Source: a virus (Duplodnaviria > Heunggongvirae > Uroviricota > Caudoviricetes). From it: 26,750 nt of DNA. Of this stretch, positions 1-26,750 are shown one piece after another; positions within the stretch are counted from its first letter, which is position 1; each line of letters starts with the position of its first letter. The stretch lies in the IMG/VR virus record IMGVR_UViG_2531839662_000023; one strand, given 5' to 3'. The translations under genes were made by a program, and so were the position numbers. The notes under the pieces were generated by a model. That model did no database searches. It saw only the letters and a list, made by a program, of their open reading frames with translations, and had not been told where the DNA came from.

Positions 1-1164
1 TTACGCCTTCTTTATATCCTCCATAATTTCAGAGTGGGACATATTTGGGACATTATCACCAAAAATGTCGTCTATTTTCCTCGCATGCTCTGTCAAATGA
101 TTAGGCGCAAGGTGAGCATACCTACGAACCATTTCTATGGACTCCCATCCGCCCATTTCCTGAAGCACTGATAATGGGACGCCTGACTGAATCAGCCAGC
201 TTGCCCAGGTGTGTCTGAGGTCATGGAAACGGAAATCTTCAATTCCTGCACGACGACAAGCTGATAGCCATGATGTCTTGCTGTCGATGCGCATCTTCCT
301 GACCGCAGGCGTTGATGTTCCATCTGCTCGCTTAGCCGCCTTGGTATGTACAAACACCCATTTGTGATGCTTGCCTATTTGATCACGCAACACTTTACAG
401 GCGGTATCGTTCAGCGCCACACCAATGGCGCGGTTTGATTTGCTCTCTTCTGGATTCACCCAGGCAACTCGTCGCTGCATGTCGATTTGTTGCCATTCCA
501 GATTTATGATGTTCGACTTTCTCAGACCAGTTGCCAGCGCAAACTTGACGACAGATTTCAGTGGTTCGGGGCACTCATCAATAAGGCGTTTTGCTTCCTC
601 CTTTTCCAGCCATCTGACTCGCTTGTTTCTGACCGCTGGTATCTTGATGACAGGCGCTTTTTCCAGCCACTTCCAGTCGCGTTCTGCAGCACGGAGAATG
701 GCCTTTATCATGGCAAGATGCTTTGCCTTTGTCTGAGTTGATACTGGCTTTGGTTCATAAACAGGCAGTTCTTTACCTTTCCTGATGGCGGCCTGAACTT
801 TCTGTTTCCATATTTCTTTCGTCTTTCTGTTATGCATTCTGCTTACAGCAGAGTAAATCTTTGCCTCCGAGATATCTTTAAGCCTTATACCCTCAAAATG
901 TTCAAGCCAGAACTCAATCCGGCTTTTATCTGAATCGAGAGATTTTTTATCAGCTTTTTCCTCAAGCCATCTTAGGCAGGCCTCTTCAAAAGTGACATCA
1001 GGTAAATCCCCTAGCTTTTCTACTCGCCAGAGTTCTGCTTTTCGCTTGTCGTGCAACTCCTGAGCTTGCCGCTTGTCCTTTGTGCCAAGAGATTCCTTAA
1101 TTCGTTTCCCGCCCGGGAGCGAATACGAGGCATACCATATTTCATTTCTGCGGAAGAGTGACAT
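1..1164 (-). CDS. intD: Phage integrase, tyrosine recombinase (DLP12 IntD-like)
   Basis: Complete 387-aa ORF with the C-terminal catalytic motif [10 protein letters not shown]...RYAHL typical of tyrosine recombinases. Sequence recalled as DLP12 integrase. The stop codon is at position 1-3, so the att site lies outside the window. Confidence 0.9.
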
Positions 1165-1391
1165 TTTCTTTCCTCTGTTATGCCATCACCCGCGCTCACC
1201 TGGACAGTATGCAGCGGAGACTGAAGCGCCGCAATGCAGGCTTGCCGTGTTGTGAGGTAAGGAGATTTTGGCTTGGTTGGATCTTTACGTGTTGCCTGTA
1301 GGCGGCCTGTTCGTATCCAGTTGGTGGCGGTTGGTCTGGATATCTTAAGAAACTGACAGGCCTCATCGAGTGTGAGGCTGTATGATTCCAT
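1020..1391 (-). CDS. xisD: Excisionase-like, AlpA-type HTH protein; possibly degenerate
   Basis: Internal Met at 1391 begins [31 protein letters not shown], an AlpA/Xis-like HTH. The ORF runs about 145 nt into the integrase start, which is unusually long for an excisionase and suggests loss of the original stop. Confidence 0.45.
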
Positions 1392-1641
1392 GGTTACCTC
1401 TGCTTTTTGAACGCATGTCACGTAACTTCTTAATGTGTTCTGCCGTTTCGATCTCTTCTGCTATCCGATCTGCATCAGCTTTATTCACAGGTTCAAAGTC
1501 ATGATTAAAGCGGAACATGCTGGCGATACATGTTCTGCCTTTTCGGATGTAGTGAACTTTGTTGTGGGTAGAACGCAGGATTTTGCAGGGAGTGCCGTGG
1601 TGGTCGACGTACCAGGTGTTAGGAAAAATGATTCTGAACAT
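1363..1641 (-). CDS. Hypothetical early-left protein
   Basis: 92-aa ORF on the same strand as int/xis, located where lambdoid phages carry ea-type accessory genes. No family recognised with confidence. Confidence 0.3.
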   Translation of the reverse strand: MFRIIFPNTWYVDHHGTPCKILRSTHNKVHYIRKGRTCIASMFRFNHDFEPVNKADADRIAEEIETAEHIKKLRDMRSKSRGNHGIIQPHTR

Positions 1642-1804
1642 TTTTACACCTCAGTTGGACGATGTTGAAATTTGCTGCTTTGGCTAACGTATGAAATTCT
1701 TCGTCTGTTTCTACTGGTATTGGCACAAACCTGACTCCAATTTGAGCAAGGCTATGTGCCATCTCAATACTCGTTCTTAACTCAACAGGAGATGCTTTGT
1801 GCAT
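1619..1804 (-). CDS. Hypothetical small protein
   Basis: 61-aa ORF co-oriented with the early-left operon, ending just before the IS insertion. Weak support. Confidence 0.2.
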   Translation of the reverse strand: MHKASPVELRTSIEMAHSLAQIGVRFVPIPVETDEEFHTLAKAANFNIVQLRCKNVQNHFS

Positions 1805-1980
1805 ACCGCCTCCCGTTTATTATTTATCTTCTCAGCCAGCCGCTGTGCTTTCAGTGGATTTCTGATAACAGAAAGGCCGGGAAATACCCAGCCTCGCTTT
1901 GTAACGGAGTAGACGAAAGTGATCGCGCCTACCCGGATTGAACCGCCCCGGGTTTCCTGGAGAGTGTTTTATCTGTGAAC

Positions 1981-2871
1981 TCAGGCTGCCAGATCATTGT
2001 TTCCGATGGAAGCATAATAAGCTTTTTCTGCTTCTGCCGGAGGAGTATGGCCCAGCCTTCCCAGCAATCGTCGATTGTTATACCAGTCCACCCACGTTAG
2101 TGTGGCCAGTTCCACTTCTGCACGGTTTTTCCAGCTCTTACGGTGTATTACCTCCGCTTTGTAAAGACCATTGATGCTCTCAGCCATCGCGTTGTCATAC
2201 GAGTCGCCTGTACTCCCTGTTGATGCCAGTAATCCGGCTTCTTTTAGTCGCTCCGTATAGGCCAGTGACACATACTGAGAGCCTTTATCGCTGTGATGGA
2301 TGGTGCCAGACGGACGACGGGCCCACAACGCCTGCTCCAGCGCATCCAGCACGAATGTCGTTTCCATAGACGATGAGACCCGCCACCCCACGATGTATCC
2401 GGCAAACACATCAATGATGAACGCCACATAGACGAAGCCCCGCCATGTGCTGACGTAAGTAAAATCAGCCACCCACAGCTGGTCAGGTCGTTCTGCCACG
2501 AACTGACGGTTTACGCGGTCGCCTGCGGCAACGGCTTTCCGGCTGATGGTCGTACGGACCTTTTTACCCCGGAGAACACCGGCAAGTCCCATAACCGCCA
2601 TGAGGCGCGCCACTGTACATCTGGCCACCCTGATTCCTTCCCGTAACAACTGACGCCAGACTTTACGCACACCGTACACCTGATGATTTTCATCGTATAC
2701 GCGCTGTATCTCTCTCTTCAGCCAGTCATCGTGCTGCGCACGGGCACTGCGTTTATCCGGATGATGTCGCTGTTGCTGACAATGGTAATACGTTGACGGG
2801 GCAATATGCAGTTCGCTGCATACCGGTCCGACCCCGTACTGCTCACGCAGCTTATCCAGCAGTGGCATCAT
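1981..2871 (-). CDS. IS3-family transposase OrfB (DDE integrase core)
   Basis: 296 aa with an rve-type DDE region (WVADFTYV...HHSDKGSQY...[10 protein letters not shown]). Overlaps orfA by 4 nt, the usual arrangement for programmed frameshifting in this family. Confidence 0.85.
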
Positions 2872-3194
2872 TTTTTCCAGAGGCGGTCGAACTCCGCCTT
2901 CGCAAAATAAGCGGAAGCCTGGCGAAGGATATCGTTACTGCGGCGCAGTTCACGATTTTCACGTTCCAGCTCTTTCAGACGCTGACGTTCAGCGCTGGTG
3001 AGCCCACCATCACCGCCCCCGGTATCCCGCTCATGCTGGCGAACCCAGACACGCAGAGTCTCCGGCGTACAGCCAATCTTTGGGGCAATGGAACAAATTG
3101 CCGCCCACTGTGAGTCATATTCATCCTGACTTTCCAGAACCATACGAATCGCCCGCTGACGGACTTCGGGGGAAAAACGAGTATTTTTAGTCAT
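2868..3194 (-). CDS. IS3-family transposase OrfA (HTH)
   Basis: 108 aa beginning [22 protein letters not shown] with a leucine-zipper-like C-terminus ([27 protein letters not shown]). Recalled as IS629/IS1203-type OrfA. Confidence 0.85.
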
Positions 3195-3268
3195 CCTGTT
3201 TACCTCTTTCTCAGGGAGTTTAGTCTCCAGGATTTCCGGGGCGGTTCAGATATTATCGTGAGGATGCG

Positions 3269-3949
3269 TCATCGCCATTGCTCCCCAAATACAAAACCAA
3301 TTTCAGCCAGTGCCTCGTCCATTTTTTCGATGAACTCCGGCACCATCTCGTCAAAACTCGCCATGTACTTTTCATTCCGCTCAATCACGACATAATGCAG
3401 GCCTTCACGCTTCATGCGCGGGTCATAGTTGGCAAAGTACCAGGCATCTTTTCGCGTCACCCACATGCTGTACTGCACCTGGGCCATGTAAGCCGATTTT
3501 ATTGCCTCGAAACCACCGAGCCGGAATTTCATGAAATCCCGGGAGGTAAACGGGCATTTCAGTTCAAGGCCGTTGCCGTCACTGCATAAACCATCGGGAG
3601 AGCAGGCGGTGCGCATACTTTCGTCGCGATAGATGATCGGGGATTCAGTAATATTCACGCCGGAAGTGAATTCAAACAGGGTTCTGGCGTCGTTCTCGTA
3701 CTGTTTTCCCCAGGCCAGCGCCTTAGCATTAACTTCCGGAGCCACACCGGTGCAAACCTCAGCCAGCAGGGTGTGGAAGTAGGACATTTTCATGTCAGGC
3801 CACTTCTTTCCTGAGCGGGGCTTTGCTATCACGTTGTGAACTTCTGAAGCGGTGATGACGCCGAGCCGTAATTTGTGCCATGCATCATCCCCCTGTTCGA
3901 CAGCTCTCACGTCGATCCCGGTACGCTGCAGGATAATGTCCGGTATCAT
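3269..3949 (-). CDS. exo: Lambda-type 5'-3' exonuclease (Red alpha)
   Basis: 226 aa, near-identical by recall to lambda Exo ([40 protein letters not shown]...GEQWR). Appears intact. Confidence 0.9.
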
Positions 3950-4326
3950 GCTGCCACCTTCTGCTCAGTGGCTTTCTGTTTCAGGAATCCAAGAGCTTTC
4001 ACTGCTTCGGCCTGTGTCAGTTCTGACGATGCGCGAATGTCGCGGCGAAATATCTGGGAACAGAGCGGCAATAAGTCGTCATCCCATGTTTTATCCAGGG
4101 CGATCAGCAGAGTGTTAATCTCCTGCATGGTTTCATCGTTAATGGCTTTTTTGCTGGCCCCGTGGCGTTGCAAATGATCGATGCATAGCGATTCAAACAG
4201 GTGCTGGGGCAGGCCTTTTTCCATGTCGTCTGCCAGTTCTGCCTCTTTCTCTTCACGGGCGATCTGCTGGTAGTAACGCGCCCAGCTCTGAGCCTCAAGA
4301 CGATCCTGAATGTAATAAGCGTTCAT
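3946..4326 (-). pseudogene. In-frame fusion of gam N-terminus to bet C-terminus
   Basis: Residues 1-60 match lambda GamS ([17 protein letters not shown]...[10 protein letters not shown]). Residues 61-126 match the lambda Bet C-terminus ([57 protein letters not shown]). Overlaps the exo start by 4 nt, as bet does in lambda. Confidence 0.7.
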
Positions 4327-4401
4327 GGCTGAACTCCTGAAAATGGCTGTGAAAATATCGCCCGCGAAATGCCAGGCTGATTAGGAAAACAGGAAAGGGG
4401 A

Positions 4402-4692
4402 TTAGCGATTCAGGCCGTTACCGCGTCCGTCGAGAAAAACTTCCACGAGCAAATCACGGGTATAAGTGCGCTCGATGCCGCGATGCAGATAAAGCCGTCC
4501 GCGTAAATTAGCTGATGCAGTCCAGGTACCATCTTTGTGTTTGACCAGCATTCCTGGCATGACCGCACCTCGATTAACGGTCTGCGTTCCGTAATGTTGA
4601 TGAACCATAAAAACTCCTGCCCGTAAGCTGGGCTGCTGAACATATAGAGACTTCTGCGCGTATTCAGGCGGTGGATGGCCGCCGGTTGTCAT
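4402..4692 (-). CDS. Hypothetical protein at the kil/cIII position; start uncertain
   Basis: Open frame ends 76 bp upstream of the gam start. Candidate starts are ATG at 4692 (GAGG about 10 nt upstream) and ATG at 4608 (AGGAG 5 nt upstream). The 136-aa track ORF begins at a TTG. No family recognised. Confidence 0.3.
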
Positions 4693-4885
4693 AACTAAGC
4701 CGCCTCGTTGAAGCGACTGAGGTATAAAGTGTTGTGTTGATTTCAGCTGGTCACACCGACGTTCACGCGTCCGTTTCACCCCTCGCACTCCCCGAAGCCT
4801 GCTGAAATTCAAACTGCGGATCTAAGCGGTCATCGCAACGGTGAAACAGGTGGTTACCGTATCGTTGTGTCGTTGCGATGAATTT

Positions 4886-4940
4886 ATTTAAAACTATAGT
4901 TGTTTTATCGTCAACAACAAAAGTTGTTTTATCGGTTGTT
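4886..4940 (-). promoter_or_regulatory. Candidate early-left promoter/operator (pL/oL-like)
   Basis: Cluster of GTTGTT/AACAAC hexamers (GTTGTT 4899-4904, AACAAC 4913-4918, GTTGTT 4923-4928 and 4935-4940) resembling the half-sites of the OR palindrome at 6430-6454. Minus-strand -35-like TTGTTG and -10-like TATAGT overlap them. Confidence 0.3.
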
Positions 4941-5049
4941 TTAAATATAACTGGTTGTATTTAGGATGGATTTATTTTGTGACTTGCATCGCATAGCGAT
5001 AACTGAAGTGAGGTGTGGTGGTTTTTTGGACGGTATGAGTTATGAGGGG

Positions 5050-5082
5050 GAGGAAAAGAAAACCCGGCGCGGTTGCCGGGTA
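5050..5082 (-). terminator. Rho-independent terminator downstream of the lipoprotein gene
   Basis: GC stem CCCGGC(5063-5068)/GCCGGG(5075-5080), followed on the minus strand by TTTTCTTTTCC, immediately 3' of the stop at 5089. Confidence 0.5.
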
Positions 5083-5088
5083 TGATTA

Positions 5089-5469
5089 TCAGTCAGCCCA
5101 ACCTGATTTCGAGTTTATTTGGGTTTCTGACATTGTGTATTTCTTAATCGTGTCATCGTTAAAAAGAATAGTAAGTTCTTTTTTCGTACCGTTCGTTCCG
5201 TTATGGAATAATCCATAGAATGGAATAAAAGTGGTGCCATTAACTTTTACTTTTGCAAAGGCGTACTTCCAGATCTCCTTTCCACTGTCAGTATATGAAA
5301 CAGCATCAGGAGAACCAAAGTAAGATTTAACCTCATTCTTGGTTGTTTTACCTTCCTGAAGTTTAGACTGGACACTAATTTCAGTTTCATTTTTGAGTTG
5401 CTGGTTGCCTGAAGAAGCACACCCAGCCAATACAGATGCCATCATGGCAGCGATTAGGATTTTTCTCAT
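5089..5469 (-). CDS. Predicted lipoprotein, BamE/SmpA-OmlA-like fold
   Basis: 126 aa with signal peptide and lipobox MRKILIAAMMASVLAG-C. Mature region resembles the BamE fold (KLQEGKTTKNEVKSYFGSPD...WKYAF...LTILFNDD). Sits between cI and the early-left genes, where lambda carries rexAB. Confidence 0.6.
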   Translation of the reverse strand: MRKILIAAMMASVLAGCASSGNQQLKNETEISVQSKLQEGKTTKNEVKSYFGSPDAVSYTDSGKEIWKYAFAKVKVNGTTFIPFYGLFHNGTNGTKKELTILFNDDTIKKYTMSETQINSKSGWAD

Positions 5470-5698
5470 TTTATGTTTCCATTCATTATAATCAGAAACA
5501 TCTTAACATAATGATTCGAAATAAAAACCGCTACGAGATAGGGAGACATTTTGCTGACAGTAGCAACAAATCTCAGCTAACAACGAGAATATTTACTGAA
5601 ATATGCAAACAGATTTGGCGTTCTTATAGAGAATTTAGTGCAATATCTAATCCGAGTGGTATAAACCTTAACCTTCGCTCCCTTAAGTCGTAGATAAA

Positions 5699-6388
5699 TT
5701 AACCATGCTTCCTGTACGTCTGCGGCATGCTTCCAATGACCTTACCGAATATGAACACCCGGTTCATCTCGTCTTTCTCGATCGGGTCCCACGGCGAGTA
5801 GCTCTTGTTATCAGAGATAACCAGCAGCTTATCCTTCATCATTTGAAGACGTTTTACATGGGCAGTGTCGTCGTACAGAAACGCATAGATGCCATCACCG
5901 TCGAAAGATTTAACAGTGATATCAACGAACAGCAGGTCACCTGGTTCGATCGTCCCTGACATGCTGTCACCTCGCACGTTAATGATGCGGATATTTTCCG
6001 CCTTCCTGCCATCGAACATGTGACGAGCATCGTCAAACGAGTACTCAACCGAGCGTAGAACTTCTACAAACTCACGGTTGATTACACCTGGCCCGGCACT
6101 GACTTCTATATCAAGAACGTCAATTTTGAAGTATTTGGAATGGCTGACAGTTGATTGTATTGGTTGCACTGTACTGTCTGACATATTTCCAACGCCAGAA
6201 GATAACCATTCTGCGCGTACACCCAAAGCGTTCGCGATCTCCACGATTTTAGTTGTTTGGTTAGCTTTCCCTGTTTCGATTTTCTGAATAGCAGCCTGGC
6301 TAACCCCGACCAAATCCCCAAGCGCCTTTTGTGTAAGGCCTCGCGCTAATCTGGCTTCTTTAAGTCTTTCTGAGAGTGTTGTTTTCAT
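5699..6388 (-). CDS. cI: CI-type phage repressor (HTH_XRE plus S24 LexA-like peptidase)
   Basis: 229 aa. N-terminal HTH (LTQKALGDLVGVSQAAIQKIETGK) and C-terminal S24 autoproteolysis domain (GDSMSGTIEPGDLLFVD...KRL). Divergent from the cro-like gene. Confidence 0.85.
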   Translation of the reverse strand: MKTTLSERLKEARLARGLTQKALGDLVGVSQAAIQKIETGKANQTTKIVEIANALGVRAEWLSSGVGNMSDSTVQPIQSTVSHSKYFKIDVLDIEVSAGPGVINREFVEVLRSVEYSFDDARHMFDGRKAENIRIINVRGDSMSGTIEPGDLLFVDITVKSFDGDGIYAFLYDDTAHVKRLQMMKDKLLVISDNKSYSPWDPIEKDEMNRVFIFGKVIGSMPQTYRKHG

Positions 6389-6429
6389 AGATCAAATGTA
6401 CAACCAAGGTTTTATTTCATCAAACGAAA

Positions 6430-6454
6430 ATGGTTGTTGACTAAAAACAACCAT
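6430..6454. promoter_or_regulatory. OR operator: 25-bp perfect palindrome overlapping the rightward promoter
   Basis: ATGGTTGTT-gactaaa-AACAACCAT is a perfect inverted repeat. The -35-like TTGACT (6437-6442) lies inside it and a GGAGG RBS precedes cro at 6493. Confidence 0.55.
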
Positions 6455-6492
6455 AGTTTTAATCTTGATTCGGATTAACCACGGAGGTTGTT

Positions 6493-6723
6493 ATGAACCC
6501 AGCAATCAAAACAGCGATCAATATCGTTGGTTCACAAAAGAAACTAGGCGATGCCTGCGAAGTTTCACAGCAGGCCGTCTATAAGTGGCTTCACAACAAA
6601 GCAAAGGTATCCCCTGAACATGTCGGCAGCATTGTTACGGCTACTGGTGGAGTTGTGAAGGCATACCAGATTCGCCCGGATCTTCCGAAGTTGTTTCCAC
6701 ACACCGAAAAGAACGCAGCTTAA
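6493..6723 (+). CDS. Cro-like HTH regulator (YdaS-type)
   Basis: 76-aa ORF transcribed divergently from cI across the operator region, with an HTH-like segment (ACEVSQQAVYKWLHNK). Position and size fit Cro. Confidence 0.7.
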   Translation: MNPAIKTAINIVGSQKKLGDACEVSQQAVYKWLHNKAKVSPEHVGSIVTATGGVVKAYQIRPDLPKLFPHTEKNAA

Positions 6724-6792
6724 ATTTCCATTTCACGCTCTTTAACAATAAGCAATCAACTTAACAGTCAATTCAAACTAAAGGAGTCAATT

Positions 6793-7332
6793 ATGCAACC
6801 ACTTACATACCAACAGACTAGCGGATTTATTCCGACTGCGGTGATAAATCGTTCTCAAACAAAACAAGCTCCAGGCCACGAAAAAATCCGTGATGCCGTC
6901 CGCGCCTGGTCGGCTGTAGATAATCAGGATGTCGTTGCCGCACTCATTGTGAATGAGTATCGGGAGCAGGGCGACGGCACCATCGATTTCCCTGATGATG
7001 TCAGCCGTGCACGCCAGAAGCTGTTCCGCTTCCTCGATAACAAATTCGATTCTGAAAAATACCGAAATAACGTGCGTGAACTGACCCCGGCAATTCTGGC
7101 GGTACTACCGCTGGAATATCGCGGTTACCTGGTTGAGCAGGATAGCTTCATGACTCGGTTGGCTGAAATGGAAAAGGAACTCAGTGAGGCAAAACAGGCT
7201 GTCATTCTCAACGCACCACGCCACCAGAAACTGAAGGAAATGAGTGAAGGTATTGTGTCGATGTTTCGTGTGGACCCGGATCTGGCTGGTCCATTAATGG
7301 CGATGGTGACCACCATGCTGGGGGCAATATGA
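6793..7332 (+). CDS. YdaT-like protein (CII-position regulator)
   Basis: 179 aa immediately downstream of the cro-like gene. The motif LTPAILAVLPLEYR resembles Rac YdaT as recalled. Confidence 0.5.
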   Translation: MQPLTYQQTSGFIPTAVINRSQTKQAPGHEKIRDAVRAWSAVDNQDVVAALIVNEYREQGDGTIDFPDDVSRARQKLFRFLDNKFDSEKYRNNVRELTPAILAVLPLEYRGYLVEQDSFMTRLAEMEKELSEAKQAVILNAPRHQKLKEMSEGIVSMFRVDPDLAGPLMAMVTTMLGAI

Positions 7333-7418
7333 CAGGTTCAGAAATGGCGAAAGTCGGTCTGCGGGAACAGAACCGACTTTCAGGTGCAAATCGTAACACA
7401 CTCATTGCGGGAGGAATT

Positions 7419-8348
7419 ATGGCAAACACTGCTGAGATATTCAATTTTCCAGTGCCGGATGCGGCACAAAAGGAGCCGCGCGTGGCAGATCTCGATGATG
7501 GTTATACGCGCATTGCAAATGAGTTGCTGGAAGCTGTGATGCTGGCCGGATTAACACAGCACCAGCTTCTGGTCTTCCTGGCTGTCATGCGCAAAACATA
7601 TGGCTTTAATAAAAGACTGGATTGGGTGAGCAACGAGCAACTTTCCGAATTGACCGGGATATTGCCGCACAAGTGTTCTGCTGCAAAAAGCGTTCTGGTA
7701 AAGCGTGGGATTCTTATTCAGAGCGGGCGAAATATCGGCATTAATAATGTGGTCAGTGAATGGTCAACATTACCCGAATCAGGTAAGAAAAATAAAGTTT
7801 ACCTGAAAGAGGTAAATTTACCTGAATCAGGTAAGAAAAGTTTACCCAAATCAGGTAAAGGCGTTTACCCGAATCAGGTAAACACAAAAGACAAACTAAC
7901 AAAAGACAATATAAAACCTTTTTCGTCCGAGAATTCTGGCGAATCCTCTGACCAGCCAGAAAACGACCTTCCTGTGGTGAAACCGGATGCTGCAATTCAG
8001 AGTGGCAGCAAGTGGGGGACAGCAGAAGACCTGACCGCCGCAGAGTGGATGTTTGACATGGTGAAGACCATCGCGCCATCAGCCAGAAAACCGAATTTTG
8101 CAGGGTGGGCTAACGATATCCGCCTGATGCGTGAACGTGACGGACGTAACCACCGCGACATGTGCGTGCTGTTCCGCTGGGCATGCCAGGACAACTTCTG
8201 GTCCGGTAACGTGCTGAGTCCGGCCAAACTCCGCGACAAGTGGACCCAGCTCGAAATCAACCGAAACAAGCAACAGGCTGGCGTGACAGCCGGCAAACCA
8301 AAACTCGACCTGACGAACACTGACTGGATTTACGGGGTGGATTTATGA
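7419..8348 (+). CDS. Replication initiator O (lambda O family)
   Basis: N-terminal domain resembles lambda O (RVADLDDGYTRIANELLEA...RKTYGFNK). Strong SD GGGAGG before the ATG at 7419. Stop overlaps the P start (ATGA). The 339-aa track ORF has a non-homologous upstream extension. Confidence 0.85.
   Translation: MANTAEIFNFPVPDAAQKEPRVADLDDGYTRIANELLEAVMLAGLTQHQLLVFLAVMRKTYGFNKRLDWVSNEQLSELTGILPHKCSAAKSVLVKRGILIQSGRNIGINNVVSEWSTLPESGKKNKVYLKEVNLPESGKKSLPKSGKGVYPNQVNTKDKLTKDNIKPFSSENSGESSDQPENDLPVVKPDAAIQSGSKWGTAEDLTAAEWMFDMVKTIAPSARKPNFAGWANDIRLMRERDGRNHRDMCVLFRWACQDNFWSGNVLSPAKLRDKWTQLEINRNKQQAGVTAGKPKLDLTNTDWIYGVDL
7769..7881. repeat. Origin iterons inside O (ori-lambda-like)
   Basis: Five 18-bp repeats of TTTACCYRAATCAGGTAA (one degenerate) starting at 7769, 7798, 7817, 7841 and 7864. 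Each holds an internal TTACC/GGTAA inverted repeat. An A-rich tract follows at 7880-7925. Confidence 0.6.
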
Positions 8349-9046
8349 AAAACATCGCCGCACAGATGGTTAACTTTGACCGTGAGCAGATGCGCCGGAT
8401 CGCCAACAATATGCCGGAACAGTACGACGAAAAGCCGCAGGTACAGCAGGTAGCGCAGATCATCAACGGTGTGTTCAGCCAGTTACTGGCAACTTTCCCG
8501 GCGAGCCTGGCTAACCGTGACCAGAATGAACTGAACGAAATCCGCCGCCAGTGGGTTCTGGCTTTCCGGGAAAACGGGATCACCACAATGGAACAGGTTA
8601 ACGCTGGAATGCGCGTAGCCCGTCGGCAGAATCGACCATTCCTGCCATCACCCGGGCAGTTTGTCGCCTGGTGCCGGGAAGAAGCATCTGTTAACGCCGG
8701 GCTGCCAAACGTCAGCGAGCTGGTTGATATGGTTTACGAGTATTGCCGGAAGCGTGGCCTGTATCCGGATGCAGAGTCTTATCCGTGGAAATCGAACGCG
8801 CATTACTGGTTGGTTACCAACTTGTACCAGAACATGCGGGCCAATGCGCTGGCTGACGCGGAATTACGGCGCAAGGCTGCCGATGAACTGACCTGTATGA
8901 CAGCGCGAATTAACCGTGGTGAGACGATACCTGAACCAGTAAAACAACTTCCTGTTATGGGCGGTAGACCTCTAAATCGTGCACAGGCTCTGGCGAAGAT
9001 CGCAGAAATTAAAGCTAAGTTCGGACTGAAAGGAGCAAGTGTATGA
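8345..9046 (+). CDS. Replication protein P (DnaB helicase loader)
   Basis: 233 aa, near-identical by recall to lambda P (MKNIAAQMVNFDREQMRRIANNMPEQYDEKPQVQQVAQ...AKFGLKGASV). Confidence 0.9.
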   Translation: MKNIAAQMVNFDREQMRRIANNMPEQYDEKPQVQQVAQIINGVFSQLLATFPASLANRDQNELNEIRRQWVLAFRENGITTMEQVNAGMRVARRQNRPFLPSPGQFVAWCREEASVNAGLPNVSELVDMVYEYCRKRGLYPDAESYPWKSNAHYWLVTNLYQNMRANALADAELRRKAADELTCMTARINRGETIPEPVKQLPVMGGRPLNRAQALAKIAEIKAKFGLKGASV

Positions 9047-9345
9047 CGGGCAAAGAGGCAATTATTCATTACCTGGGGACGCATAAGAGCTTCTGTGCAC
9101 AGGACGTTGCCGCGGTAACAGGCGCAACCGTAACCAGCATAAATCAGGCTGCGGCTAAAATGGCGCGGGCAGGAATCCTGGTCGTTGATGGTAAGGTCTG
9201 GCGAACGGTGTATTACCGGTTCGCTACCAGAGAAGAATGGGAAGGAAAGGTGAGCACGAATCTGATTTTTAAGGAGTGTCGCCAGAGTGCCGCGATGAAA
9301 CGGGTATTGAGGGTATATAAAAGAACATCAATGGGAACACAATGA
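9043..9345 (+). CDS. ren: Ren protein (Rex exclusion resistance)
   Basis: 100 aa beginning MTGKEAIIHYLGTH...VTSINQAAAKMARAGILVVDGKVWRTVYYRFATREE, matching lambda Ren by recall. Overlaps the P stop. Intact here. Confidence 0.85.
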   Translation: MTGKEAIIHYLGTHKSFCAQDVAAVTGATVTSINQAAAKMARAGILVVDGKVWRTVYYRFATREEWEGKVSTNLIFKECRQSAAMKRVLRVYKRTSMGTQ

Positions 9346-9412
9346 TGAAACAGGTGAGTTGAGTTCAAACTGTAGTACAATTCTCTCCAGTTTGAACAGG
9401 AAAGAATATGCT

Positions 9413-9745
9413 ATGAACCCTTATATTTATCTTGGTGGTGCAATACTTGCAGAGGTCATTGGTACAACCTTAATGAAGTTTTCAGAAGGTTTTACACGGT
9501 TATGGCCATCTGTTGGTACAATTATTTGTTATTGTGCATCATTCTGGTTATTAGCTCAGACGCTGGCTTATATTCCTACAGGGATTGCTTATGCTATCTG
9601 GTCAGGAGTCGGTATTGTCCTGATTAGCTTACTGTCATGGGGATTTTTCGGCCAACGGCTGGACCTGCCAGCCATTATAGGCATGATGTTGATTTGTGCC
9701 GGTGTGTTGATTATTAATTTATTGTCACGAAGCACACCACATTAA
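9413..9745 (+). CDS. emrE: Small multidrug resistance efflux transporter EmrE
   Basis: 110 aa from the internal ATG at 9413 (MNPYIYLGGAILAEVIGTTLMKFSEGF...), with four TM segments and the conserved Glu in TM1. The track ORF carries an 18-aa upstream extension. Confidence 0.9.
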   Translation: MNPYIYLGGAILAEVIGTTLMKFSEGFTRLWPSVGTIICYCASFWLLAQTLAYIPTGIAYAIWSGVGIVLISLLSWGFFGQRLDLPAIIGMMLICAGVLIINLLSRSTPH

Positions 9746-9775
9746 AATAATTTGTTTCTAAACGACTAAAATATG

Positions 9776-9818
9776 GAGGCTCTTATATTTATATGAGCCT
9801 CGTTTTATGCTTTTTGTT
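9776..9818 (+). terminator. Rho-independent terminator after emrE
   Basis: Stem GAGGCTC(9776-9782)/GAGCCTC(9795-9801) followed by GTTTTATGCTTTTTGTT. Confidence 0.55.
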
Positions 9819-9999
9819 AATGTCTTTATTTTTTATGTATTCTTTTGTGCTTTCAAGATTATGGCGTAAGAAAATTGCAATACGATTATTGTTGTATATT
9901 CAAGATAATGTGACCTTAATTGTCTTTTTAAATAAAAAATAAACAAAAATTATATCCCACCACTAAGGTTTATAAAAGCATACGTTAGCAGGTGTCACC

Positions 10000-10569
10000 A
10001 TGAAAAAAGCCATAGCATATATGCGATTTTCATCACCAGGTCAGATGTCTGGCGACTCATTAAACCGACAGAGAAGACTTATTGCTGAATGGTTAAAGGT
10101 AAATAGTGATTATTATCTTGATACCATAACATATGAAGATTTAGGATTAAGTGCATTCAAAGGAAAGCATGCACAATCAGGAGCTTTTTCGGAATTTTTA
10201 GATGCTATAGAGCATGGTTATATATTGCCAGGAACTACATTGTTAGTTGAAAGTCTGGACAGACTTTCAAGAGAAAAAGTCGGTGAAGCGATTGAACGTC
10301 TGAAATTGATTTTGAATCACGGTATTGATGTTATAACTCTTTGCGACAATACAGTCTATAATATTGGCTCTTTGAATGAGCCATATTCATTAATAAAAGC
10401 CATACTTATAGCACAAAGGGCAAATGAAGAAAGCGAGATAAAGTCAAGTCGGGTTAAATTATCATGGAAGAAAAAACGGCAGGATGCACTGGAATCAGGT
10501 ACGATTATGACGGCGTCTTGTCCGAGATGGCTCTCCTTAGATGACAAAAGAACGGCTTTTGTTCCAGAC
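10000..10569 (+). pseudogene. ybcK: Large serine recombinase, N-terminal part, interrupted by IS2
   Basis: Resolvase-type catalytic domain (IAYMRFSSPGQ...LLVESLDRLSRE). Homology stops at the IS2 end (10570). Reading continues in frame after the IS at 11901. Confidence 0.7.
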
Positions 10570-10580
10570 TGGATTTGCCC

Positions 10581-11486
10581 CTATATTTCCAGACATCTGT
10601 TATCACTTAACCCATTACAGGCCCGCTGCCGCAGATATTCCCGTGGCGAGCGATAACCCAGCGCACTATGCGGATGCCATTCGTTATAATGCTCGAACGC
10701 CTCTGCAAGGTTCTTTGCTGCCGTTAACCCGTCTGGTTTGGGCATGATACTGATGTAGTCACGCTTTATCGTTTTCACGAAGCTCTCTGCTATTCCGTTA
10801 CTCTCCGGACTCCGCACCGCCGTGTTCTTCGGTTCAAGTCCCAACATCCGGGCGAACTGGCGTGTTTCATTAGCCCGGTAGCATGAACCATTATCCGTCA
10901 GCCACTCCACTGGAGACGACGGAAGATCGTTGCCGAAGCGGCGTTCCACCGCTCCCAGCATGACGTCCTGTACTGTTTCACTGTTGAAGCCGCCGGTAGT
11001 CACCGCCCAGTGCAGTGCCTCACGATCACAGCAGTCCAGCGCGAACGTGACACGCAGTCTCTCTCCGTTATCACAGCAGAACTCGAACCCGTCAGAGCAC
11101 CATCGCTGATTGCTTTCTTTCACGGCCACTCTGCCTGTATGTGCCCGTTTCGATGGCGGTACAGCAGGTTTTCGCTCAAGCAACAGCGCATTCTGGCGCA
11201 TGATCCGGTAAACACGTTTGGCATTGATCGCAGGCATACCATCAAGTTCTGCCTGTCTGCGAAGCAGCGCCCATACCCGACGATAACCATACGTGGGCAG
11301 CTCTCCGATAACATGGTGTATACGGAGAAGCACATCCGTATCATCAGTGTGACGACTGCGGCGGCCATCCATCCAGTCATCGGTTCGTCTGAGAATGACG
11401 TGCAACTGCGCACGCGACACCCGGAGACAACGGCTGACTAAGCTTACTCCCCATCCCCGGGCAATAAGGGCGCGTGCGCTATCCAC
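10581..11486 (-). CDS. insD: IS2 transposase InsD (OrfB)
   Basis: 301 aa ([30 protein letters not shown]...), recalled as IS2 InsD. Confidence 0.9.
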
Positions 11487-11809
11487 TTTTTTGCCCGTCC
11501 ATATTCAACGGCTTCTTTGAGGAGTTCATTTTCCATCGTTTTCTTGCCGAGCAGGCGCTGGAGTTCTTTAATCTGCTTCATGGCGGCAGCAAGTTCAGAG
11601 GCAGGAACAACCTGTTCTCCGGCGGCGACAGCAGTAAGACTTCCTTCCTGGTATTGCTTACGCCAGAGAAATAACTGGCTGGCTGCTACACCATGTTGCC
11701 GGGCAACGAGGGAGACCGTCATCCCCGGTTCAAAGCTCTGCTGAACAATTGCGATCTTTTCCTGTGTGGTACGCCGTCTGCGTTTCTCCGGCCCTAAGAC
11801 ATCAATCAT
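11444..11809 (-). CDS. insC: IS2 transposase InsC (OrfA)
   Basis: 121 aa from the internal ATG ([40 protein letters not shown]...), recalled as IS2 InsC. The track ORF has a 15-aa extension. Confidence 0.9.
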
Positions 11810-11900
11810 CTGTTCTCCAATGACTAGTCTAAAAACTAGTATTAAGACTATCACTTATTTAAGTGATACTGGTTGTCTGGAGATTCAGGGGGCCAGTCTA

Positions 11901-12862
11901 CAGACCCCGACAGGGTGAAAACTATTGAGCTAATTTTTAAACTCAGGATGGAAAGGCGCTCATTGAATGCAATAGCCAAGTATTTAAATGATCATGCTGT
12001 AAAGAATTTCTCAGGAAAAGAAAGTGCATGGGGACCTTCTGTAATTGAAAAATTATTAGCGAATAAAGCTCTGATAGGTATTTGCGTACCTTCATATCGT
12101 GCAAGAGGGAAAGGGATAAGTGAAATCGCTGGCTATTATCCCAGAGTCATATCAGATGATTTGTTTTACGCTGTACAGGAAATTCGGTTGGCACCTTTTG
12201 GTATTAGCAATAGTAGCAAGAATCCTATGCTAATAAATCTACTTCGAACAGTTATGAAGTGTGAGGCTTGTGGTAATACCATGATTGTTCATGCGGTATC
12301 TGGAAGTTTGCATGGCTATTATGTTTGTCCGATGAGAAGATTACATCGATGTGACAGGCCATCAATAAAAAGAGATTTGGTTGATTATAATATCATTAAT
12401 GAATTGCTTTTTAATTGTAGCAAAATTCAACCAGTTGAAAACAAGAAAGATGCTAATGAAACTTTAGAGTTAAAAATTATTGAGCTTCAGATGAAAATTA
12501 ATAATTTAATCGTTGCATTGTCTGTCGCGCCTGAAGTTACCGCTATAGCAGAGAAAATAAGACTATTAGATAAGGAATTACGAAGGGCTTCGGTATCATT
12601 GAAAACTTTGAAGAGTAAAGGTGTAAATTCATTCAGTGATTTTTATGCTATTGACTTAACCAGTAAAAATGGACGAGAGTTATGCCGTACACTTGCCTAT
12701 AAAACATTCGAAAAAATCATAATTAATACGGATAATAAAACCTGTGATATCTATTTTATGAATGGCATTGTTTTTAAACACTATCCTTTAATGAAAGTAA
12801 TATCCGCCCAGCAGGCGATAAGTGCTCTCAAATATATGGTTGATGGTGAGATTTATTTCTAA
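11901..12862 (+). pseudogene. ybcK: Large serine recombinase, C-terminal part
   Basis: Recombinase and zinc-ribbon region (CEACGNTMIVHAVSG...YYVCPMRR) plus coiled coil. Removing the IS and one CAGAC copy restores ...[17 protein letters not shown]... in frame. Confidence 0.7.
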
Positions 12863-13326
12863 ATAATGATCTCGGATTTTAAGTTATGCTATGGTGATAA
12901 AGTGCAAGACAGAATTAATTATCTTTGACGAAACTTAATGGGTAATTACTTTGTTTGCTCCCACAAGCGAGTTTTGTACGGCTGTATTGGGGTAGTAAAT
13001 GAGCTATACAATCTTAATCATTTGTTAGGTGAGAACTCTTGGTCGCAGATTCAAATACTGAAAATACGTGACAAATTATTATGAGCAAAATGGTGTATGT
13101 CACGTATTTTGAATGGTAGGTTAAAAAATAACACCGACTTTCGTAGGTGTTACTAATAATAAAGCAGAGTTTTTAGATAGTATCAATGTGCTTTGTGTAT
13201 ATTGTGGCAAATAATTGGGTTGGGGGTACAATTGTGATTGCTTTTGCATGAACATTGCGCCTTTATGCATAATGAGATAAAGGAATATCAAATAAAATAA
13301 CGATAGGTCATAACAAAGAGGTTTTT

Positions 13327-13878
13327 ATGAAAACACTTATCGTTTCAACTGTATTGGCATTCATAACATTTTCTGCGCAGGCTGCAGCATTTCAGGTCAC
13401 TAGTAATGAAATAAAAACAGGAGAGCAACTTACAACGTCTCATGTCTTTTCTGGATTTGGGTGTGAAGGTGGTAATACATCGCCCTCATTAACCTGGTCT
13501 GGTGTTCCTGAAGGTACCAAAAGCTTTGCCGTAACTGTATATGATCCAGATGCACCTACAGGCAGTGGTTGGTGGCATTGGACTGTTGTTAATATTCCAG
13601 CAACAGTAACATATTTGCCCGTTGATGCAGGGAGACGTGATGGAACAAAACTGCCGACTGGTGCTGTTCAAGGCCGAAATGATTTTGGCTATGCTGGGTT
13701 TGGTGGCGCATGTCCTCCTAAAGGAGATAAACCACATCATTACCAGTTTAAAGTATGGGCTCTAAAAACTGAAAAGATTCCTGTAGATTCTAACTCCAGC
13801 GGAGCGTTAGTTGGTTATATGCTTAATGCTAATAAAATCGCAACCGCTGAGATAACACCAGTTTATGAGATAAAGTAG
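13327..13878 (+). CDS. ybcL: Periplasmic PEBP/RKIP-family protein YbcL
   Basis: 183 aa with signal peptide MKTLIVSTVLAFITFSAQA and PEBP motifs (YDPDAPTGSGWWHW...PPKGDKPHHYQFKVWAL). Confidence 0.85.
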   Translation: MKTLIVSTVLAFITFSAQAAAFQVTSNEIKTGEQLTTSHVFSGFGCEGGNTSPSLTWSGVPEGTKSFAVTVYDPDAPTGSGWWHWTVVNIPATVTYLPVDAGRRDGTKLPTGAVQGRNDFGYAGFGGACPPKGDKPHHYQFKVWALKTEKIPVDSNSSGALVGYMLNANKIATAEITPVYEIK

Positions 13879-13887
13879 GGTGAGAGT

Positions 13888-14685
13888 ATGCTGGCAAGAG
13901 GTAAGACTAACTTAAAGATCGAAGAAATACGGATGCATAAACATCATGAGATTCATAGGGTTAAGCCTCTTATGCCAGCTTTGTGTCGTATCCGTCAGGG
14001 AAAGAAAGTTATCAATTGGGAGACGCATACTTTAACTGTTGATAATAATCAAATAATATTATTTCCTTGTGGTTATGAATTTTATATTGAGAATTATCCT
14101 GAAGCAGGGCTTTATCTTGCAGAAATGCTTTACTTACCCATTGATTTAATTGAGAGTTTCCAAAAACTTTATACGGTAACTGATCAAATACGTAACAAAA
14201 CAAGTTTCTTTTTACCTCAGAATCCTGAGTTAATATATTGTTGGGAGCAACTAAAAACATCTGTTTCCCGAGGCTTCTCAACTAAAATTCAGGAGCACTT
14301 AGCAATGGGCGTTCTACTTTCGTTAGGAGTGAATCATGTTAATCATTTACTTTTATCATATAGTAAACAATCATTGATAAGTCGTTGTTATAACCTGCTG
14401 CTATCCGAACCCGGCACAAAATGGACAGCAAACAAGGTTGCTCGATATCTCTACATTTCTGTTTCTACATTACATCGCCGTCTAGCAAGCGAGGGGGTAA
14501 GTTTCCAAAGTATACTGGACGATGTGAGGTTAAATAATGCGTTGTCTGCTATACAAACGACGGTAAAACCTATAAGCGAGATTGCCAGAGAAAATGGTTA
14601 TAAGTGTCCTTCTCGTTTTACTGAAAGATTTCATAATCGTTTTAATATAACACCAAGAGAGATAAGAAAAGCTTCCAGAGAGTAA
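13888..14685 (+). CDS. ybcM: AraC-family transcriptional regulator
   Basis: 265 aa with a C-terminal AraC-type HTH ([21 protein letters not shown]...[26 protein letters not shown]). Confidence 0.8.
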
Positions 14686-14801
14686 AAGTGTTTTAAGAAG
14701 GAGCAATTCTATCGATTTTGATTTTGGGAAATCAACACGGCATAATTATGTCACCGGAGCCTGAACAACTCCGGTGACTTCTGCGCTAAACGGGGACGTT
14801 T

Positions 14802-14903
14802 ATGCGCACATACAATCCAAACTCTCTTCTCCCTTCACAGATGCAGAAATGCACCTGCAATTCTTTGCATCTAGCGTTTGACCTCTGCGGAGGGGAAGCG
14901 TGA
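14802..14903 (+). CDS. ylcH: Small protein (33 aa), YlcH-like
   Basis: Own translation: ATG at 14802 gives [33 protein letters not shown], with its stop overlapping the ybcN GTG start (GTGA). Name assigned by position and size. Confidence 0.4.
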
Positions 14904-15355
14904 ACCTCTCACAAGACGGCATCAAATTACATCGCGGCAACTTCACCGCTATCGGTCGGCAGATCCAGCCTTATCTGGAGGAGGGCAAATGCTTTCGCAT
15001 GGTGCTTAAACCGTGGCGTGAGAAACGCAGTCTTTCCCAGAATGCACTCAGCCACATGTGGTACAGCGAAATCAGTGAATACCTCATCAGCAGGGGTAAA
15101 ACGTTCGCCACTCCAGCTTGGGTAAAAGATGCTCTCAAACACACATATCTCGGTTATGAAACCAAAGACCTGGTTGATGTCGTAACCGGTGATATCACCA
15201 CTATCCAGTCGTTACGCCATACCTCCGATCTTGATACCGGAGAGATGTATGTCTTCCTGTGTAAGGTTGAAGCCTGGGCGATGAATATTGGTTGCCACCT
15301 GACTATTCCACAGAGCTGCGAGTTCCAGCTGCTGCGCGACAAGCAGGAGGCGTAA
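14900..15355 (+). CDS. ybcN: NinB-like protein (DLP12 YbcN)
   Basis: 151 aa, GTG start preceded by GGAGGGG. First gene of a tightly coupled nin-region operon. Confidence 0.8.
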
Positions 15356-15525
15356 TGGCTACACCGCTTATTCGTGTCATGAACGGACACATCTACAGAG
15401 TACCAAATCGTCGTAAGCGTAAACCTGAGCTGAAGCCATCCGAAATACCAACACTGCTCGGATATACCGCCAGCTTGGTTGATAAAAAATGGTTGCGACT
15501 GGCAGCAAGGAGGAGTCATGGCTGA
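15355..15525 (+). CDS. ninE: NinE-like protein
   Basis: 56 aa from [32 protein letters not shown]. Start overlaps the ybcN stop (TAATG). Confidence 0.75.
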   Translation: MATPLIRVMNGHIYRVPNRRKRKPELKPSEIPTLLGYTASLVDKKWLRLAARRSHG

Positions 15526-15808
15526 TTTGAGAAAAGCAGCGCGTGGTCGGGAATGCCAGGTAAGAATCCCTGGCGTATGTAATGGCAACCCTGAAACGTC
15601 TGTACTGGCACATATCCGGCTGACTGGATTGTGCGGCACCGGTACGAAACCGCCAGACCTGATTGCCACCATTGCATGTTCTGCCTGCCACGACGAAATC
15701 GACCGCCGCACGCATTTTGTTGACGCTGGATATGCAAAAGAATGCGCGCTGGAAGGTATGGCGAGAACACAGGTTATCTGGCTGAAAGAGGGGGTTATTA
15801 AGGCGTGA
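15518..15808 (+). CDS. ybcO: YbcO, Cys-rich putative nuclease (NinF-like)
   Basis: 96 aa from [28 protein letters not shown] with multiple Cys/His. Overlaps ninE by 8 nt. Confidence 0.75.
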
Positions 15809-16167
15809 ATACCTACAGCATCACATTACCCTGGCCTCCGAGCAATAATCGCTATTACCGCCATAATCGCGGGCGCACGCACGTCAGCGCAGAGGGGCAG
15901 GCATACCGCGATAACGTCGCCCGAATCATTAAAAACGCAATGCTGGATATCGGCCTGGCTATGCCTGTGAAAATCCGCATTGAGTGCCACATGCCGGATC
16001 GCCGTCGCCGTGACCTGGATAATCTGCAAAAAGCCGCTTTTGACGCACTCACTAAAGCAGGTTTCTGGCTGGATGATGCTCAGGTCGTTGATTACCGCGT
16101 TGTGAAGATGCCTGTTACCAAAGGTGGGAGGCTGGAACTGACCATCACCGAAATGGGGAATGAATGA
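15805..16167 (+). CDS. rusA: Holliday junction resolvase RusA
   Basis: 120 aa ([37 protein letters not shown]...), recalled as RusA. GTG start overlapping the ybcO stop. Confidence 0.9.
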
Positions 16168-16304
16168 TGTTTGAGTTTAATATGGCAGAACTTCTTCGCC
16201 ACCGCTGGGGGCGTCTGCGCTTATATCGTTTCCCCGGTTCTGTTTTGACCGATTACCGAATACTGAAGAATTACGCCAAAACCCTGACAGGAGCAGGAGT
16301 ATGA
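16164..16304 (+). CDS. ylcG: Small protein (46 aa), YlcG-like
   Basis: Own translation: [46 protein letters not shown], overlapping the rusA stop. Identity assigned by position. Confidence 0.4.
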
Positions 16305-16389
16305 AGTCAGAGATAACAATCAACTAATACTGTTTTGTTGATTTTTGCTTGTAATTGGCGTTCTGGTCTGATTTTTGTGGAGTAAGTTG

Positions 16390-16773
16390 ATGCGTGATAT
16401 TCAGATGGTTCTTGAGCGTTGGGGAGCGTGGGCGGCTAATAATCATGAAGATGTGACCTGGTCGTCCATTGCCGCCGGTTTTAAGGGATTAATTACTTCA
16501 AAAGTAAAATCTCGCCCGCAATGTTGTGACGATGACGCGATGATCATTTGCGGGTGCATGGCCCGTCTGAAAAAGAACAACAGCGATTTGCACGATTTAT
16601 TAGTAGATTATTATGTAGTCGGTATGACATTCATGTCACTGGCAGGTAAGCATTGCTGCTCTGATGGTTATATCGGGAAAAGGTTACAGAAGGCTGAGGG
16701 CATAATTGAAGGGATGTTAATGGCATTAGATATCCGGTTAGAGATGGATATCGTTGTTAATAACTCTAATTAA
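16390..16773 (+). CDS. quuD: Late-gene antiterminator Q (phage 82 type)
   Basis: 127 aa from [22 protein letters not shown] with Cys-rich zinc-binding segments. Last gene before the late region. Confidence 0.8.
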
Positions 16774-16789
16774 TATGCCAATTGTTTAC

Positions 16790-16825
16790 TAAAAATTATT
16801 AAAAATGGGGCGTTGAGACGCCCCC
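16790..16825 (-). terminator. Rho-independent terminator 3' of the porin gene
   Basis: Stem GGGGCG(16807-16812)/CGCCCC(16819-16824), followed on the minus strand by ATTTTTAATAATTTTT. Confidence 0.5.
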
Positions 16826-16962
16826 AAAAATAAAGGGTAATATATAACAGAAGGTTTATATAGTTAGAAGCAAGGTTGTGCTTCTAAAGGAAGTGGCTTG
16901 AGGGAGCCACTTATATGTTGGGGAGGCAACGCCTCCCGCAACATATCTTTTTCGTAATCAGA

Positions 16963-18060
16963 TTAGAACTGGTAAACCAGACCTACAGCAACGATGTCAT
17001 CAGTGCTTACACCGAGTGCTTTAGTGAAGTCATTTTTGTCAAGCAGGTTGATTTTGTAATCAACGAAAGTAGACATATTTTTGTTGAAGTAATAGGTTGC
17101 ACCTACATCAACATATTTGACTAAGTCCTGATCGCCCCATACTCCAAGATCCTTACCTTTAGATTGCAGGTAAGCAACGGACGGACGCAGACCGAAATCG
17201 AACTGATATTGTGCAACAGCTTCGAAGTTTTGGGCTTTATTAGCAACGAAGTGATCAGCAAATACAGTCATATTCTGGGTTTCAGAATAGGTAGTGGCCA
17301 GGTAAATGTTGTTAGCGTCATATTTCAGACCTGCGGCCCAAACTTCTGCATTTTTACCGGAAGCAAATACTTCAGGAAGAACTTTCCCTGCATTAACTTG
17401 AGTGTCGGTACGATCAGATTTCGCATAAGTTGCACCGATACCGAATCCTTCGTATTCATAGGTAGCAGAGAAACCGAAGCCATCACCGTTACCTTCAGTG
17501 TAGTTATCGAAATCGCTACGATCGTTTTTGCCTTGGTACTGAGCAGCAAAGTTCAGACCATCAACCAGACCAAAGAAGTCGTTGTTACGATAGGTTGCAA
17601 CACCAGTTGCACGTTGAGTCATGAACACGTCGGTTTGAGTCCAAGTGTCACCACCGAATTCTGGCAGGACGTCAGTCCACGCACCGATGTCGTATGCTAC
17701 ACCGTAGTTACGGCCGTAATCGATGGAGCCGTAGTCACCGAATTTCAGGCCAGCGAAGGCAAGACGGGTTTTATCTTTGGAGGAACCTTGAGATTCAGCG
17801 CGGTTGCCTTTGAATTCATATTCCCACTGACCGAAACCAGTCAGTTGATCGTTGATTTGGGTTTCACCTTTGAAGCCAAGATGGGCATAAGTAGTATCAC
17901 CATCATCTGCATCATTAGAGGAGAAGTAGTGCTTAGCATTAACTTTCCCGTACAGATCCAGCTTGTTACTGTCTTTATTATAAATTTCAGCTGCCTGAGC
18001 AGACATCGCCATCAGTACTGATGCAGCTACAGCAGAAATTGCCACTGTTAATTTTTTCAT
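16963..18060 (-). CDS. nmpC: General porin, OmpC/OmpF/PhoE family (NmpC-like), intact
   Basis: 365 aa from [30 protein letters not shown]..., with signal peptide and a C-terminal beta-strand ending in F (VGLVYQF). The track ORF adds 20 aa upstream. Confidence 0.85.
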
Positions 18061-18487
18061 CGTGAGCCCTTTTTTTGAACTATTATTAAAAAATGATGTC
18101 ACTGCGCGATAAATATTCATCTAATCAATGTGATTATTTCAAGATGTAAGTTTTGGTTTCTCGTTTGATTTGTGAAGTAGATCTCTATTTTTATCTGAAC
18201 TTTTTTCTATCGAATCCTATTCATGGCTCTTGGCTGAATAAAAATAAATCTATTAGCCAATTTATATTAACGGCTGTTATTTATAAGCGCTCTATAATTT
18301 GAAGGTTCAATTTAAACCGGCTAAAAATAACACTGGAAATTATTTTTTGGTTATTTGTTGAGATTTGCTTATGTATTTGTAGTGGTGTTTTCAATACTCG
18401 GTAGCATTCTCTCAAATATCATTTAGTGGTTTACGTACGTAAAAAATTGGTTATGCTGTTAAGAGTGGTTACTTCGTCACACAGCTT

Positions 18488-18520
18488 AAACCCGCCGTCG
18501 AGCGGGTTTTTCCATTTTTT
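18488..18520 (+). terminator. Rho-independent terminator upstream of the lysis cassette (tR'-like)
   Basis: Stem CCCGC(18491-18495)/GCGGG(18502-18506) followed by TTTTTCCATTTTTTG, about 115 bp before essD. Confidence 0.5.
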
Positions 18521-18632
18521 GAGTCTCGATATTAGCTGATAACCCAATACCTGAGTTATTCACTGACTCCGAGTCTGTTACGTTTCGTAGTATTCCCTCA
18601 ATTTACACCCGCTTTGTCTGCGAGGTGGGGTT

Positions 18633-18848
18633 ATGAAATCCATGGATAAGTTAACAACGGGTGTCGCCTATGGCACCTCAGCAGGTAGTGCCGGGTACTG
18701 GTTTTTACAGCTGCTAGATAAAGTCACTCCCTCACAGTGGGCAGCAATAGGTGTGCTGGGTAGCCTGGTATTTGGCCTGCTGACGTACCTGACAAACCTT
18801 TATTTCAAGATTAAAGAAGATAAGCGCAAGGCTGCGAGAGGTGAATAA
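18633..18848 (+). CDS. essD: Holin (phage 21 S-like pinholin)
   Basis: 71 aa with two TM segments and a charged C-terminus ([13 protein letters not shown]). GGTGGGG RBS. Confidence 0.85.
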
Positions 18849-19345
18849 TGCCTCCATCATTACGAAAAGCCGTTGCTGCTGCTATTGGTGGCGGAGCAAT
18901 TGCTATAGCATCAGTGTTAATCACTGGCCCAAGTGGTAACGATGGTCTGGAAGGTGTCAGCTACATACCATACAAAGATATTGTTGGTGTATGGACTGTA
19001 TGTCACGGACACACCGGAAAAGACATCATGCTCGGTAAAACGTATACCAAAGCAGAATGCAAAGCACTCTTGAATAAAGACCTTGCCACTGTCGCCAGAC
19101 AAATTAACCCGTATATCAAAGTCGATATACCGGAAACAACGCGCGGCGCTCTTTACTCATTCGTTTACAACGTGGGTGCTGGCAATTTTAGAACATCGAC
19201 GCTTCTTCGCAAAATAAACCAGGGCGATATCAAAGGCGCATGTGATCAGCTGCGTCGCTGGACATACGCTGGCGGTAAGCAATGGAAAGGCCTGATGACT
19301 CGTCGTGAGATTGAGCGTGAAGTCTGTTTGTGGGGGCAACAGTGA
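18848..19345 (+). CDS. rrrD: Endolysin (lysozyme, SAR-type N-terminus)
   Basis: 165 aa. Hydrophobic N-terminal signal-anchor ([18 protein letters not shown]) and T4-lysozyme-like catalytic region (EG...[16 protein letters not shown]). Confidence 0.85.
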
Positions 19346-19803
19346 GCAGAGTAACCGCGATTATATCCGCTCTGATTATCTGCATCATCGTCAGCCTGTC
19401 ATGGGCGGTCAATCATTACCGTGATAACGCAATCGCCTACAAAGTCCAGCGCGACAAAAATGCCAGAGAACTGAAGCTAGCGAACGCGGCAATTACTGAC
19501 ATGCAGATGCGTCAGCGTGATGTTGCTGCGCTCGATGCAAAATACACGAAGGAGTTAGCTGATGCGAAAGCTGAAAATGATGCTCTGCGTGATGATGTTG
19601 CCGCTGGTCGTCGTCGGTTGCACATCAAAGCAGTCTGTCAGTCAGTGCGTGAAGCCACCACGGCCTCCGGCGTGGATAATGCAGCCTCCCCCCGACTGGC
19701 AGACACCGCTGAACGGGATTATTTCACCCTCAGAGAGAGGCTGATCACTATGCAAAAACAACTGGAAGGAACCCAGAAGTATATTAATGAGCAGTGCAGA
19801 TAG
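19342..19803 (+). CDS. rzpD: Inner-membrane spanin Rz
   Basis: 153 aa from the GTG at 19342 ([23 protein letters not shown]...) with N-terminal TM and coiled coil. Overlaps the rrrD stop. Confidence 0.8.
19562..19744 (+). CDS. rzoD: Outer-membrane lipoprotein spanin Rz1, embedded in Rz
   Basis: 60 aa in the +1 frame inside rzpD, with lipobox LVVVG-C and a Pro-rich mature region ([18 protein letters not shown]). Confidence 0.7.
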
Positions 19804-19834
19804 AGCTGACCATATCGATGGGCAACTCATGCAA

Positions 19835-20128
19835 TTATTTTGAGCAATACACACGCGCTTCCAGCGGAGTATAAATGCCTAAAGTAATAAAACCGAGCAA
19901 TCCATTTACGAATGTTTGCTGGGTTTCTGTTTTAACAACATTTTCTGCGCCGCCACAAATTTTAGCTGCATCGACAGTTTTCTTCTGCCCAATTCCAGAA
20001 ACGAAGAAATGATGGGTGATGGTTTCCTTTGGTGCTACTGCTGTCTGTTTGTTTTGAACAGTAAATGTCTGTTGAGCACATCCTGTAATAAGCAGGGCCA
20101 GCGCAGTAGCGAGTAGCATTTTTTTCAT
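19835..20128 (-). CDS. borD: Bor-family outer-membrane lipoprotein
   Basis: 97 aa with lipobox LLITG-C, recalled as Bor/Iss family. Confidence 0.85.
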   Translation of the reverse strand: MKKMLLATALALLITGCAQQTFTVQNKQTAVAPKETITHHFFVSGIGQKKTVDAAKICGGAENVVKTETQQTFVNGLLGFITLGIYTPLEARVYCSK

Positions 20129-20418
20129 GGTGTTATTCCCGATGCTTTTTGAAGTTCGCAGAATCGTATGTGTAGAAAATTAAACAAACCCTAAACAATG
20201 AGTTGAAATTTCATATTGTTAATATTTATTAATGTATGCCAGGTGCGATGAATCGTCATTGTATTCCCGGATTAACTATGTCCACAGCCCTGACGGGGAA
20301 CTTCTCTGCGGGAGTGTCCGGGAATAATTAAAAACGATGCACACAGGGTTTAGCGCGTACATGTATTGTATTATGCCAACACCCCGGTGCTGACACGGAA
20401 GAAACCGGACGTTATGAT

Positions 20419-20829
20419 TTAGCGTGGAAAGATTTGTGTAGTGTTCTGAATGCTCTCAGTAAATAGTAATGAATTATCAAAGGTATAGTAATATCTTTTA
20501 TGTTCGTGGATATTTGTAATCCATCGGAAAACTCCTGCTTTAGCAAGATTTTCCCTGTATTGCTGAAATGTGATTTCTCTTGATTTCAACCTATCATAGG
20601 ACGTTTCTATAAGATGCGTATTTCTTGAGAATTTAACATTTACAACCTTTTTAAGTCCTTTTATTAACACGGTGTTATCGTTTTCTAACACAATGTGAAT
20701 ATTATCTGTGGCTAGATAGTAAATATAATGTGAGACATTGTGACGTTTTAGTTCAGAATAAAACAATTCACAGTTTAAATCTTTTCGCACTTGATCGAAT
20801 ATTTCTTTAAAAATGGCAACCTGAGCCAT
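20419..20829 (-). CDS. ybcV: DUF1398-family prophage protein YbcV
   Basis: 136 aa from the internal Met ([18 protein letters not shown]...). The track ORF extends 41 aa upstream, so the true start is uncertain. Confidence 0.65.
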
Positions 20830-21114
20830 TGGTAAAACCTTCCATGTGATACGAGGGCGCGTAGTTTGCATTATCGTTTTTATCGCTTCAATCTGGTCTG
20901 ACCTCTTTGTGTTTTGTTGATGATTTATGTCAAATATTAGGAATGTTTTCAATTAATAGTATTGGTTGCGTAACAAAGTGCGGTCCTGCTGGCATTCTGG
21001 AGGGAAATACAACCGACAGATGTATGTAAGGCCAACGTGCTCAAACCTTCATACAGAAAGATTTGAAGTAATATTTTAACCGCTAGATGAAGAGCAAGCG
21101 CATGGAGCGACAAA

Positions 21115-21321
21115 ATGAATAAAGAACAATCTGCTGATGATCCCTCCGTGGATCTGATTCGTGTAAAAAATATGCTTAATAGCACCATTTCTATGAGTTA
21201 CCCTGATGTTGTAATTGCATGTATAGAACATAAGGTGTCTCTGGAAGCATTCAGGGCAATTGAGGCAGCGTTGGTGAAGCACGATAATAATATGAAGGAT
21301 TATTCCCTGGTGGTTGACTGA
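21115..21321 (+). CDS. ybcW: Small prophage protein YbcW
   Basis: 68-aa ORF at the position corresponding to the lambda right-end small ORFs. Confidence 0.55.
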
Positions 21322-21485
21322 TCACCATAACTGCTAATCATTCAAACTACTTAACCTGTGACAGAGCCAACACGCAGTCTGTCACTGTCAGGAAAGTGGT
21401 AAAACTGCAACTCAATTACTGCAATGCCCTCGTAATTAAGTGAATTTACAATATCGTCCTGTTCGGAGGGAAGAACGCGGGATGT

Positions 21486-21680
21486 TCATTCTTCATCACT
21501 TTTAATTGATGTATATGCTCTCTTTTCTGACGTTAGCCTCCGACGGCAGGCTTCAATGACCCAGGCTGAGAAATTCCCGGACCCTTTTTGCTCAAGAGCG
21601 ATGTTAATTTGTTCAATCATTTGGTTAGGAAAGCGGATGTTGCGGGTTGTTGTTCTGCGGGTTCTGTTCTTAGTTGACAT
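21486..21680 (-). CDS. ylcI: Small basic protein YlcI (DUF3950-like)
   Basis: 64 aa with an Arg-rich N-terminus (STKNRTRRTTTRNIRFPNQ). Confidence 0.55.
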   Translation of the reverse strand: MSTKNRTRRTTTRNIRFPNQMIEQINIALEQKGSGNFSAWVIEACRRRLTSEKRAYTSIKSDEE

Positions 21681-21849
21681 GAGGTTGCCCCGTATTCAGT
21701 GTCGCTGATTTGTATTGTCTGAAGTTGTTTTTACGTTAAGTTGATGCAGATCAATTAATACGATACCTGCGTCATAATTGATTATTTGACGTGGTTTGAT
21801 GGCGTAGATGCACGTTGTGACATGTAGATGATAATTATTATCATTTTGT

Positions 21850-22068
21850 GGGTCCTTTCCGGCGATCCGACAGGTTACGGGGCGGCGACCTCGCGGGTTT
21901 TCGCTATTTATGAAAATTTTCCGGTTTAAGGCGTTTCCGTTCTTCTTCGTCATAACTTAATGTTTTTATTTAAAATACCCTCTGAAAAGAAAGGAAACGA
22001 CAGGTGCTGAAAGCGAGCTTTTTGGCCTCTGTCGTTTCCTTTCTCTGTTTTTGTCCGTGGAATGAACA
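21850..22068 (+). other. cos site (cosQ-cosN-cosB), lambda type
   Basis: Near-identical by recall to the lambda genome termini. cosN 12-nt cohesive-end sequence GGGCGGCGACCT at 21880-21891, followed by CGCGGGTTTTCGCTATTTATGAAAATTTTCCGG... up to the Nu1 start. Confidence 0.75.
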
Positions 22069-25093
<3,025 letters not shown>

Positions 25094-25193
25094 ATTTTAG
25101 CCCCATCATCTGTGTTTTTTTTCATTAATTTCACCATGTTATAGTTTTATTTGTGAATTAAATCAATTATGGCAATGAATTACAAGGGGTTAA

Positions 25194-25379
25194 ATGCTGC
25201 CGCAGCATAGCGATATTGAAATAGCCTGGTATGCTTCAATACAGCAGGAGCCGAATAGCTGGAAGACCGTCACCACACAGTTCTACATCCAGGAATTCAG
25301 TGAGTATATTGCGCCACTGCAGGATGCTGTAGATCTGGAAATCGCAACGGAGAAAGAAAGATCGTTGCTGGAAGCCTGA
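25194..25379 (+). pseudogene. tfaX: Tail fiber assembly protein (Tfa) fragment with frameshift
   Basis: C-terminal Tfa motif YIAPLQDAVDLEIATEKERSLLEA. Homology continues after the stop in another frame (KKYRVLLNRVDTSVAPDIEW, to about 25450). Confidence 0.6.
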
Positions 25380-26000
25380 AAAAAGTATCGGGTGCTGCTA
25401 AACCGTGTGGACACTTCCGTAGCACCAGATATCGAGTGGCTTATTCAACCATAATAAACAGTATGTATATCATAGGTTATTAATTGTGAGTTTTTTCGGT
25501 GTGTTATTTGTTTGTTTGATGTTATGCTTTTGCGCCCCAAAAGGTTGTTTAGATGTATTTTATCAATTGATTTTCAATATCGTTTAATAAAGAAAAATTA
25601 AGCAAGCTGGATGTTGGTTTTTTGTTAATTGAATGGTTCTAATAATGTTTTTTTACTGTTGTTGAATGTGACTTGATAAGAAATGCAAGTAAAAATGATA
25701 CTCTTTTTATTTTAAATTCAAACGGTTGACATATATATAGCAAGAGGTTTCAGGTGCGTTGTAGTGAGTTTATGTTAATAAAAAGTATAGTAAGCGTTGA
25801 AAAATGTAACTTTGAAATACGTTAGAATAAAAAACAATATACATATAATAATTTAATCTTAAATGAAATTTATTAAAATTTGCAAAAATATAATTTTGTG
25901 TATAAAAATATAAATGCACATCATCCTGATTATGATTGTGTATTTAATTGGTTGTTATTTGACTGCTATCAACTTGTTTTAATTTTATGATAGGTGCAAG

Positions 26001-26750
26001 ATGGATTATGTTTGCTCCGTAGTTTTCATCTGTCAATCATTTGATTTAATTATAAACAGGAGAGTTATCTCGTTCAAAAAAAATTCATTGTTTATTGTAA
26101 GCGACAAAATTAGAAGGGAGTTACCAGTATGCCCCTCTAAACTAAGAATTGTTGATATAGATAAGAAAACATGTTTATCCTTTTTTATCGACGTGAATAA
26201 TGAGCTGCCTGGCAAATTTACTCTTGATAAGAATGGCTATATTGCTGAAGGGGAACCTCCATTATCGCTTGTTTTTTCTCTGTTTGAAGGGATTAAAATA
26301 GCAGACTCACACTCCCTTTGGTTAAAAGAAAGACTATGTATATCCTTACTTGCCATGTTCAAAAAACGCGAAAGTGTAAATTCTTTTATACTAACAAATA
26401 TAAATACATTTACCTGTAAAATTACTGGAATAATCAGTTTTAATATTGAGCGGCAATGGCATTTAAAAGATATTGCGGAATTGATTTATACGAGTGAAAG
26501 TTTAATAAAAAAAAGATTAAGGGATGAAGGAACATCATTTACTGAAATATTGAGAGATACTAGGATGAGGTATGCAAAAAAACTCATAACTTCAAACTCT
26601 TATTCTATCAATGTCGTAGCCCAGAAATGTGGCTATAACAGTACTTCATATTTCATATGTGCATTTAAAGATTATTATGGTGTCACGCCATCTCATTATT
26701 TTGAGAAAATAATCGGCGTCACAGATGGAATAAACAAAACAATTGACTGA
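26001..26750 (+). CDS. appY: AraC-family transcriptional activator AppY
   Basis: 249 aa ([21 protein letters not shown]...) with a C-terminal AraC HTH ([24 protein letters not shown]), recalled as AppY. Stop is at the window end. Confidence 0.85.

Follow-up and report, generated by a model that had tools for sequence, protein, structure and literature searches.

A chimeric gam-bet pseudogene probably left by a recent 707-bp deletion at re-used TA sites in a DLP12-family prophage of pig Escherichia coli

The closest described counterpart of the locus studied here is the exo-bet-gam (Red) module of phage lambda. The lambda annealase Bet (Red-beta) consists of a region for annealing and oligomerization (residues 1 to 177) and a region that binds the exonuclease Exo (residues 178 to 261) (PMC9512822). 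The crystal of the complex shows disorder at residues 183 to 194, and the rest of the region folds into a bundle of three helices seated on the Exo trimer. Taken by itself, the C-terminal domain is monomeric and fails to bind the SSB tail (PMC6393309). This domain is represented by the structures 6M9K and 8TFU and has lambda Orf as a structural relative. The short form of Gam, GamS, works as a dimer whose long N-terminal helix plugs the ssDNA channel of RecB (PMC5218532). The other close relative is the DLP12 prophage of E. coli K-12, which lies at argU with the same intD and which, like the prophage described below, is decaying through deletions and insertions of IS elements.

Here, we analyzed a window of 26,750 nucleotides (the whole stretch of DNA, IMG/VR record IMGVR_UViG_2531839662_000023) that is identical to the DLP12-type prophage found at argU (tRNA-Arg) of the porcine ETEC strain UMNF18. 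Relative to lambda exo-bet-gam, it keeps the gene order, a protein identity of 94 to 98%, the GamS ribosome-binding site, the ATGA overlap of bet and exo, and an intact Exo. In contrast to lambda, Bet 1-197 and Gam 63-98 are deleted and the remnants form a single ORF of 126 amino acids. We interpret this ORF as a chimeric pseudogene produced by a recent 707-bp deletion in the exo-bet-gam region of an argU DLP12-family prophage of the UMNF18 pig ETEC lineage, at TA sites that are re-used by other deletions (with a probability of roughly 0.85). The features of the window on which the argument relies are these:

1..1164, minus strand: intD, the integrase gene that marks the argU (tRNA-Arg) DLP12 attachment site
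1939..3248, minus strand: IS3-family insertion of 1310 bp with a 3-bp target duplication (GAT), in orf60a/DUF1317
3269..3949, minus strand: exo, lambda exonuclease, full length at 226 aa (Pfam YqaJ and alignment to lambda)
3946..4326, minus strand: chimeric ORF gam'(codons 1-62)::'bet(codons 198-261), 126 aa
3946..4139, minus strand: bet-derived part of the ORF, codons 198-261 (alignment to lambda Bet, PDB 6m9k/8tfu)
4140..4142: deletion joint with 3 nt of microhomology, TAA on the plus strand and TTA on the coding strand
4143..4326, minus strand: gam-only part of the ORF, GamS codons 1-61 and the first base of codon 62 (alignment to lambda Gam, Pfam, PDB)
4333..4337, minus strand: native GamS ribosome-binding site AGGAG, 6 nt before the ATG (read from the sequence)
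4402..4608, minus strand: kil-like cell-division inhibitor gene, directly upstream of the fusion in the leftward early operon (KilR Pfam match on a homologue)
5062..5081, minus strand: terminator-like hairpin (7 pairs, of which 6 are G-C) with a run of T after it, located between the lipoprotein gene and kil/gam
5699..6388, minus strand: intact CI-like repressor gene with HTH and S24 peptidase domains (Pfam)

The two halves of the ORF come from different lambda genes. In protein alignments, residues 1 to 62 have 59/63 identities with lambda Gam (in the short GamS numbering), the alignment ending at GamS residue 63 and the last 36 GamS residues being gone. The only alignment to Bet pairs residues 62 to 126 with Bet 197-261, with 63/65 identities. 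The Pfam Gam profile (PF06064) is matched only over positions 1-64 of 98, i.e., over part of the domain. A search of the fusion for the RecT domain (PF03837) gave no match, and the annealing and oligomerization region of Bet (1-177) is absent. Comparison with PDB structures gave the same division: the Gam structures 2uuz and 5mbv match residues 1-63, and the Bet C-terminal structures 6m9k and 8tfu match residues 61-126 (residues 62-125 against positions 4-67 of chain D of 6m9k, and also against 8tfu, with E of about 1e-35). The halves are 94 to 97% identical to these solved structures. Judging by this similarity, the fusion is predicted to keep Gam's N-terminal helix that plugs the RecB channel, as well as the complete three-helix bundle (about 195-261) of the Exo-binding domain of Red-beta. 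The bet part corresponds to essentially the whole ordered C-terminal domain, to which fusion residues 63-126 are 97% identical; the annealing domain (1-177) and the linker have been deleted, and the bundle would thereby be carried on a Gam helix and not on the annealase.

These results bear on an earlier, sequence-only reading of the locus, which had described a GamS N-terminus joined to the last ~66 residues of Bet. The fusion is real; the Bet part is 64 residues long and not 66. The comparison with lambda gam and bet that it suggested as a check found the N-terminal part to be Gam-like and the C-terminal part to be Bet-like, and mapped the joint to a TTA trinucleotide. The junction had been placed two residues too early. 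Alanine 61 is a native variant of Gam, encoded by the same base in phage Turner and in the bovine strain EC42405, and the residues "AI" belong to Gam. The claim that the Bet annealing domain and the Gam C terminus were removed agrees with the alignments, which cover only Bet 197-261 and GamS 1-63, and the reading frame and the bet-exo overlap are preserved as it said, with an ORF of 126 aa and ATGA at 3946-3949, where the stop codon of the fusion overlaps the start codon of exo.

The exonuclease had also been judged complete, and it is: all 226 residues align with lambda Exo at 98% identity, the region of the catalytic residues D119/E129/K131 is unchanged, and the protein matches the Pfam YqaJ domain (PF09588) with E = 2.6e-29. 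In the light of the literature on the lambda proteins, Red recombination should be dead in this prophage, since the annealing domain is absent and the module would be unable to anneal ssDNA. The C-terminal third of Gam is lost, while Exo is intact and would still be translationally coupled to the ORF upstream. If the fusion were ever expressed, it would amount to a Gam helix tethered to an Exo-docking bundle, capable at best of unproductive binding to Exo. The leftward early operon, with the fusion and exo, should be silent in the lysogen under the intact CI-like repressor, and leftward transcripts would need to read through the hairpin at 5062-5081 to reach both genes. We read the fusion ORF as a pseudogene remnant and Exo as stranded.

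How did the two genes come to be joined? Intact phages all match the region in two pieces, and relative to phage Turner and to lambda exactly 707 bp are absent. The two alignment pieces overlap by 3 nt at 4140-4142. On the coding strand, gam reads GCC ATT ACC, bet reads CCG GTT AAC, and the window reads GCC ATT AAC, which places the crossover inside the common TTA. The central TA of this joint is the dinucleotide shared by the two breakpoints, called F1 in gam (GCCAT-TA-CCCGT) and F2 in bet (CCGGT-TA-ACGAT). Lost with the deleted segment are gam codons 63-98, the spacer between gam and bet, and codons 1-197 of bet. Both breakpoints lie after the first base of a codon (phase 1), and this is why the fusion is in frame. 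The locus thus has the traits of a microhomology-mediated deletion: an intact version of the sequence exists in EC42405 and Turner, TTA occurs at each of the two ends, and a single copy of it remains. No IS end is found at the joint, where gam directly abuts bet; the nearest IS ends at 3248, a distance of 891 bp. We also considered IS1 or IS3 pseudo-ends and rejected them, because they predict cleavage 2 to 5 nt off the joints and because the IS in the window has different ends. An assembly artifact is ruled out by the presence of the joint in 7 complete E. coli genomes from different laboratories and in 3 IMG/VR contigs, and by the record of the exact fusion protein on 99 contigs.

The context of the window identifies a DLP12-family prophage, as had been proposed: it is integrated at argU next to intD, and the genes emrE-ybcK-ybcL-ybcM-ybcN-ninE-ybcO-rusA-quuD-nmpC are colinear with K-12 DLP12 at 99.9 to 100% identity. 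The two prophages differ in what they have lost. In K-12 DLP12 the whole stretch from the middle of exo to P is gone, and with it bet, gam, kil, cI, cro, and O, whereas the window prophage keeps these genes minus the 707 bp. Their IS sets also differ, with an IS3-family element and IS2 in the window prophage and with IS3 in renD and IS5 in nmpC in K-12.

A comparison with DLP12-like prophages in other genomes, suggested by the sequence-only reading, yielded, besides K-12, an intact sister. In the bovine strain EC42405, argU is occupied by the same prophage with Bet and Gam intact, and there are no differences from the window in IntD, Exo, Kil, the lipoprotein, or CI at the protein level. Only 5 SNPs separate the two in about 11.5 kb, together with two deletions in the window (the one of 707 bp and another of 683 bp, joined at 1681-1682) and two IS insertions there, of the IS3-family element at 1939-3248 and of IS2 at 10570-11900 in ybcK. 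Next to the joint, the sequence matches EC42405 without a single mismatch over 883 nt on the left and 255 nt on the right. The deletion must therefore be very recent, in line with the recent microhomology-mediated event (here of 3 nt, TTA) that had been suspected. The IS3-family insertion, which lies 20 bp downstream of the exo stop codon, is absent from EC42405 and represents a second recent decay event. In a descendant contig (L032), the IS and exo have since been lost as well. Seven of 5,426 complete E. coli genomes have the joint, and all seven come from pigs.

The same deletion is found in a second prophage background. The contig L030 has an identical joint, with 21 differences from the window in the flanks and no IS. 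It corresponds to the intact YZB902 prophage, which has a different integrase and a different locus, minus exactly 707 bp, and it shows zero mismatches to YZB902 over the same 883 + 255 nt. The informative SNPs nearest to its joint are at -195 and +75. Either the identical deletion arose twice or a conversion tract of less than 270 bp moved the allele between prophages. Recurrence is the simpler reading, because many other joints are anchored at each of the two sites.

The evidence for these other joints comes from the protein and the DNA levels. We searched 5.8 billion protein clusters with a query that itself ended or began at the two breakpoints, and the census of hotspots rests mainly on this single search. 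Among the best 120 of its 272 matches, about 11 of about 24 distinct Bet chimeras start exactly at N198, and 8 to 11 of about 20 Gam chimeras end at I62/T63. At the DNA level, the bet site (TA-ACGATGAA) is joined to at least 12 different upstream partners, including gam, bet codon 68, a DUF2528 gene, a site upstream of Q, and the gamL leader. The gam site is joined to at least eight partners: five joints to GCCAT-TA were seen in DNA and three were decoded from protein sequence, two of the latter (P0007 and P0022) being out-of-frame joints into orf60a. Both sites are also used from the other side. At the bet site, one such event (L011; strain CFSAN061772) keeps bet 1-197 and loses the C-terminal domain, exo, and part of int; at the gam site, two contigs (L070 and L071) keep the 3' part of gam. 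Both breakpoints are thus exact TA dinucleotides at which, on either side, deletions have ended many times independently in the lambdoid prophages of E. coli. When one collection was scanned in the same way at three control positions lying 12 nt away, no break turned up, only one SNP variant. A scan of IMG/VR for F2 joints keeping bet 1-197 returned only natural N198S variants. In a sampling of E. coli genomes with an intact bet+gam query, broken copies were not countable because most genomes also carry an intact copy. CFSAN061772 surfaced in this sampling.

The joints share a signature. In all hybrid joints the left parent supplies the base that precedes the TA and the right parent the base that follows it, e.g., TTAG from TTAC and ATAG or GTAG, which locates the crossover within the 2-bp TA. 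The tetranucleotide GGTA/TACC occurs at 9 of the 16 native sites, while its share among all TA dinucleotides of the intact prophage is 14.9% (binomial p of about 1.5e-4, calculated post hoc). Apart from this bias and the common 2-bp crossover, no extended or dyad-symmetric consensus was seen among the 16 native sites. In three events anchored in gam, the ends of the deleted segment are reverse-complementary (TA-CCCGT...ACGGG-TA), as would be expected if slippage occurred across a stem base. An imperfect direct repeat, CGG(T)TA, is often common to the bet site and its partner. The two deletion joints of K-12 DLP12 are both centered on a TA preceded by GG, and one of them re-uses the orf60a site GCGCC-TA-CCCGG that is joined to gam in P0007. 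Not every event follows the TA rule: the 683-bp deletion of the window uses TG, and two joints at the bet site (P0025 and P0048) use GTT or a single A. Local hairpins gained no support as the cause of the hotspots: F1 lies at the loop-stem boundary of a 5+5 bp stem with a z of only -0.7 and no structure was found at F2.

The best-supported explanation is a recent short-homology deletion at two fragile, re-used TA sites, with an enzyme-driven process as the main rival. As in known short-homology illegitimate recombination and replication slippage, the parent has the same direct repeat of 2 to 3 nt at both ends, of which a single copy is retained. In some events short inverted repeats lie immediately inside the direct ones, as in the classic geometry of a stem base, and others have imperfect direct homology of 5 to 8 nt. 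What differs is the extreme re-use of sites, with about half of the sampled gam and bet joints falling on one dinucleotide per gene. The two-sided use and the GGTA/TACC bias also go beyond what the length of microhomology or local hairpins would predict. The deletions could arise by breaking and rejoining or by a switch of template, with the crossover within the TA. Such a process would prefer TA flanked by GG (GGTA/TACC), and events anchored in gam would prefer partners whose inner flank is complementary to the inner flank of gam.

A site-preferring enzyme leaving or exchanging self-complementary 2-nt TA ends at loose GGTA-type sites, with the prophage's own large serine recombinase YbcK or a TA-specific transposase as candidates, would turn the deletion from a replication error into a quasi-programmed excision. 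It would explain why hybrid joints confine the crossover to 2 bp, why one TA serves both sides, why GGTA/TACC is enriched, and why the identical deletion recurred; furthermore, a 2-bp TA crossover would suit a serine recombinase, and this prophage family and related phages have a large gene of that kind, ybcK in this family, at a distance of 6 kb. We nevertheless regard it as decidedly unlikely. No dyad-symmetric or extended consensus was seen among the sites, P0025 and P0048 depart from TA, and ybcK is split by IS2 in this lineage, although that insertion is recent. The boundaries of the emrE-ybcK block are uninformative, as the block is a common mosaic module of active phages. In the searchable literature, we found nothing on the activity of YbcK, on DLP12 joints, or on red/gam deletion hotspots. 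Another enzymatic source, illegitimate recombination by DNA gyrase or topoisomerase IV through exchange of subunits at cleavage sites with a 4-bp stagger, is extremely improbable. Livestock isolates are exposed to quinolones, which would favor it, and NTAN boxes, in many cases with a G in front, can describe the joints. Gyrase trapped by quinolones cleaves before G with a 4-bp stagger (PMC6379681). Such a stagger predicts that all four bases of a joint come from one parent, whereas hybrids are observed, and F2 (TTAA) lacks the G/C preference.

Since lambdoid prophages recombine readily, a single ancient deletion could have spread among prophages by homologous recombination, without any recurrence of the F1-F2 event, and the SNPs around the joint of L030 do leave room for a short conversion tract. 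This is quite improbable, because each deleted allele equals its own intact sister over 883 + 255 nt, which would need both crossovers within 270 bp, and because it fails to account for the many joints anchored at F1 or F2 with different partners. The in-frame state, which the sequence-only reading had taken as a hint of selection, could point to a functional gene, either a partner or regulator of Exo or a frame kept for the sake of coupling and exo expression. The frame, the GamS ribosome-binding site, the full Exo-docking domain, and the ATGA coupling are all preserved, and a different in-frame Gam-Bet fusion exists in strain PI12. We consider selection very improbable, and the hint is not supported: the equal codon phase of the two hotspots suffices to explain the frame, F1 is joined to orf60a out of frame in P0007 and P0022, and in L011 it is the C-terminal domain, together with exo, that was deleted from F2. 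Moreover, L032, a descendant in the same lineage, has lost exo, an intact repressor and a terminator-like hairpin precede the operon, and the allele is rare (7/5,426 genomes) and too recent for selection to be assessed.

The fusion itself is an ordinary pseudogene of prophage decay, and the pattern of re-used breakpoints is moderately surprising. The endpoints of red/gam deletions in E. coli prophages cluster on a few exact TA dinucleotides with a GGTA/TACC flank, and K-12 DLP12 bears the same signature. If this pattern holds in an exhaustive census, prophage decay would be partly stereotyped and not random. It is conceivable, if unlikely, that these breakpoints and other GGTA-type TA sites, such as the K-12 DLP12 joints, are preferred substrates of an unrecognized TA-specific breakage-rejoining activity, of a large serine recombinase encoded by the prophage (such as YbcK) or of a host enzyme. 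Were this true, the decay of lambdoid prophages would be stereotyped and the repeated occurrence of the Red-inactivating 707-bp deletion would be explained.

There are also consequences for annotation. The fusion is already in the databases under misleading names: GenBank AEJ55159.1 is the exact fusion protein and is called "recT domain protein" or "recombinase RecT." RefSeq treats the locus as two abutting pseudogene fragments, a Bet without its N terminus and a Gam without its C terminus. The second in-frame fusion, Gam1-41::Bet190-261 in the pig strain PI12, is labeled a "Gam family protein," and in-frame chimeras of this kind are thus mistaken for intact genes. Finally, an Rfam scan of the whole window gave a single match, the frameshift (ALIL) pseudoknot of the IS3-family element at 2797-2913.

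Loss of sequence did not end with the gam-bet fusion. An IMG/VR contig of the same lineage (L032), which descends from the window's prophage, lacks the stretch corresponding to window positions 1005-3919, which covers almost the whole of exo, the IS and a portion of int, as well as a second stretch, 7164-7542. The fusion is still present in this contig while most of the exonuclease gene is gone; therefore, decay is ongoing and exo is not under preservation. The window itself carries another recent deletion and two insertion sequences, listed here with two other features discussed below.

1681-1682: joint of the other recent deletion, with 683 bp missing compared with EC42405
1939-3248: IS3-family element, 1310 bp, target duplication GAT, in orf60a/DUF1317, just 3' of exo
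about 4147-4152: A6 run (T6 on the + strand) in gam codons 59-60, just upstream of the gam breakpoint
10570-11900: IS2, 1331 bp, 5-bp target duplication, splitting ybcK
16963-18120: nmpC/ompC-like porin gene, intact, 385 aa

The 683-bp deletion removed a TraR/DksA-like gene and a hypothetical gene, and the microhomology at its joint is TG, not TA. The IS3-family element, whose ALIL frameshift pseudoknot was identified with Rfam at 2797-2913, lies 7 nt from the recurrent deletion site GCGCC-TA-CCCGG; the intact sister prophage EC42405 lacks this insertion. The large serine recombinase gene ybcK, which IS2 interrupts in the window, is unbroken in K-12, EC42405 and related active phages.

In DLP12 of K-12 MG1655 (L038), the xisD/exoD and exoD/peaD deletion joints (locus positions 2574-2579 and 2877-2878) are both centered on a TA preceded by GG, and the former uses the same orf60a site as the gam joint of P0007, from another E. 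coli lineage. The pig isolate E. coli PI12, from Cuba, encodes an in-frame fusion of 113 aa, Gam 1-41::Bet 190-261 (L004, 5001-5342), with GCTG as the microhomology at the joint. This is a different event, independent of the window's fusion, and RefSeq annotates its product (WP_257160974.1) as "Gam family protein", as though the gene were intact. The Bet side of this joint, P190 (Q|PERDITPV), recurs as a minor breakpoint in two other database proteins, P0044 and P0051.

Either frameshifts or sequencing errors seem to be concentrated at the A6 run next to the gam breakpoint. Many 113-aa database "Gam" ORFs contain ...ASKKPLPV..., e.g., P0038 (310 members), P0059, P0095, and P0109. At the bet breakpoint, a serine replacing the asparagine at Bet residue 198 (GTT AGC or AGT) is a common natural variant in IMG/VR (L043-L069), and such N198S variants lack the GTTAAC palindrome.

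In the leftward early region of the window, the interval from the CI-like repressor to kil lacks an N-like antiterminator gene. It is occupied by a BamE/SEN1984-like lipoprotein gene (5089-5469), followed by a strong terminator-like hairpin (5062-5081). Turner, a related active phage, is arranged in much the same way; judging from gene order, phages of this group may therefore antiterminate without using an N protein. Finally, the porin gene is unbroken in the window, unlike nmpC of K-12, which IS5 interrupts.

Follow-up and report, generated by a model that had tools for sequence, protein, structure and literature searches.

Predicted hairpins in the untranslated kil leader of an N-less DLP12-like prophage

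The window analysed here, a 26,750-nt stretch of DNA that constitutes IMG/VR virus record IMGVR_UViG_2531839662_000023, is, judging from its sequence, a DLP12-like lambdoid prophage located at argU (tRNA-Arg) with intD adjoining, in Escherichia coli UMNF18. The genome of this strain matches the 711 nt surrounding kil and its leader at 100%. On the minus strand the genes are ordered int, an IS3-family insertion, exo, a gam::bet fusion, kil, roughly 480 nt of intergenic sequence, a lipoprotein gene and an S24/HTH cI-type repressor, and the plus-strand genes that come next are cro-like, YdaT/CII-like, O and P. Neither the ORF list nor the annotation contains an N gene or ORF between the cI-type repressor and kil. 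The features of the locus are collected in Table 1.

The gam-derived ORF, which starts at 4326 and is separated from the kil stop codon by 75 nt, is an in-frame gam::bet fusion (3946-4326, minus strand) of approximately the first 64 residues of Gam and the last 60 of Bet. A deletion made this fusion, with the loss of most of both genes, and RefSeq represents the region as two partial pseudogenes. The IS3-family insertion sequence (1981-3194, minus strand) lies between the small genes on the xis side and exo, and it carries a programmed-frameshift pseudoknot (Rfam ALIL, 121 bits). On the other side of kil, between the repressor gene and pL, a gene at 5089-5469 (minus strand) encodes a 126-aa lipoprotein of unassigned function (PHROG 3135) with a weak BamE-like match, and the gene is provided with a strong intrinsic terminator (5062-5081). 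Different genes occupy this spot in other immunity classes, and rexAB hold the corresponding position in lambda; the lipoprotein gene is probably a moron expressed in the lysogen. The window also has two long perfect inverted repeats far from kil. The first is a 13-nt repeat at 13061-13110 (AAATACGTGACA... / ...TGTCACGTATTT), whose loop measures 24 nt; two plus-strand ORFs flank the gap, about 460 nt wide, in which it lies. The second, a 16-nt repeat at 21988-22044, is situated just upstream of the start of a lambda-like Nu1 gene (ATGGAAG...) and matches the lambda cos region; it is presumably a known structure of the packaging region and not a new one.

The small ORF upstream of gam is a true gene at the kil position, as the preliminary description had supposed, and it can be placed in a family that had gone unrecognized there. 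The profile search of the translations that had been proposed as a check recovers PHROG 294 ("Kil protein for bacterial septation inhibition") at E = 3.1e-38 and the NCBIfam KilR model NF008465 at E = 1.8e-16 (59.9 bits, profile positions 1-67 of 73). The latter score does not reach the curated cut-off of 92 bits, and Pfam has no model for the ORF. BLASTP alignments that begin at residue 1 relate the product to Rac KilR (36% identity, E = 9e-13) and to phi80 Kil (40% identity, E = 5e-15). RefSeq annotates a CDS at exactly 4402-4608 on the minus strand as a "phage encoded cell division inhibitor protein" (WP_000233577.1). The product is of the size expected for this family, about 70 aa, and the gene has the expected location in an early-left operon beside recombination genes, here between pL and gam-bet-exo. 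The gene is almost certainly kil, coding for a presumptive cell-division (FtsZ) inhibitor of the KilR/phi80-Kil type from a diverged branch that is homologous to the narrowly defined Rac-KilR subfamily and lies outside it. Within the KilR/phi80-Kil family, only for Rac KilR has a block of the FtsZ ring with filamentation been demonstrated, and experiments show that it inhibits both cell division and elongation (PMC12482147, PMC5793797). Together with its leader, kil is present in 2239 of 5426 complete E. coli genomes (about 40%). It is an already known and annotated gene, and the gene itself is nothing new.

The minus-strand ORF that ends at 4402 is open from 4812, which would give 136 aa from a TTG codon, and its in-frame ATG codons at 4692 and 4608 would give 96 and 68 aa. 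Position 1 of the NF008465 profile falls on M69 of the 136-aa ORF, at which the 68-aa form starts. Among 68 distinct relatives, the variable columns within 4405-4608 are distributed over codon positions 1, 2 and 3 as 0/3/19, and those of the upstream in-frame extension (4609-4812) as 11/6/9, without codon periodicity. Relatives also carry indels of 1, 1 and 5 nt within this extension, and homology to genes of Citrobacter, Kluyvera, Enterobacter, Silvania and HK225 begins exactly at ATG 4608. The codon-position bias, the frame-breaking indels, the homology edge and the AGGAG in front of this ATG together identify the 68-aa form as the gene and 4609-4879 as its leader. Coding selection acts on the 68-aa form only, with the 96- and 136-aa extensions being noncoding leader, and phage records that give kil 96, 126 or 139 aa over-extend it. 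Both ATG codons had been put forward at the outset as starts with Shine-Dalgarno-like motifs. The proximal one stands, with its AGGAG and homology edge, and the distal one is unsupported, for want of codon bias and on account of the indels.

A very remote alternative is that ATG 4692 is used after all, either for an extended Kil of 96 aa or for a leader peptide (MTTGGHPPP...) whose polyproline stretch stalls ribosomes to control kil. This codon is invariant in 41 variants of the leader, it is in frame with kil in the window, and MTTGGHPPP is the commonest reading among the variants. In every one of them, however, the AUG is base-paired within the hairpin SL3, and it has no properly spaced Shine-Dalgarno sequence. 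Indels of 1-2 nt between the ATG and the hairpin SL4 shift the frame in several variants (MNRRPSTA, MTPAAIHR, MKPAAIHR), the predicted peptides vary from 4 to >100 residues, and in HK225-type loci the ORF stops before kil. A conserved MTTGGHPPP leader peptide was therefore rejected on the grounds that the reading frame is not conserved.

Table 1. Features of the kil locus and copies of its SL3/SL4 hairpins (window positions unless another sequence is named)
Feature	Position	Strand	Basis or remarks
kil, 68 aa including the stop codon	4402-4608	-	PHROG, NCBIfam, RefSeq, codon-position bias
Shine-Dalgarno AGGAG	4614-4618	-	5 nt upstream of kil ATG; same in all close relatives
Untranslated pL-kil leader, about 271 nt	4609-4879	-	No periodicity (11/6/9), frame-breaking indels; start from promoter prediction
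SL4, GGCGG-CCAUCCA-CCGCC	4667-4683	-	Travels with SL3; nearly invariant, 91.6% paired, little covariation
SL3, 15-16-bp hairpin	4689-4727	-	Covariation in 41 variants; covariance model 81 bits
SL2, weak predicted stem-loop	4740-4808	-	Imperfect inverted repeat; fold z = -2.4
SL1, 11-bp stem, 30-nt loop	4830-4881	-	Inverted-repeat scan, fold; predicted 5' end of pL transcript
pL promoter, predicted	4886-4914	-	-35 TTGACG (4914-4909), 17-nt spacer, -10 TTAAAT (4891-4886)
Presumed OL, operator-like (A)AACAAC / GTTGTT repeats	4892-4960		Repeats common to cI-cro region 6400-6462; inference
Intrinsic terminator of cI-lipoprotein unit	5062-5081	-	Terminator scan: 7-bp stem, 6 GC pairs, then T-run; just upstream of pL
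SL3/SL4 copy, phi80	L378 2471-2536		
SL3/SL4 copy, HK639	L376 2482-2547		
SL3/SL4 copy, HK225	L002 2495-2561		
SL3/SL4 diverged copy, HK022	L094 2439-2489		
SL3/SL4 diverged copy, lambda	L380 2475-2523		

The start of the leader is set by a predicted pL promoter, downstream of whose -10 hexamer TTAAAT the minus strand reads AAATTCA|TCGCAACG. Positions 4888-4906 mirror positions 6444-6462 of the cI-cro intergenic region as an inverted repeat (19 nt, 95% match), and the operator-like repeats that the two regions have in common are specific to the immunity class of the window. The annotated pL of phi80 has the same layout and the same spacing between the -10 hexamer and ATCG, with a -10 hexamer TTTAAT followed by TACTCCA and then TCGAAAC. 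From this OL/OR mirror and the phi80 layout, we infer that pL transcription starts at about A4879, which would make the 5' arm of the inverted repeat flagged in the preliminary description the first nucleotides of the pL transcript. The early-left (pL) operon of this N-less prophage has kil as its first gene.

The leader has few recognizable landmarks. No boxA is present in it even when two mismatches are allowed, which bears out the earlier remark that no such motif is seen. The terminator scan finds neither an intrinsic terminator within the leader nor a strong one between pL and gam. BLAST finds no second copy or paralogue of the leader elsewhere in the window, and no similarity to the leaders of Rac, HK022, HK639 and phi80 beyond SL3/SL4. 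Rfam searches of the window at gathering thresholds, and of 4300-5750 at E <= 10, return only the IS3 ALIL pseudoknot and noise. Of the predicted stem-loops, SL2 was discarded as unsupported, because the consensus fold of the relatives draws another structure here and shows no covariation. Among other pL-kil leaders of Enterobacteriaceae, those of four IMG/VR prophages (L107, L134, L139 and L176) have a different structured segment of about 95 nt (ATCACCAAGACGCACC...GAGGTGGAGTGAT) right after pL and upstream of kil; this could be another cis-acting leader RNA.

The flagged hairpin, SL1, is exactly as first described. It has a perfect 11-bp stem (TCATCGCAACG at 4830-4840 and CGTTGCGATGA at 4871-4881), a 30-nt loop, and within this loop the sequence GGTTACC (4852-4858), which is specific to the window lineage; most relatives have GGCAACC. 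The 60-nt RNA around SL1 folds with a predicted energy of -19.2 kcal/mol (z = -4.4), and none of 200 shuffles is equally stable. When the whole window was dinucleotide-shuffled, 21% of the shuffles contained at least one perfect inverted repeat of 11 nt with its arms no more than 50 nt apart (mean 0.3), so the repeat alone is only moderately unusual. Taken by itself it is not beyond chance, and it is the position of SL1 and its retention in relatives that give it interest. Given the predicted transcription start, its stem would begin within 0-2 nt of the RNA 5' end, and the predicted pairing probability of nucleotides 1-6 is 0.97. The corresponding values in the three pL/operator classes of relatives are 0.97, 0.68 and 0.69, compared to 0.31-0.37 in shuffled sequences. 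A paired 5' end was rejected as a rule for pL-kil leaders in general, since type 1, L205, L107 and L139 leave nucleotides 1-6 unpaired. The same nucleotides of the HK022 leader are likewise unpaired under thermodynamic prediction.

The SL1 stem is retained in five pL contexts, though it is not proven by covariation. Among 23 variants, 86.6% of the pair cells are paired, compared to 14-53% when the partners are slid. Relatives fall into class A (the window type), class B (which includes Perceval and PhiR70_1) and class C (which includes O157:H7 strains), and a constant 3' arm and the stem are kept in all three. In class B the stem consists of seven Watson-Crick pairs plus wobble pairs. In class C homology breaks off at 4845, inside the SL1 loop, and a wholly different 30-nt loop follows; the 5' arm (AUUGCAUCG) still pairs, with one G.U and one mismatch. 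Two more pL contexts have loops of 37-38 nt; one forms 10 of 10 pairs and the other 10 of 11, the 3' arm having been fixed by the search pattern. No compensatory covariation is detected in the 23 variants, where a single pair has changed on both sides and shuffles equal this number. The commonest allele lacks the 11th pair, and three single sequences (L057, L074 and L018) have mismatches that are not repaired.

These observations also bear on whether the inverted repeat has any role as RNA. It might instead be a neutral by-product, namely a chance palindrome beside a promoter-proximal stretch under constraint, or else DNA to which a dimeric or looping protein binds, and we consider this pair of explanations somewhat unlikely. 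A chance expectation of 0.3 per window, the absence of covariation and the persistence of mismatched alleles all agree with it, as does CATCG at the start, whose conservation in unrelated leaders suggests a promoter constraint. Because CATCG is common to unrelated pL leaders, conservation of the 5' arm may in part reflect constraint on the promoter or initial transcribed sequence. The stem is nevertheless kept in five pL contexts even where the loop has been replaced or is 7-8 nt longer, and a spacing between the arms of 30 nt in some relatives and 37-38 nt in others speaks against a protein site of fixed geometry. The suggestion that the repeat is a protein-binding palindrome belongs to this somewhat unlikely pair. 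The arms are kept across immunity types, and since they are not immunity-type-specific, they are not cI/Cro operators.

Besides the protein-binding palindrome, a terminator and a nut/put-like RNA element had been offered as roles for SL1, and none of the three withstands the tests. As a terminator it lacks a U-run on the transcribed strand, where CCGCUUAGAUCC directly follows the stem on the minus strand; its loop is 30 nt, and the scan flags it on neither strand. A nut site requires a boxA (CGCTCTTTA-like), a boxB of about 15 nt and a cognate N, a combination that the leader lacks. There is no boxA and no N ORF, and SL1 is a 52-nt stem-loop, in contrast to the approximately 15 nt of boxB, located at the predicted start of the transcript. 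The window does contain one match to boxA, a perfect consensus (CGCTCTTTAACAA) at 6736-6748 on the plus strand, in the 69-nt gap between the cro-like and YdaT/CII-like genes that corresponds to the nutR position. No convincing boxB follows it. This boxA may have been left behind by an ancestor that had N, or it may work in the manner of the rrn elements and counter Rho with Nus factors only.

In the put-like function SL1, with or without SL2, would be a cis-acting antiterminator RNA of the HK022 put type that modifies RNA polymerase and thereby replaces the missing N. The phage has no N gene, SL1 occupies the predicted +1 with another predicted stem-loop behind it, and HK022 putL likewise starts at +3 of the pL transcript and consists of two stem-loops (PMC9378689). 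A covariance model that was built from HK022 putL, HK022 putR and HK639 putL gives scores of 63-99 bits for the sequences it was trained on, but it has no match in 4600-4900 at E <= 10, and BLAST shows no similarity between the leader and put loci. Rfam is silent on the put-bearing loci of HK022 and HK639, so its negative result is uninformative about put. No second copy of the element occurs in the window, and where a putR-like copy would be expected downstream of pR there is the consensus boxA instead, in a cro-cII gap whose own fold is weak (-3.7 kcal/mol, z = -0.24). A put site needs many particular residues in order to function (PMC9378689), yet the loop of SL1 is freely replaceable, as class C illustrates. 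SL2 is unsupported by relatives, and there is no strong intrinsic terminator between pL and gam whose suppression would be needed. We therefore view a put-like role as highly unlikely.

Farther downstream the leader contains a pair of hairpins, SL3 and SL4, that had not been flagged. The structure of SL3 is supported by strong covariation, better than that of SL1. Over 62 nt that correspond to this hairpin, the leader has 95% identity with HK225, although the kil genes are only 72% identical. The middle of the SL3 stem differs completely between phages with pairing kept (AGTCGC/GCGGCT, GGCAGA/TCTGCC, GGCTCA/TGAGCC, GAGTCA/TGGCTC and CACCGCA/TGCGGTC). In 41 variants 97.9% of the pair cells are paired, and seven pairs have changed on both sides (93 cells). 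The covariation score of 0.352 is reached by none of 500 shuffles (0.122), and slid controls give at most 0.083. When IMG/VR was scanned with a pattern that fixes only the flanks and the loop, the hairpin formed in 25 of the 27 distinct sequences recovered. The hairpin is capped by a tetraloop, UUCG or UACG, or by a triloop, and its base (UUAUA/UAUGA and UCAUA/UAUGA) buries the invariant in-frame AUG at 4692-4690. As a promoter SL3 was rejected for its hexamer spacing, which is wrong for sigma-70, and as a terminator it is not flagged by the scan. No T-run follows SL4 in the window.

The SL3/SL4 module is single-copy and always on the strand transcribed from pL. The SL3 covariance model scores 79-87 bits in phi80, HK639 and HK225, 25 bits in HK022 and 18 bits (E = 0.003) in lambda. 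In phi80 the module is directly 3' of the intrinsic terminator tL1A, after N, and in HK639 and HK225 it similarly follows tL1; in HK639 the SL4 hairpin together with a T-run is itself annotated as a terminator. The copies in lambda and HK022 are immediately upstream of the cIII ribosome-binding site. At its other locations SL3/SL4 comes directly after an intrinsic terminator, whereas the window has no upstream terminator and no cIII. We found no annotation or published function for the module in the region after tL1 or upstream of cIII, and Rfam does not contain it. We advance only tentatively that SL3/SL4 is an undescribed, widespread cis-regulatory RNA module at a fixed point of early-left operons, with SL1 as a second, promoter-proximal element of the same control. 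The module might direct processing of the RNA or affect its stability, or it might gate translation of the toxic or regulatory gene downstream. In work by Altuvia and Oppenheim, translation of lambda cIII is reported to depend on RNase III and mRNA structure, and SL3/SL4 could be the RNase III-responsive element long inferred there. For the same reason, the lambda copy is the obvious place for testing the function of the module.

It is known that 5'-terminal stem-loops of the ompA type stabilize E. coli mRNAs, and that RppH and RNase E act in a 5'-end-dependent manner. On this model, the most likely role of SL1, though at less than even odds, is that of a 5'-terminal stem-loop that stabilizes the early-left mRNA or organizes its leader. 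SL1 would make up the first 50 or so nucleotides of the pL leader, such that the RNA 5' end is base-paired from about +1, and it would shield the early-left mRNA from 5'-end-dependent decay by RppH and RNase E, nucleate folding of the leader, or both. Downstream, SL3 hides the upstream in-frame AUG, which fits with production of the 68-aa protein only, and kil is translated from ATG 4608 behind its strong AGGAG. For the joint interpretation, in which the gene is kil with an untranslated leader and SL1 is a 5'-terminal stabilizer, we judge the arguments for and against to be about evenly balanced.

The leader might also be a brake on the toxic kil gene, acting by Rho/NusG-dependent premature termination, by translational occlusion, or by both, with SL1 as one element of an attenuator. 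This is unlikely, and it is compatible with SL1 being a stabilizer stem-loop. The Rac homologue kilR is de-repressed when NusG falls (PMC5793797), and a small RNA, KilS, is annotated in its 5' UTR (PMC8175672). In the window, 271 nt of untranslated leader precede kil, an AUG is concealed within SL3, and part of the kil Shine-Dalgarno sequence coincides with a small stem of the predicted fold. The C/G ratio of its distal half reaches 1.7, which is mildly C-rich, but this rut-like composition is weak. The leader also has no sequence similarity to that of Rac and no intrinsic terminator that could release a small RNA, and strong polarity would be costly to a phage that needs gam, bet and exo, which come after kil. 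A Rho-based brake is possible, if unsupported.

The stabilizer interpretation of SL1 aside, the analysis fixes the anatomy of the locus, in that the true kil start is the ATG of the 68-aa form, and it describes the structured leader that precedes a toxic gene. It also shows that the early-left operon works without N, nut and put in the group of lambdoid phages to which the window belongs. The modest novelty is SL3/SL4, which lies within the coordinates originally flagged and is not the feature flagged there. It is a concrete candidate for an element that controls expression of cIII and kil after transcription, in the phage family that has been studied most.

Among known systems, the closest counterparts of this kil product are Rac KilR (73 aa) and phi80 Kil (69 aa), which compare with 68 aa here and are encoded at the same early-left position by the recombination genes. 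The surroundings differ, in that kil is the first gene after pL in the window, whereas phi80 kil follows N, tL1 and two small ORFs, and Rac kilR is behind the gene for the small RNA KilS. The latter is an Hfq-associated small RNA of the K-12 kilR 5' UTR (PMC8175672), and Rac kilR is silenced by Rho/NusG (PMC5793797). In the K-12 Rac prophage (L379 2406-2503, minus strand) KilS ends in an intrinsic terminator upstream of kilR. The KilS-bearing leader is a functional parallel to the present one without sequence similarity. Lambda Kil (47 aa) occupies the same slot just upstream of gam and has the same reported target, FtsZ and cell division.

SL1 itself can be compared with two kinds of RNA element. 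Like the put sites of HK022 and HK639, it is a stem-loop at most 3 nt from the pL start (predicted in the case of SL1) in a phage without N, but it differs from them in having no sequence or covariance-model similarity, no counterpart in the pR operon and a loop that can be replaced. With stabilizers of the ompA type it shares a long untranslated leader and a stem that begins no more than 2 nt from the 5' end, again as predicted for SL1. Its loop of 30 nt, which is partly structured, is unusually large for an element of this type.

Follow-up and report, generated by a model that had tools for sequence, protein, structure and literature searches.

Predicted operators of a 434-like CI repressor on both sides of cI in a DLP12-like lambdoid prophage

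Results

Genes of the putative immunity region

The window, that is, the whole stretch of viral DNA analyzed here, is 26,750 nucleotides long. Around positions 4886 to 6492 it carries the following genes and terminator:

4402 to 4608, minus strand: kil, KilR-like cell-division inhibitor (RefSeq annotation WP_000233577.1), first gene downstream of the predicted pL
5062 to 5081, minus strand: intrinsic terminator of the cI-cargo transcript (7-bp stem with 6 GC pairs, followed by a T-run)
5089 to 5469, minus strand: lipoprotein accessory gene (lipobox ORF; PHROG 3135, function unknown) in the cargo slot between cI and the terminator
5699 to 6388, minus strand: cI, 229 aa, with a 434-like N-terminal HTH domain and an S24 autocleavage domain
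6493 to 6723, plus strand: cro, YdaS-family HTH protein (Pfam YdaS_toxin, E = 6.6e-17; weak P22_Cro match; PHROG 35)

The CI protein matched Pfam HTH_3 (E = 5.4e-13) and Peptidase_S24 (PF00717, E = 1.2e-18, residues 95 to 218). Among solved structures, the 434 repressor was the best match to its N-terminal domain (phmmer E = 4.5e-9; 1per, 2or1, and 1r69; residues 5 to 68), a match to the five-helix HTH domain of 434 residues 1 to 69, and the S24 domain also matched UmuD/UmuD′ in the PDB. The Ala98-Gly99 linker bond, Ser142 in GDSM, and Lys179 in KRL were invariant in a 7-sequence alignment, in agreement with an earlier, sequence-only reading of this DNA in which the S24 domain was judged intact. 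An identical CI protein is encoded by the plaque-forming phages PhiR26_1, PhiR34_1, and PhiR5_1; the GenBank entries of these phages give laboratory E. coli strains as hosts. The PHROG 294 "Kil" match spans only residues 60 to 135 of a longer kil ORF. In other strains, the cargo slot holds HipA/DUF3037, GevT/GevA, DUF3800, or other genes, or is empty. The terminator at its end is kept in both immunity types described below and is placed like the immunity-region terminator of lambda.

A 14-bp dyad recurs on both sides of cI

The sequence-only reading had proposed a shared GTTGTT/AACAAC hexamer as the operator motif. The hexamer is indeed enriched, with 33 copies in the window against 18.7 ± 4.4 in shuffled sequences (0 of 100 shuffles reached 33), including four at 4899 to 4940 and two at 6433 to 6451. 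However, the candidate binding unit is not the hexamer but a 14-bp dyad, ACAAC-N4-GTTKT, with the geometry of the phage 434 operators. In the window, this dyad is found in perfect form only at 4890, 4914, 6400, and 6447. These four distinct sites give 5 strand-specific matches, compared with 0.17 ± 0.45 in shuffled sequences, none of which (0 of 100) reached 5. The complete 48-kb genome of PhiR26_1 likewise has perfect 14-mers only at the two places equivalent to OR and OL. Across 44 sites from 11 lineages, positions 1, 3, 4, 10 to 12, and 14 were invariant and positions 2 and 5 were the same in 43, with variation at positions 6 to 9.

Candidate OR, pR, and pRM

Between cI and cro we assigned the following elements:

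6395 to 6400, minus strand: candidate pRM -10, TACATT
6400 to 6413, plus strand: OR3, ACAACCAAGGTTTT, a perfect site covering the pRM spacer and -10
6418 to 6423, minus strand: candidate pRM -35, TTGATG, abutting OR2
6424 to 6437, plus strand: OR2, ACGAAAATGGTTGT, left half degenerate, right half perfect
6437 to 6442, plus strand: pR -35, TTGACT
6447 to 6460, plus strand: OR1, ACAACCATAGTTTT, a perfect site filling the pR spacer
6460 to 6465, plus strand: pR -10, TAATCT, after a 17-bp spacer
6478 to 6491, no strand assigned: possible fourth site, ACCACGGAGGTTGT, one mismatch, over the cro Shine-Dalgarno sequence

This arrangement revises the earlier account of the intergenic region in several respects. 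What had been described as a 25-bp perfect palindrome at 6430 to 6454 proved to have perfect arms of only 9 bp, ATGGTTGTT and AACAACCAT, around a 7-bp asymmetric center, GACTAAA. Rather than one operator, this 9+7+9 inverted repeat comprises the facing halves of the adjacent 14-bp sites OR2 and OR1; the rightward TTGACT said to overlap it is present at 6437 to 6442. The related sequence placed at 6401 to 6412 does exist but lies at 6400 to 6411, within the perfect dyad at 6400 to 6413. Three sites were thus found where one strong and one weak site had been proposed. A terminator-like call on the same 9-bp inverted repeat (both strands) was rejected as a by-product of the two facing half-sites; as a stem it would have only 3 GC pairs and would lie between divergent promoters.

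In each of the 11 lineages, the three sites lie at constant offsets from the candidate -35 and -10 hexamers. OR3 and OR2 are 24 bp apart (25 in two lineages), and OR2 and OR1 are 23 bp apart in 11 of 11. The left half of OR2 is weak throughout, with 2 to 3 mismatches, and we counted it as a site because of its position and its right half, GTTGT, which is invariant across lineages. OR3 is a perfect or near-perfect dyad in every lineage. Among the 11 loci scanned, its distance to the cI start codon is 25 bp in 9, 26 bp in L012 and L013, and 34 bp in L016, for which the tblastn match begins at cI residue 3. The pR -10 position reads TATTAT, TAATAT, or TATTCT in relatives. For pRM, whose two hexamers were read from the sequence, a TANNTT pattern and an OR3-to-ATG distance of ∼11 bp are held across lineages. 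The predicted pRM start, at ∼6388, coincides with the A of the cI ATG, such that the cI mRNA would be leaderless, as are those of PaaR2 and lambda cI (PMC8630535). The stretch at 6478 to 6491 is a doubtful operator: the dyad has no mismatches in L012, L013, L014, L015, and L017, but its distance from OR1 ranges between 27 and 31 bp. A consensus promoter scan called none of pR, pRM, and pL, the hexamers of which match 8 to 9 of 12 consensus positions. At the expected pRE position between cro and cII, the search for a YdaT (CII-like) box gave no good match, only a site with 2 mismatches at 6465 to 6482.

Candidate OL and pL

About 1.5 kb to the left, the second cluster comprises the following:

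4886 to 4891, minus strand: candidate pL -10, TTAAAT, 17 bp from the -35 and lacking the canonical A at position 2
4890 to 4903, minus strand: OL1, ACAACTATAGTTTT, a perfect site that covers the pL spacer plus the -10 edge
4909 to 4914, minus strand: pL -35, TTGACG, joined to the OL2 right half in GTTGTTGAC, the same as at pR
4914 to 4927, no strand assigned: OL2, ACAACAAAAGTTGT, perfect on both strands
4934 to 4939, minus strand: isolated half-site ACAACC, upstream of OL2
4953 to 4958, minus strand: second isolated half-site ACAACC, upstream of OL2

The suggestion that the hexamers at 4899 to 4940 overlap a leftward promoter-like sequence was borne out (TTGACG from 4914 to 4909, a 17-bp spacer, and TTAAAT from 4891 to 4886). 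OL here has two full sites only, plus the two lone half-sites; all relatives carry one to three ACAACY half-sites of the same orientation upstream of OL2, at variable spacing. OL1 is present in all 11 lineages, OL2 is a perfect dyad in 10, and the two are separated by 24 bp (23 in one lineage). The pair begins 155 to 2016 bp past the end of cI. The pL -35 reads TTGACA, TTGACT, or TTGACG in 11 of 11 lineages, and the -10 position is kept as TTAAAT, TTTAAT, or TATATT.

A rightward promoter call (TTGCGA-16-TATAGT, 4873 to 4900) was discounted, its -10 lying inside OL1 and being absent from the type-B phages described below. The 283-nt pL leader, although it starts with a perfect 11-bp inverted repeat at the 5′ end, folded no better than shuffled sequences (z = -0.86), and an HK022 put-like antiterminator was dropped as a candidate following this result. 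The HK022 record fetched for comparison carries no put annotation. An Rfam scan of 4300 to 7000 returned only a chance-level match (E = 0.71) and no known RNA element. A perfect boxA, GCTCTTTAACAA, was present only at 6737 to 6748, the nutR position; a boxA search of the left leader gave none.

Candidate operators change together with the CI recognition helix

The 11 lineages with recognition helix SQAAIQKIE, from about nine genera (Escherichia, Klebsiella, Kosakonia, Providencia, Morganella, Photorhabdus, Xenorhabdus, Izhakiella, and Enterobacter), all share the same OR/OL layout. In the type-B phages L006 and L007, CI shows no differences from about residue 85 onward but carries the helix AQPTIWRL; these phages lack ACAAC-N4-GTTKT sites and instead have GCTATTG clusters at both the OR and OL positions. 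Conversely, helix and operators are unchanged in L018, the CI of which has a divergent C-terminal domain (overall identity, 39%). The operators thus change together with the type of recognition helix, a double dissociation between L006/L007 and L018. Comparison with L006 and L007 sharply delimited two patches of exchanged DNA:

4879 to 4968, no strand assigned: left specificity patch (pL/OL cassette), ∼90 bp, from sliding identity against L006/L007 and the raw sequences
6146 to 6790, no strand assigned: right specificity patch, comprising the first ∼81 codons of cI, OR, cro, and the spacer between cro and cII

The left patch is the sole stretch in its surroundings to differ between immunity types; on both sides of it, flanking DNA is at least 85 to 100% identical, and its left edge coincides with the predicted pL start at about 4879. 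On the right side, identity to the type-B phages falls to about 50% only inside 6146 to 6790.

In every case cro was exchanged along with the cI N-terminal domain; because the two were always swapped together, covariation does not tell which of the proteins reads the sites. By analogy with lambda, 434, and PaaR2/YdaS, both may do so. It is improbable that the YdaS-like Cro, or another factor from the swapped patch, is the main or sole reader of the sites, with CI recognizing a different target. The position of cro inside the right patch makes the covariation fit such a reader equally well, and in CP-933P the intergenic region footprinted by PaaR2 is also footprinted by YdaS. However, the geometry and the outer ACAA...TTGT are those of operators bound by the 434 repressor, a homologue of CI but not of the YdaS-family Cro. 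Among the CI proteins aligned, operator type also follows the sequence of CI helix 3. To our knowledge, CI and Cro share operators in every characterized lambdoid switch, which makes reading by both likelier than reading by Cro only.

Conservation also bears on what CI would contact. One dimer might instead bind a single 25-bp operator, GTTGTT-N7-AACAAC, by recognizing the hexamer, with 6400 to 6413 as a weak auxiliary site. The perfect complementarity of the 9-bp arms (6430 to 6438 and 6446 to 6454) and a similar GTTGTT-N8-AACAAC at 4899 to 4918 speak for this possibility, but we give it only a slim chance. In the window, the spacer differs between OR (7 bp) and OL (8 bp), and L018 has 7 bp at OL, whereas the spacing within ACAAC-N4-GTTKT never changes in the 44 sites. 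The first A of AACAAC is unconserved in relatives (TACAAC), and OR3 and OL2, dyads of opposite polarity (OL2 perfect in 10 of 11 lineages), would be left unexplained. Moreover, the 13 bp between hexamer centers misfits an HTH dimer contacting one turn, and the closest structural homologue binds 14-bp sites of 5+4+5 bp. That the likeness of left and right reflects duplicated pL/pR promoter DNA and not protein-binding sites is hardly credible: the pL and pR regions do align over about 40 bp (-35, spacer, and -10), almost base for base, but OR3 lies outside any pR- or pL-like promoter, positions 1 to 5 and 10 to 14 of the sites are fixed while the bases between and around them diverge across genera, and the type-B swap puts another shared motif at both clusters.

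Against these alternatives, we consider it highly likely that 4886 to 6492 serves a DLP12-like lambdoid prophage of E. coli UMNF18 as its immunity switch, and the two motif clusters are very probably the OR and OL of its CI repressor. The OR/OL layout put forward in the sequence-only reading passed all the comparative tests run (conservation, helix-linked motif replacement, and genome counts), among them the one named in that reading as a possible refutation, absence of the left hexamer cluster from homologous prophages with this repressor.

Candidate left and right operators in E. coli genomes

Among 5426 complete E. coli genomes, blastn detected the OL patch in 1522, and the cI N-terminal domain/OR region was present in 1521; these are two separate counts, not an intersection, with 2 plasmid copies each. 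Together with the 11 lineages, they give no sign that the left cluster is lost where this repressor is kept. An apparent loss of OL in one third of carriers (megablast with the 85-bp patch, 1015 genomes) was a sensitivity artifact, since SNPs between the sites break the 28-bp seed word. In four sampled loci, OL1 and OL2 were intact and the SNPs fell between the sites. This immunity type occurs in about 28% of the complete genomes, or about 41% when the sister type sharing the C-terminal domain is included.

Discussion

A proposed switch

The proposal set out here builds on the observed sites, their statistics and conservation, and their covariation with the recognition helix. A CI dimer would bind each 14-bp dyad through 5 contacted, 4 central, and 5 contacted bases. 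Occupancy of OR1, in the pR spacer, and of OR2, abutting the pR -35, would turn off cro, cII, O, and P. Lambda CI activates pRM from a site centered ∼42 bp upstream; the OR2 center here lies ∼42 bp upstream of the predicted leaderless cI start, from where CI could activate pRM. OR3, over the pRM spacer and -10, would mediate autorepression and serve as the first target of Cro. OL1 and OL2 would control pL, the predicted source of leftward kil, gam, bet, and exo transcription, and looping between OL and OR may occur. Under SOS conditions, a RecA-stimulated cut at Ala98-Gly99 would split the DNA-binding from the oligomerization domain, releasing pR and pL. The immunity module may accordingly be functional and SOS-responsive, as the sequence-only reading held. 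Because the prophage itself is damaged by IS elements and a gam-bet deletion, "functional" would apply at most to this module.

Comparison with known switches

A close parallel is phage 434, the 14-bp operators of which have 5+4+5 bp (reference ACAATNNNNATTGT) and number three at OR and three at OL (PMC1636474). Shared features are a homologous CI N-terminal domain (E = 4.5e-9 over 64 residues) in which the Gln aligned to 434 Gln28 is kept, 14-bp 5+4+5 dyads with outer ACAA...TTGT (PMC1636474), a C-terminal domain of the S24 type, three sites over divergently oriented pRM and pR promoters, and a further operator at pL. In contrast, operator position 5 is an invariant C here (ACAAC, versus ACAAT in the 434 reference), the recognition helix is QAAIQK rather than QQSIEQ (4 of 6 positions differ), OL has two full sites plus lone half-sites rather than three sites, and the partner proteins, Cro and CII, belong to the YdaS and YdaT families, respectively, instead of being those of 434. 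Since recognition helix and operator position 5 both differ, the two are likely heteroimmune.

As in lambda, OL lies 1 to 3 kb off, beyond accessory genes and a terminator, the self-cleavage residues are Ala-Gly, Ser, and Lys, and the middle OR site is centered about 42 bp from the start of a cI mRNA that is leaderless (predicted here). The tripartite OR also has the same center spacings of 24 and 23 bp, which in lambda arise from 17-bp sites with 7-bp and 6-bp spacers. In lambda, by contrast, an unrelated HTH domain equipped with an N-terminal arm recognizes operators of 17 bp, OL is made up of three sites, rexAB occupies the cargo slot, and N and nutL follow pL. The present prophage has no annotated N gene, and the sole boxA detected is at the nutR position.

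Gene order resembles that of the PaaR2-YdaS-YdaT (CP-933P, E. coli O157:H7) and RacR-YdaS-YdaT (Rac) switches, with a leftward repressor and downstream cargo opposite a rightward YdaS-type cro and YdaT-type cII. In CP-933P, PaaR2 and YdaS both footprint the intergenic OR, and an upstream OL/pL copy is present (PMC8630535). Its operator is unrelated, however, an 18-bp palindrome (consensus half GTTTAGTAA) in four repeats. Those prophages are also cryptic, whereas the repressor here is that of plaque-forming phages. Our search of the literature found no experimental description of these operators and no repressor-binding, transcription-start, or induction data. The arrangement is textbook lambdoid, and this version of it appears experimentally unstudied.

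Implications

More tentatively, immunity specificity may reside on two small unlinked cassettes that need joint exchange, the 90-bp pL/OL patch and the 645-bp patch encoding CI helices 1 to 3, OR, and cro, with the extra half-sites and the site at the cro ribosome-binding site being regulatory; we regard this combined proposal as possible but doubtful. In this view, the lone half-sites of the same orientation upstream of OL2 and the cro site could add levels of regulation absent from lambda and 434. The operator motif and promoter layout could make homoimmune prophages predictable, could tell which defective prophages still shield their host from related phages, and suggest that accessory or defense genes in the cI slot are likely coexpressed with cI in lysogens. 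The general picture of how a lambdoid switch works would be unchanged.

The oligomerization domain stays identical between the two immunity types, and the natural helix swap on an unchanged C-terminal domain would offer a ready-made system for studying the evolution of repressor specificity. If the cassette proposal holds, type-A and type-B CI in coresident prophages would form mixed dimers binding neither operator set, a built-in incompatibility between heteroimmune relatives. Uncorrected for phylogeny and attachment site, the genome counts place types A and B together in ∼30 genomes, versus ∼200 expected if the two were independent.

Location and anatomy of the operator motif clusters

The GTTGTT/AACAAC clusters were located among the early genes of a DLP12-like lambdoid prophage, and the chromosome of the porcine isolate Escherichia coli UMNF18 was 100% identical to the window. 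From left to right, the order is int, an IS3-family insertion, exo, a gam'-'bet fusion, kil, the left motif cluster, a terminator, a lipoprotein gene, cI, cro, a cII-like gene, O, P, ren, emrE, and ybcK, which is interrupted by IS2.

Features of the immunity region (window positions; OR1 to OR3 and OL1 to OL2 are predicted CI sites in the cI-cro spacer and left cluster)
4402-4608, minus strand: kil (KilR-like)
4934-4939 and 4953-4958: lone ACAACC half-sites upstream of OL2
5062-5081, minus strand: terminator
5089-5469, minus strand: lipoprotein gene
5699-6388, minus strand: cI
6478-6491: possible further site with one mismatch, over the cro Shine-Dalgarno sequence
6493-6723: cro, YdaS family
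6793-7332: cII-like gene, YdaT family

Over the same 3.1 kb, identity was 99.7% to Escherichia phage PhiR26_1, a complete 48-kb phage (recorded host, MG1655) that is in effect an intact DLP12. Relative to this phage, the prophage is damaged by the IS3-family element left of exo, by an in-frame deletion that leaves Gam residues 1-64 joined to the Bet C-terminal end, and by an IS2-like element that breaks ybcK (jointly, 1981-3194, 3946-4326, and 10581-11854).

The hexamer occurred 33 times in the window, compared with 18.7 ± 4.4 times in shuffled sequences, none of which reached 33. The left-hand cluster proposed in a sequence-only reading was confirmed, with four copies within 4899-4940; two more lie at 6433-6451. 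The 25-bp perfect palindrome of that reading proved to be an inverted repeat whose 9-bp arms (6430-6438 and 6446-6454) are perfect and whose 7-bp centre is asymmetric, and its weaker site was present but starts at 6400 rather than 6401. Both promoter elements that it had noted were found: a rightward TTGACT at 6437-6442 and, over the left cluster, a leftward TTGACG (4914 to 4909) separated by 17 bp from TTAAAT (4891 to 4886). Read leftward, this promoter-like sequence matches the pR region almost base for base.

Among solved structures, the phage 434 repressor matched the N-terminal domain of CI best (E = 4.5e-9, residues 5-68). The 434 operators are 14 bp long, with five outer bases per side contacted by protein and four central bases not contacted; the reference sequence is ACAATNNNNATTGT, and OR and OL contain three sites each (PMC1636474). 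Sites of the form ACAAC-N4-GTTKT were detected at 6400-6413, 6447-6460, 4890-4903, and 4914-4927 and nowhere else in the 26.7 kb (five strand-specific matches versus 0.17 ± 0.45 in shuffles), and a degenerate fifth site, ACGAAAATGGTTGT, lies at 6424-6437 between both right-hand perfect sites. Given this 14-bp dyad frame, the inverted repeat consists of two half-sites that face each other, the right one of OR2 and the left one of OR1. We conclude from the sequence that the 14-bp dyad is the real operator unit, to which binding is predicted. The intact phage PhiR26_1 had perfect sites, and dense clusters of half-sites, at OL and OR only.

Predicted operator architecture across genera

Scanning one genome per species, we found 35 relatives of CI. 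Eleven lineages sharing the recognition helix SQAAIQKIE were compared: the window, Klebsiella, Kosakonia, Providencia, Morganella (three), Photorhabdus, Xenorhabdus, Izhakiella, and Enterobacter. Perfect 14-mers in all 11 (up to 7.7 kb) were confined to the cI-cro spacer or to a pair starting 155-2016 bp past the end of cI. Spacing was 24 bp for OR3-OR2 (25 bp in two lineages), 23 bp for OR2-OR1 without exception, and 24 bp for OL2-OL1 (23 bp in one lineage). In every lineage the -35 hexamer was continuous with the right half-site of OR2 or OL2, reading GTTGTTGA, with the -10 element 17 bp after it at both promoters. The 44 full sites all agreed at positions 1, 3, 4, 10-12, and 14, and 43 of them at positions 2 and 5; position 13 was G or T, and positions 6-9 varied. 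A single 25-bp operator was rejected, because its spacer would be 7 bp at OR but 8 bp at OL: spacing inside the 14-bp site stays constant while that between sites changes.

In five relatives, the spacer 14-mers included an extra, perfect site over the cro ribosome-binding site (Shine-Dalgarno sequence), but its spacing is variable, and 6478-6491 is therefore regarded as a possible additional operator. One to three lone half-sites lie upstream of OL2 in relatives, in constant orientation and at variable spacing.

The operator motif tracks the CI recognition helix

In the E. coli phages PhiR30_1 and Lambda_4C10 and a Raoultella prophage, CI helix 2-3 reads AQPTIWRLTSGNARGS versus SQAAIQKIETGKANQT in the window type, and no ACAAC-N4-GTTKT site was found in any of the three. 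The two phages have a CI identical to that of the window from about residue 85 to the C terminus, and GCTATTG is present in their cI-cro spacer and at the left-cluster position (sister immunity type B; the window is type A). In an Izhakiella locus, the CI C-terminal domain is divergent (39% identity overall), and the helix and operators are the same as in the window. Thus, the DNA motif tracks the recognition helix in both directions. Since cro is swapped along with the cI N-terminal domain, covariation alone does not discriminate between CI and Cro as the reader of the sites. At the nucleotide level, the E. coli types differ, exchangeable cargo aside, only in a left patch (4879-4968) and a right patch (6146-6790); around and between the patches, identity is 85-100%, cargo excepted.

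Both predicted operator regions occur at matching frequency in E. coli genomes

Of 5426 complete E. coli genomes, 1521 carried the cI N-terminal domain with OR (1529 places, two on plasmids). The 85-bp left patch, counted separately with blastn, was found in 1522 of the 5426 (1530 places, two on plasmids); loss of the left cluster where the repressor is kept, which would have spoken against the sequence-only reading, was not seen in these counts. Megablast with the left patch recovered only 1015 genomes, because SNPs between sites interrupt its 28-bp seed word. OL1 and OL2 were unchanged in four of four sampled loci.

The type B segment with the cI N-terminal domain and OR was present in 719 genomes, and a query joining A and B detected 2210, which implies that about 30 genomes carry both types, compared with about 200 expected under independence. 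The CI C-terminal (oligomerisation) domain is identical between types, which would permit mixed, inactive dimers and could be one cause of the shortfall; competition for a shared attachment site, or population structure, could equally account for it. We treat avoidance between the types as a lead only.

Proposed switch mechanism and comparison with known systems

The locus shares function and layout with the standard lambdoid switch; the OR/OL layout first proposed appears well founded, with sites, spacing, and helix covariation in agreement. Phage 434 is closest in operator geometry and DNA-binding domain, although the fifth operator base and recognition helix differ. The PaaR2 switch of CP-933P, and Rac, are closest in gene content (YdaS-type cro, YdaT-type cII, and cargo beside cI), but their operators are unrelated in sequence. 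Our literature searches yielded no published description of this repressor or its operators.

By position and by analogy with lambda, 434, and PaaR2, CI on OR1, which fills the pR spacer, and on OR2, which abuts the pR -35, would block transcription of cro, cII, O, and P. The candidate pRM (TTGATG, 6423 to 6418; 17 bp; TACATT, 6400 to 6395) would place the transcription start at about 6388, on the first base of the cI ATG, giving a leaderless cI mRNA; repressor mRNA is leaderless in lambda and CP-933P (PMC8630535). OR3 lies over the pRM spacer and -10, which would suit autorepression and early Cro action. Lambda CI activates pRM from a site about 42 bp upstream of the start, and the OR2 centre, about 42 bp upstream of the predicted cI start, would occupy a similar activating position. 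On pL, OL2 and OL1 would take the same positions as the sites on pR, with a predicted start at about 4879, the exact point where homology between the immunity types resumes. A consensus promoter scan did not call the candidate pR, pRM, and pL hexamers, which are modest matches.

The S24 domain is intact by sequence, as had been claimed: Ala98-Gly99, Ser142 (GDSM), and Lys179 (KRL) are present and invariant among relatives, making RecA-dependent self-cleavage plausible. CI is identical to that of PhiR26_1, PhiR34_1, and PhiR5_1, which suggests that this damaged prophage probably retains an active immunity module that would confer immunity to phages such as PhiR26_1.

YdaT-box-like sequences, cargo, and leader

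The published YdaT (CII-like) operator, TTGATT-N6-AATCAA, is matched perfectly by TTGATTTTGGGAAATCAA at 14718-14735 between ybcM and ybcN (about 0.003 expected by chance in the window). This box, just upstream of ybcN and followed by a hairpin, lies in a stretch 100% identical in K-12 MG1655; the corresponding position ahead of ybcN in PhiR26_1 (13371-13388) also holds a perfect box, whose spacer differs. The element is a possible YdaT target at the nin/Q entrance; the Rac YdaT paper does not mention it (PMC11879457). A second such sequence, TTGATTCGGATTAACCAC (6465-6482, two mismatches), falls after the pR -10 and ahead of the cro ribosome-binding site, and is not conserved beyond E. coli; YdaT of Rac protects the corresponding promoter and ribosome-binding region in footprints (PMC11879457).

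The region from the cI stop to the terminator (5089-5698), equivalent to the lambda rexAB position, is variable. In the window it holds a lipoprotein (PHROG 3135, weak BamE-like match); otherwise near-identical prophages carry a HipA-like kinase with DUF3037 ("HipA/HipD"), GevT/GevA, DUF3800, hypothetical pairs, or nothing. Its contents suggest a hotspot for genes of defence or toxin-antitoxin type, probably cotranscribed with cI. Between it and the left patch, an island of about 115 bp (4970-5085), conserved in both types and containing the palindrome ATCGCATAGCGAT and the terminator, could anchor recombination that exchanges the cargo or the operator patch.

The predicted pL transcript begins with an 11-bp inverted repeat that has perfect arms and a 30-nt loop (4830-4840/4871-4881, minus strand) and is kept in both E. 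coli types. The full leader folded no better than shuffles (z = -0.86), and an Rfam search of it found nothing. Annotations of this phage group include no N gene; an open reading frame upstream of and in frame with kil encodes an arginine-rich KRTRERR stretch outside the coverage of the Kil family profile. A perfect boxA-like GCTCTTTAACAA lies at 6737-6748, between cro and the cII-like gene (nutR position), with no counterpart in the pL leader of the window; several relatives in other genera have GCTCTTTAACAA downstream of their pL.

Follow-up and report, generated by a model that had tools for sequence, protein, structure and literature searches.

Why does a temperate phage keep a small lipoprotein gene beside its repressor, in the position that rexAB occupies in lambda? 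The question arises from a stretch of 26,750 nucleotides (hereafter the window) that is a lambda-like E. coli prophage, with the integrase gene at its left end followed by exo, kil, cI, cro and the O/P replication, lysis and terminase genes. The original prediction for this locus had put forward an "exclusion or conversion" role, a proposal drawn from genomic context only. The protein family as such has been listed before (phrog_3135, SEN1984 family), and others have noted its BamE-like fold. The present analysis adds the anatomy of the cassette with its conserved promoter motif, two likely modes of expression, the recurrent use of two slots, a family-specific insertion, the strength of selection and a natural control phage. 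What emerges is an accessory gene that is widespread in prophages, very strongly conserved and found in two positions where temperate phages keep lysogen-expressed exclusion genes.

The lipoprotein gene lies in the immunity region

Around the lipoprotein locus the window is 99.4% identical to Escherichia phage PhiR26_1 (PV340555.1), whose copy of the gene, annotated 'hypothetical protein / putative lipoprotein', is flanked by cI and Kil. The features of the window that bear on the gene are collected in Table 1. The segment first assigned to the lipoprotein, 5089-5698, is gene only as far as 5469; the remainder (5470-5698) is a non-coding stretch of 229 nt between cI and the gene, and it holds the promoter motif described below. 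A porin gene elsewhere in the window is another envelope moron of the same prophage, and PhiR26_1 also carries the envelope morons Lom and omptin.

Table 1. Features of the lipoprotein locus and its borders, listed in the direction of transcription of the gene (positions in the window)
Feature	Position	Strand	Basis and remarks
cI-type repressor (HTH_3 + Peptidase_S24)	5699-6388	minus	Pfam; annotated cI in PhiR26_1; same-strand upstream neighbour of the lipoprotein gene
Spacer, cI stop codon to cassette promoter	5509-5698	minus	Without functional terminator; hairpin eroded
Candidate extended -10 promoter TGTTAAGAT (TGn + TAAGAT)	5500-5508	minus	39 nt 5' of ATG; conserved in upstream alignment
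Shine-Dalgarno-like GGAAA	5476-5480	minus	6-10 nt 5' of ATG; read from sequence
Lipoprotein gene	5089-5469	minus	ATG start, 126 codons + stop (5089-5091); SEN1984-family / phrog_3135, BamE-like fold
Signal peptide, residues 1-16, and lipobox Cys17 (codon 5421-5419)	5419-5469	minus	Read from sequence
Insertion, codons 78-91 (NGTTFIPFYGLFHN)	5197-5238	minus	14-residue BamE gap in hhalign, between β2 and β3
Cassette intrinsic terminator: stem-loop 5081-5062, then T-run	5052-5081	minus	Folding energy
OL operator repeats and candidate PL	4886-4964	minus	19-nt shared repeat, two direct repeats; far edge of cargo slot

The borders of the slot are given by operator-like repeats that are common to the cI-cro spacer (6400-6462; cro, at 6493, is divergent from cI) and the segment 4888-4964. 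A 19-nt sequence at 6444-6462 recurs inverted at 4888-4906 with 95% complementarity, and further repeats are located at 4892-4934. Hexamers read from the sequence at 4914-4886 (TTGACG, 17 nt, TTAAAT) suggest a candidate PL. The repeats place OL/PL just past the terminator of the lipoprotein gene, and the gene therefore lies inside the immunity region, between cI and OL/PL. The interval between the repressor and N is a common moron site (PMC7067206). In PhiR34_1 this slot is empty, with cI followed directly by the operator region, and in PhiR5_1 it holds a HipA-like kinase pair instead; the content of the slot varies within this phage group. Where the window is compared with phages of other immunity types, including these two, homology stops at ~5080-5082, at the stem of the terminator.

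Anatomy of the cassette

Our analysis strongly supports an autonomous moron cassette of ~460 bp (5508-5052), inserted between cI and OL/PL and consisting of a candidate extended -10 promoter, a ribosome-binding site, the 126-codon gene and a strong terminator. Across the cassette the GC content is 35-38%, compared to ~50% in the flanks. Several features expected of a moron are observed: a terminator of its own, a composition unlike that of the flanks, and presence or absence between otherwise similar phages.

A standard sigma-70 scan of the spacer returned no minus-strand promoter. We aligned the upstream regions of relatives from unrelated contexts, and this alignment revealed the motif TGnTA[AGC][AGC]AT at positions -37 to -48 in 34 of 56 distinct upstream sequences and the hexamer by itself in six more; by chance, 0.001 would be expected per 12-nt window. 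The motif is present in repressor-linked and tail-module contexts alike, and its distance from the gene is fixed. TGTTAAGAT is a putative promoter of the cassette, with transcription predicted to start near 5493 on the minus strand. A TATAAT sequence at 5490-5485 was dismissed as a promoter, as it lacks conservation and leaves just 15 nt to the ATG. An equivalent of the Shine-Dalgarno-like element, GGA or GGAAA, is likewise conserved in the upstream alignment of the relatives.

The 3' end of the cassette is defined by a stem of 7 bp, six of them G-C pairs, with a folding energy of -14.1 kcal/mol (z = -3.6) that none of 200 shuffled sequences matched in stability. A strong hairpin follows the stop codon in most related loci as well. 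With this hairpin, an intact open reading frame, a lipobox and operators on both sides, the original prediction of a 126-residue lipoprotein with its own terminator in the cargo slot next to cI is borne out.

No minus-strand terminator was found within 5470-5698, where the hairpin of the window is weak (-2.4 kcal/mol, z = 0.0). At the same place, relatives have a G+C-rich hairpin followed by a T-run (-12 to -16 kcal/mol), and because this element stands just 5' of the promoter motif, the cassette is insulated from the preceding gene in many of them. Since the window has no terminator between cI and the gene, read-through from PRM is possible there, and both the cassette promoter and PRM read-through could drive the gene. 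In 13 distinct variants the promoter block is missing, and the gene begins 51 nt after the cI stop codon with no terminator in between. With both the promoter motif and a terminator absent, cI and the gene must share a transcript in these cI-fused variants. These fusions into one operon are probably the best indirect pointer available that the protein is wanted in the lysogen. The arrangements would fit two alternative modes of expression, one from the gene's own promoter and the other by fusion behind cI.

A lipoprotein under very strong purifying selection

The N-terminus of the protein reads MRKILIAAMMASVLAG followed by C. It has the elements of a lipoprotein signal, with a basic MRK, a hydrophobic core and a lipobox L-A-G-C in which LAG precedes Cys17; Ala is at position +2 and Ser at +3. 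The lipobox cysteine is invariant across 65 diverse family members, and the mature protein comprises 110 residues. Sorting of lipoproteins is governed by the '+2 Asp' retention rule, under which Ala at +2 predicts the outer membrane. The Ala after the cysteine therefore predicts sorting of the window protein to the outer membrane.

The match to phrog_3135 spans the full length (E = 7.7e-48, residues 1-124 on profile positions 1-114 of 114). An indexed search returned 227 homologues, and 1339 representative clusters were matched at E<=1e-3. The open reading frame is a real gene; a chance reading frame or a decayed remnant is ruled out by a dN/dS of 0.02 and by the hundreds of full-length homologues.

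We calculated dN/dS from 63 distinct close gene sequences. The mature part yields a value of 0.023 at a dS of ~1.5, at which synonymous sites are saturated, and the signal peptide, with a value of 0.27, changes roughly tenfold faster. Purifying selection on the mature protein is very strong, and the low dN/dS at this dS implies a conserved partner.

A BamE-like fold with a family-specific insertion

The only meaningful domain match is to Pfam BamE (PF04355), and it falls below the gathering score (21.5 vs 23.2 bits, E = 2e-4); the other Pfam matches at E<=1 are two DUFs and LPAM_1. No model of NCBIfam release 20.0, which does not contain an SEN1984 model, reaches its cut-off, and no BamE model is matched there at E<=1. 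Pfam BamE is matched at E<0.01 by 53 of 65 diverse relatives. When the family profile was compared with the PDB, E. coli BamE was returned at E = 0.02, and hhalign gave an alignment of the family with BamE over 93 columns with a probability of 92.3% (E = 5.5e-7), leaving the segment N-terminal to helix 1 unaligned with that of BamE.

Two AlphaFold2 (AF2) models were calculated. The first, of the full-length protein with a shallow alignment, had a pLDDT of 66, and a Foldseek search of the PDB with this model gave only weak hits, with BamE at E = 0.1-0.4. The second, of the mature protein with a more diverse alignment, had a pLDDT of 79 and a pTM of 0.69, and its topology is helix-helix-strand-strand-strand-strand. 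A search of BFVD returned only uncharacterised SmpA/OmlA phage lipoproteins. The BamE/SmpA-OmlA-like fold that had been proposed from the sequence is thus confirmed by the profile and structure comparisons: the mature protein has a BamE-like ααβββ (SmpA/OmlA) fold.

The protein shares with BamE this fold and a lipoprotein signal with its lipobox cysteine, but differs from it by the sub-threshold score, the N-terminal segment, a 14-residue insertion between β2 and β3, an invariant C-terminal GWAD, and its location on a mobile cassette. The gene lies on a prophage cassette, carried by 78 of 5426 complete E. coli genomes, and not at the chromosomal bamE position. A true BamE orthologue is ruled out by the missed curated cut-offs, the insertion, the GWAD and the mobility of the phage gene. 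Most RefSeq copies are named 'outer membrane protein assembly factor BamE', an older automatic PGAP name that overstates what is known; the latest RefSeq name, 'SEN1984 family lipoprotein', is that of WP_001226568.1, an E. coli protein 99% identical to the one in the window. SEN1984 itself, an uncharacterised lipoprotein, is encoded in the ROD21 island of Salmonella Enteritidis (PMC10655114, PMC3198454) and has already been predicted to be BamE-like by Phyre2 (PMC10655114). It sits in an excisable pathogenicity island, whereas the window gene is in a phage immunity region.

The insertion, which contains FIPFYGLFHNG, is absent from BamE. It is the most conserved stretch of the protein, near-invariant in family alignments and with a dN/dS of 0.013, and residues 78-90 form a low-confidence loop in both AF2 models. 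We consider the insertion the likeliest contact surface of the protein.

Relatives occupy two lysogeny-linked slots

Among 80 IMG/VR loci with copies 77-100% identical to the window gene, 55 are located behind a repressor gene, with at least 10 repressor types represented. Another 21 belong to the tail module, where they usually stand immediately before the tape-measure gene and often adjoin arc/antirepressor genes and other small secreted proteins; three are beside arc or gtrB-like genes, and one was not placed. Copies that are 77-85% identical are found in both lysogeny-linked slots, behind the repressor gene and upstream of the tape-measure gene. That close copies move between these two cargo slots of Enterobacteriaceae temperate phages is strongly supported by this distribution.

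In Citrobacter and Enterobacter prophages, the gene (76% identical) follows the repressor gene on the same strand, in some cases after one or two others, and the replication and recombination modules vary by phage. Salmonella phage S107 has the same repressor-linked layout. More distant homologues stand immediately before the tape-measure gene in Klebsiella phage RAH1, Serratia prophages and Pseudomonas phage U7, and that of Alteromonas phage P24 is part of the head-tail module, with ~1.7 kb between it and the tape-measure gene downstream. The phages that carry relatives have quite different tails.

Relatives with 40-69% identity to a chromosomal branch are present in Burkholderiales, Nitrospirae, Verrucomicrobia and others. 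These distant genes stand alone among unrelated housekeeping genes, with essentially no phage signal and no conserved neighbour: the 132 neighbours fall into 97 different Pfam families, none of which occurs more than six times. As the chromosomal relatives have no phage neighbours, the ancestral function would be cellular and not anti-phage. The data strongly support a large family of small cellular lipoproteins, one branch of which was captured by temperate phages of Enterobacterales and some other groups.

A tentative role in the exclusion of other phages

The best explanation for these data, to which we assign a probability of roughly 40%, is that the gene encodes an envelope lipoprotein that is expressed in the lysogen, binds a conserved host component and excludes other phages. 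Lysogens would produce the protein from the cassette promoter as well as by PRM read-through, as suggested by the cI fusions, the promoter motif and the absence of an upstream terminator. After lipidation it would reach the inner leaflet of the outer membrane and face the periplasm. There the BamE/BLIP-type binding domain, probably through its insertion loop, would bind a host envelope component conserved across Enterobacteriaceae; a conserved target is suggested by the very low dN/dS together with the occurrence of the same protein in phages of many genera. The pay-off would be protection of the lysogen from other incoming phages, either at adsorption or during passage of the genome through the envelope. 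Exclusion would be heterotypic, as for other cargo of these slots, and would not be a block of the phage's own receptor.

The benefit assumed in this scheme derives from priors, namely the known phage outer-membrane lipoproteins and the cargo of both slots. Of the phage-borne outer-membrane lipoproteins whose function is known, most (such as Llp and Cor) serve exclusion, and the cargo of the two slots is mostly exclusion or defence genes, such as RexAB, HK022 Nun, 933W Stk, BTP1 BstA and HK97 gp15. The gp15 exclusion moron of HK97 sits in the tape-measure-proximal slot, and sieA of P22 in an immI-adjacent position; each is a moron of a single gene that the prophage expresses. Which phages the mEpimmI Lpp lipoproteins exclude depends on receptor type (PMC11893012).

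RexAB, Nun, Stk and BstA share with the window gene its place and strand in the immunity region, 3' of the repressor, but they are proteins of the cytoplasm or inner membrane whose action follows DNA entry, and they are unrelated to it in sequence, whereas the window protein is a predicted exported outer-membrane lipoprotein with its own candidate promoter. Relatives of the lipoprotein also occupy the slots of HK97 gp15, between the tail chaperone and tape-measure genes, and of P22 SieA, beside immI, often next to arc/ant. Both gp15 and SieA are, however, inner-membrane proteins with no sequence or fold relation to the lipoprotein.

The statement in the original prediction that no function can be assigned from sequence still stands. 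The PADLOC defence-protein models returned no family at E<=1, and a known anti-phage defence system was dismissed on this basis; in the literature, no functional study of the lipoprotein or of the SEN1984 family was found.

Several observations weigh against exclusion. The ancestry of the family is cellular and not anti-phage; extreme conservation without diversification is unusual for arms-race genes; the cargo slots also carry non-defence morons; and the presence of SEN1984 in a pathogenicity island fits a host-fitness role equally well. The locus nevertheless offers a clean experimental target, with a cassette of ~460 bp, a cultivable carrier (PhiR26_1) and a control with the same tail tip and an empty slot (PhiR34_1). 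Either outcome would show what phages took up a BamE-type lipoprotein for: exclusion, envelope fitness or tampering with BAM.

Alternative functions

The main rival is a host-fitness conversion factor, which would strengthen or modify the envelope (stress, osmotic or serum resistance, colonisation) in the manner of lambda Bor or OsmE, with no direct effect on phages. We regard it as somewhat unlikely. In its favour, the wider family is cellular, chromosomal in many phyla and without phage neighbours, SEN1984 is part of the ROD21 island, and purifying selection of the observed strength is typical of a housekeeping-like interaction. The OsmE-like fold and the company of other envelope morons in the same prophage (the porin in the window, Lom and omptin in PhiR26_1) point in the same direction. 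However, the protein has no sequence relation to Bor (no Bor was found among the Pfam matches at E<=1), no phenotype has been reported for SEN1984 itself in the literature found, and the repressor- and tape-measure-proximal slots are best known for exclusion cargo.

The homology to BamE suggests a different target. BamE binds BamA POTRA5 and BamD and supports the assembly of outer-membrane proteins, and a phage-borne mimic might dock on BamA/BamD in place of, or beside, host BamE and alter either this assembly or the surface of BamA. Such a mimic is in our estimation improbable, and so are the effects that one might expect of it, for example a lower display of receptors or a block of BamA-dependent phages or toxins. 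BamA is indeed the receptor of short-tailed Stx phages and of CdiA-EC93, the homology is detectable by profile (E = 5.5e-7 in hhalign), and PGAP long named the protein 'BamE'. These points have to be set against the Pfam score below the gathering threshold, the lack of a match to any NCBIfam BamE model, the unaligned segment before helix 1 and the 14-residue insertion that sets the family apart, and also against the fact that the same fold serves unrelated binders (BLIP, BtiO, OsmE). In a more specific version, a BamE paralogue would dock on BAM via the shared core, and the FIPFYGLFHNG insertion would re-shape BamA/BamD and change the displayed outer-membrane proteins or epitopes, such that the lysogen resists BamA- or porin-dependent phages and toxins. 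We consider this version highly improbable; if true, docking on BAM would represent a novel means by which a prophage manipulates an essential machine.

Little weight is also given to a periplasmic inhibitor or immunity protein, comparable to BLIP or to the Bacteroides T6SS immunity protein BtiO, that would neutralise an enzyme attacking from the periplasm. Its target might be a peptidoglycan hydrolase associated with phage tails, a colicin or an effector of a T6SS. The gene often adjoins the tape-measure gene, and the conserved exposed loop could plug an active site. The tape-measure-proximal position is, however, a general moron hotspot, the likeness to BLIP-like inhibitors, BtiO and OsmE is at the level of the fold only (11-19% identity), and no cognate toxin, effector or other linked partner gene was found in any cassette context examined.

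Homotypic exclusion of the Cor/Llp type, in which the protein would bind the outer-membrane receptor that its phage uses and prevent further adsorption or injection of DNA, had been suggested in the original prediction and is not favoured by our data; we judge it very unlikely. Cor (phi80, N15, HK022), Llp (T5) and the mEpimmI Lpp act on outer-membrane proteins from the periplasmic face, and they are small phage-encoded outer-membrane lipoproteins, as the window protein is predicted to be. For the mEpimmI Lpp, exclusion by receptor type has been described (PMC11893012). Membership of the Cor, Llp or Bor families was dismissed, as PHROG and Pfam gave no significant family match: phrog_1119 (Cor) is reached only at E = 0.064 and over residues 1-47, the signal peptide region, which does not indicate homology, and the Llp family is not among the PHROG matches. 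The genes for Cor, Llp and the mEpimmI Lpp are beside receptor-binding genes and their products block the phage's own receptor, whereas the window gene is linked to regulators or to the tape-measure gene and occurs with and without the same J type. PhiR34_1 has no copy of the gene, yet its J is 90% identical overall and near-identical in the last ~170 residues, and copies that are 77-85% identical are carried by phages with different tail modules and also lie beside a tailspike-like gene.

Gene neighbourhoods of the lipoprotein relatives

Behind repressor genes, most relatives of the lipoprotein are accompanied by a small conserved gene that lies just past the lipoprotein gene's terminator and is convergent to it. 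Its product, of 68-80 aa, belongs to no Pfam family, and the gene is also present in many IMG/VR loci; it is absent from the window and from PhiR26_1. In the sister phage PhiR5_1, the slot between cI and OL holds a gene pair annotated as HipA toxin and 'HipD antitoxin', a candidate for kinase-based abortive-infection cargo.

In the slot upstream of the tape-measure gene, the lipoprotein gene often has small neighbours whose products also carry a signal peptide or a lipobox (for example MKKTLACLSLILFISGC...), and these groups make up small clusters of uncharacterised exported proteins. A GtrB-like glucosyltransferase (O-antigen conversion) cluster has one relative directly upstream of it, and another relative is convergent to a 738-aa ORF that we take, judging by its N-terminal sequence alone, to be a putative tailspike. 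These two settings are additional lysogenic-conversion neighbourhoods.

Near-identical copies of the lipoprotein gene (at least 99% DNA identity) in E. coli RefSeq records bear three different annotations, namely 'hypothetical protein', 'outer membrane protein assembly factor BamE' and 'SEN1984 family lipoprotein'. Judged by the curated cut-offs, the name BamE is unwarranted.

Other accessory genes and rearrangements of the prophage

Two more accessory genes of the window encode membrane proteins, a full-length Gram-negative porin, named 'OmpD' in records of related phages, and an EmrE-like small multidrug-resistance protein. An IS3-family element lies between the integrase end of the prophage and exo, a position at which PhiR26_1 carries none, and a second IS appears to split a serine recombinase gene (10000-12862). 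This second cargo region, too, differs between the window and PhiR26_1, which carries the defence gene PD-lambda-1 downstream of ren.

A 126-aa fusion ORF takes its N-terminal ~64-71 residues from Gam (Pfam match, residues 1-64) and its C-terminal ~60-65 from Bet (PHROG Bet/RecT-like matches, about 62-126). Both genes are intact at this site in PhiR26_1 (gam 297 nt, bet 786 nt), so most of the Red module has been deleted from the window prophage. Between the candidate PL and kil, an N-like antiterminator gene is neither annotated nor evident. Kil itself lies inside a 136-codon ORF with a TTG start (PHROG match, residues 60-135), the N-terminal extension of which is arginine-rich (RGVKRTRERRCDQLK); RefSeq annotates only the KilR-like part, of 68 aa.

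Coordinates of the features in the window and in related loci (L-numbers, own coordinates)
Feature	Locus	Position	Strand	Domain
IS3-family element	window	1981-3194	minus	
orfB	window	1981-2871	minus	rve
orfA	window	2868-3194	minus	HTH_Tnp_1
Gam-Bet fusion	window	3946-4326	minus	
Region with the Kil-containing ORF	window	4402-4888	minus	
EmrE-like protein	window	9359-9745	plus	
Split recombinase, part	window	10000-10656		Resolvase N-terminal
Second IS transposase	window	10581-11486	minus	rve
Split recombinase, part	window	11873-12862		Recombinase, Zn-ribbon
Porin	window	16963-18120	minus	Porin_1, E 2e-156
Convergent small gene	L005	6413-6619	opposite to lipoprotein gene	
Convergent small gene	L010	6510-6722	opposite to lipoprotein gene	
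Convergent small gene	L002	4423-4650	opposite to lipoprotein gene	
PhiR5_1 slot, HipA/'HipD'	L178	3305-4878		
Exported-protein companions	L054	6410-6787		
Exported-protein companions	L090, L100	about 6355-7300		
GtrB-like cluster	L047	3211-4137		
738-aa ORF	L091	4473-6689

Follow-up and report, generated by a model that had tools for sequence, protein, structure and literature searches.

The replication gene O of the window (the whole stretch of 26,750 nucleotides analysed here) very probably carries a lambdoid origin of the ori-lambda type, within a defective prophage of the DLP12 type that is integrated beside a tRNA-Arg gene (the argU of K-12). The sequence features that mark this type of origin are found here. 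The element lies between the domains of O and consists of at least four dyad-symmetric repeats of about 18 bp, roughly two helical turns apart, with an adjoining A/T-rich tract. The initiator belongs to the Phage_rep_O family and has iterons that co-vary with it, and a helicase-loading partner matching the C-domain of O is encoded downstream. The first-pass annotation had proposed a "probable intact ori" at this place, and the homologies described below support that wording as being of the right strength. The origin is of an already known kind, with identical copies in published phage genomes, and opens no new question on replication origins. The coordinates of the features are collected in Table 1.

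Table 1. Features of the immunity and replication region, in window coordinates.
Feature	Position	Strand	Sequence	Remarks
CI-type repressor	5699..6388	-		HTH and S24 peptidase domains
Putative pR with operator	6430..6465	+		Promoter assigned tentatively, by eye from the sequence
cro-like gene, YdaS/P22_Cro family	6493..6723	+		Upstream of O, same operon
cII-position gene, YdaT family	6793..7332	+		Upstream of O, same operon; PHROG "CII-like activator"
Gene O, replication initiator, 309 aa	7419..8348	+		Pfam Phage_rep_O; PHROG 277
Iteron 1	7770..7786		TTACCCGAATCAGGTAA	Extra, ori-distal, without lambda counterpart; frame 0, LPESGK
Iteron 2	7799..7815		TTACCTGAAAGAGGTAA	Aligns with lambda iteron 1 (39034-39051); frame +2, YLKEV
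Iteron 3	7818..7834		TTACCTGAATCAGGTAA	16/17 self-complementary; aligns with lambda iteron 2; frame 0, LPESGK
Iteron 4	7842..7858		TTACCCAAATCAGGTAA	Aligns with lambda iteron 3; frame 0, LPKSGK
Iteron 5	7865..7881		TTACCCGAATCAGGTAA	Aligns with lambda iteron 4; abuts A-rich tract; frame +2, YPNQV
A-rich tract	7882..7919	+		38 nt, directly after iteron 5; presumed DNA-unwinding element
Imperfect palindrome	7922..7943		TTCGTCCGAGAATTCTGGCGAA	Counterpart of the ori-lambda right-hand palindrome, from alignment
Gene P, lambda-type DnaB helicase loader, 233 aa	8345..9046	+		Pfam Phage_lambda_P

Five iterons in the linker of gene O

Performing a repeat search, we obtained a single family of five direct copies starting at 7770, 7799, 7818, 7842 and 7865, with start-to-start spacings of 29, 19, 24 and 23 nt. 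Each copy is an inverted repeat with respect to itself and to the other copies, and the iteron type is a dyad-symmetric TTACC-N7-GGTAA. The core pattern TTACCYRAAWSAGGTAA matches five times in the 26.75-kb window, always in the array and nowhere else. Chance alone predicts 0.05 matches, and in 100 shuffles the observed number was never reached. The five repeats are therefore confirmed as real and far beyond chance. Between 12 and 16 of the 17 positions of the cores are self-complementary; iteron 2 (12/17) has a deviant centre, AAAGA in place of AATCA. The first-pass annotation had described five 18-bp direct repeats with an internal palindrome. Their number and dyad symmetry hold, but the common core measures 17 nt and becomes 18 nt only with a flanking T or A.

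An A-rich tract had been noted after the repeats, and it lies directly 3′ of iteron 5, where 24 of its 38 nucleotides are A (with 8 C, 2 G and 4 T). It holds a tandem ACAAAAGACAA motif, which the repeat search returned as its family D2. The 40-mer at 7880-7919 has a GC content of 0.25 and an AT skew of +0.73; it is the most single-base-biased 40-mer of the O-P region, and 0.09% of the 40-mers in the window are equally biased. The extent given earlier for the element, 7769-7925, needs a small correction. The array and the tract together span 7770-7919, while the imperfect palindrome homologous to lambda reaches 7943, past the former right end.

Residues 21-115 of O match Pfam Phage_rep_O (PF04492, E 3.6e-34), and PHROG 277 ("replication initiation O-like") is matched over the full length of the protein. 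The protein is laid out as an N-terminal DNA-binding domain (aa 1-115), an ori-encoded linker rich in Lys, Ser and Gly (aa 116-167) and a lambda-like C-terminal domain (aa 168-309). The array and the tract encode aa 118-167, and thus fall between the end of the Pfam N-domain at aa 115 and the C-domain that begins at about aa 168. The stop codon of O overlaps the start codon of P at 8345; P matches Pfam Phage_lambda_P (PF06992, E 1.9e-61) and is followed by a Ren-like gene. A search of the PDB with the O sequence gave no relative with a solved structure. The family to which each of the two proteins belongs is unambiguous.

In public records the O protein has 339 aa, with its start placed further upstream, at the in-frame ATG of 7329. 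The stretch homologous to 7329-7419 contains in-frame stops in lambda, Klebsiella phage GZ7 and mEp213. The ATG at 7419 is preceded by GGAGG, and the motif GGAGxAATTATG is kept at this place in lambda and GZ7. Because of these upstream stops in relatives and the conserved motif, we took 7419 as the start of O, and the 30 extra codons at 7329-7419 are probably not part of the gene.

Two other readings of the array were dropped. Rfam searches with gathering thresholds (4000-10000) and in E-value mode (7200-8000) returned only matches far below the gathering scores, and an RNA reading of the repeats was abandoned after this lack of a meaningful match. A minus-strand ORF over the array (7753-8079, 108 aa) is antisense to the conserved O, has no support, and was set aside as spurious.

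Comparison with ori-lambda and other lambdoid origins

The lambda origin consists of four 18-bp iterons and a 38-bp AT-rich tract inside O, at 39034-39160 (PMC3349717). The RefSeq record of lambda annotates the four O-binding iterons inside O at 39034, 39054, 39078 and 39101. In a MAFFT alignment, as the first-pass annotation had suggested making, repeats 2-5 of the window fall on these annotated iterons 1-4 column for column, and repeat 1 lies in an insertion relative to lambda. The window thus has five iterons against four, the extra one on the left, and the spacing of repeats 2-5 is 19/24/23 nt compared with 20/24/23 nt in lambda. In both, the last iteron abuts ACACAAAAGACA. The 38-bp AT-rich part of ori-lambda has its homologue in the A-rich tract of the window, and 7882-7960 is 86% identical to lambda 39119-39197. 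This stretch includes the right-hand palindrome, which reads TTCGTCCGAGAATTCTGGCGAA in the window and TTCGTCAGAGAATTCTGGCGAA in lambda; the TCCGAG variant found in the window is also present in a primer used for ori-lambda and ori-Stx templates (PMC7466680). With iterons in the O linker, matching spacing, the A-rich tract and the right-hand palindrome, the ori-lambda architecture inside O that had been noted earlier is borne out.

The likeness to lambda is not uniform along the module. The iterons read TTACC-N7-GGTAA in the window and TCCCTC-N6-GAGGGA in lambda. The N-domain of O (aa 1-115) is 49% identical to that of lambda O and the ori-encoded linker 25%, whereas the C-domain (aa 168-309) reaches 98% and P reaches 97%. 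With an N-domain just 49% identical, the specificity between initiator and origin is presumably unlike that of lambda. The cII-position gene also differs, being of the YdaT family and not of the lambda CII type.

Other lambdoid phages show further combinations. The O protein of Klebsiella phage GZ7 is 84% identical to that of the window in its N-domain and 18% in its C-domain; GZ7 has five TTACC..GGTAA repeats in the same register and a DnaC-type loader as the partner of O. The HK97-like phage mEp213 has a third type of N-domain, TTAGC..GCTAA repeats and a DnaB-type helicase. The origins of HK97/mEp213 and GZ7 follow the layout of the window: an O-like gene contains both the iterons and an ACACAAAAGACA..ACAAAAGACAAT tract. 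In contrast, the C-domains of the mEp213 and GZ7 O proteins are unrelated to that of the window (13-18% identity) and their partners are not lambda P. Aligning lambda, the window, GZ7 and mEp213, we find the tract core ACACAAAAGACA...ACAAAAGA in all four phages. From these four combinations, the iteron type tracks the N-domain of O and the loader type tracks its C-domain, although the co-variation of iterons and N-domain covers three specificity classes only and is illustrative rather than statistical. The replication module of the window is, on these alignments, a mosaic, with a specificity unit unlike lambda's, made up of the iterons and the N-domain of O, and with an A-rich tract, O C-domain and P of the lambda type. 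That iterons go with the N-domain, and the C-domain with the helicase-loading partner, is an established and already known lambdoid design; the window provides a clean example of this modularity, in which the iterons pair with the O N-domain, and the helicase loader with the A-rich tract and the C-domain of O.

Phage D2 (OM475427.1) looked at first sight like a natural hybrid of a window-type N-domain and lambda iterons. Its O gene (1501-2522 of locus L010), annotated as two CDS, is of the window type over 336 nt; beyond a junction that shifts the reading frame, 687 nt match reference lambda at 100.000% identity. The D2 O region is more likely an assembly chimera with lambda, and we rejected it as evidence. 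Papers from about 1980 on lambdoid origins reportedly describe phage 82 with five repeats. The DLP12 genes rusA and Q are relatives of phage 82 genes. The ori of the window may be of the phage 82 type; literature searches yielded neither a usable ori sequence of phage 82 nor usable studies of how DLP12 replicates.

Stx phages offer a parallel for the extra repeat. The iteron number varies among lambdoid phages, and Stx phages have six (PMC7466680). Their origins (933W, P27) resemble that of the window: they are lambda-type, have the same A-rich tract and palindrome, and exceed the basic four iterons by additional ones on the ori-distal side. They differ in keeping lambda-type iterons and a near-lambda O N-domain, while the window has one extra iteron and another iteron sequence. 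The extra distal iterons of Stx phages are weakly bound yet required for plasmid replication (PMC7466680), and by analogy the distal repeat 1 of the window may have a similar role.

A replication module intact in sequence within a defective prophage

Both O and P had been called apparently intact, and we agree. They are full length with their Pfam domains, O has no private residue when compared with five phages, and P has a single private change, T170A, when compared with six. Searching the phage collection, we found 16 records that cover at least 80% of the O-P query; the best 15 cover 100% of it at 96.6-98.8% identity. Several of the matching records name E. coli C or K-12 MG1655 as the host, and some are classed as Bievrevirus. 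We took these relatives as viable from their records (complete genomes, E. coli hosts named).

Phages Turner and PhiR30_1 share the ori stretch 7740-7960 (221 nt) of the window without a single base change, and in PhiR70_1, Lambda_4C10 and Perceval 1-2 nt of it are different. Across the Bievrevirus-like phages (Turner, PhiR30_1, PhiR70_1, PhiR26_1, Lambda_4C10, 4A7 and Perceval), the ori is identical or 1-2 nt off, and the O and P proteins are 98-99% and 96-99% identical to those of the window, respectively. These phages are complete genomes, whereas the copy in the window lies in a prophage without virion genes. In the phage records O and P are annotated, whereas the iterons are left unmarked.

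The same origin is widespread. Of 80 IMG/VR loci that encode this N-domain, 78 match the window in iteron number (five) and spacing, 39 share the identical 150-nt ori, and 73 encode the full 309-aa O; the polymorphism of the ori falls mostly in the spacers. In L042 and L048, two of the IMG/VR loci, a 23-bp deletion between iterons 4 and 5 (around position 1924) leaves four iterons and frameshifts O to 169 aa, which suggests decay of the origin by recombination between iterons. The O gene and ori of the window have no damage of this kind. A 261-nt ori fragment is found at a coverage of at least 80% in 2,368 of 5,426 complete E. coli genomes (44%), mostly with 95-100% identity, and the ori of the window is thus among the commonest lambdoid origin types in E. 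coli.

The prophage around the module is damaged. The first 25 kb of the window are 99.9% identical to the chromosome of the porcine ETEC strain UMNF18, which has one extra IS. The match adjoins the tRNA-Arg gene, between fimZ and appY, which is the DLP12 prophage site. From intD, the UMNF18 locus runs through an IS3-family element, exo, a fused bet/gam remnant and kil to the immunity and replication block. It continues with emrE, ybcK split by IS2, ybcL to quuD, a porin gene, lysis genes and bor, and ends in a truncated nohD and a J fragment, with no head or tail genes. The earlier statement that the prophage cannot make virions is well founded in this near-identical locus, with its truncated nohD, J fragment, missing head and tail genes, truncated bet/gam and IS insertions. 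Isolates from pig, cattle, chicken, dog and human contain this defective prophage as well, at 97.4-100% identity and with a replication protein annotated. In the window itself, IS2 lies in the serine recombinase gene ybcK (10570-11900) and the IS3-family element between the early-left genes and exo (1981-3194). The genes bet and gam are reduced to a fused remnant (3946-4326); this decay lies outside the replication block.

In K-12 MG1655 (566098-566687), exoD abuts peaD, a P fragment, which is followed by renD. Because exoD runs straight into peaD, the DLP12 of K-12 has lost the kil-cI-cro-cII-O block including the origin. The DLP12 version in the window retains the repressor-to-P block that is deleted from the K-12 copy.

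The control region upstream of O is also well preserved, and the cI-pR-cro-cII block (5600-7420) is 99.9% identical to that of phage PhiR26_1. Between cI and cro lies a putative pR with TTGACT (6437-6442) and TAATCT (6460-6465) separated by 17 nt, overlapped by a palindrome with 9-bp arms, ATGGTTGTT-N7-AACAACCAT, at 6430-6454. A consensus promoter scan listed the palindrome and did not list the pR candidate. Judged by eye, 6430-6465 is a plausible pR with its operator. Transcription from this putative promoter would express cro, cII, O and P and would cross the ori, and the CI-type repressor would hold O and P silent until its SOS-triggered self-cleavage.

Two side observations concern this region. 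Pfam assigns the genes at the cro and cII positions to YdaS_toxin and YdaT_toxin. Despite these "toxin" names, a regulatory role is the better fit, as the genes sit exactly where cro and cII are expected in an immunity region of phage grade. On the minus strand, the position of lambda pO is taken by a CATAAT -10 element (7421-7416) preceded by TG, and a hairpin with a 15-bp stem follows at 7348-7382 (RNA fold z = -3.5). The minus-strand stretch 7348-7421 could encode an oop-like RNA antisense to the 3′ end of the cII-position gene; its U-tail is weak and a search of Rfam gave no match for it.

Proposed function and rival explanations

By analogy with lambda, dimers of O would bind the five TTACC-N7-GGTAA iterons through the N-terminal winged-helix Phage_rep_O domain and assemble an O-some. 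Strain from the O-some would open the 38-nt A-rich tract next to it, and the P-DnaB complex would be recruited by the C-terminal, lambda-like domain of O. Host chaperones would then free DnaB, and bidirectional replication would start, aided by rightward transcription from pR. The CI-type repressor presumably keeps the module silent in the prophage. Because the sequences of the ori, O and P cannot be told apart from those of complete phages with E. coli hosts named in their records, the origin should fire upon inactivation of this repressor, despite the loss of the virion genes. Derepression would be expected to cause "onion-skin" replication in situ or, given the intact intD, replication of a circle after excision. 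When ori-lambda fires from a non-excisable prophage, the cell dies, an outcome called "replicative killing" (PMC3349717).

The repeats could in principle be nothing other than a peptide linker of O, made of LPESGKK units that arose by slippage and without function at the DNA level. The first-pass annotation had stated that the repeats encode LPESGKK, and this is right for repeats 1 and 3 and nearly so for repeat 4 (LPKSGKG); the LPESGK or LPKSGK peptides of these three do lie in the Lys/Ser/Gly-rich interdomain linker. Repeats 2 and 5, however, are read in frame +2 and give the unrelated peptides VYLKEVN and VYPNQVN, though their DNA is conserved. The four lambda iterons likewise lie in three different reading frames. 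Since two of the five repeats are in another frame and the lambda iterons also span three frames, the conserved object is the DNA and not the peptide. Every repeat is, moreover, dyad-symmetric, the repeats align with the annotated O-binding iterons of lambda, and their sequence changes along with the O N-domain across phages. We consider the peptide explanation barely credible, and an ori-lambda-type origin remains our preferred reading of the element. What this origin does for its present host is a separate matter. It may be a recent relic, intact in sequence but without a role, either permanently repressed or lethal if fired, and awaiting decay. This view agrees with ours on the identity of the element and differs solely on its present use, and we lean somewhat towards it. 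The loss of virion genes, the IS insertions and the truncated bet/gam favor it, as do the DLP12 of K-12, already without its cI-O region, the decayed copies in L042 and L048 with their 23-bp deletion, and the reported lethality of ori-lambda firing from a non-excisable prophage (PMC3349717). Against it, no decay is detectable yet, with O free of private substitutions and P having one, and the same defective prophage persists at 97.4-100% identity in isolates from five hosts.

Alternatively, the ori and O-P could be kept for a benefit to the host, either as a decoy that titrates the O protein of superinfecting phages of the same specificity or through SOS-triggered amplification of emrE, the porin gene and ompT. 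Ectopic copies of ori-lambda block the growth of lambda (PMC4488673), and iterons together with oop inhibit specifically those phages that have lambda-type replication genes (PMC3349717). Target phages would be abundant, given that the ori occurs in 44% of complete E. coli genomes. The published decoy effects, however, come from multicopy plasmids and not from a single chromosomal copy, escape replication is generally lethal, and nothing in the data points to selection on the prophage copy itself. A benefit of either kind seems unlikely to us. The least ordinary version, in which a fully competent repressor-pR-O-ori-P module has been retained in this virion-less prophage for its use to the host, against superinfection or for transient amplification of cargo, we regard as very unlikely.

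As an annotation, the ori-lambda-type origin marks where replication would start if a DLP12-type prophage were derepressed. SOS induction of carrier strains could give local over-replication or killing, as for non-excisable lambda fragments.

A last observation concerns the genes to the right of the replication block. The genes emrE, ylcJ and ybcK (window 9359-13000) occur in the same order in the complete phages PhiR70_1, Lambda_4C10 and Perceval, and PhiR70_1 also has ybcL to ylcG. From this shared order in complete phage genomes, these genes, known as K-12 chromosomal ones, are therefore cargo of a living phage lineage. By their gene content, the phages bearing emrE and ybcK look like intact relatives of DLP12.

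Follow-up and report, generated by a model that had tools for sequence, protein, structure and literature searches.

The low-GC interval between ren and the NinB-like gene ybcN in the 26,750-nucleotide DNA analyzed here (the window) is probably an accessory (moron) slot of a lambdoid prophage of the DLP12/phage 82 type. General and illegitimate recombination between lambdoid phages resident in the same host would bring cargo into this slot and exchange it, with the 3′ end of ren as the left anchor and a linker of ~150 bp with a promoter, a hairpin, and orf33 as the right anchor, and YbcK, the serine recombinase encoded in the cargo, would not be the agent of the exchange. The AT-rich emrE/ybcK/ybcL/ybcM region of the E. 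coli DLP12-type prophage is already well known and annotated and is an ordinary mosaic moron slot, so our finding re-describes an annotated piece of DLP12 and changes little. The window matches the DLP12-type prophage that E. coli UMNF18 carries at argU with 99.9–100% identity, and DLP12 of E. coli K-12 has the same genes in the same order and slot, with 100% identity outside IS2. Compared with K-12 DLP12, the window has a ybcK split by IS2 and an intact ren, whereas an insertion interrupts ren in the K-12-like loci (L015 and L016); the porin gene is also intact here. Phage 82 agrees fully across the right boundary, its record (X92588) beginning within the last 17 nt of ybcM. Comparison with related phages sets the limits of the variable block at 9309–9318 on the left and 14716 on the right. 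Without IS2 the block is 4072 nt long with 36.3% GC, compared with 51.2% for O-P-ren on the left and 51.2% for ybcN-rusA on the right, confirming what the initial annotation had described, AT-rich cargo that separates ren from the nin genes of a lambda-like backbone. The low-GC block placed there at 9346–14899 does exist, but its limits are those given above, and 14717–14899 is conserved backbone. The block is variably present among related phages, and the interval has conserved backbone genes on either side, a deviant composition, and occupants that differ in close relatives, as expected of a moron slot. Pfam identifies emrE, ylcJ, ybcK, ybcL, and ybcM as the slot genes; the four that had been named were recovered as SMR, Resolvase plus Recombinase plus Zn_ribbon_recom, PEBP, and AraC-type HTH proteins, respectively, and only the small gene ylcJ (9793–9942) had been overlooked. 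The sole RNA family found by Rfam, an IS3-type ALIL pseudoknot, lies elsewhere in the window.

At the left boundary, homology to module-less phages ends at 9309–9318, within the 3′ end of ren (9043–9345, plus strand; PHROG 142, Ren-like), which places the last ~10 codons of this gene in the variable block. The gene emrE (9413–9745, plus strand) encodes an SMR multidrug efflux transporter (Pfam PF00893, 2e-35; PHROG 1395, moron category), has a dN/dS of 0.02 relative to the chromosomal island copy, and is a classic moron. Directly 3′ of emrE is a hairpin with a U-run resembling an intrinsic terminator (9776–9815, plus strand; stem GGAGGCUC/GAGCCUC, then GUUUUAUGCUUUUU; z = −2.7), and with this predicted terminator of its own emrE behaves as a self-contained moron. 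The small ORF ylcJ (plus strand; RefSeq annotation; Pfam YlcJ-like, 1e-28) is positioned in the emrE–ybcK spacer of 254 nt and 27% GC, and the ~140 nt 5′ of the ybcK start are almost invariant in the alignment of alleles. A Rho/NusG-dependent terminator has been mapped upstream of ybcK in this spacer and keeps ybcK off in the K-12 lysogen (PMC4150792); expression of ybcK would be expected from an antiterminated pR transcript. In the literature we found no paper assigning a recombination function to ybcK, the functional data being those on the upstream Rho-dependent terminator.

YbcK is a bona fide serine integrase as judged by its domains, invariant catalytic residues, fold, and dN/dS of 0.07, and recombination activity is predicted from its sequence and structural model. 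The full domain set, the invariant residues, and the fold match to serine integrases bear out the proposal that the cargo encodes a genuine large serine recombinase. The 5′ part of the gene (10000–10569, plus strand) encodes the catalytic resolvase domain detected by Pfam, and the 3′ part (11906–12862, plus strand) encodes the recombinase domain, the zinc ribbon, the coiled coil, and a C-terminal beta domain. Pfam matches were obtained to PF00239 (5e-19), PF07508 (2e-14), and PF13408 (8e-8). Residues R9, S11, and D87-R88-x-x-R91 are invariant among 24 homologues, and the zinc-ribbon residues C309, C312, C331, and C339 are likewise invariant. The AF2 model (pLDDT 80.5) contains coiled-coil helices at residues 367–397 and 401–429, and full-length Foldseek alignments matched the SPbeta, PhiC31, and Bxb1 integrases (2e-19 to 9dxd, 8e-14 to PhiC31, 3e-13 to Bxb1); the match to PHROG 95 'integrase' scored 4e-120. 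A PDB search with the single YbcK sequence gave no match, and only profile and fold searches succeeded. The dN/dS of ybcK (0.07–0.08) indicates strong purifying selection. The gene occurs in 1,424 of 5,426 genomes, with one match spanning at least 80% of it in 1,398, and 11 phages, deposited in 12 records, have it intact; in phage Perceval it is accompanied by a tyrosine Int and Xis. With a dN/dS of 0.07 in active phages, the recombinase must act on something, and sequence searches identified neither att sites nor a directionality factor for YbcK. In the window, IS2 (10570–11900, minus strand) splits ybcK 3′ of the catalytic resolvase domain. The element has the 1331-bp size, the imperfect terminal inverted repeats, InsC/InsD with the frameshift, and the 5-bp target duplication of IS2 (CAGAC at 10565–10569 and 11901–11905), and is ~99% identical to the IS2 copies of phage records; its removal in silico gives a continuous ybcK of 508 codons. 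A ybcK split by IS2 is rare (~11 of 5,426 complete genomes), and the insertion is best explained as a recent event in this strain lineage that destroyed ybcK and spared the cargo genes. Of the earlier statement that the block is inactivated by IS2, the part concerning ybcK stands, but the block itself is not inactivated, with emrE, ybcL, and ybcM intact.

In sister phages the same breakpoints, 9309–9318 and 14716/7, enclose unrelated cargo without a recombinase, including rha, an acyltransferase with a lipoprotein, and PD-lambda-1 with rha. Since these breakpoints are common to recombinase-free cargo, the limits of the block are the limits of the slot and not att sites, which corrects the inference that a recombinase found inside cargo has moved that cargo. 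All eight occupants compared have 36–41% GC against 51–52% in the flanks, with or without ybcK. The emrE-ylcJ-ybcK trio is kept together in all 80 viral contigs and all E. coli genomes sampled, with order and orientation constant across the 80 contigs. Linkage alone accounts only weakly for this inseparability in E. coli phages, a point against our preferred explanation. The DNA 3′ of ybcK in these contigs is ybcL-ybcM in 30, a rha fragment in 43, and nothing in 6; the block is a composite of the constant trio and an exchangeable module of spacer x, ybcL, and ybcM. In types b, c, and g the junction 3′ of ybcK falls within a truncated rha gene, the scar corresponding to the last ~310 nt of the rha that is intact in PhiR5_1 and PhiR26_1, and the types diverge 39, 66, and 125 nt past the ybcK stop, indicating that there is no single crossover point. 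It is most improbable that, as the initial annotation suggested, the 5.5-kb block in its entirety was once a genomic island or transposon that its own serine recombinase had inserted or inverted. Its GC content below that of the backbone, the recombinase gene inside it, its variable presence between relatives, and a marginal direct match of 14/18 nt between 9378–9395 and 14703–14720 would fit such an origin, but the outer breakpoints common to recombinase-free cargo contradict it, ybcK is internal rather than terminal, the block is modular and recombines internally, and no inverted or relocated copy was found in the 80 viral contigs or the sampled genomes. The marginal match was reached by 8 of 500 shuffles, lies off the left breakpoint, and fails correction for 10 tests; nothing else emerged from Smith-Waterman comparisons of five pairs of candidate end regions, run in both orientations with shuffles as the control. 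A search for direct and inverted repeats across 9000–15200 gave nothing above chance, and the att-like repeats suggested for 9346–9412 and 14686–14800 were not found beyond this best match. For large serine recombinases a 2-bp crossover core is sufficient and long repeats are not left behind; the negative att search is accordingly weak evidence, and the missing repeats alone leave room for a past site-specific insertion of a smaller unit. Three gapped patterns for precise-excision junctions, joining the 3′ end of emrE either to the flank downstream of ybcK or to the start of ybcL, had no match in the IMG/VR viral contigs. An island or transposon mobilized by a serine recombinase was rejected as a class for the block, all copies occupying the same slot and orientation with no empty-site junction in the viral contigs. 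An invertible switch was likewise rejected. The Hin/Gin/Cin/Pin invertases are ~190 aa proteins with a C-terminal HTH, and their segments have inverted sites and are found in both orientations; YbcK is of the integrase type with 508 aa, there are no flanking inverted sites above chance, and a single orientation is seen in 80/80 contigs.

The module 3′ of ybcK begins with the non-coding spacer x (12863–13326, plus strand), in which type a and types b/c lose homology at a point between 12903 and ~12940 and homology to the chromosomal island begins at 13172; the spacer contains a 13-bp perfect inverted repeat (13061–13073/13098–13110). It is followed by ybcL (13327–13878, plus strand), encoding a secreted PEBP-family protein (Pfam PF01161, 3e-42) whose N terminus resembles a signal peptide and whose dN/dS is 0.09 relative to the island copy, and by ybcM (13888–14685, plus strand), encoding an AraC-family regulator (Pfam HTH_18, 1e-16; dN/dS 0.13). 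Homology resumes at 14716/7 in every comparison with the right-hand linker (14717–14899, plus strand), which is conserved backbone and not cargo. The linker, which is annotated in phage 82 record X92588, comprises a promoter-like site (−35 at 14718–14723, −10 at 14741–14746), a hairpin with a 10-bp stem (14750–14778; z = −3.5), and orf33/ylcH (14802–14903, plus strand). Promoter-like matches numbered 17 compared with 15.2 in shuffles and are thus no commoner than in shuffled sequence. In PhiR26_1, which is without ybcK, a second copy of the linker lies between two cassettes. The first gene of the nin backbone is ybcN (14900–15355, plus strand; NinB/Orf family; PHROG 72, 4e-52). A decayed prophage island between fliE and yedK consists of emrE-ybcL-ybcM-linker-Q′-porin at ~90–92% identity, with ybcK and the nin genes deleted, and emrE-ybcL-ybcM without ybcK occurs in roughly 2,200–2,900 genomes, about half of E. 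coli. The cargo dN/dS values of 0.02–0.13 indicate that purifying selection persists in the decayed prophage; the cargo genes benefit the host and are preserved in a remnant stripped of ybcK and all phage genes. The fliE remnant is a clean example of a host that keeps morons (emrE, ybcL, ybcM, and the porin) and drops the mobility genes.

Relatives of YbcK with 40–60% identity occur as solitary genes in nin regions, at the ends of prophages, and where plasmid synteny breaks, and solitary relatives at such positions make a small self-mobile recombinase unit conceivable. In Pantoea, a 1808-nt unit made up of the gene with flanks of −222/+57 nt is 94% identical in two unrelated contexts and has sharp edges; the corresponding E. 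coli flanks, −247/+41 nt, give a unit of similar size. Two Atlantibacter homologues, with 76% identity between them, differ in context, a nin region for one and a prophage end for the other, and the plasmid homologues are lone genes amid metabolic genes. The Pantoea unit and the solitary homologues at plasmid synteny breaks fit some self-mobility of the gene and count against our preferred explanation. An element of ~1.8–2.1 kb moving only the recombinase, in which ylcJ-ybcK with short flanks (~9753 to 12903/13171 without IS2) inserted between emrE and ybcL and the fliE island represents the uninterrupted state, is nevertheless unlikely in our estimate. The differing contexts of the Pantoea, Atlantibacter, and plasmid genes and the location of the family at prophage termini and synteny breaks would agree with it, as would the island, which lacks exactly positions 4754–6836 of locus L002 (window 9753–13171; 4 bases unaligned). 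The island, however, has a second clean internal deletion, from ybcN to Q, as well as terminal truncations, which makes loss of ybcK during prophage decay an equally or more parsimonious explanation. Moreover, the right edge is inconsistent (12903–12940 versus 13171), no E. coli copy was found outside the slot, emrE and ybcK occur together in 80/80 contigs, no empty-site junction was found among the viral contigs, and the joints of phage mosaics usually fall at gene borders regardless. No split target gene was found in Pantoea: a P gene was considered as the target interrupted by the unit, but the 75 N-terminal codons that this gene lacks are absent from the other side of the unit. The two flanks of the Pantoea soli plasmid copy are never adjacent on other plasmids, and its position is a synteny break and not a simple insertion.

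It is also rather unlikely that the YbcK family of Enterobacterales consists of minimal single-gene mobile units (~1.8 kb, with ~220–250 nt upstream and 40–60 nt downstream) or of docking enzymes that seed cargo exchange, settling in prophage slots, prophage termini, and plasmid block junctions, with the E. coli copy a resident of the emrE–ybcL spacer and not a passive passenger. A role of YbcK as a second integrase for an alternative bacterial site, or as a docking enzyme that captures circular cargo beside its own gene, has little probability. Docking would explain the variable DNA just 3′ of ybcK, where variable cargo starts 40–125 nt past the stop codon, and this role agrees with the complete serine-integrase architecture, including the coiled coil, with purifying selection in active phages equipped with a tyrosine Int and Xis of their own, and with the terminal, integrase-like prophage position of relatives, one of which is separated by 540 nt from the 3′ end of an intact ssrA. 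In contrast, no E. coli prophage was found with ybcK at a prophage–host junction or with a permuted gene order, there are just two independent junction states 3′ of ybcK, the rest being deletion derivatives, the alleles show poor conservation right past the stop, where a working attP would not be expected to vary in this way, and phages without ybcK swap cassettes in the same slot.

YbcK shares its catalytic and recombinase domains, zinc ribbon, and coiled coil with the SPbeta SprA/YokA, PhiC31, Bxb1, and A118/LI integrases. It differs from phage serine integrases in being only 14–19% identical to them in the Foldseek structural alignments, in an extra C-terminal beta domain (residues 444–507), and in the position of its gene away from the phage attachment region of a phage with its own tyrosine Int/Xis. 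YbcK is a conserved, uncharacterized serine integrase in coliphages that are easy to handle and have a tyrosine integrase as well, and its sites, if found, could bring to light a second recombination function of lambdoid phages and provide a new integrase for engineering genomes. Tn4451 (TnpX), Tn5397 (TndX), and SCCmec (CcrAB) are elements with large serine recombinases. As in these, resistance or accessory cargo accompanies a large serine recombinase, but ybcK is not at the end of an element, the limits are those of the slot, and no empty sites or circular forms are evident. The moron slot that we favor can be set beside the accessory regions of lambdoid phages, examples of which are lambda rexAB, lom, bor, and the nin region. 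A full-length serine integrase is atypical as a moron, and PADLOC found no known defense family among any of the slot proteins. In common with lambdoid moron slots, the interval lies between conserved backbone genes, is AT-rich, and has a terminator-like hairpin, and near-identical phages differ in its occupants, among them PD-lambda-1 in PhiR26_1, reportedly a defense gene described by Vassallo et al. in 2022.

The region between ren and the nin genes is the ordinary, annotated moron slot of DLP12-type phages, and in the window it carries a ybcK gene disrupted by IS2. Positions 9000–15400 are 100% identical to a DLP12-type prophage at argU in E. coli UMNF18, and a few further strains match at 99.9%. 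According to the RefSeq annotation and the ORF list, the gene order is intD, early-left genes with an IS3-family insertion, cI-like, cro-like, YdaT in the cII position, O, P and ren, followed by emrE, ylcJ, ybcK (split), ybcL, ybcM, orf33 and ybcN, and then by ninE, ybcO, rusA, ylcG, quuD, the porin gene and lysis genes. The sole difference from UMNF18 is that the window does not have an IS1203 copy ahead of the porin gene. This nmpC-like gene (16963–18120) is intact in the window, the extra IS1203 adjoins its UMNF18 counterpart, and in K-12 the nmpC-like gene is disrupted by IS5. The IS3-family element lies at ~1981–3194 and contains the frameshift pseudoknot ALIL (Rfam match at 2797–2913, minus strand, 121 bits); truncated bet and gam pseudogenes are found nearby, so the prophage is defective besides the ybcK event. 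Towards its end (25251–26750, 1.5 kb) the window falls to 25–35% GC.

Without IS2 the block comprises 4072 nt with a GC content of 36.3%, compared with 51.2% in each flank (O-P-ren on the left, linker and ybcN-rusA on the right). A low-GC block inside a lambda-like backbone, as described in the initial annotation, is thus present, and the cargo gene identities given there were upheld by Pfam and PHROGs. The limits of 9346–14899 proposed for this real AT-rich block have to be moved. On the left, homology to phages without the module ends at 9309–9318, within the final ~10 codons of ren, and on the right it picks up again at 14716/14717 in every comparison, so the 183 nt at 14717–14899 are conserved backbone and not cargo. 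Sequenced viable phages match the window at 95–99% identity over O-P-ren and ybcN-rusA-Q, with differences in between. IS2 occupies 10570–11900 on the minus strand with a 5-bp duplication, CAGAC, at both sides, and its GC content of 53% produces a bump at 10.5–11.9 kb. Removal of IS2 and one CAGAC copy in silico gives an open ybcK of 508 codons that is co-linear with the intact phage alleles. Among 5,426 complete E. coli genomes ybcK is present in 1,424 (1,398 of these with a single match covering at least 80% of the gene) and the IS2-split arrangement in about 11, indicating that the insertion is recent and restricted to one lineage. Inactivation by IS2 therefore applies to ybcK alone, which is split, and not to the block.

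The same slot holds different cargo in related phages. The set emrE-ylcJ-ybcK-ybcL-ybcM is found in PhiR68_2, PhiR34_1, PhiR70_1 and DLP12, whereas in other members emrE-ylcJ-ybcK precedes a convergent alpha/beta hydrolase (Perceval, 4A7, 4C10, 1W, 3W, D2, and PhiR47_2), small ORFs (Turner), a truncated rha and a 260-aa ORF (EC291) or, in an O157:H7 prophage, stands alone. Cargo without a recombinase consists of rha and small ORFs in PhiR5_1, an acyltransferase and a lipoprotein in PhiR30_1, and PD-lambda-1 and rha in PhiR26_1. All eight slot occupants measured have a GC content of 36–41% between flanks of 51–52%, and the slot is a general cargo site. Of the IMG/VR contigs that encode YbcK (97–100% identical in amino acids), 80 of 80 have their genes ordered and oriented as (P) ren-emrE-ylcJ-ybcK-[variable]-linker-ybcN. 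The variable part is the non-coding spacer with ybcL-ybcM in 30 contigs, a 3′ fragment of rha in 43 (9 also with the hydrolase and 9 also with the 260-aa ORF), and nothing in 6. The rha fragment is the final ~310 nt of the gene that is intact in PhiR5_1 and PhiR26_1 and starts 125 nt past the ybcK stop, and the O157 type arose from the rha-fragment type by internal deletion. The block is composite: the slot types diverge at +39, +66, and +125 nt after the ybcK stop, and these junctions are scars left by illegitimate recombination and deletion, as opposed to a single repeated crossover point. A 13-bp perfect inverted repeat, AAAATACGTGACA ... TGTCACGTATTTT (13061–13110, 24-nt spacer, fold z = −3.6), lies upstream of ybcL. 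Convergent alpha/beta hydrolases (Abhydrolase_3/BD-FAE) stand behind a YbcK-family recombinase in two of the comparison loci, an Enterobacter ludwigii plasmid (L027, 12342–13415) and Perceval (L003, 6878–7921); their mutual identity is only ~28%, and the pairing may be coincidental or recurring.

The initial annotation took the recombinase as a sign that the block was once a separately mobile or invertible element. That this enzyme mobilized or inverted the block conflicts with the shared breakpoints, with the modular interior and with the invariable orientation; since cargo without a recombinase has the same two breakpoints, these are the limits of the slot and not sites of YbcK. A search for att-like repeats at the ends of the block had been proposed. 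Ten tests covered the end regions originally proposed, the true slot ends and the possible ends of a ybcK unit, in both orientations and with shuffled sequences as control, and none gave a convincing repeat. The sole unusual match is direct, with 14 of 18 positions identical between 9378–9395 and 14703–14720; 8 of 500 shuffles do as well, the match is away from the left breakpoint, and similar promoter regions may account for it. Serine integrases require just a 2-bp core, so the absence of repeats is weak evidence by itself, and the shared breakpoints are the stronger argument.

YbcK has all three Pfam domains of large serine recombinases, and across 24 homologues, some with as little as 28% identity, there is no variation at R9, S11, D87-R88-x-x-R91, or the four cysteines of the zinc ribbon. 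The AlphaFold model (pLDDT 80.5) comprises a catalytic domain, a long E helix, a recombinase domain, a zinc ribbon, a two-helix coiled coil (367–429), and an extra C-terminal beta domain. Foldseek aligns YbcK over its full length with the SPbeta (2e-19), PhiC31, and Bxb1 integrases, of which the SPbeta enzyme is barely detected by sequence searches (1.5e-5 with a profile). The dN/dS of 0.07–0.08 between ybcK alleles at a dS of 0.13 and the intact gene in all 12 deposited phage records (11 phages) argue that YbcK is functional and selected. In Perceval a tyrosine Int and Xis are also present in the canonical place, from which we infer that YbcK is not the main integrase of the phage. The ~140 nt ahead of the ybcK start (9845–9999 in the window), which include ylcJ, are near-invariant among alleles that differ at 13% of synonymous sites and contain two 19-nt direct repeats (9845–9863 and 9892–9910); the sequence directly past the ybcK stop is poorly conserved. 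Possible reasons for the upstream conservation are coding constraint on ylcJ, the Rho-terminator region and a recombinase site. The K-12 ybcK gene is kept off by a Rho/NusG-dependent terminator located in the spacer ahead of it (PMC4150792). Expression of ybcK would occur under N antitermination in lytic growth.

A narrower explanation, kept under consideration, is that the recombinase gene by itself forms a small self-mobile unit. Full-length homologues with 40–61% identity occur in Atlantibacter, Yersinia, Erwinia, Ewingella, Citrobacter, Pantoea, Kluyvera, and others, and emrE, ybcL, or ybcM was not found next to any of them. Their contexts fit such a unit. The Atlantibacter RC6 homologue is located in the nin region of a different lambdoid prophage (O, P, C5 methylase, recombinase, DUF1367, NinG, Q), and those of Erwinia (before lepA), Ewingella (after umuDC), Pantoea (after lom), and Yersinia are the last gene after the tail-fibre genes, adjoining host DNA. 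Another Atlantibacter homologue (59% identity; L009, DHIB01000016.1, 10001–12432) is the terminal prophage gene, convergent with an intact ssrA (tmRNA) and 540 nt from its 3′ end, a classical place for an integrase, usually of the tyrosine type; the Pluralibacter homologue adjoins a tyrosine integrase. On large plasmids of Duffyella (L181, 7001–8530) and Pantoea soli (L182, 7019–8527), homologues with 48–51% identity stand alone between metabolic genes at a synteny break, and the flanks in P. soli are blocks never adjacent in other plasmids. In Pantoea, a unit of 1808 nt, made up of the recombinase gene and flanks of 222 nt (upstream) and 57 nt (downstream), recurs with sharp edges at 94% identity in two unrelated contexts (L023, 9778–11583; L032, 9780–11583), in the latter between an intact O-P module and a 5′-truncated second copy of P; a target gene split by this unit was looked for and not found. 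Gene-sized mosaic exchange in phages produces the same pattern, and we consider it unlikely that the YbcK family represents a single-gene mobile serine-recombinase unit or a docking enzyme.

In the commonest class of E. coli matches, homology extends over just 2.15 kb, with ~91% identity, and takes in emrE, ybcL, and ybcM (29 of 60 evenly spaced rows from 4,524 matching records). The best match has 90–95% identity in 2,925 records, and the arrangement occurs in roughly 2,200–2,900 of the 5,426 genomes. It is represented by the fliE-yedK island of E. coli ATCC 25922 (L095, NZ_CP037449.1, 7733–11858), which has no counterpart in the window and contains emrE-ybcL-ybcM-linker-Q′-porin at ~90–92% identity to DLP12, with ybcK and every phage gene missing. 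Compared with PhiR68_2, the island retains the last 8 nt of ren with emrE, ybcL-ybcM with the linker, and the last ~100 nt of Q with the porin gene. Both internal gaps are clean, one removing ylcJ, ybcK and the spacer (2083 bp, corresponding to window 9753–13171) and the other 1.77 kb from ybcN to Q, and the 130 nt adjoining fliE match integrase genes of other strains. The island is a stripped DLP12-like prophage with only four morons left, and the dN/dS values relative to the DLP12 copies (emrE 0.02, ybcL 0.09, ybcM 0.13) point to purifying selection. The motif AATAAT at both sides of the ybcK gap is uninformative in DNA of 27–33% GC. A second deletion of this kind in the remnant makes loss of ybcK during prophage decay the more parsimonious explanation; the alternative, in which a ybcK unit entered an older emrE-ybcL arrangement, is less so.

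The linker (14717–14899) that closes the slot contains a promoter-like −35/−10 pair, a hairpin with a 10-bp stem (14750–14778, z = −3.5), and orf33/ylcH. These features were already annotated in the 1996 record of phage 82, where the hairpin is a possible regulator-binding site. Since that record starts within the last 17 nt of ybcM and is identical through the boundary, these 48 nt suggest that the classical phage 82 probably carries the same cargo as the window. PhiR26_1 (L007) has two linker copies with 80–91% identity, one behind each of two cassettes (3840–3994 and 5775–6040; counterpart 14717–14870 in the window), which is what recombination inside a shared linker would produce. The promoter-hairpin-orf33 linker may serve as a recombination anchor for cassette swapping.

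Follow-up and report, generated by a model that had tools for sequence, protein, structure and literature searches.

Background

The insertion sequence IS2, a member of the IS3 family, carries two genes, orfA and orfB, with A6G slippery codons, has asymmetric left and right ends (IRL and IRR) and transposes by a two-step pathway with a figure-of-eight and a minicircle as its intermediates (PMC3299598). An annotated point of comparison for the element described here is IS2A (insC1/insD1) of E. coli K-12 MG1655. The DLP12 prophage is the corresponding reference for the surrounding DNA. In published work IntD is regarded as the DLP12 integrase. Excision of DLP12 is attributed to it and is rare, occurring in fewer than 1 in 100,000 cells (PMC3105296); it can be induced by overexpression of ybcC and intD (PMC12607911). 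One of the genes carried by this prophage, ybcK, belongs to a listed set of 16 K-12 genes for site-specific recombinases (PMC5426353), and its product has been described as an unknown protein resembling CisA of B. subtilis, with which it is paired by PSISearch2D (PMC6637259). In UniProt the K-12 protein is listed as uncharacterised (P77698). A literature search on ybcK returned gene lists and "uncharacterised" entries and found no demonstrated function, and comparison of YbcK with the sequences in the PDB gave no match at E ≤ 0.01.

The window analysed here (IMG/VR record IMGVR_UViG_2531839662_000023) is a stretch of phage-related DNA of 26,750 nucleotides in which ybcK is split by a copy of IS2. 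It is nearly certain, in our judgement, that this arrangement reflects a recent, strain-specific IS2 insertion that turned ybcK into a pseudogene within a DLP12-type prophage of strain UMNF18 or a near-identical isolate, with the IntD system unaffected. The locus is already annotated in RefSeq, where two "recombinase family protein" pseudogene fragments surround an IS2 family transposase.

The host prophage and its integrase

The window is collinear with the RefSeq record of E. coli UMNF18 (NZ_AGTD01000001.1), starting at intD (record position 543383). From the RefSeq annotation of the UMNF18 locus and the identity of ybcK, the island is a cryptic lambdoid prophage of the DLP12 type, integrated at tRNA-Arg (argU). 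It shares with DLP12 the argU site, the adjacent intD gene and a matching gene order through nohD-appY. At the left end, tRNA-Arg is followed by intD, a truncated xis-like fragment, exo, truncated bet and gam, kil, and cI-like and cro-like genes. The middle of the island contains O, P, ren, emrE, ylcJ, ybcK::IS2, ybcL, ybcM, ybcN, ninE, ybcO, rusA and quuD, after which come a porin gene, essD-rrrD-rzpD, bor, a truncated nohD fused to a fragment of J, and appY.

The prophage carries its own tyrosine integrase gene, intD (positions 1-1164, minus strand), which is intact and encodes a protein of 387 aa that matches the Pfam family Phage_integrase (E = 5.2e-47) and is annotated as intD in RefSeq. 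The tRNA-Arg gene lies 15 bp from intD in the RefSeq record, just beyond the window edge. A 47-bp exact direct repeat of the argU 3' end is found at bp 573072-573118 of NZ_AGTD01000001.1, outside the window and between ompT and envY, and is presumed to be attR. Because of the position of this repeat, the att-bounded island includes appY and ompT and reaches past the end of the window. Together, IntD and the 47-bp argU repeats form the classic arrangement of a tRNA-targeting tyrosine integrase.

Apart from IS2, the prophage shows several defects in the RefSeq annotation: truncation affects the xis fragment, bet, gam and nohD, and most of the morphogenesis genes have been lost by deletion. The bet and gam fragments abut at 3946-4326, indicating an internal deletion and thus older decay. 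At approximately 22134-25150, truncated nohD is joined to the fragment of tail gene J, and nearly all of the head and tail genes are deleted.

Anatomy of the IS2 element

The insertion is a complete IS2 of 1331 bp (10570-11900) whose transposase is encoded on the minus strand, annotated in RefSeq as "IS3-like element IS2 family transposase". On the window strand the element begins with TGGATTTGCCCC, its right end, and finishes with the reverse complement of TAGACTGGCCCCC, its left end. Gapped alignment of the two ends and an inverted-repeat scan delimit a right terminal inverted repeat (IRR) of 41 bp (10570-10610, minus strand, starting TGGATTTGCCCC), which adjoins the 5' part of ybcK, and a left terminal inverted repeat (IRL) of 42 bp (11859-11900, minus strand, starting TAGACTGGCCCCC), which adjoins the 3' part. 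The scan recovered these ends as an inverted repeat (I1) of 33 nt with 79% complementarity. G+C content steps at both boundaries, from approximately 0.36 in ybcK to 0.53 in IS2.

Both transposase genes are preserved. The insC-type orfA (11444-11809, minus strand) is intact in translation and encodes 121 aa with an HTH_Tnp_1 domain (Pfam, E = 2.4e-19), while the overlapping insD-type orfB (10581-11486, minus strand) encodes the DDE catalytic domain (Pfam rve, E = 1.1e-18, with rve_3 and HTH_21). An A6G slippery site (AAAAAAG) for -1 programmed frameshifting can be read on the minus strand at 11486-11492. The reconstructed OrfAB fusion (10581-11809, minus strand) is open throughout its 409 aa, and the RefSeq CDS is annotated with the programmed frameshift.

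With respect to IS2A of MG1655, the copy agrees in length, in IRL and IRR, in its overlapping orfA and orfB with the A6G site, in the DDE (rve) domain and in a 5-bp target duplication. Only four of the 1331 positions differ (99.7% identity, where IS2 membership calls for more than 95%), one of them in IRL at IS position 32. Many pig ETEC strains have copies, chromosomal or plasmid-borne, that are 100% identical over the full 1331 bp, and for this reason we regard the element as a circulating and presumably active IS2 variant. With its coding and end sequences intact and identical copies at many loci, the copy at 10570-11900 looks able to transpose.

Target duplication, empty site and restored frame

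IS2 is flanked by two copies of CAGAC, read directly from the sequence at 10565-10569 and 11901-11905. The repeat is perfect over 5 bp and the sixth base does not match. A 5-bp match at two fixed positions would be expected by chance with a probability of approximately 1/1024, but stronger proof of insertion is provided by the nearly identical prophage of the pig E. coli O141:H4 strain P13-6, in which the empty site, GTTCCAGACCCCGAC, contains a single CAGAC.

When positions 10570-11905 (IS2 and one CAGAC) are excised in silico, bases 10000-10569 are joined in frame to bases 11906-12862. The restored ORF is 1527 nt (508 codons) in length and contains no internal stop or frameshift. At the DNA level, these 1527 nt match the ybcK copy annotated as intact in P13-6 with 100.0% identity and the copy of K-12 MG1655, placed by annotation within "cryptic prophage DLP12", with 99.9% identity. 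The preliminary description of this DNA, made from its letters, had reported a 1331-bp IS2 bounded by perfect CAGAC repeats, whose removal returns a continuous recombinase frame. Its coordinates prove to be exact, the two repeat copies are identical and a 508-aa reading frame is recovered. Nothing contradicts this structural description of the insertion.

By analogy with the pathway known for IS2, a transposition-competent copy would have arrived by copy-out/paste-in, by way of a figure-of-eight followed by a minicircle. A staggered 5-bp cut at CAGAC, between ybcK codons 190 and 191, would account for the duplication, and the IntD/argU att system for integration and excision would have been left untouched by the event.

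Comparison with the UMNF18 record

Although collinear, the window and the RefSeq record of UMNF18 are not identical. The RefSeq record has an additional IS1203 in the porin (nmpC-like) gene (16963-18120, minus strand), at a site corresponding to 16999-17001, and this element is absent from the window. Between the two sequences there are also 13 SNPs, all of which fall inside IS copies: 11 in a second, IS3-family element and two in IS2 (11001 and 11295). These differences suggest that the two sequences stem from different assembly versions or from sibling isolates. Because the two sequences disagree on IS1203 and on the IS-internal SNPs, the IS content of this locus has to be read as dependent on the assembly or isolate.

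Such disagreement shows that the assembly of IS regions in this genome is not stable, and it could be proposed on that basis that IS2 was misplaced into ybcK through mis-assembly of a repeated element. Both IS2 junctions, however, are found in the window and again in the RefSeq record, and a perfect 5-bp duplication of CAGAC, which is present once at the empty site, is what real transposition leaves behind, in contrast to repeat collapse. We consider an assembly artefact to be so improbable as to be almost negligible.

The second IS in the window (1939-3248) is a 1310-bp IS3-family element (IS1203/IS629-like) that interrupts a DUF1317 gene. It is flanked by a 3-bp target duplication, GAT (1936-1938 and 3249-3251), and includes a frameshift pseudoknot of the ALIL type (Rfam RF01497) at 2797-2913 on the minus strand. 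This pseudoknot was the only match when Rfam was searched over the whole window, with none in the IS2/ybcK region. A promoter and terminator scan of 9700-13400 gave no more sites than shuffled sequence, and for that reason we make no claim regarding hybrid promoters or polarity.

Strain distribution and age of the insertion

Among 5,426 complete E. coli genomes, only the porcine ETEC strain UMNF18 (NZ_AGTD01000001.1) contains both IS2/ybcK junctions, each as a contiguous sequence. The P13-6 prophage, which occupies the same argU site, is 99.98-100% identical to the window over approximately 25.5 kb, with 3 SNPs in total, and the only other differences are three of IS presence or absence. P13-6 lacks the 1310-bp IS3-family element at 1939-3248 and lacks IS2 in ybcK; instead, it carries a 100% identical IS2 in ybcM (locus L006 of P13-6, 17075-18405), with a target duplication of CCGAA at the equivalent of window positions 14405-14409, where the window has no insertion. 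As the P13-6 copy is in ybcM and the window copy is in ybcK, the same IS2 variant has struck neighbouring cargo genes independently in sister prophages.

Collinear flanks, an exact duplication, an intact IS2, junctions found in a single genome and an empty site in a near-identical prophage together make this a recent and simple insertion, as had been proposed from the sequence of the window, and one with no rearrangement alongside it.

IS2 is also found at a second site in ybcK, in strains F344 (France) and LWY24 (a chicken isolate from China). In both, the element has the same orientation as in the window and the duplication is AGTAG (equivalent to 12212-12216). The IS2 copies of these two strains (loci L002 and L003, 3512-4842) are 95.5% identical to each other and their flanks are 93.3-99.0% identical; either one old insertion or two independent events at a target hot spot could have produced them. 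Since the ybcM insertion of P13-6 and the second-site insertions of F344 and LWY24 use other target positions, they are independent of the event in the window.

A second ybcK site occupied in two other genomes, by IS2 copies only 95.5% identical mutually, would be expected if loss of YbcK were adaptive and recurrent IS2 insertions in the gene were favoured. Against this, ybcK is present in 1,424 of the 5,426 complete genomes (about a quarter), the copy is close to full length in 1,398 of them, and IS2 is known in the gene in only three. Furthermore, the sister prophage of P13-6 carries the same IS2 in ybcM rather than in ybcK. This pattern fits random insertion into AT-rich, dispensable prophage cargo, and selected inactivation of ybcK is very unlikely.

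Structure of YbcK and consequences of its interruption

ybcK is now divided into a 5' fragment of codons 1-190 (10000-10569, plus strand), which RefSeq annotates as a pseudogene ("recombinase family protein, missing C-terminus"), and a 3' fragment of codons 191-508 plus the stop (11906-12862, plus strand), also annotated as a pseudogene ("missing N-terminus"). The 5' ORF as it stands extends 28 codons into IS2 and ends at a stop codon at 10654-10656. In the restored protein, Pfam identifies a Resolvase domain (PF00239, residues 4-161, E = 1.5e-18), a Recombinase domain (PF07508, residues 191-284, E = 2.3e-14) and a zinc ribbon (Zn_ribbon_recom, PF13408, residues 302-357, E = 8.1e-08). The catalytic Resolvase domain lies in the 5' fragment, while the Recombinase domain, the zinc ribbon and the C-terminal region lie in the 3' fragment. 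Given that Resolvase ends at residue 161, Recombinase starts at residue 191 and the insertion falls between codons 190 and 191, IS2 breaks the gene at a domain boundary. The insertion thus cuts off catalysis from the parts that bind DNA, the Recombinase and zinc-ribbon domains, and makes ybcK a pseudogene whose function has probably been lost.

The gene is otherwise very similar to ybcK of K-12 DLP12, with which it shares both the sequence identity given above and the neighbouring genes (ren, emrE and ylcJ upstream, ybcL and ybcM downstream); the window copy differs in being split by IS2 into two annotated pseudogene fragments. In its Resolvase, Recombinase and zinc-ribbon architecture, YbcK resembles the large serine recombinases, such as the phiC31, Bxb1 and A118 integrases and SpoIVCA/CisA. 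It retains YMRFSSPGQ at residues 7-15 (Y-x-R-x-S-S-x-x-Q) and DRLSR at residues 87-91 (D-R-L-x-R), which we take to be large-serine-recombinase motifs, the former containing the nucleophile serine. Phages of Streptococcus, Faecalibacterium and Anoxybacillus encode distant relatives of YbcK (22-30% identity) for which the annotation is integrase.

With this full domain set, the conserved motifs and integrase-annotated relatives, it might be supposed that YbcK is the recombinase that mobilises the island and that, once it is disrupted, the island is locked in place, as the preliminary description had proposed. That proposal does not hold. At the end nearest the tRNA the island encodes an intact tyrosine integrase, IntD, it has 47-bp tRNA-derived att repeats, and it is to IntD that the two DLP12 studies cited above (PMC3105296, PMC12607911) ascribe excision. 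Unlike the large serine recombinases that serve as phage integrases, ybcK is not terminal: it lies approximately 10 kb inside the prophage, between ren/emrE/ylcJ and ybcL, alongside a tyrosine integrase. Around ybcK, a scan of 8500-15500 for att-like repeats, direct or inverted, returned only the IS2 terminal repeats and short chance matches, so that the gene has neither the terminal position nor the cognate att sites of an integrase. YbcK also differs from the characterized large serine recombinases in that no activity has been reported for it. Finally, the prophage is defective in any case through its truncations and deletions.

The same conclusion is reached from the distribution of the ren-emrE-ylcJ-ybcK module, which is also present in lambdoid phages and prophages with other tyrosine integrases and attachment sites. 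In strain F344 the same block is part of a complete lambdoid prophage that occupies another locus and encodes a different tyrosine integrase. The block is found in 12 sequenced Escherichia lambdoid phages, among them phage 4A7, which has its own integrase and excisionase genes (int and xis) near an icd fragment. We consider it extremely unlikely that YbcK mobilises the island. From its sequence context, YbcK behaves as nin-region cargo and not as the mobilising enzyme, and its interruption by IS2 should be without effect on prophage mobility, which would depend on IntD acting on the argU att repeats. Since IS2 has interrupted a gene other than that for the prophage integrase, there is no basis here for a story of domestication by immobilisation.

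Where the gene is conserved, its position is constant: ybcK follows ren-emrE-ylcJ and is itself followed by variable cargo. The downstream genes are ybcL-ybcM in the window (12863-14900), an esterase gene in phage 4A7 and a gene for a P22AR C-terminal-domain protein in LWY24; in the loci that were compared (L003, 5605-5922; L008, 17690-18733) the downstream genes vary while ren-emrE-ylcJ-ybcK remains constant upstream. Because of this fixed place followed by changing cargo, one could envisage YbcK as an accessory serine recombinase of lambdoid phages that promotes exchange or capture of neighbouring cargo and that has been knocked out here by IS2, a reading to which we attach very little probability. 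As far as sequence alone can tell, YbcK may still contribute to rearrangement of prophage DNA in a minor way or under certain conditions.

Conclusions

The insertion at 10570-11900 is an ordinary event, and a new mechanism is neither required nor suggested by the evidence. In E. coli, prophage cargo genes are routinely turned into pseudogenes by IS2 insertions that leave 5-bp duplications, and the present case was already annotated. Its junctions have a modest value as a strain marker, ybcK::IS2 being unique to UMNF18 among the 5,426 complete genomes. In addition, the pair formed by this prophage and that of P13-6, which differ by the presence or absence of three insertion sequences and by only 3 SNPs, is a clear-cut case of IS activity in the very recent past.

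Follow-up and report, generated by a model that had tools for sequence, protein, structure and literature searches.

The closest described relatives of the locus presented here are the porin region of the Escherichia coli prophage DLP12 and of phage PA-2, and the late promoters of lambda and the Shiga toxin (Stx) phages. In the literature, IpeX is described as an RNA of 167 nt that originates from DLP12 and is made within the porin transcript. It is also reported to lower OmpC and OmpF. The DLP12 lysis genes have been reported to be Q-dependent by read-through. In Sakai, the transcription start site (TSS) of PR' has been mapped by dRNA-seq and the PR'-to-tR' distance of 258 nt by dRNA-seq and Term-seq, and in this phage group qut lies partly between the -35 and the -10. 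The 6S RNA of lambda is 194 nt long. Earlier work on the DLP12 nmpC/PA-2 lc porin and IpeX is reportedly that of Highton in 1985, Blasband in 1986 and Castillo-Keller in 2006.

The segment described here (positions 16,774 to 18,632 with its neighbouring genes) lies in a window of 26,750 nt, the whole stretch of DNA that was analysed, from the Caudoviricetes record IMGVR_UViG_2531839662_000023. Judged by its sequence, it is the Q-to-lysis part of an E. coli DLP12 (qsr')/PA-2-type lambdoid prophage. Its sequence identity is 99.9-100% both with K-12 DLP12 and with E. coli chromosomes that carry the annotation quuD-porin-essD-rrrD, and at least 80% of the segment is present in 2393 of 5426 complete E. 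coli genomes. The identity is likewise 99.9-100% with K-12 NCM3722 and with the flanks in MG1655, with the order quuD, antisense porin and essD kept, and the 3' UTR of the porin gene is 100% identical to that of phage PA-2 and MG1655. In addition, the region of 434B marked as non-homologous to 434, which spans ylcG into the holin gene, matches DLP12 at 99.8%, so the Q gene and late promoter of 434B are apparently DLP12-derived, and this viable hybrid phage appears to use the same Q/late-promoter segment. The locus, an nmpC/lc porin gene with the 3'-end regulatory RNA IpeX, is thus already known, and what is added here is a corrected architecture. The segment most probably consists of two independent, non-interfering units, a porin unit on the minus strand and a late unit on the plus strand, with the porin cassette separating the Q gene from the pR' that belongs to it. 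The genes are as follows:

16390..16773, plus strand: quuD, Q-type late antiterminator, 127 aa with the RefSeq ATG as start (the open frame begins at TTG 16375)
16963..18060, minus strand: intact porin gene nmpC/lc, 365 aa, with a signal peptide and a C-terminal Phe
18633..18848, plus strand: essD, P21-type holin (PF04971, E 2e-35; annotation), predicted to be the first late gene served by pR'

QuuD matches PF06530 (Phage_antitermQ, E 4e-53), is 78% identical to the Q protein of phage 933W and more remotely resembles the solved Q21 protein (E 7.6e-7); quuD is annotated in K-12. Downstream of the holin gene essD, a lysozyme gene was found by Pfam profile search. The porin ORF is uninterrupted over 16963-18120 on the minus strand, with the accepted start MKKLT at 18060 giving 365 aa. 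The protein matches the Porin_1 profile (PF00267) end to end (1-337 of 337, E 2e-156), ends in ...VYQF and can be placed among the general bacterial porins, in the NmpC/Lc/OmpD subgroup. By annotation, it matches a RefSeq porin in NCM3722, an IS5-split pseudogene in MG1655 and lc in PA-2. The IS5 target TTAG (17021-17024) is empty here, whereas K-12 MG1655 carries IS5 at this place; the IS5-free form is the common state. The claim of the original prediction that an intact porin gene lies antisense at this locus is borne out by this continuous ORF and the unoccupied target. It had also placed the gene in the cargo slot between Q and S; the gene does lie between Q and the lysis cassette, but the exact slot is the Q-to-pR' gap and not the pR'-to-S interval.

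Salmonella OmpD and other chromosomal ompD orthologues are 74-78% identical at the protein level to the porin described here, but they are not placed in a prophage Q-to-S context. The porin cassette brings its own terminator and, upstream, a conserved block containing a CRP site; 933W lacks the cassette, and relatives carry other cargo instead. These features are those of a moron, and the cassette can be classed as such, an autonomous lysogenic-conversion cassette with presumed promoter activity.

The 3' end of the porin transcript contains the following features:

16796..16962, minus strand: porin 3' UTR, the IpeX region, 167 nt that begin just past the stop codon and run to the last base of the terminator tail
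16913..16946, minus strand: IpeX hairpin 1, 15 pairs and one bulge (fold and 9-variant alignment)
16891..16912, minus strand: IpeX hairpin 2, AAGUGGCU / AGCCACUU (fold and 9-variant alignment)
16864..16887, minus strand: IpeX hairpin 3, UUAGAAGCA / UGCUUCUAA (fold and 9-variant alignment)
16841-16862, minus strand: weaker AU hairpin within the porin 3' UTR
16807..16824, minus strand: intrinsic terminator of the porin/IpeX transcript (terminator scan), a 7-bp GC stem followed by AUUUUUAAUA

Three hairpins had been predicted 3' of the porin gene (16921-16938, 16892-16909 and 16866-16885), and they are contained in the stems of hairpins 1, 2 and 3, respectively. The strong terminator predicted beside them was recovered by the scan at 16807-16824, with the tail ATTTTTAATA, and the region proposed as the source of IpeX fits, at 16796-16962, the published 167-nt DLP12 locus within the porin transcript. 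The possibility that 16807-16824 is a bidirectional terminator that also stops transcription coming from Q was rejected, as its plus strand is followed by the A-rich tail CAAAAAUAAA and is not a terminator in that direction. The minus-strand RNA from 16965 to 16796 has a predicted folding energy of -62.9 kcal/mol, compared to -30.8 +/- 3.6 kcal/mol for shuffled sequences (z = -8.98), with none of the 200 shuffles as good.

The IpeX stems are maintained across nine alleles with 87-100% identity. The terminator stem is unchanged in the nine variants, the stem of hairpin 3 is retained with one G-U change and a varying loop, six pairs of hairpin 2 are invariant while the CFT073 and U1 alleles cannot form its top pair, and in hairpin 1 the pair that closes the loop has changed from C-G to U-A in E. 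albertii, a compensatory change. This single compensatory pair in 47 is too weak for statistical support, because the alleles are too similar to each other. A search of Rfam 15 gave no family at the gathering score for either IpeX or the late leader, and up to an E-value of 1 only chance matches were obtained (Trp_leader at 20.5 bits, snoRNA). IpeX is apparently without an Rfam model, and the absent match therefore says nothing against its identity. No IpeX-like sequence was found 3' of chromosomal ompD orthologues in Salmonella, Citrobacter, Enterobacter and others, indicating that this UTR is specific to the phage-borne porin.

It is unlikely that the 3' hairpins merely stabilise the mRNA or terminate it, with no trans role at native expression. 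IpeX is said to have been found as a multicopy suppressor in the 2006 work of Castillo-Keller, with no pairing with ompC identified. A review states that its regulation does not rely only on complementarity, and both the absence of an Rfam family and the single compensatory pair would agree with a stabilising role. On the other hand, several independent papers treat IpeX as a repressor of OmpC and OmpF, the three strong conserved hairpins exceed what termination needs, and the chromosomal orthologues do without this UTR.

The late unit on the plus strand is made up of four elements:

18430..18443, plus strand: 14-bp perfect palindrome TTTACGTACGTAAA over the pR' -35 and spacer, candidate Q-binding element
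18452..18457, plus strand: predicted pR' -10 TATGCT, 16 nt after TTTACG, aligning with the annotated pR' of 933W and VT1-Sakai
18460..18482, plus strand: initial-transcribed block TAAGAGTGGTTACTTCGTCACAC, probable pause or Q-engagement region
18488..18520, plus strand: tR'-like hairpin (AAACCCGC / GCGGGUUU) with a U-rich tail (terminator scan), stem-loop at 18488-18509

Based on homology, the module at 18430-18515, downstream of the porin gene, can be identified as the late promoter pR', with a predicted TSS at about 18464. Positions 18429-18511 align with 933W and VT1-Sakai exactly over the annotated promoter, qut and first terminator, and the edges of the homology are sharp, at the -35 and past the T-run, in nine different contexts. 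The start-of-transcript motif TAAGAGTGGTTAC has a single copy in the window, at 18460-18472, and a search of 16774-16962 gave nothing resembling the conserved late-promoter motif. The first 13 bases of the initial-transcribed block are invariant in an alignment of nine independently found pR' units, and the 47 module variants, all chosen by the motif of this block, are nearly identical over it. A clear -10-like hexamer for a sigma-dependent pause was not seen in the block of the window, which has TACTTC where 933W has TACATT.

The hairpin at 18488-18509 with its T-run is the only terminator-like site found by the scan on the plus strand between pR' and essD, and in 933W its homologue is the first of the terminators annotated past pR'. 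The PA-2-type allele of this hairpin has a stem mismatch (GCTGG), and the three modules that have diverged most carry an unrelated GC hairpin with a T-run in its place. The offset of the predicted TSS agrees with the PR'-to-tR' distance of 258 nt in Sakai. As the PR' transcript of the Stx phages runs these 258 nt to the second terminator, transcription in these phages passes the homologous first hairpin at least in part. In the accessible text of the Term-seq supplement to Adams et al. (2021), essD, nmpC, ipeX and quuD have no entry.

Between the porin gene and this module, three further features bear on where transcription could start:

18061..18190, minus strand: predicted porin 5' UTR and promoter region, based on hexamers and a CRP site
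18076..18109, plus strand: sigma-E-like promoter (tGAACTa, 16 nt, TCACT) with +1 at about 18109, apparently the published 'essDp' of Rueggeberg et al. (2015)
18293..18298, plus strand: TATAAT of the original prediction, without support as a promoter

The porin promoter would consist of a -35 TTGAAA (18142-18137) and a -10 GAATAT (18118-18113), with a TSS at about 18106; these hexamers were picked by eye and were not called by the promoter scan. A CRP-like site, TGTGAagtagaTCTCT, lies at 18171-18186, about -72.5 from this putative TSS, and a CRP site is annotated at the equivalent place in the PA-2 record. The block 18061-18190 is nearly invariant among seven alleles, one of which is a remnant without Q and lysis genes.

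Rueggeberg et al. (2015) are cited as having reported the sigma-E-dependent essDp as a lysis promoter. The amplicon of Pasqua et al. (2021), numbered -121 to +650, has its primers at 17988 and about 18757, and the +1 of essDp is thereby placed at 18109. Numbering this amplicon from the essD ATG (-650 to +121) was considered and rejected, as it gives a poorer fit than a +1 at 18109, which also meets the sigma-E-like motif. It is nevertheless quite improbable that this promoter, back to back with the porin promoter, is the working DLP12 lysis promoter and that QuuD acts there and not at 18430-18464. The published report, the coincidence of primer mapping and motif, and the high conservation of 18076-18109 speak in its favour, but the same block is porin 5' UTR, and its conservation is explained by the porin leader. 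In the abstract of the 2015 report, essDp was reportedly defined in silico. In addition, the reporter fragments (17988-18757) also hold the conserved pR' module and thus cannot tell the two promoters apart, while Q proteins load promoter-proximally and the Q-specific dyad is located at 18430. Both promoters could coexist, as the hairpin at 18488 would still lie in the path of sigma-E transcripts started at 18109.

The original prediction paired the TATAAT at 18293-18298 with the terminator at 18488-18520 as a possible pR'/tR'-like pair. The hairpin of this pair is supported as part of the late-promoter unit with homology to 933W, and the TATAAT is not supported. A promoter at this hexamer, with a leader of about 210 nt ending at the terminator, is highly improbable: the hexamer is a perfect consensus present in most alleles, and the leader would resemble the 6S RNA of lambda, but TATAAT occurs at chance frequency in the window (15 observed, 15.9 expected), a -35 partner at 16-18 nt was missing in the promoter scan, and a TGn is absent as well. 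PA-2, a working phage, has TATGAT at this position, and nowhere in the intergenic region is the sequence more variable than in the flanks of the hexamer. The homology shared with 933W, SfII and PhiR40_1 does not start until 18429-18434, and the homologous pR' lies about 135-160 nt further downstream.

A late promoter directly after Q (16774-16960), from which transcripts would run antisense through the porin gene to the lysis genes, is scarcely credible: in 933W pR' does overlap the end of Q, and with no canonical plus-strand terminator between Q and 18488, any transcription leaving Q, such as N-modified pR transcription, would cross the porin gene antisense, but the conserved module has no match in 16774-16962, this stretch is always co-inherited with the porin gene as its 3' UTR and persists in a remnant without Q and lysis genes, and the dyad that belongs to this Q cluster lies at 18430 and not beside Q. 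The expectation that late transcription from a promoter nearer Q would have to read through the porin gene finds no support, with pR' downstream of the porin gene and its motif only at 18460-18472.

The placement of pR' at 18430-18464, apart from Q, is also seen in relatives. Here, about 1.66 kb (the porin cassette) separates the Q stop at 16773 from the -35 at 18430, and a like separation with other cargo occurs in many relatives. Across a set of 80 related contigs of prophages, the same module is found 42 to 2480 nt away from Q, and the gap usually holds antisense cargo, defence genes included. Seven dyad types in the pR' spacer (about -34 to -21) track eight of nine Q protein clusters in these contigs; the ninth cluster, apparently a partial QuuD-like sequence, has the cluster-0 dyad, and the dyads of other clusters include GCGTACGC and TGGAATTCCA. 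This tracking suggests the dyad at 18430-18443 as a likely Q-binding site, although the covariation could partly reflect linkage instead of binding specificity.

A broader proposal, for which we consider the chances evenly balanced, is that in prophages of the QuuD/Q933 family the Q-to-pR' gap is a distinct cargo slot insulated from late transcription, unlike the pR'-to-S slot that holds stx. The slot would almost always be filled antisense, in one case by porin and IpeX as a 'receptor swap', in others by anti-phage systems such as Kiwa, KAP NTPase, PDC-S42, PDC-M53A and PDC-M68A, and Q specificity would be set by the short dyad over the -35 and spacer, travelling with the Q allele across the cargo. 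As a corollary, the Q-loading promoter of the DLP12 lysis genes would be 18430-18464 and not the sigma-E essDp. In a limited literature search, no clear precedent for a Q-to-pR' defence hotspot was found, which does not establish that there is none.

The two-unit model builds on the gene identities, RNA fold, promoter-module homology, uniqueness of the module in the window and Q-dyad covariation observed here, and takes the activity of IpeX and the Q-dependence of the DLP12 lysis genes from the literature. In the porin unit, nmpC/lc would be transcribed from a presumed CRP-assisted promoter (about 18106-18190) to the terminator at 16807-16824. IpeX, released from the porin transcript according to the literature, would then lower OmpC and OmpF, and the lysogen would swap host porins for the phage porin. 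In the late unit (18430-18515), with the dyad, the -10 TATGCT, a TSS placed approximately at 18464, the conserved block and the hairpin, only an RNA of about 52 nt would be made without Q, provided that the hairpin terminates efficiently. Once QuuD is made, RNA polymerase would be modified at pR', presumably through the dyad, and read through into essD-rrrD-rzpD/rzoD. With the porin cassette upstream of pR', late transcription would start past the porin gene and never cross it.

Remodelling of the host outer membrane by a phage-borne porin and its 3' UTR RNA is classic lysogenic conversion and established biology, and it probably limits superinfection by phages that use OmpC. The late promoter predicted for DLP12/PA-2-type prophages, on the downstream side of the porin cassette, shares homology with the promoter from which Shiga toxin is expressed. 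This affects the reading of the published DLP12 'essDp' reporters, whose fragment holds both candidate promoters. The dyad offers a concrete, testable candidate for Q binding, and the Q-to-pR' gap is a place to search for prophage defence genes.

Compared to the known systems, the porin gene and its stop-to-terminator UTR of 167 nt are the same as in the DLP12 nmpC/PA-2 lc and IpeX locus. The late unit is homologous to the pR'-qut-tR' unit of 933W, H-19B and Sakai Sp5 (the source of StxS) in its promoter, the dyad TTTACG-nn-CGTAAA, the -10, the initial ~25 nt of the transcript and the first hairpin. In 933W, the late unit overlaps the end of Q and the cargo (tRNAs, stx) lies downstream of pR', whereas here the antisense cargo, 1.66 kb long, precedes pR', and about 115 nt separate the hairpin from the start of the holin gene. 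In the Stx phages, a second terminator at +258 defines StxS; the terminator scan found none here, and a StxS-like 3' fragment is therefore not expected. The Q/pR'/6S RNA/tR' system of lambda follows the same logic as the unit proposed here, in which a constitutive late promoter with a Q-binding element in its spacer is followed by an early terminator that is read through into S, R and Rz when Q is present. However, lambda Q belongs to another protein family than QuuD, which is of the Q21 and Q933 type (PF06530), the leader predicted here is ~52 nt compared to 194 nt in lambda, and the Q gene and pR' are not adjacent in this locus.

The 2.6 kb segment at 16300-18900 matches many E. coli chromosomes at 99.9-100% identity, including that of the K-12 strain NCM3722, and is annotated there as quuD - porin - essD - rrrD (antiterminator, porin, holin and lysozyme genes). 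The MG1655 counterpart is the cryptic prophage DLP12, in which the porin gene nmpC is split by IS5. In addition, the 1986 lc record of phage PA-2 matches the window at 100% identity over the 189 bases that separate Q from the porin stop codon. Because the element, judged by its sequence, is DLP12/PA-2 itself, the finding was already known. At least 80% of the segment is present in 2393 of 5426 complete E. coli genomes, and 36 sequenced phages also carry it; an intact porin is the usual state of the locus. The following genes are present:

16390-16773, plus strand: Q-type antiterminator (Pfam PF06530, E 4e-53)
16963-18120, minus strand: uninterrupted porin ORF, accepted start 18060, 365 aa (Porin_1 full model, E 2e-156)
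18633-18848, plus strand: P21-type holin, with lysozyme and spanin genes also on this strand

The original prediction of an uninterrupted antisense porin is borne out by the continuous ORF, the full Porin_1 match and the IS5 target TTAG (17021-17024), which is occupied in MG1655 and empty in the window. Starting at the in-frame ATG at 18120 would make the porin 20 codons longer (18061-18120, minus strand); RefSeq and PA-2 start instead at the ATG at 18060, giving a normal signal peptide. In UMNF18, a genome with 100% identity, an IS3-like element of the IS1203 family is annotated under the match to 16300-18900, and the window lacks that insertion there. Elsewhere, Rfam's ALIL pseudoknot, the frameshift element of IS3-family transposases, is matched over its full length (121.5 bits; 2797-2913, minus strand), which indicates that an IS3-family insertion sequence lies on the left side of the window.

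The sequence 3' of the porin is strongly structured. Between the stop codon and 16796, the minus-strand RNA has a folding energy of -62.9 kcal/mol, compared with -30.8 +/- 3.6 in dinucleotide shuffles (z = -8.98), and contains the following predicted elements:

16913-16946, 16891-16912 and 16864-16887, minus strand: three strong hairpins (1-3)
16841-16862, minus strand: weak AU hairpin
16807-16824, minus strand: intrinsic terminator of the porin transcript, tail AUUUUUAAUA (terminator scan)

All three hairpin intervals reported earlier fall inside the strong stems, with the terminator at 16807-16824. The small RNA IpeX, earlier attributed to this region, was also correctly named, and this identity is already known. 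A recent review describes the IpeX of DLP12 as a 167 nt RNA made from the porin promoter within the porin transcript and then processed; the stretch that begins with the base after the porin stop (16962) and ends with the U-rich tail (16796) is likewise 167 nt long. In other papers, IpeX is cited as a repressor of ompC and ompF. Across nine E. coli and E. albertii alleles (87-100% identity), hairpins 1-3 and the terminator retain their stems and substitutions fall mainly in loops; the changes include a single compensatory pair (C-G to U-A) plus three G-U. This pattern fits a conserved IpeX structure, with variation too low for covariation evidence. A search of Rfam gave no model matching the region. 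No IpeX-like sequence was found after the stop codons of chromosomal ompD orthologues (Salmonella, Citrobacter, Enterobacter and others), whose proteins are 74-78% identical to the porin; therefore, the UTR belongs to the phage-borne porin lineage. A 69-aa ORF (16915-17124, plus strand) lies antisense to the porin 3' end and hairpin 1. The PA-2 record names it 'ORF1' and the 434B annotation gives it as a hypothetical protein with an RBS, but it is probably not a gene.

The late promoter was located using the porin-holin intergenic region (18121-18632) as a query against phage records. This query matched the 36 phages that carry the porin and, at 18429-18511 only, more than 300 further records, most of them Shiga-toxin phages. 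In 933W and VT1-Sakai, the match is exactly the annotated pR', 'qut' site and first rho-independent terminator, a unit whose sequence overlaps there with the end of Q. QuuD and the Q of 933W share 78% identity. When nine contexts are aligned (window, PA-2, CFT073, RM9245, U1, SfII, PhiR40_1, 933W and VT1-Sakai), homology begins sharply at the -35 region and ends just past the T-run. The module consists of:

18430-18435, plus strand: pR' -35 TTTACG, aligned with 933W/VT1-Sakai, 16 nt spacer to the -10
18452-18457, plus strand: pR' -10 TATGCT, from the same alignment
near 18464, plus strand: inferred transcription start
18460-18482, plus strand: initial-transcribed block TAAGAGTGGTTACTTCGTCACAC, first 13 bases invariant in the nine contexts
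18488-18509, plus strand: tR'-like hairpin AAACCCGC/GCGGGTTT with T-rich tail, from the module alignment

The second annotated terminator of 933W ends 258 nt downstream of position 736 of the locus, and dRNA-seq and Term-seq in strain Sakai gave the same 258 nt for the PR'-to-tR' distance; these two facts place the start near 18464. The 26.7-kb window has a single copy of the block TAAGAGTGGTTAC. The TATAAT at 18293, originally proposed as a pR'-like promoter, does not hold up: the window contains 15 TATAAT against 15.9 expected, the promoter scan found no -35 partner, PA-2 has TATGAT, and the site lies where the intergenic region varies most. The terminator proposed alongside it is part of the true module, as its 18488-18509 hairpin is homologous to the first terminator of 933W.

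We infer that this hairpin is the functional tR' here, since without one, lysogens would produce holin and endolysin from a constitutive pR'; the terminator scan of the window gave no second terminator between it and the holin gene. In Shiga-toxin phages, the PR' transcript extends to a second terminator at +258, and therefore the first hairpin is no complete stop there. The three most diverged modules carry an unrelated GC-rich hairpin and T-run in place of the usual sequence, which argues that a terminator-like structure is selected at this site. A common allele (PA-2, the loci numbered L094 and L095, and others) has GCTGG for GCGGG in the 3' arm, giving a stem mismatch; alternative CAGCU/AGCUG pairing is possible. 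In the essD leader, about 17 bases (CTGCTTTTTTGCGATA...) present between hairpin and holin start in PA-2, TW08637, CFT073 and RM9245 are missing at about 18567/18568 (plus strand) in the window and K-12. A predicted 9-bp hairpin (about 18605-18632, plus strand) covers the holin ribosome-binding site and start region. The 434B annotation gives two holin starts, S71 antiholin and S68 holin, so this hairpin may be the dual-start control structure of P21-type holins.

A lysis promoter has also been published, apparently at a different site. In Pasqua et al., the reporter amplicon is described as spanning -121 to +650, numbered from the start that Rueggeberg et al. 2015 defined; the primers map to 17988 and about 18757, placing +1 at about 18109. 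Around this position are found:

just before about 18109, plus strand: sigma-E-like motif (tGAACTa, 16 nt, TCACT) in the porin leader
start near 18106, minus strand: likely porin promoter (-35 TTGAAA, 18 nt, GAATAT), back to back with the sigma-E-like site
18171-18186: CRP-like site, also annotated in the PA-2 record

The published DLP12 lysis-gene promoter thus appears to be a site other than the pR' module. The reporters of Pasqua et al. cannot tell which promoter Q uses, because the fragment has both.

The resulting map places the porin cassette between Q and pR', not between pR' and the lysis genes:

roughly 16775-18428: terminator, IpeX UTR, coding sequence, 5' UTR and upstream regulatory block

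The late start lies about 370 nt past the porin start codon and points away from the porin, so the antisense late transcription originally predicted is not needed. On the plus strand, the scan gave no canonical terminator from Q to 18488, and the tail that comes after the hairpin at 16807-16824 is A-rich. The sole antisense crossing of the porin would be read-through of the early-right operon leaving Q. A remnant in Trh52 (E. coli O84:H7, L089 2301-3960) keeps porin, IpeX UTR and upstream block between ybcM and yedK and lacks Q, pR' and lysis genes; homology stops at the pR' -35. This supports the module boundaries and suggests selection for the porin cassette on its own.

Scanning viral contigs with the initial-transcribed motif recovered 80 prophage loci. 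The distance from the nearest upstream Q gene end to the motif falls into classes of 42-75, 633-865, 1182-1710 and 2279-2480 nt. The porin is confined to loci with 1669-1688 nt and is antisense every time; of 16 other representative gaps, 15 likewise have their largest ORF in antisense orientation. Cargo in the viral contigs L095-L174 includes Kiwa KwaA/KwaB (KwaB by PADLOC, E 2e-150), a KAP-family NTPase, an alpha/beta hydrolase, small lipoproteins and the candidate defence proteins PDC-S42, PDC-M53A and PDC-M68A (the latter noted PDC-M68A/HNH), making the gap a possible defence hotspot.

The Q proteins of these loci form nine clusters at 75% identity. Seven distinct dyad-symmetric elements, each followed by an A5 or T4 tract, occupy one promoter position (about -34 to -21) and track eight of the nine clusters:

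TTTACG-TA/AT-CGTAAA: QuuD/Q933W cluster, also a 71%-identical singleton
GCGGTCCGC: other Q cluster
GCGTACGC: other Q cluster
TGTTATAACA: other Q cluster
TGGAATTCCA: other Q cluster
ATTCG-TTA-CGAAT: other Q cluster
GCGCACGC: other Q cluster

The exception, a singleton Q 95% identical to QuuD with the cluster-0 dyad, is probably a partial sequence. The downstream transcribed block is common to all dyad types, the loci having been selected by that motif. The pattern is independent of the Q-to-pR' distance, and thus the dyad is a good candidate for an allele-specific Q-binding element. Since linkage, not specificity, could contribute, the dyad at 18430-18443 is kept as the putative Q-binding element of the window. 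Such a position is consistent with qut, which in phages of this group is generally described as lying in part between -35 and -10.

Modest additions, each open to direct testing, are the revised promoter map, the dyad specific to Q and the slot for antisense cargo that separates Q from pR'. In phage 434B, the region marked non-homologous to 434 is a 99.8% match to DLP12, from ylcG into the holin gene; therefore, this Q and this late promoter, separated by the porin (plus IS5), appear to serve a plaque-forming phage. In E. coli U1 (L090 1917-4650), the order is quuD, antisense porin, pR' module and Shiga-toxin-phage-like sequence with tRNA-Ile, tRNA-Arg and tRNA-Arg, and therefore one prophage carries cargo both upstream and downstream of pR'.

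Follow-up and report, generated by a model that had tools for sequence, protein, structure and literature searches.

A complete lambda-type cos site, very probably a relic, in a deleted DLP12-family prophage of porcine-ETEC-like Escherichia coli

Why does a prophage without a terminase large subunit carry what appears to be a complete packaging site, and could a helper phage make use of it? The question is raised by the right part of a stretch of 26,750 nucleotides (the window), for which a first-pass annotation had suggested packaging in trans by a helper lambdoid phage. Positions 1-25000 of the window are 99.9% identical to the argU prophage of porcine enterotoxigenic E. coli (ETEC) UMNF18, and we assign the element, by its sequence, to the DLP12 family of prophages at tRNA-Arg argU in a porcine-ETEC-like E. 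coli. Membership was judged from the NCBI/PGAP annotation of the UMNF18 locus, a comparison with K-12 MG1655 and the argU-derived att repeats; integration at argU, intD beside attL and the DLP12 gene order through to appY were all found. The annotated UMNF18 locus begins on the left with intD, an IS3-family element, exo, bet and gam remnants and kil, followed by a block with an S24-peptidase repressor gene, cro, a CII-like gene, O, P and emrE. Its middle comprises ybcK (split by IS2), ybcL, ybcM, ybcN, ninE, ybcO, rusA, quuD and a porin gene, its right part essD, rrrD, rzpD, bor, ybcV, ybcW, ylcI and a truncated nohD, and its far right fragments of I, J and tfa, then appY and ompT. The att repeats lie 29,749 bp apart in UMNF18, which carries a 1,313-bp IS1203 ahead of the porin gene; the window copy is without IS1203, giving a unit of about 28.4 kb (28,436 bp = 29,749 minus 1,313 bp), or 58.6% of lambda.

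The K-12 DLP12 prophage (qsr') belongs to the same family, occupies the same argU site and shows the same gene order ybcV, ybcW, ylcI, cos, nohD, with 99.7% identity over window 17021-22574, and neither copy has a terminase large subunit or head genes. The two differ in what else has been kept. K-12 DLP12 has lost xis, most early-left genes, cI/cro, O and most of P, whereas the early, replication and immunity genes are all retained in the window copy; K-12 has a full-length nohD with a 309-bp A fragment (aaaD) behind it, whereas Nu1 of the window copy is truncated and fused to the remainder of I (I').

Aligned to the joined ends of lambda (NC_001416), positions 21850-22048 read as a complete lambda-type cos with cosQ, cosN, I2, R3, I1, R2 and R1:

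21850-21856, plus strand: cosQ (GGGTCCT), sub-site of packaging termination; identical to lambda, with lambda-like spacing, about 30 bp upstream of the top-strand nick
21875-21896, no strand assigned: cosN, about 22 bp; identical to the lambda end junction
21879/21880 (top strand) and 21891/21892 (bottom strand): expected cosN nicks, predicted
21897-21929, plus strand: I2, bent-DNA segment (lambda bp 18-50); identical to lambda
21932-21947, plus strand: R3 of cosB, site for TerS (Nu1), motif CGTTTCCGTTCT; identical to lambda
21948-21983, plus strand: I1, between R3 and R2; identical to lambda 69-104
21984-21999, minus strand: R2 of cosB, inverted TerS site, motif CGTTTCCTTTCT at minus-strand 21988-21999; identical to lambda
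22016/22017, no strand assigned: 1-bp deletion relative to lambda (G138/139) in the R2-R1 spacer, from the alignment
22033-22048, plus strand: R1 of cosB, TerS site, motif CGTTTCCTTTCT; identical to lambda

For cosQ we take the lambda coordinate to be 48473-48479, after Wieczorek & Feiss 2001. Compared with lambda 48473-190, the site shows two differences: T>C at 21863 (lambda 48486), with no other substitution from cosQ to cosN, and the loss of 1 bp from the R2-R1 spacer. Apart from this missing G, window 21880-22068 matches lambda 1-190, and lambda 1-137 is identical in the window, including the cosN-R3 spacing through I2. The sub-sites are identical in sequence and order, and in spacing from cosQ to R2; differences from lambda include the R2-R1 spacer, shortened by 1 bp, about nine substitutions in the 50 bp to the left of cosQ, and the lack of a neighbouring gene for a cognate gpA. 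The 12-nt cohesive end GGGCGGCGACCT occurs once in the window, at 21880-21891 (chance expectation 0.03), and no second cos site was found there, even with one mismatch permitted. The R motifs CGTTTCCNTTCT lie at 21932(+), 21999(-) and 22033(+), in the lambda R3, R2, R1 arrangement, again with a chance expectation of 0.03. The claim that cosQ, cosN and cosB are present and near-identical to lambda was therefore correct, and their location had been given accurately. In lambda, cosQ acts in the termination of packaging, I2 (bp 18-50) is essential for an early packaging step, and I1 provides an IHF site and an intrinsic bend (PMC4856287), both predicted here by position in I1. Two minus-strand ORFs across cos (21696-21953 and 21966-22124), annotated in phage records, were regarded as spurious, since cos cleavage would split them. 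Between 21300 and 22300, Rfam at its gathering threshold returned no other functional element and a promoter and terminator scan nothing convincing; elsewhere in the window, Rfam found an IS3 frameshift pseudoknot.

Such a site might be an inactive look-alike, its function abolished by the R2-R1 deletion and the substitutions left of cosN. Lambda 48446-182 serves as a functional cos cassette in the Feiss laboratory (PMC4856287), and this 238-bp stretch indeed shows six differences from lambda. However, none of the six lies in cosQ, cosN, I2, R3, I1, R2 or R1, and five of them, the 1-bp deletion included, are shared with the free Escherichia phage Turner, which, according to its record, was isolated from water and whose lambda-type terminase and head module is complete. 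Turner is matched exactly over 219 bp, from cosQ up to the Nu1 ATG, and the 289-bp stretch singled out by the first-pass annotation (21780-22068; E=3e-133 against lambda-type phages) is 1 base off Turner, PhiR11_1 and PhiR68_2; the free-phage comparison relies on Turner because no source paper for the PhiR series was found in the literature. The same 1-bp deletion is present in K-12 DLP12 and in an intact prophage of strain Res13, and lambda stays viable in recombinants that have acquired the more divergent K-12 DLP12 region (PMC3945230). Divergence of cosN or cosB at positions essential for terminase recognition, named beforehand as the outcome that would speak against packaging, was looked for and appeared in none of the sub-sites. 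We thus regard loss of function as extremely improbable: judged by its sequence, this is a working cos of lambda specificity, and a lambda-specificity terminase supplied in trans should recognise and nick it.

To the right of cos, the small-terminase gene runs directly into the remains of the tail genes:

22069-22929, plus strand: in-frame fusion ORF of 286 aa, comprising Nu1/NohD residues 1-169, I residues 81-183 and a 16-aa tail
22565-22574, plus strand: deletion junction with a 10-bp microhomology, lambda 696 joined to lambda 15008/15017 (overlapping blastn segments)
22878-25081, plus strand: internal fragment of the tail-tip gene J, both ends gone (lambda 15620-17823; PGAP pseudogene)

The deletion spans lambda 697-15007 (about 14.3 kb) and takes in the end of Nu1, A through K and the start of I; a second, small deletion has removed the end of I and the start of J. 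By BLASTP, the Nu1 part of the fusion is identical to lambda Nu1 residues 1-170 at 168/170 positions, and the I part to lambda I at 103/108 (aligned I residues 76-183). A tblastn search with 23 morphogenesis proteins of lambda recovered no more than fragments of Nu1, I, J and Tfa; A, W, B, C, D, E, FI, FII, Z, U, V, G, H, M, L, K, Lom and Stf were not found in the window. The absence of gpA and the truncation of Nu1, cut after residue 169 and joined in frame to I, had thus been read correctly, whereas the statement that all structural genes are lacking holds for intact genes only, as fragments of I, J and tfa remain.

The origin of this arrangement is indicated by a sister prophage at argU in E. 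coli O169:H41 Res13-Lact-PER13-34, a pig strain, which looks complete. Its nohD is full length, genes for the terminase large subunit, portal, protease, decoration protein, capsid, FI and FII are present, and the tail genes are all there as far as J, lom, stf and tfa, with appY and ompT beyond them; from att to att it measures 47,334 bp (98% of lambda). As many as 21 of the 22 translated window ORFs are 100% identical to Res13 (Int, Xis, Exo, Kil, CI, Cro, the CII-like protein, O, P, RusA, QuuD, EssD/RrrD/RzpD, Bor and six others), the exception being the porin, and the kept I fragment is 100% identical at the DNA level. The cos site is therefore very probably a relic in a very recent deletion derivative of a lambda-like prophage of about 47 kb. 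A single microhomology-mediated deletion would have removed Nu1 codon 170 to I codon 80, and cos still stands where it normally does, flanked by the right-end genes (lysis, bor, ybcV, ybcW, ylcI) on one side and the small-terminase gene on the other. Since the left end of the deletion fell 695 bp right of cosN, cos and most of Nu1 were kept, and selection for keeping cos need not be invoked. Elsewhere in E. coli, at least two deletions of independent origin have likewise joined Nu1/A to I with cos kept, which could hint at something beyond chance or equally be part of a wider loss of morphogenesis genes.

The exact deletion junction is present in 7 of 5,426 complete E. coli genomes, all pig ETEC. 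These copies differ by IS insertions, and the left end has been replaced in three strains, as vertical decay would produce. In IMG/VR, the Nu1-I junction has one exact match, the contig of the UMNF18 prophage prediction with IS1203; as this is not virome DNA, the match was ruled out as evidence of encapsidation.

We also considered a domesticated anti-phage function, in which the Nu1(1-169)-I' protein, or the chromosomal cos itself, hinders the packaging of superinfecting lambda-like phages, by cosB binding, by mixed TerS oligomers with poor TerL contact, by terminase titration or by an abortive chromosomal break. The fusion ORF is uninterrupted and covers the Pfam Phage_Nu1 model in full (1-164/164), so that DNA binding and self-assembly should persist, while only the last 12 Nu1 residues are lost. 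The C-terminal region of Nu1, these 12 residues included, reportedly contacts gpA (Frackman et al. 1985; Yang et al. 1999). The Rpp proteins of phage-inducible chromosomal islands (PICIs) offer an analogy, being TerS-like mimics of the DNA-binding domain that block lambda packaging (PMC6739421). However, a deletion fuses two genes in frame one time in three by chance, PGAP calls the equivalent UMNF18 region pseudogene pieces, the allele is limited to one small group of pig strains, and K-12 and most other strains have full-length nohD. The ORF would moreover be expressed only from the Q-dependent late promoter, and no conservation signal favours the idea. An anti-phage role thus appears very unlikely, and a relic left by a chance deletion stays our preferred reading.

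Elsewhere in the prophage, the following modules were located:

1-1164, minus strand: integrase (PGAP intD); 100% identical to the intact sister prophage
1020-1391, minus strand: full-length excisionase ORF overlapping the integrase (phrog_2907, 2-117/117); 100% identical in the sister
5699-6388, minus strand: CI-type repressor with HTH and S24 peptidase domains, predicted to be SOS-cleavable (from domains and sister identity)
7329-9046, plus strand: replication genes O and P (Pfam Phage_rep_O, Phage_lambda_P); identical to the intact sister
7770-7886: replication origin, three 22-nt iterons inside O
16390-16773, plus strand: antiterminator QuuD
16963-18120, minus strand: intact porin
18633-19803, plus strand: lysis genes for holin EssD, lysozyme RrrD and spanin RzpD

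Cro and a CII-like protein are also encoded. PGAP treats xis as a pseudogene, which we ruled out, as ORF 1020-1391 spans the whole excisionase profile and the complete sister has the identical ORF. Where N would usually lie (5089-5469), the ORF is not N-like by profile comparison, and bet and gam have been destroyed by a deletion that fused them. The proposal that the replication, Q and lysis modules are apparently intact was borne out, their proteins being 100% identical to those of the complete sister, with att repeats and iterons present. The apparently functional state of Int, Xis, att, CI, O/P/ori, Q and the lysis genes makes induction, excision and replication plausible.

We then considered what a lambda-specificity terminase would do with this locus. 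After cleavage, terminase remains bound to the end that carries cosB, from which it translocates, and the cosQ end is left open to nucleases (PMC4856287), and cos terminases need a second cos to finish (PMC8575938). The Nu1/A terminase of a lambda-specificity phage would bind R3-I1-R2 and nick cosN, and packaging in situ would thus run rightward from 21880 through nohD', J', appY and ompT into host DNA, not into 1-21880, and with no second cos would never end properly. The left 21.9 kb would be encapsidated only after excision and concatemer formation. The expectation that encapsidated DNA would span 1-21880 is thus at odds with the direction of packaging in situ, which points toward appY/ompT.

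In its strongest form, packaging in trans would make this a helper-dependent mobilisable element, which would excise once SOS is induced or a heteroimmune phage with the packaging specificity of lambda infects, replicate by its own O/P/ori, have its concatemer packaged into helper capsids by the helper Nu1/A and spread to new argU sites. All requirements in cis and in trans, apart from virion proteins, appear to be present and intact, and the cos allele is that of the viable phage Turner. Lambda transfers any plasmid with a lambda cos (PMC6092414, PMC6739421), defective O157 prophages are packaged and transferred through complementation (PMC2669165), and complete sister phages of the same packaging specificity circulate in pigs. 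The size of the element, however, argues against this reading. Lambda heads accept 78-105% of genome length, or 38-52/53 kb (PMC5437064, PMC9764419), whereas the monomer of the window unit amounts to 58.6% of lambda and the dimer, at 56.9 kb, to 117%; the IS-free sister copies in HNSQ2209 and ETEC1716, of about 25.8 kb, would give a dimer of 51.6 kb, at the edge of the range. Since bet and gam are destroyed, concatemers would be fewer unless the helper supplies these functions. The helper itself is a further difficulty. The UMNF18 genome, the nearest match to the window, has no second lambda-type cos-Nu1 locus that could act in this role, so a helper must come by infection and be heteroimmune, and the complete sister phage, with the same repressor and att site, would be a poor one. 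The rarity of the junction and its decay as under vertical descent, the sole IMG/VR match being a prophage prediction, and the failure of the K-12 copy to excise on lambda infection (PMC3945230) also speak against it; that copy lacks xis and the early genes. We thus consider a mobilisable element unlikely. The more general idea of trans-packaging by a lambdoid helper stands in part: the cis site is intact and there is precedent, while unit and dimer size and the want of a helper locus in UMNF18 tell against it. Productive packaging of the whole element is probably rare or inefficient, if possible in principle at low frequency.

The precedent comes from O157 Sakai, in which defective lambdoid prophages without terminase or head genes were still packaged; Sp4, which has no intact terminase, was most likely packaged with the terminase of Sp14, a prophage with a nearly identical cos (Asadulghani et al. 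2009, PMC2669165). Like Sp4, the window element has no working terminase, a cos near-identical to that of a competent phage, and a retained integrase and replication genes, and at the sequence level it shows the features of a Sakai-type complemented prophage. It differs in having lost all head and tail-shaft genes and in a length far under head capacity; moreover, packaging and transfer were measured for Sakai, with co-resident helper prophages, whereas the likeness drawn here is one of sequence. By analogy, the complemented defective prophage of O157 Sakai is its nearest functional counterpart.

Resemblance to cos-type satellites is weaker. Cos-type PICIs (EcCICFT073 family) and P4 share with the window element an integrated state, helper-like cosQ/cosN and the want of a terminase large subunit, and they are packaged by lambda or phi80 and by P2, respectively (PMC6739421, PMC6092414). 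PICIs, however, measure about 10-15 kb and fit the helper capsid as an integer multiple, EcCICFT073 (15 kb) travelling in threes (3 x 15 kb = 45 kb; PMC6092414), whereas no such fit exists for the window element of about 28.4 kb. PICIs have their own pri-rep replicon, exclusive genes, helper-dependent induction and interference with the helper (PMC6092414, PMC6739421) and are without lysis genes, whereas the window element has CI/Cro, the CII-like protein, O, P, Q, holin, lysozyme and spanin. The PICI cosB is unlike that of the helper and is read by the island's own Rpp (PMC6739421), whereas the window cosB is of the lambda, and thus helper, type, and no Rpp-like gene is found in the locus annotation. 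Nor does the annotation contain P4 hallmarks (primase/helicase alpha, Sid/Psu, delta/epsilon), and cos is lambda-type, not P2-type. Membership in the PICIs or P4 was ruled out by the size of the element, its genes and the type of its cosB. The proposed likeness to cos-type satellites thus did not hold, given also the rightward run in situ, the rare, decaying junction and the want of a helper locus. A proto-satellite, in which the gutted prophage, with induction, excision, replication and lysis functions and a helper-identical cos retained, rarely hitch-hikes in the capsids of heteroimmune phages of lambda specificity that circulate in pig E. coli, the IS-free 25.8-kb form as a dimer, with the Nu1-I protein biasing packaging, seems distinctly unlikely; if true, it would offer a snapshot of cos-type satellites arising from prophages. 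Packaging as a unit would likewise make the element a useful natural intermediate between defective prophage and satellite, and nothing found points that way.

For the preferred reading, a relic cos in a deletion derivative, the most likely consequence would be a double-strand break at cos leading to homologous exchange with incoming lambda-like phages. De Paepe 2014 described 3,353 bp of homology between lambda and K-12 DLP12, 98% identical and 'separated by the cos site'; lambda recombinants with DLP12 were a hundred-fold commoner than with Rac or Qin, and 10 of 19 lambda-DLP12 junctions adjoined cos (PMC3945230). Double-strand breaks at the lambda and DLP12 cos sites were proposed to stimulate the exchange; recombinant phages with DLP12 nu1, R or Rz were viable, and K-12 DLP12 did not excise during the infection (PMC3945230). 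Primers for the 'DLP12 cos junction' had been reported by Poteete 2004 (PMC545071). Both the DLP12 cos site and the trans-packaging of a terminase-less lambdoid prophage are thus already established, and the feature is an already-described DLP12-family relic of limited practical value.

Sequence variation around the window cos is consistent with such exchange. One segment stands out in a comparison with K-12 DLP12, the complete Res13 prophage and strain PSJ-23:

21932-22420, plus strand: recombination patch, lambda/Turner-like; 13 sites differ from other DLP12-type copies

The window differs from the compared copies at 0-1 positions in 18600-21931, at 13 in 21932-22420 and at 0 in 22421-22879 (binomial P ~2e-11 for the clustering). 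It has lambda bases at four cosB positions where other DLP12 copies differ: the K-12 cosB has four extra substitutions, including the first base of R3 (C>T at 21932, also in the intact Res13 prophage), and the window cosB is nearer lambda. On the left, the patch begins somewhere in 21864-21931, where cosN also lies, and it would fit cos-stimulated recombination with another lambda-like phage.

Lambda-type cos sites are in fact an everyday feature of E. coli chromosomes: the 725-bp segment from cosQ to Nu1 is present at >=80% coverage in 3,911 of the 5,426 complete genomes (~72%), at a median of two places per genome. Chromosomal cos sites of this type in defective prophages are therefore common, and they are best viewed chiefly as hot spots of breakage and recombination, from which lambdoid phages entering the cell would acquire late-gene and terminase modules. 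In pig ETEC, exchange with lambda-like phages could also move emrE, the porin gene, bor, appY and ompT, all of which the window copy carries, the porin gene intact.

The pig isolate E. coli Res13-Lact-PER13-34 (Res13) was found to carry, at argU, a 47.3-kb lambda-like "full-length DLP12" prophage (within NZ_CP062824.1 1652154-1701473), which is apparently complete, with every morphogenesis gene annotated as intact. Its cosB contains K-12-type variants, including a C>T change at the first base of R3. When the window was compared with K-12 DLP12, this intact Res13 prophage and the copy in strain PSJ-23, a discrete patch covering cosB and most of Nu1 was delimited by its differences from these DLP12-type copies:

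21932-22420, left edge within 21864-21931: lambda/Turner-like recombination patch (Turner being a free lambda-like phage)

The patch holds 13 differences from the same three copies, and its flanks show 0-1 over 3.3 kb leftward and 0 over 460 bp rightward. cosN falls within the left boundary interval.

We also found that other E. coli strains carry different deletions, in which Nu1 or a 309-bp A fragment is joined to gene I and cos is retained. The Nu1/A'-to-I deletions, in coordinates of the extracted loci, are as follows:

3615-4672 of L006: PSJ-23
3615-4807 of L007: FORC 064
17335-18163 of L004: K-12

The A' fragment of FORC 064 and aaaD of K-12 are equal in length. At least two of these deletions arose independently of the window's own.

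Elsewhere in the window, the following features were noted:

1020-1391, minus strand: full-length P22-type excisionase ORF (123 aa), with a 145-bp overlap with the 5' end of int
1939-3248: IS3-family element between the DUF1317 gene and exo
3946-4326, minus strand: gam-bet fusion, formed by a 704-bp deletion (lambda 32222-32925)
5089-5469, minus strand: 126-aa ORF of unknown function (phrog_3135), first downstream of the presumed pL
10570-11900: IS2 in ybcK
16963-18120, minus strand: intact nmpC-type porin gene (385 aa)

At the excisionase ORF, PGAP reports just an "incomplete HTH" pseudogene of 66 bp, and does so in the complete sister prophage as well; this call is probably an annotation artefact. 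The 704-bp deletion inactivates gam and bet, of which it leaves the initial 71 and about the final 60 codons, respectively, fused together; the adjoining exo is intact. The 126-aa ORF occupies the position of lambda N and has a weak BamE-like match that falls under the Pfam cut-off. A homologue of N is not evident.

The IS3-family element contains an ALIL frameshift pseudoknot at 2797-2913, and neither this element nor IS2 is present in the sister copies of HNSQ2209 and ETEC1716. In the closest genome, UMNF18, a third insertion sequence, IS1203, lies ahead of the porin gene. Whereas the K-12 DLP12 porin gene is disrupted by IS5, the window copy is intact, and it is the sole tested ORF with a product that differs from those of both UMNF18 and Res13.
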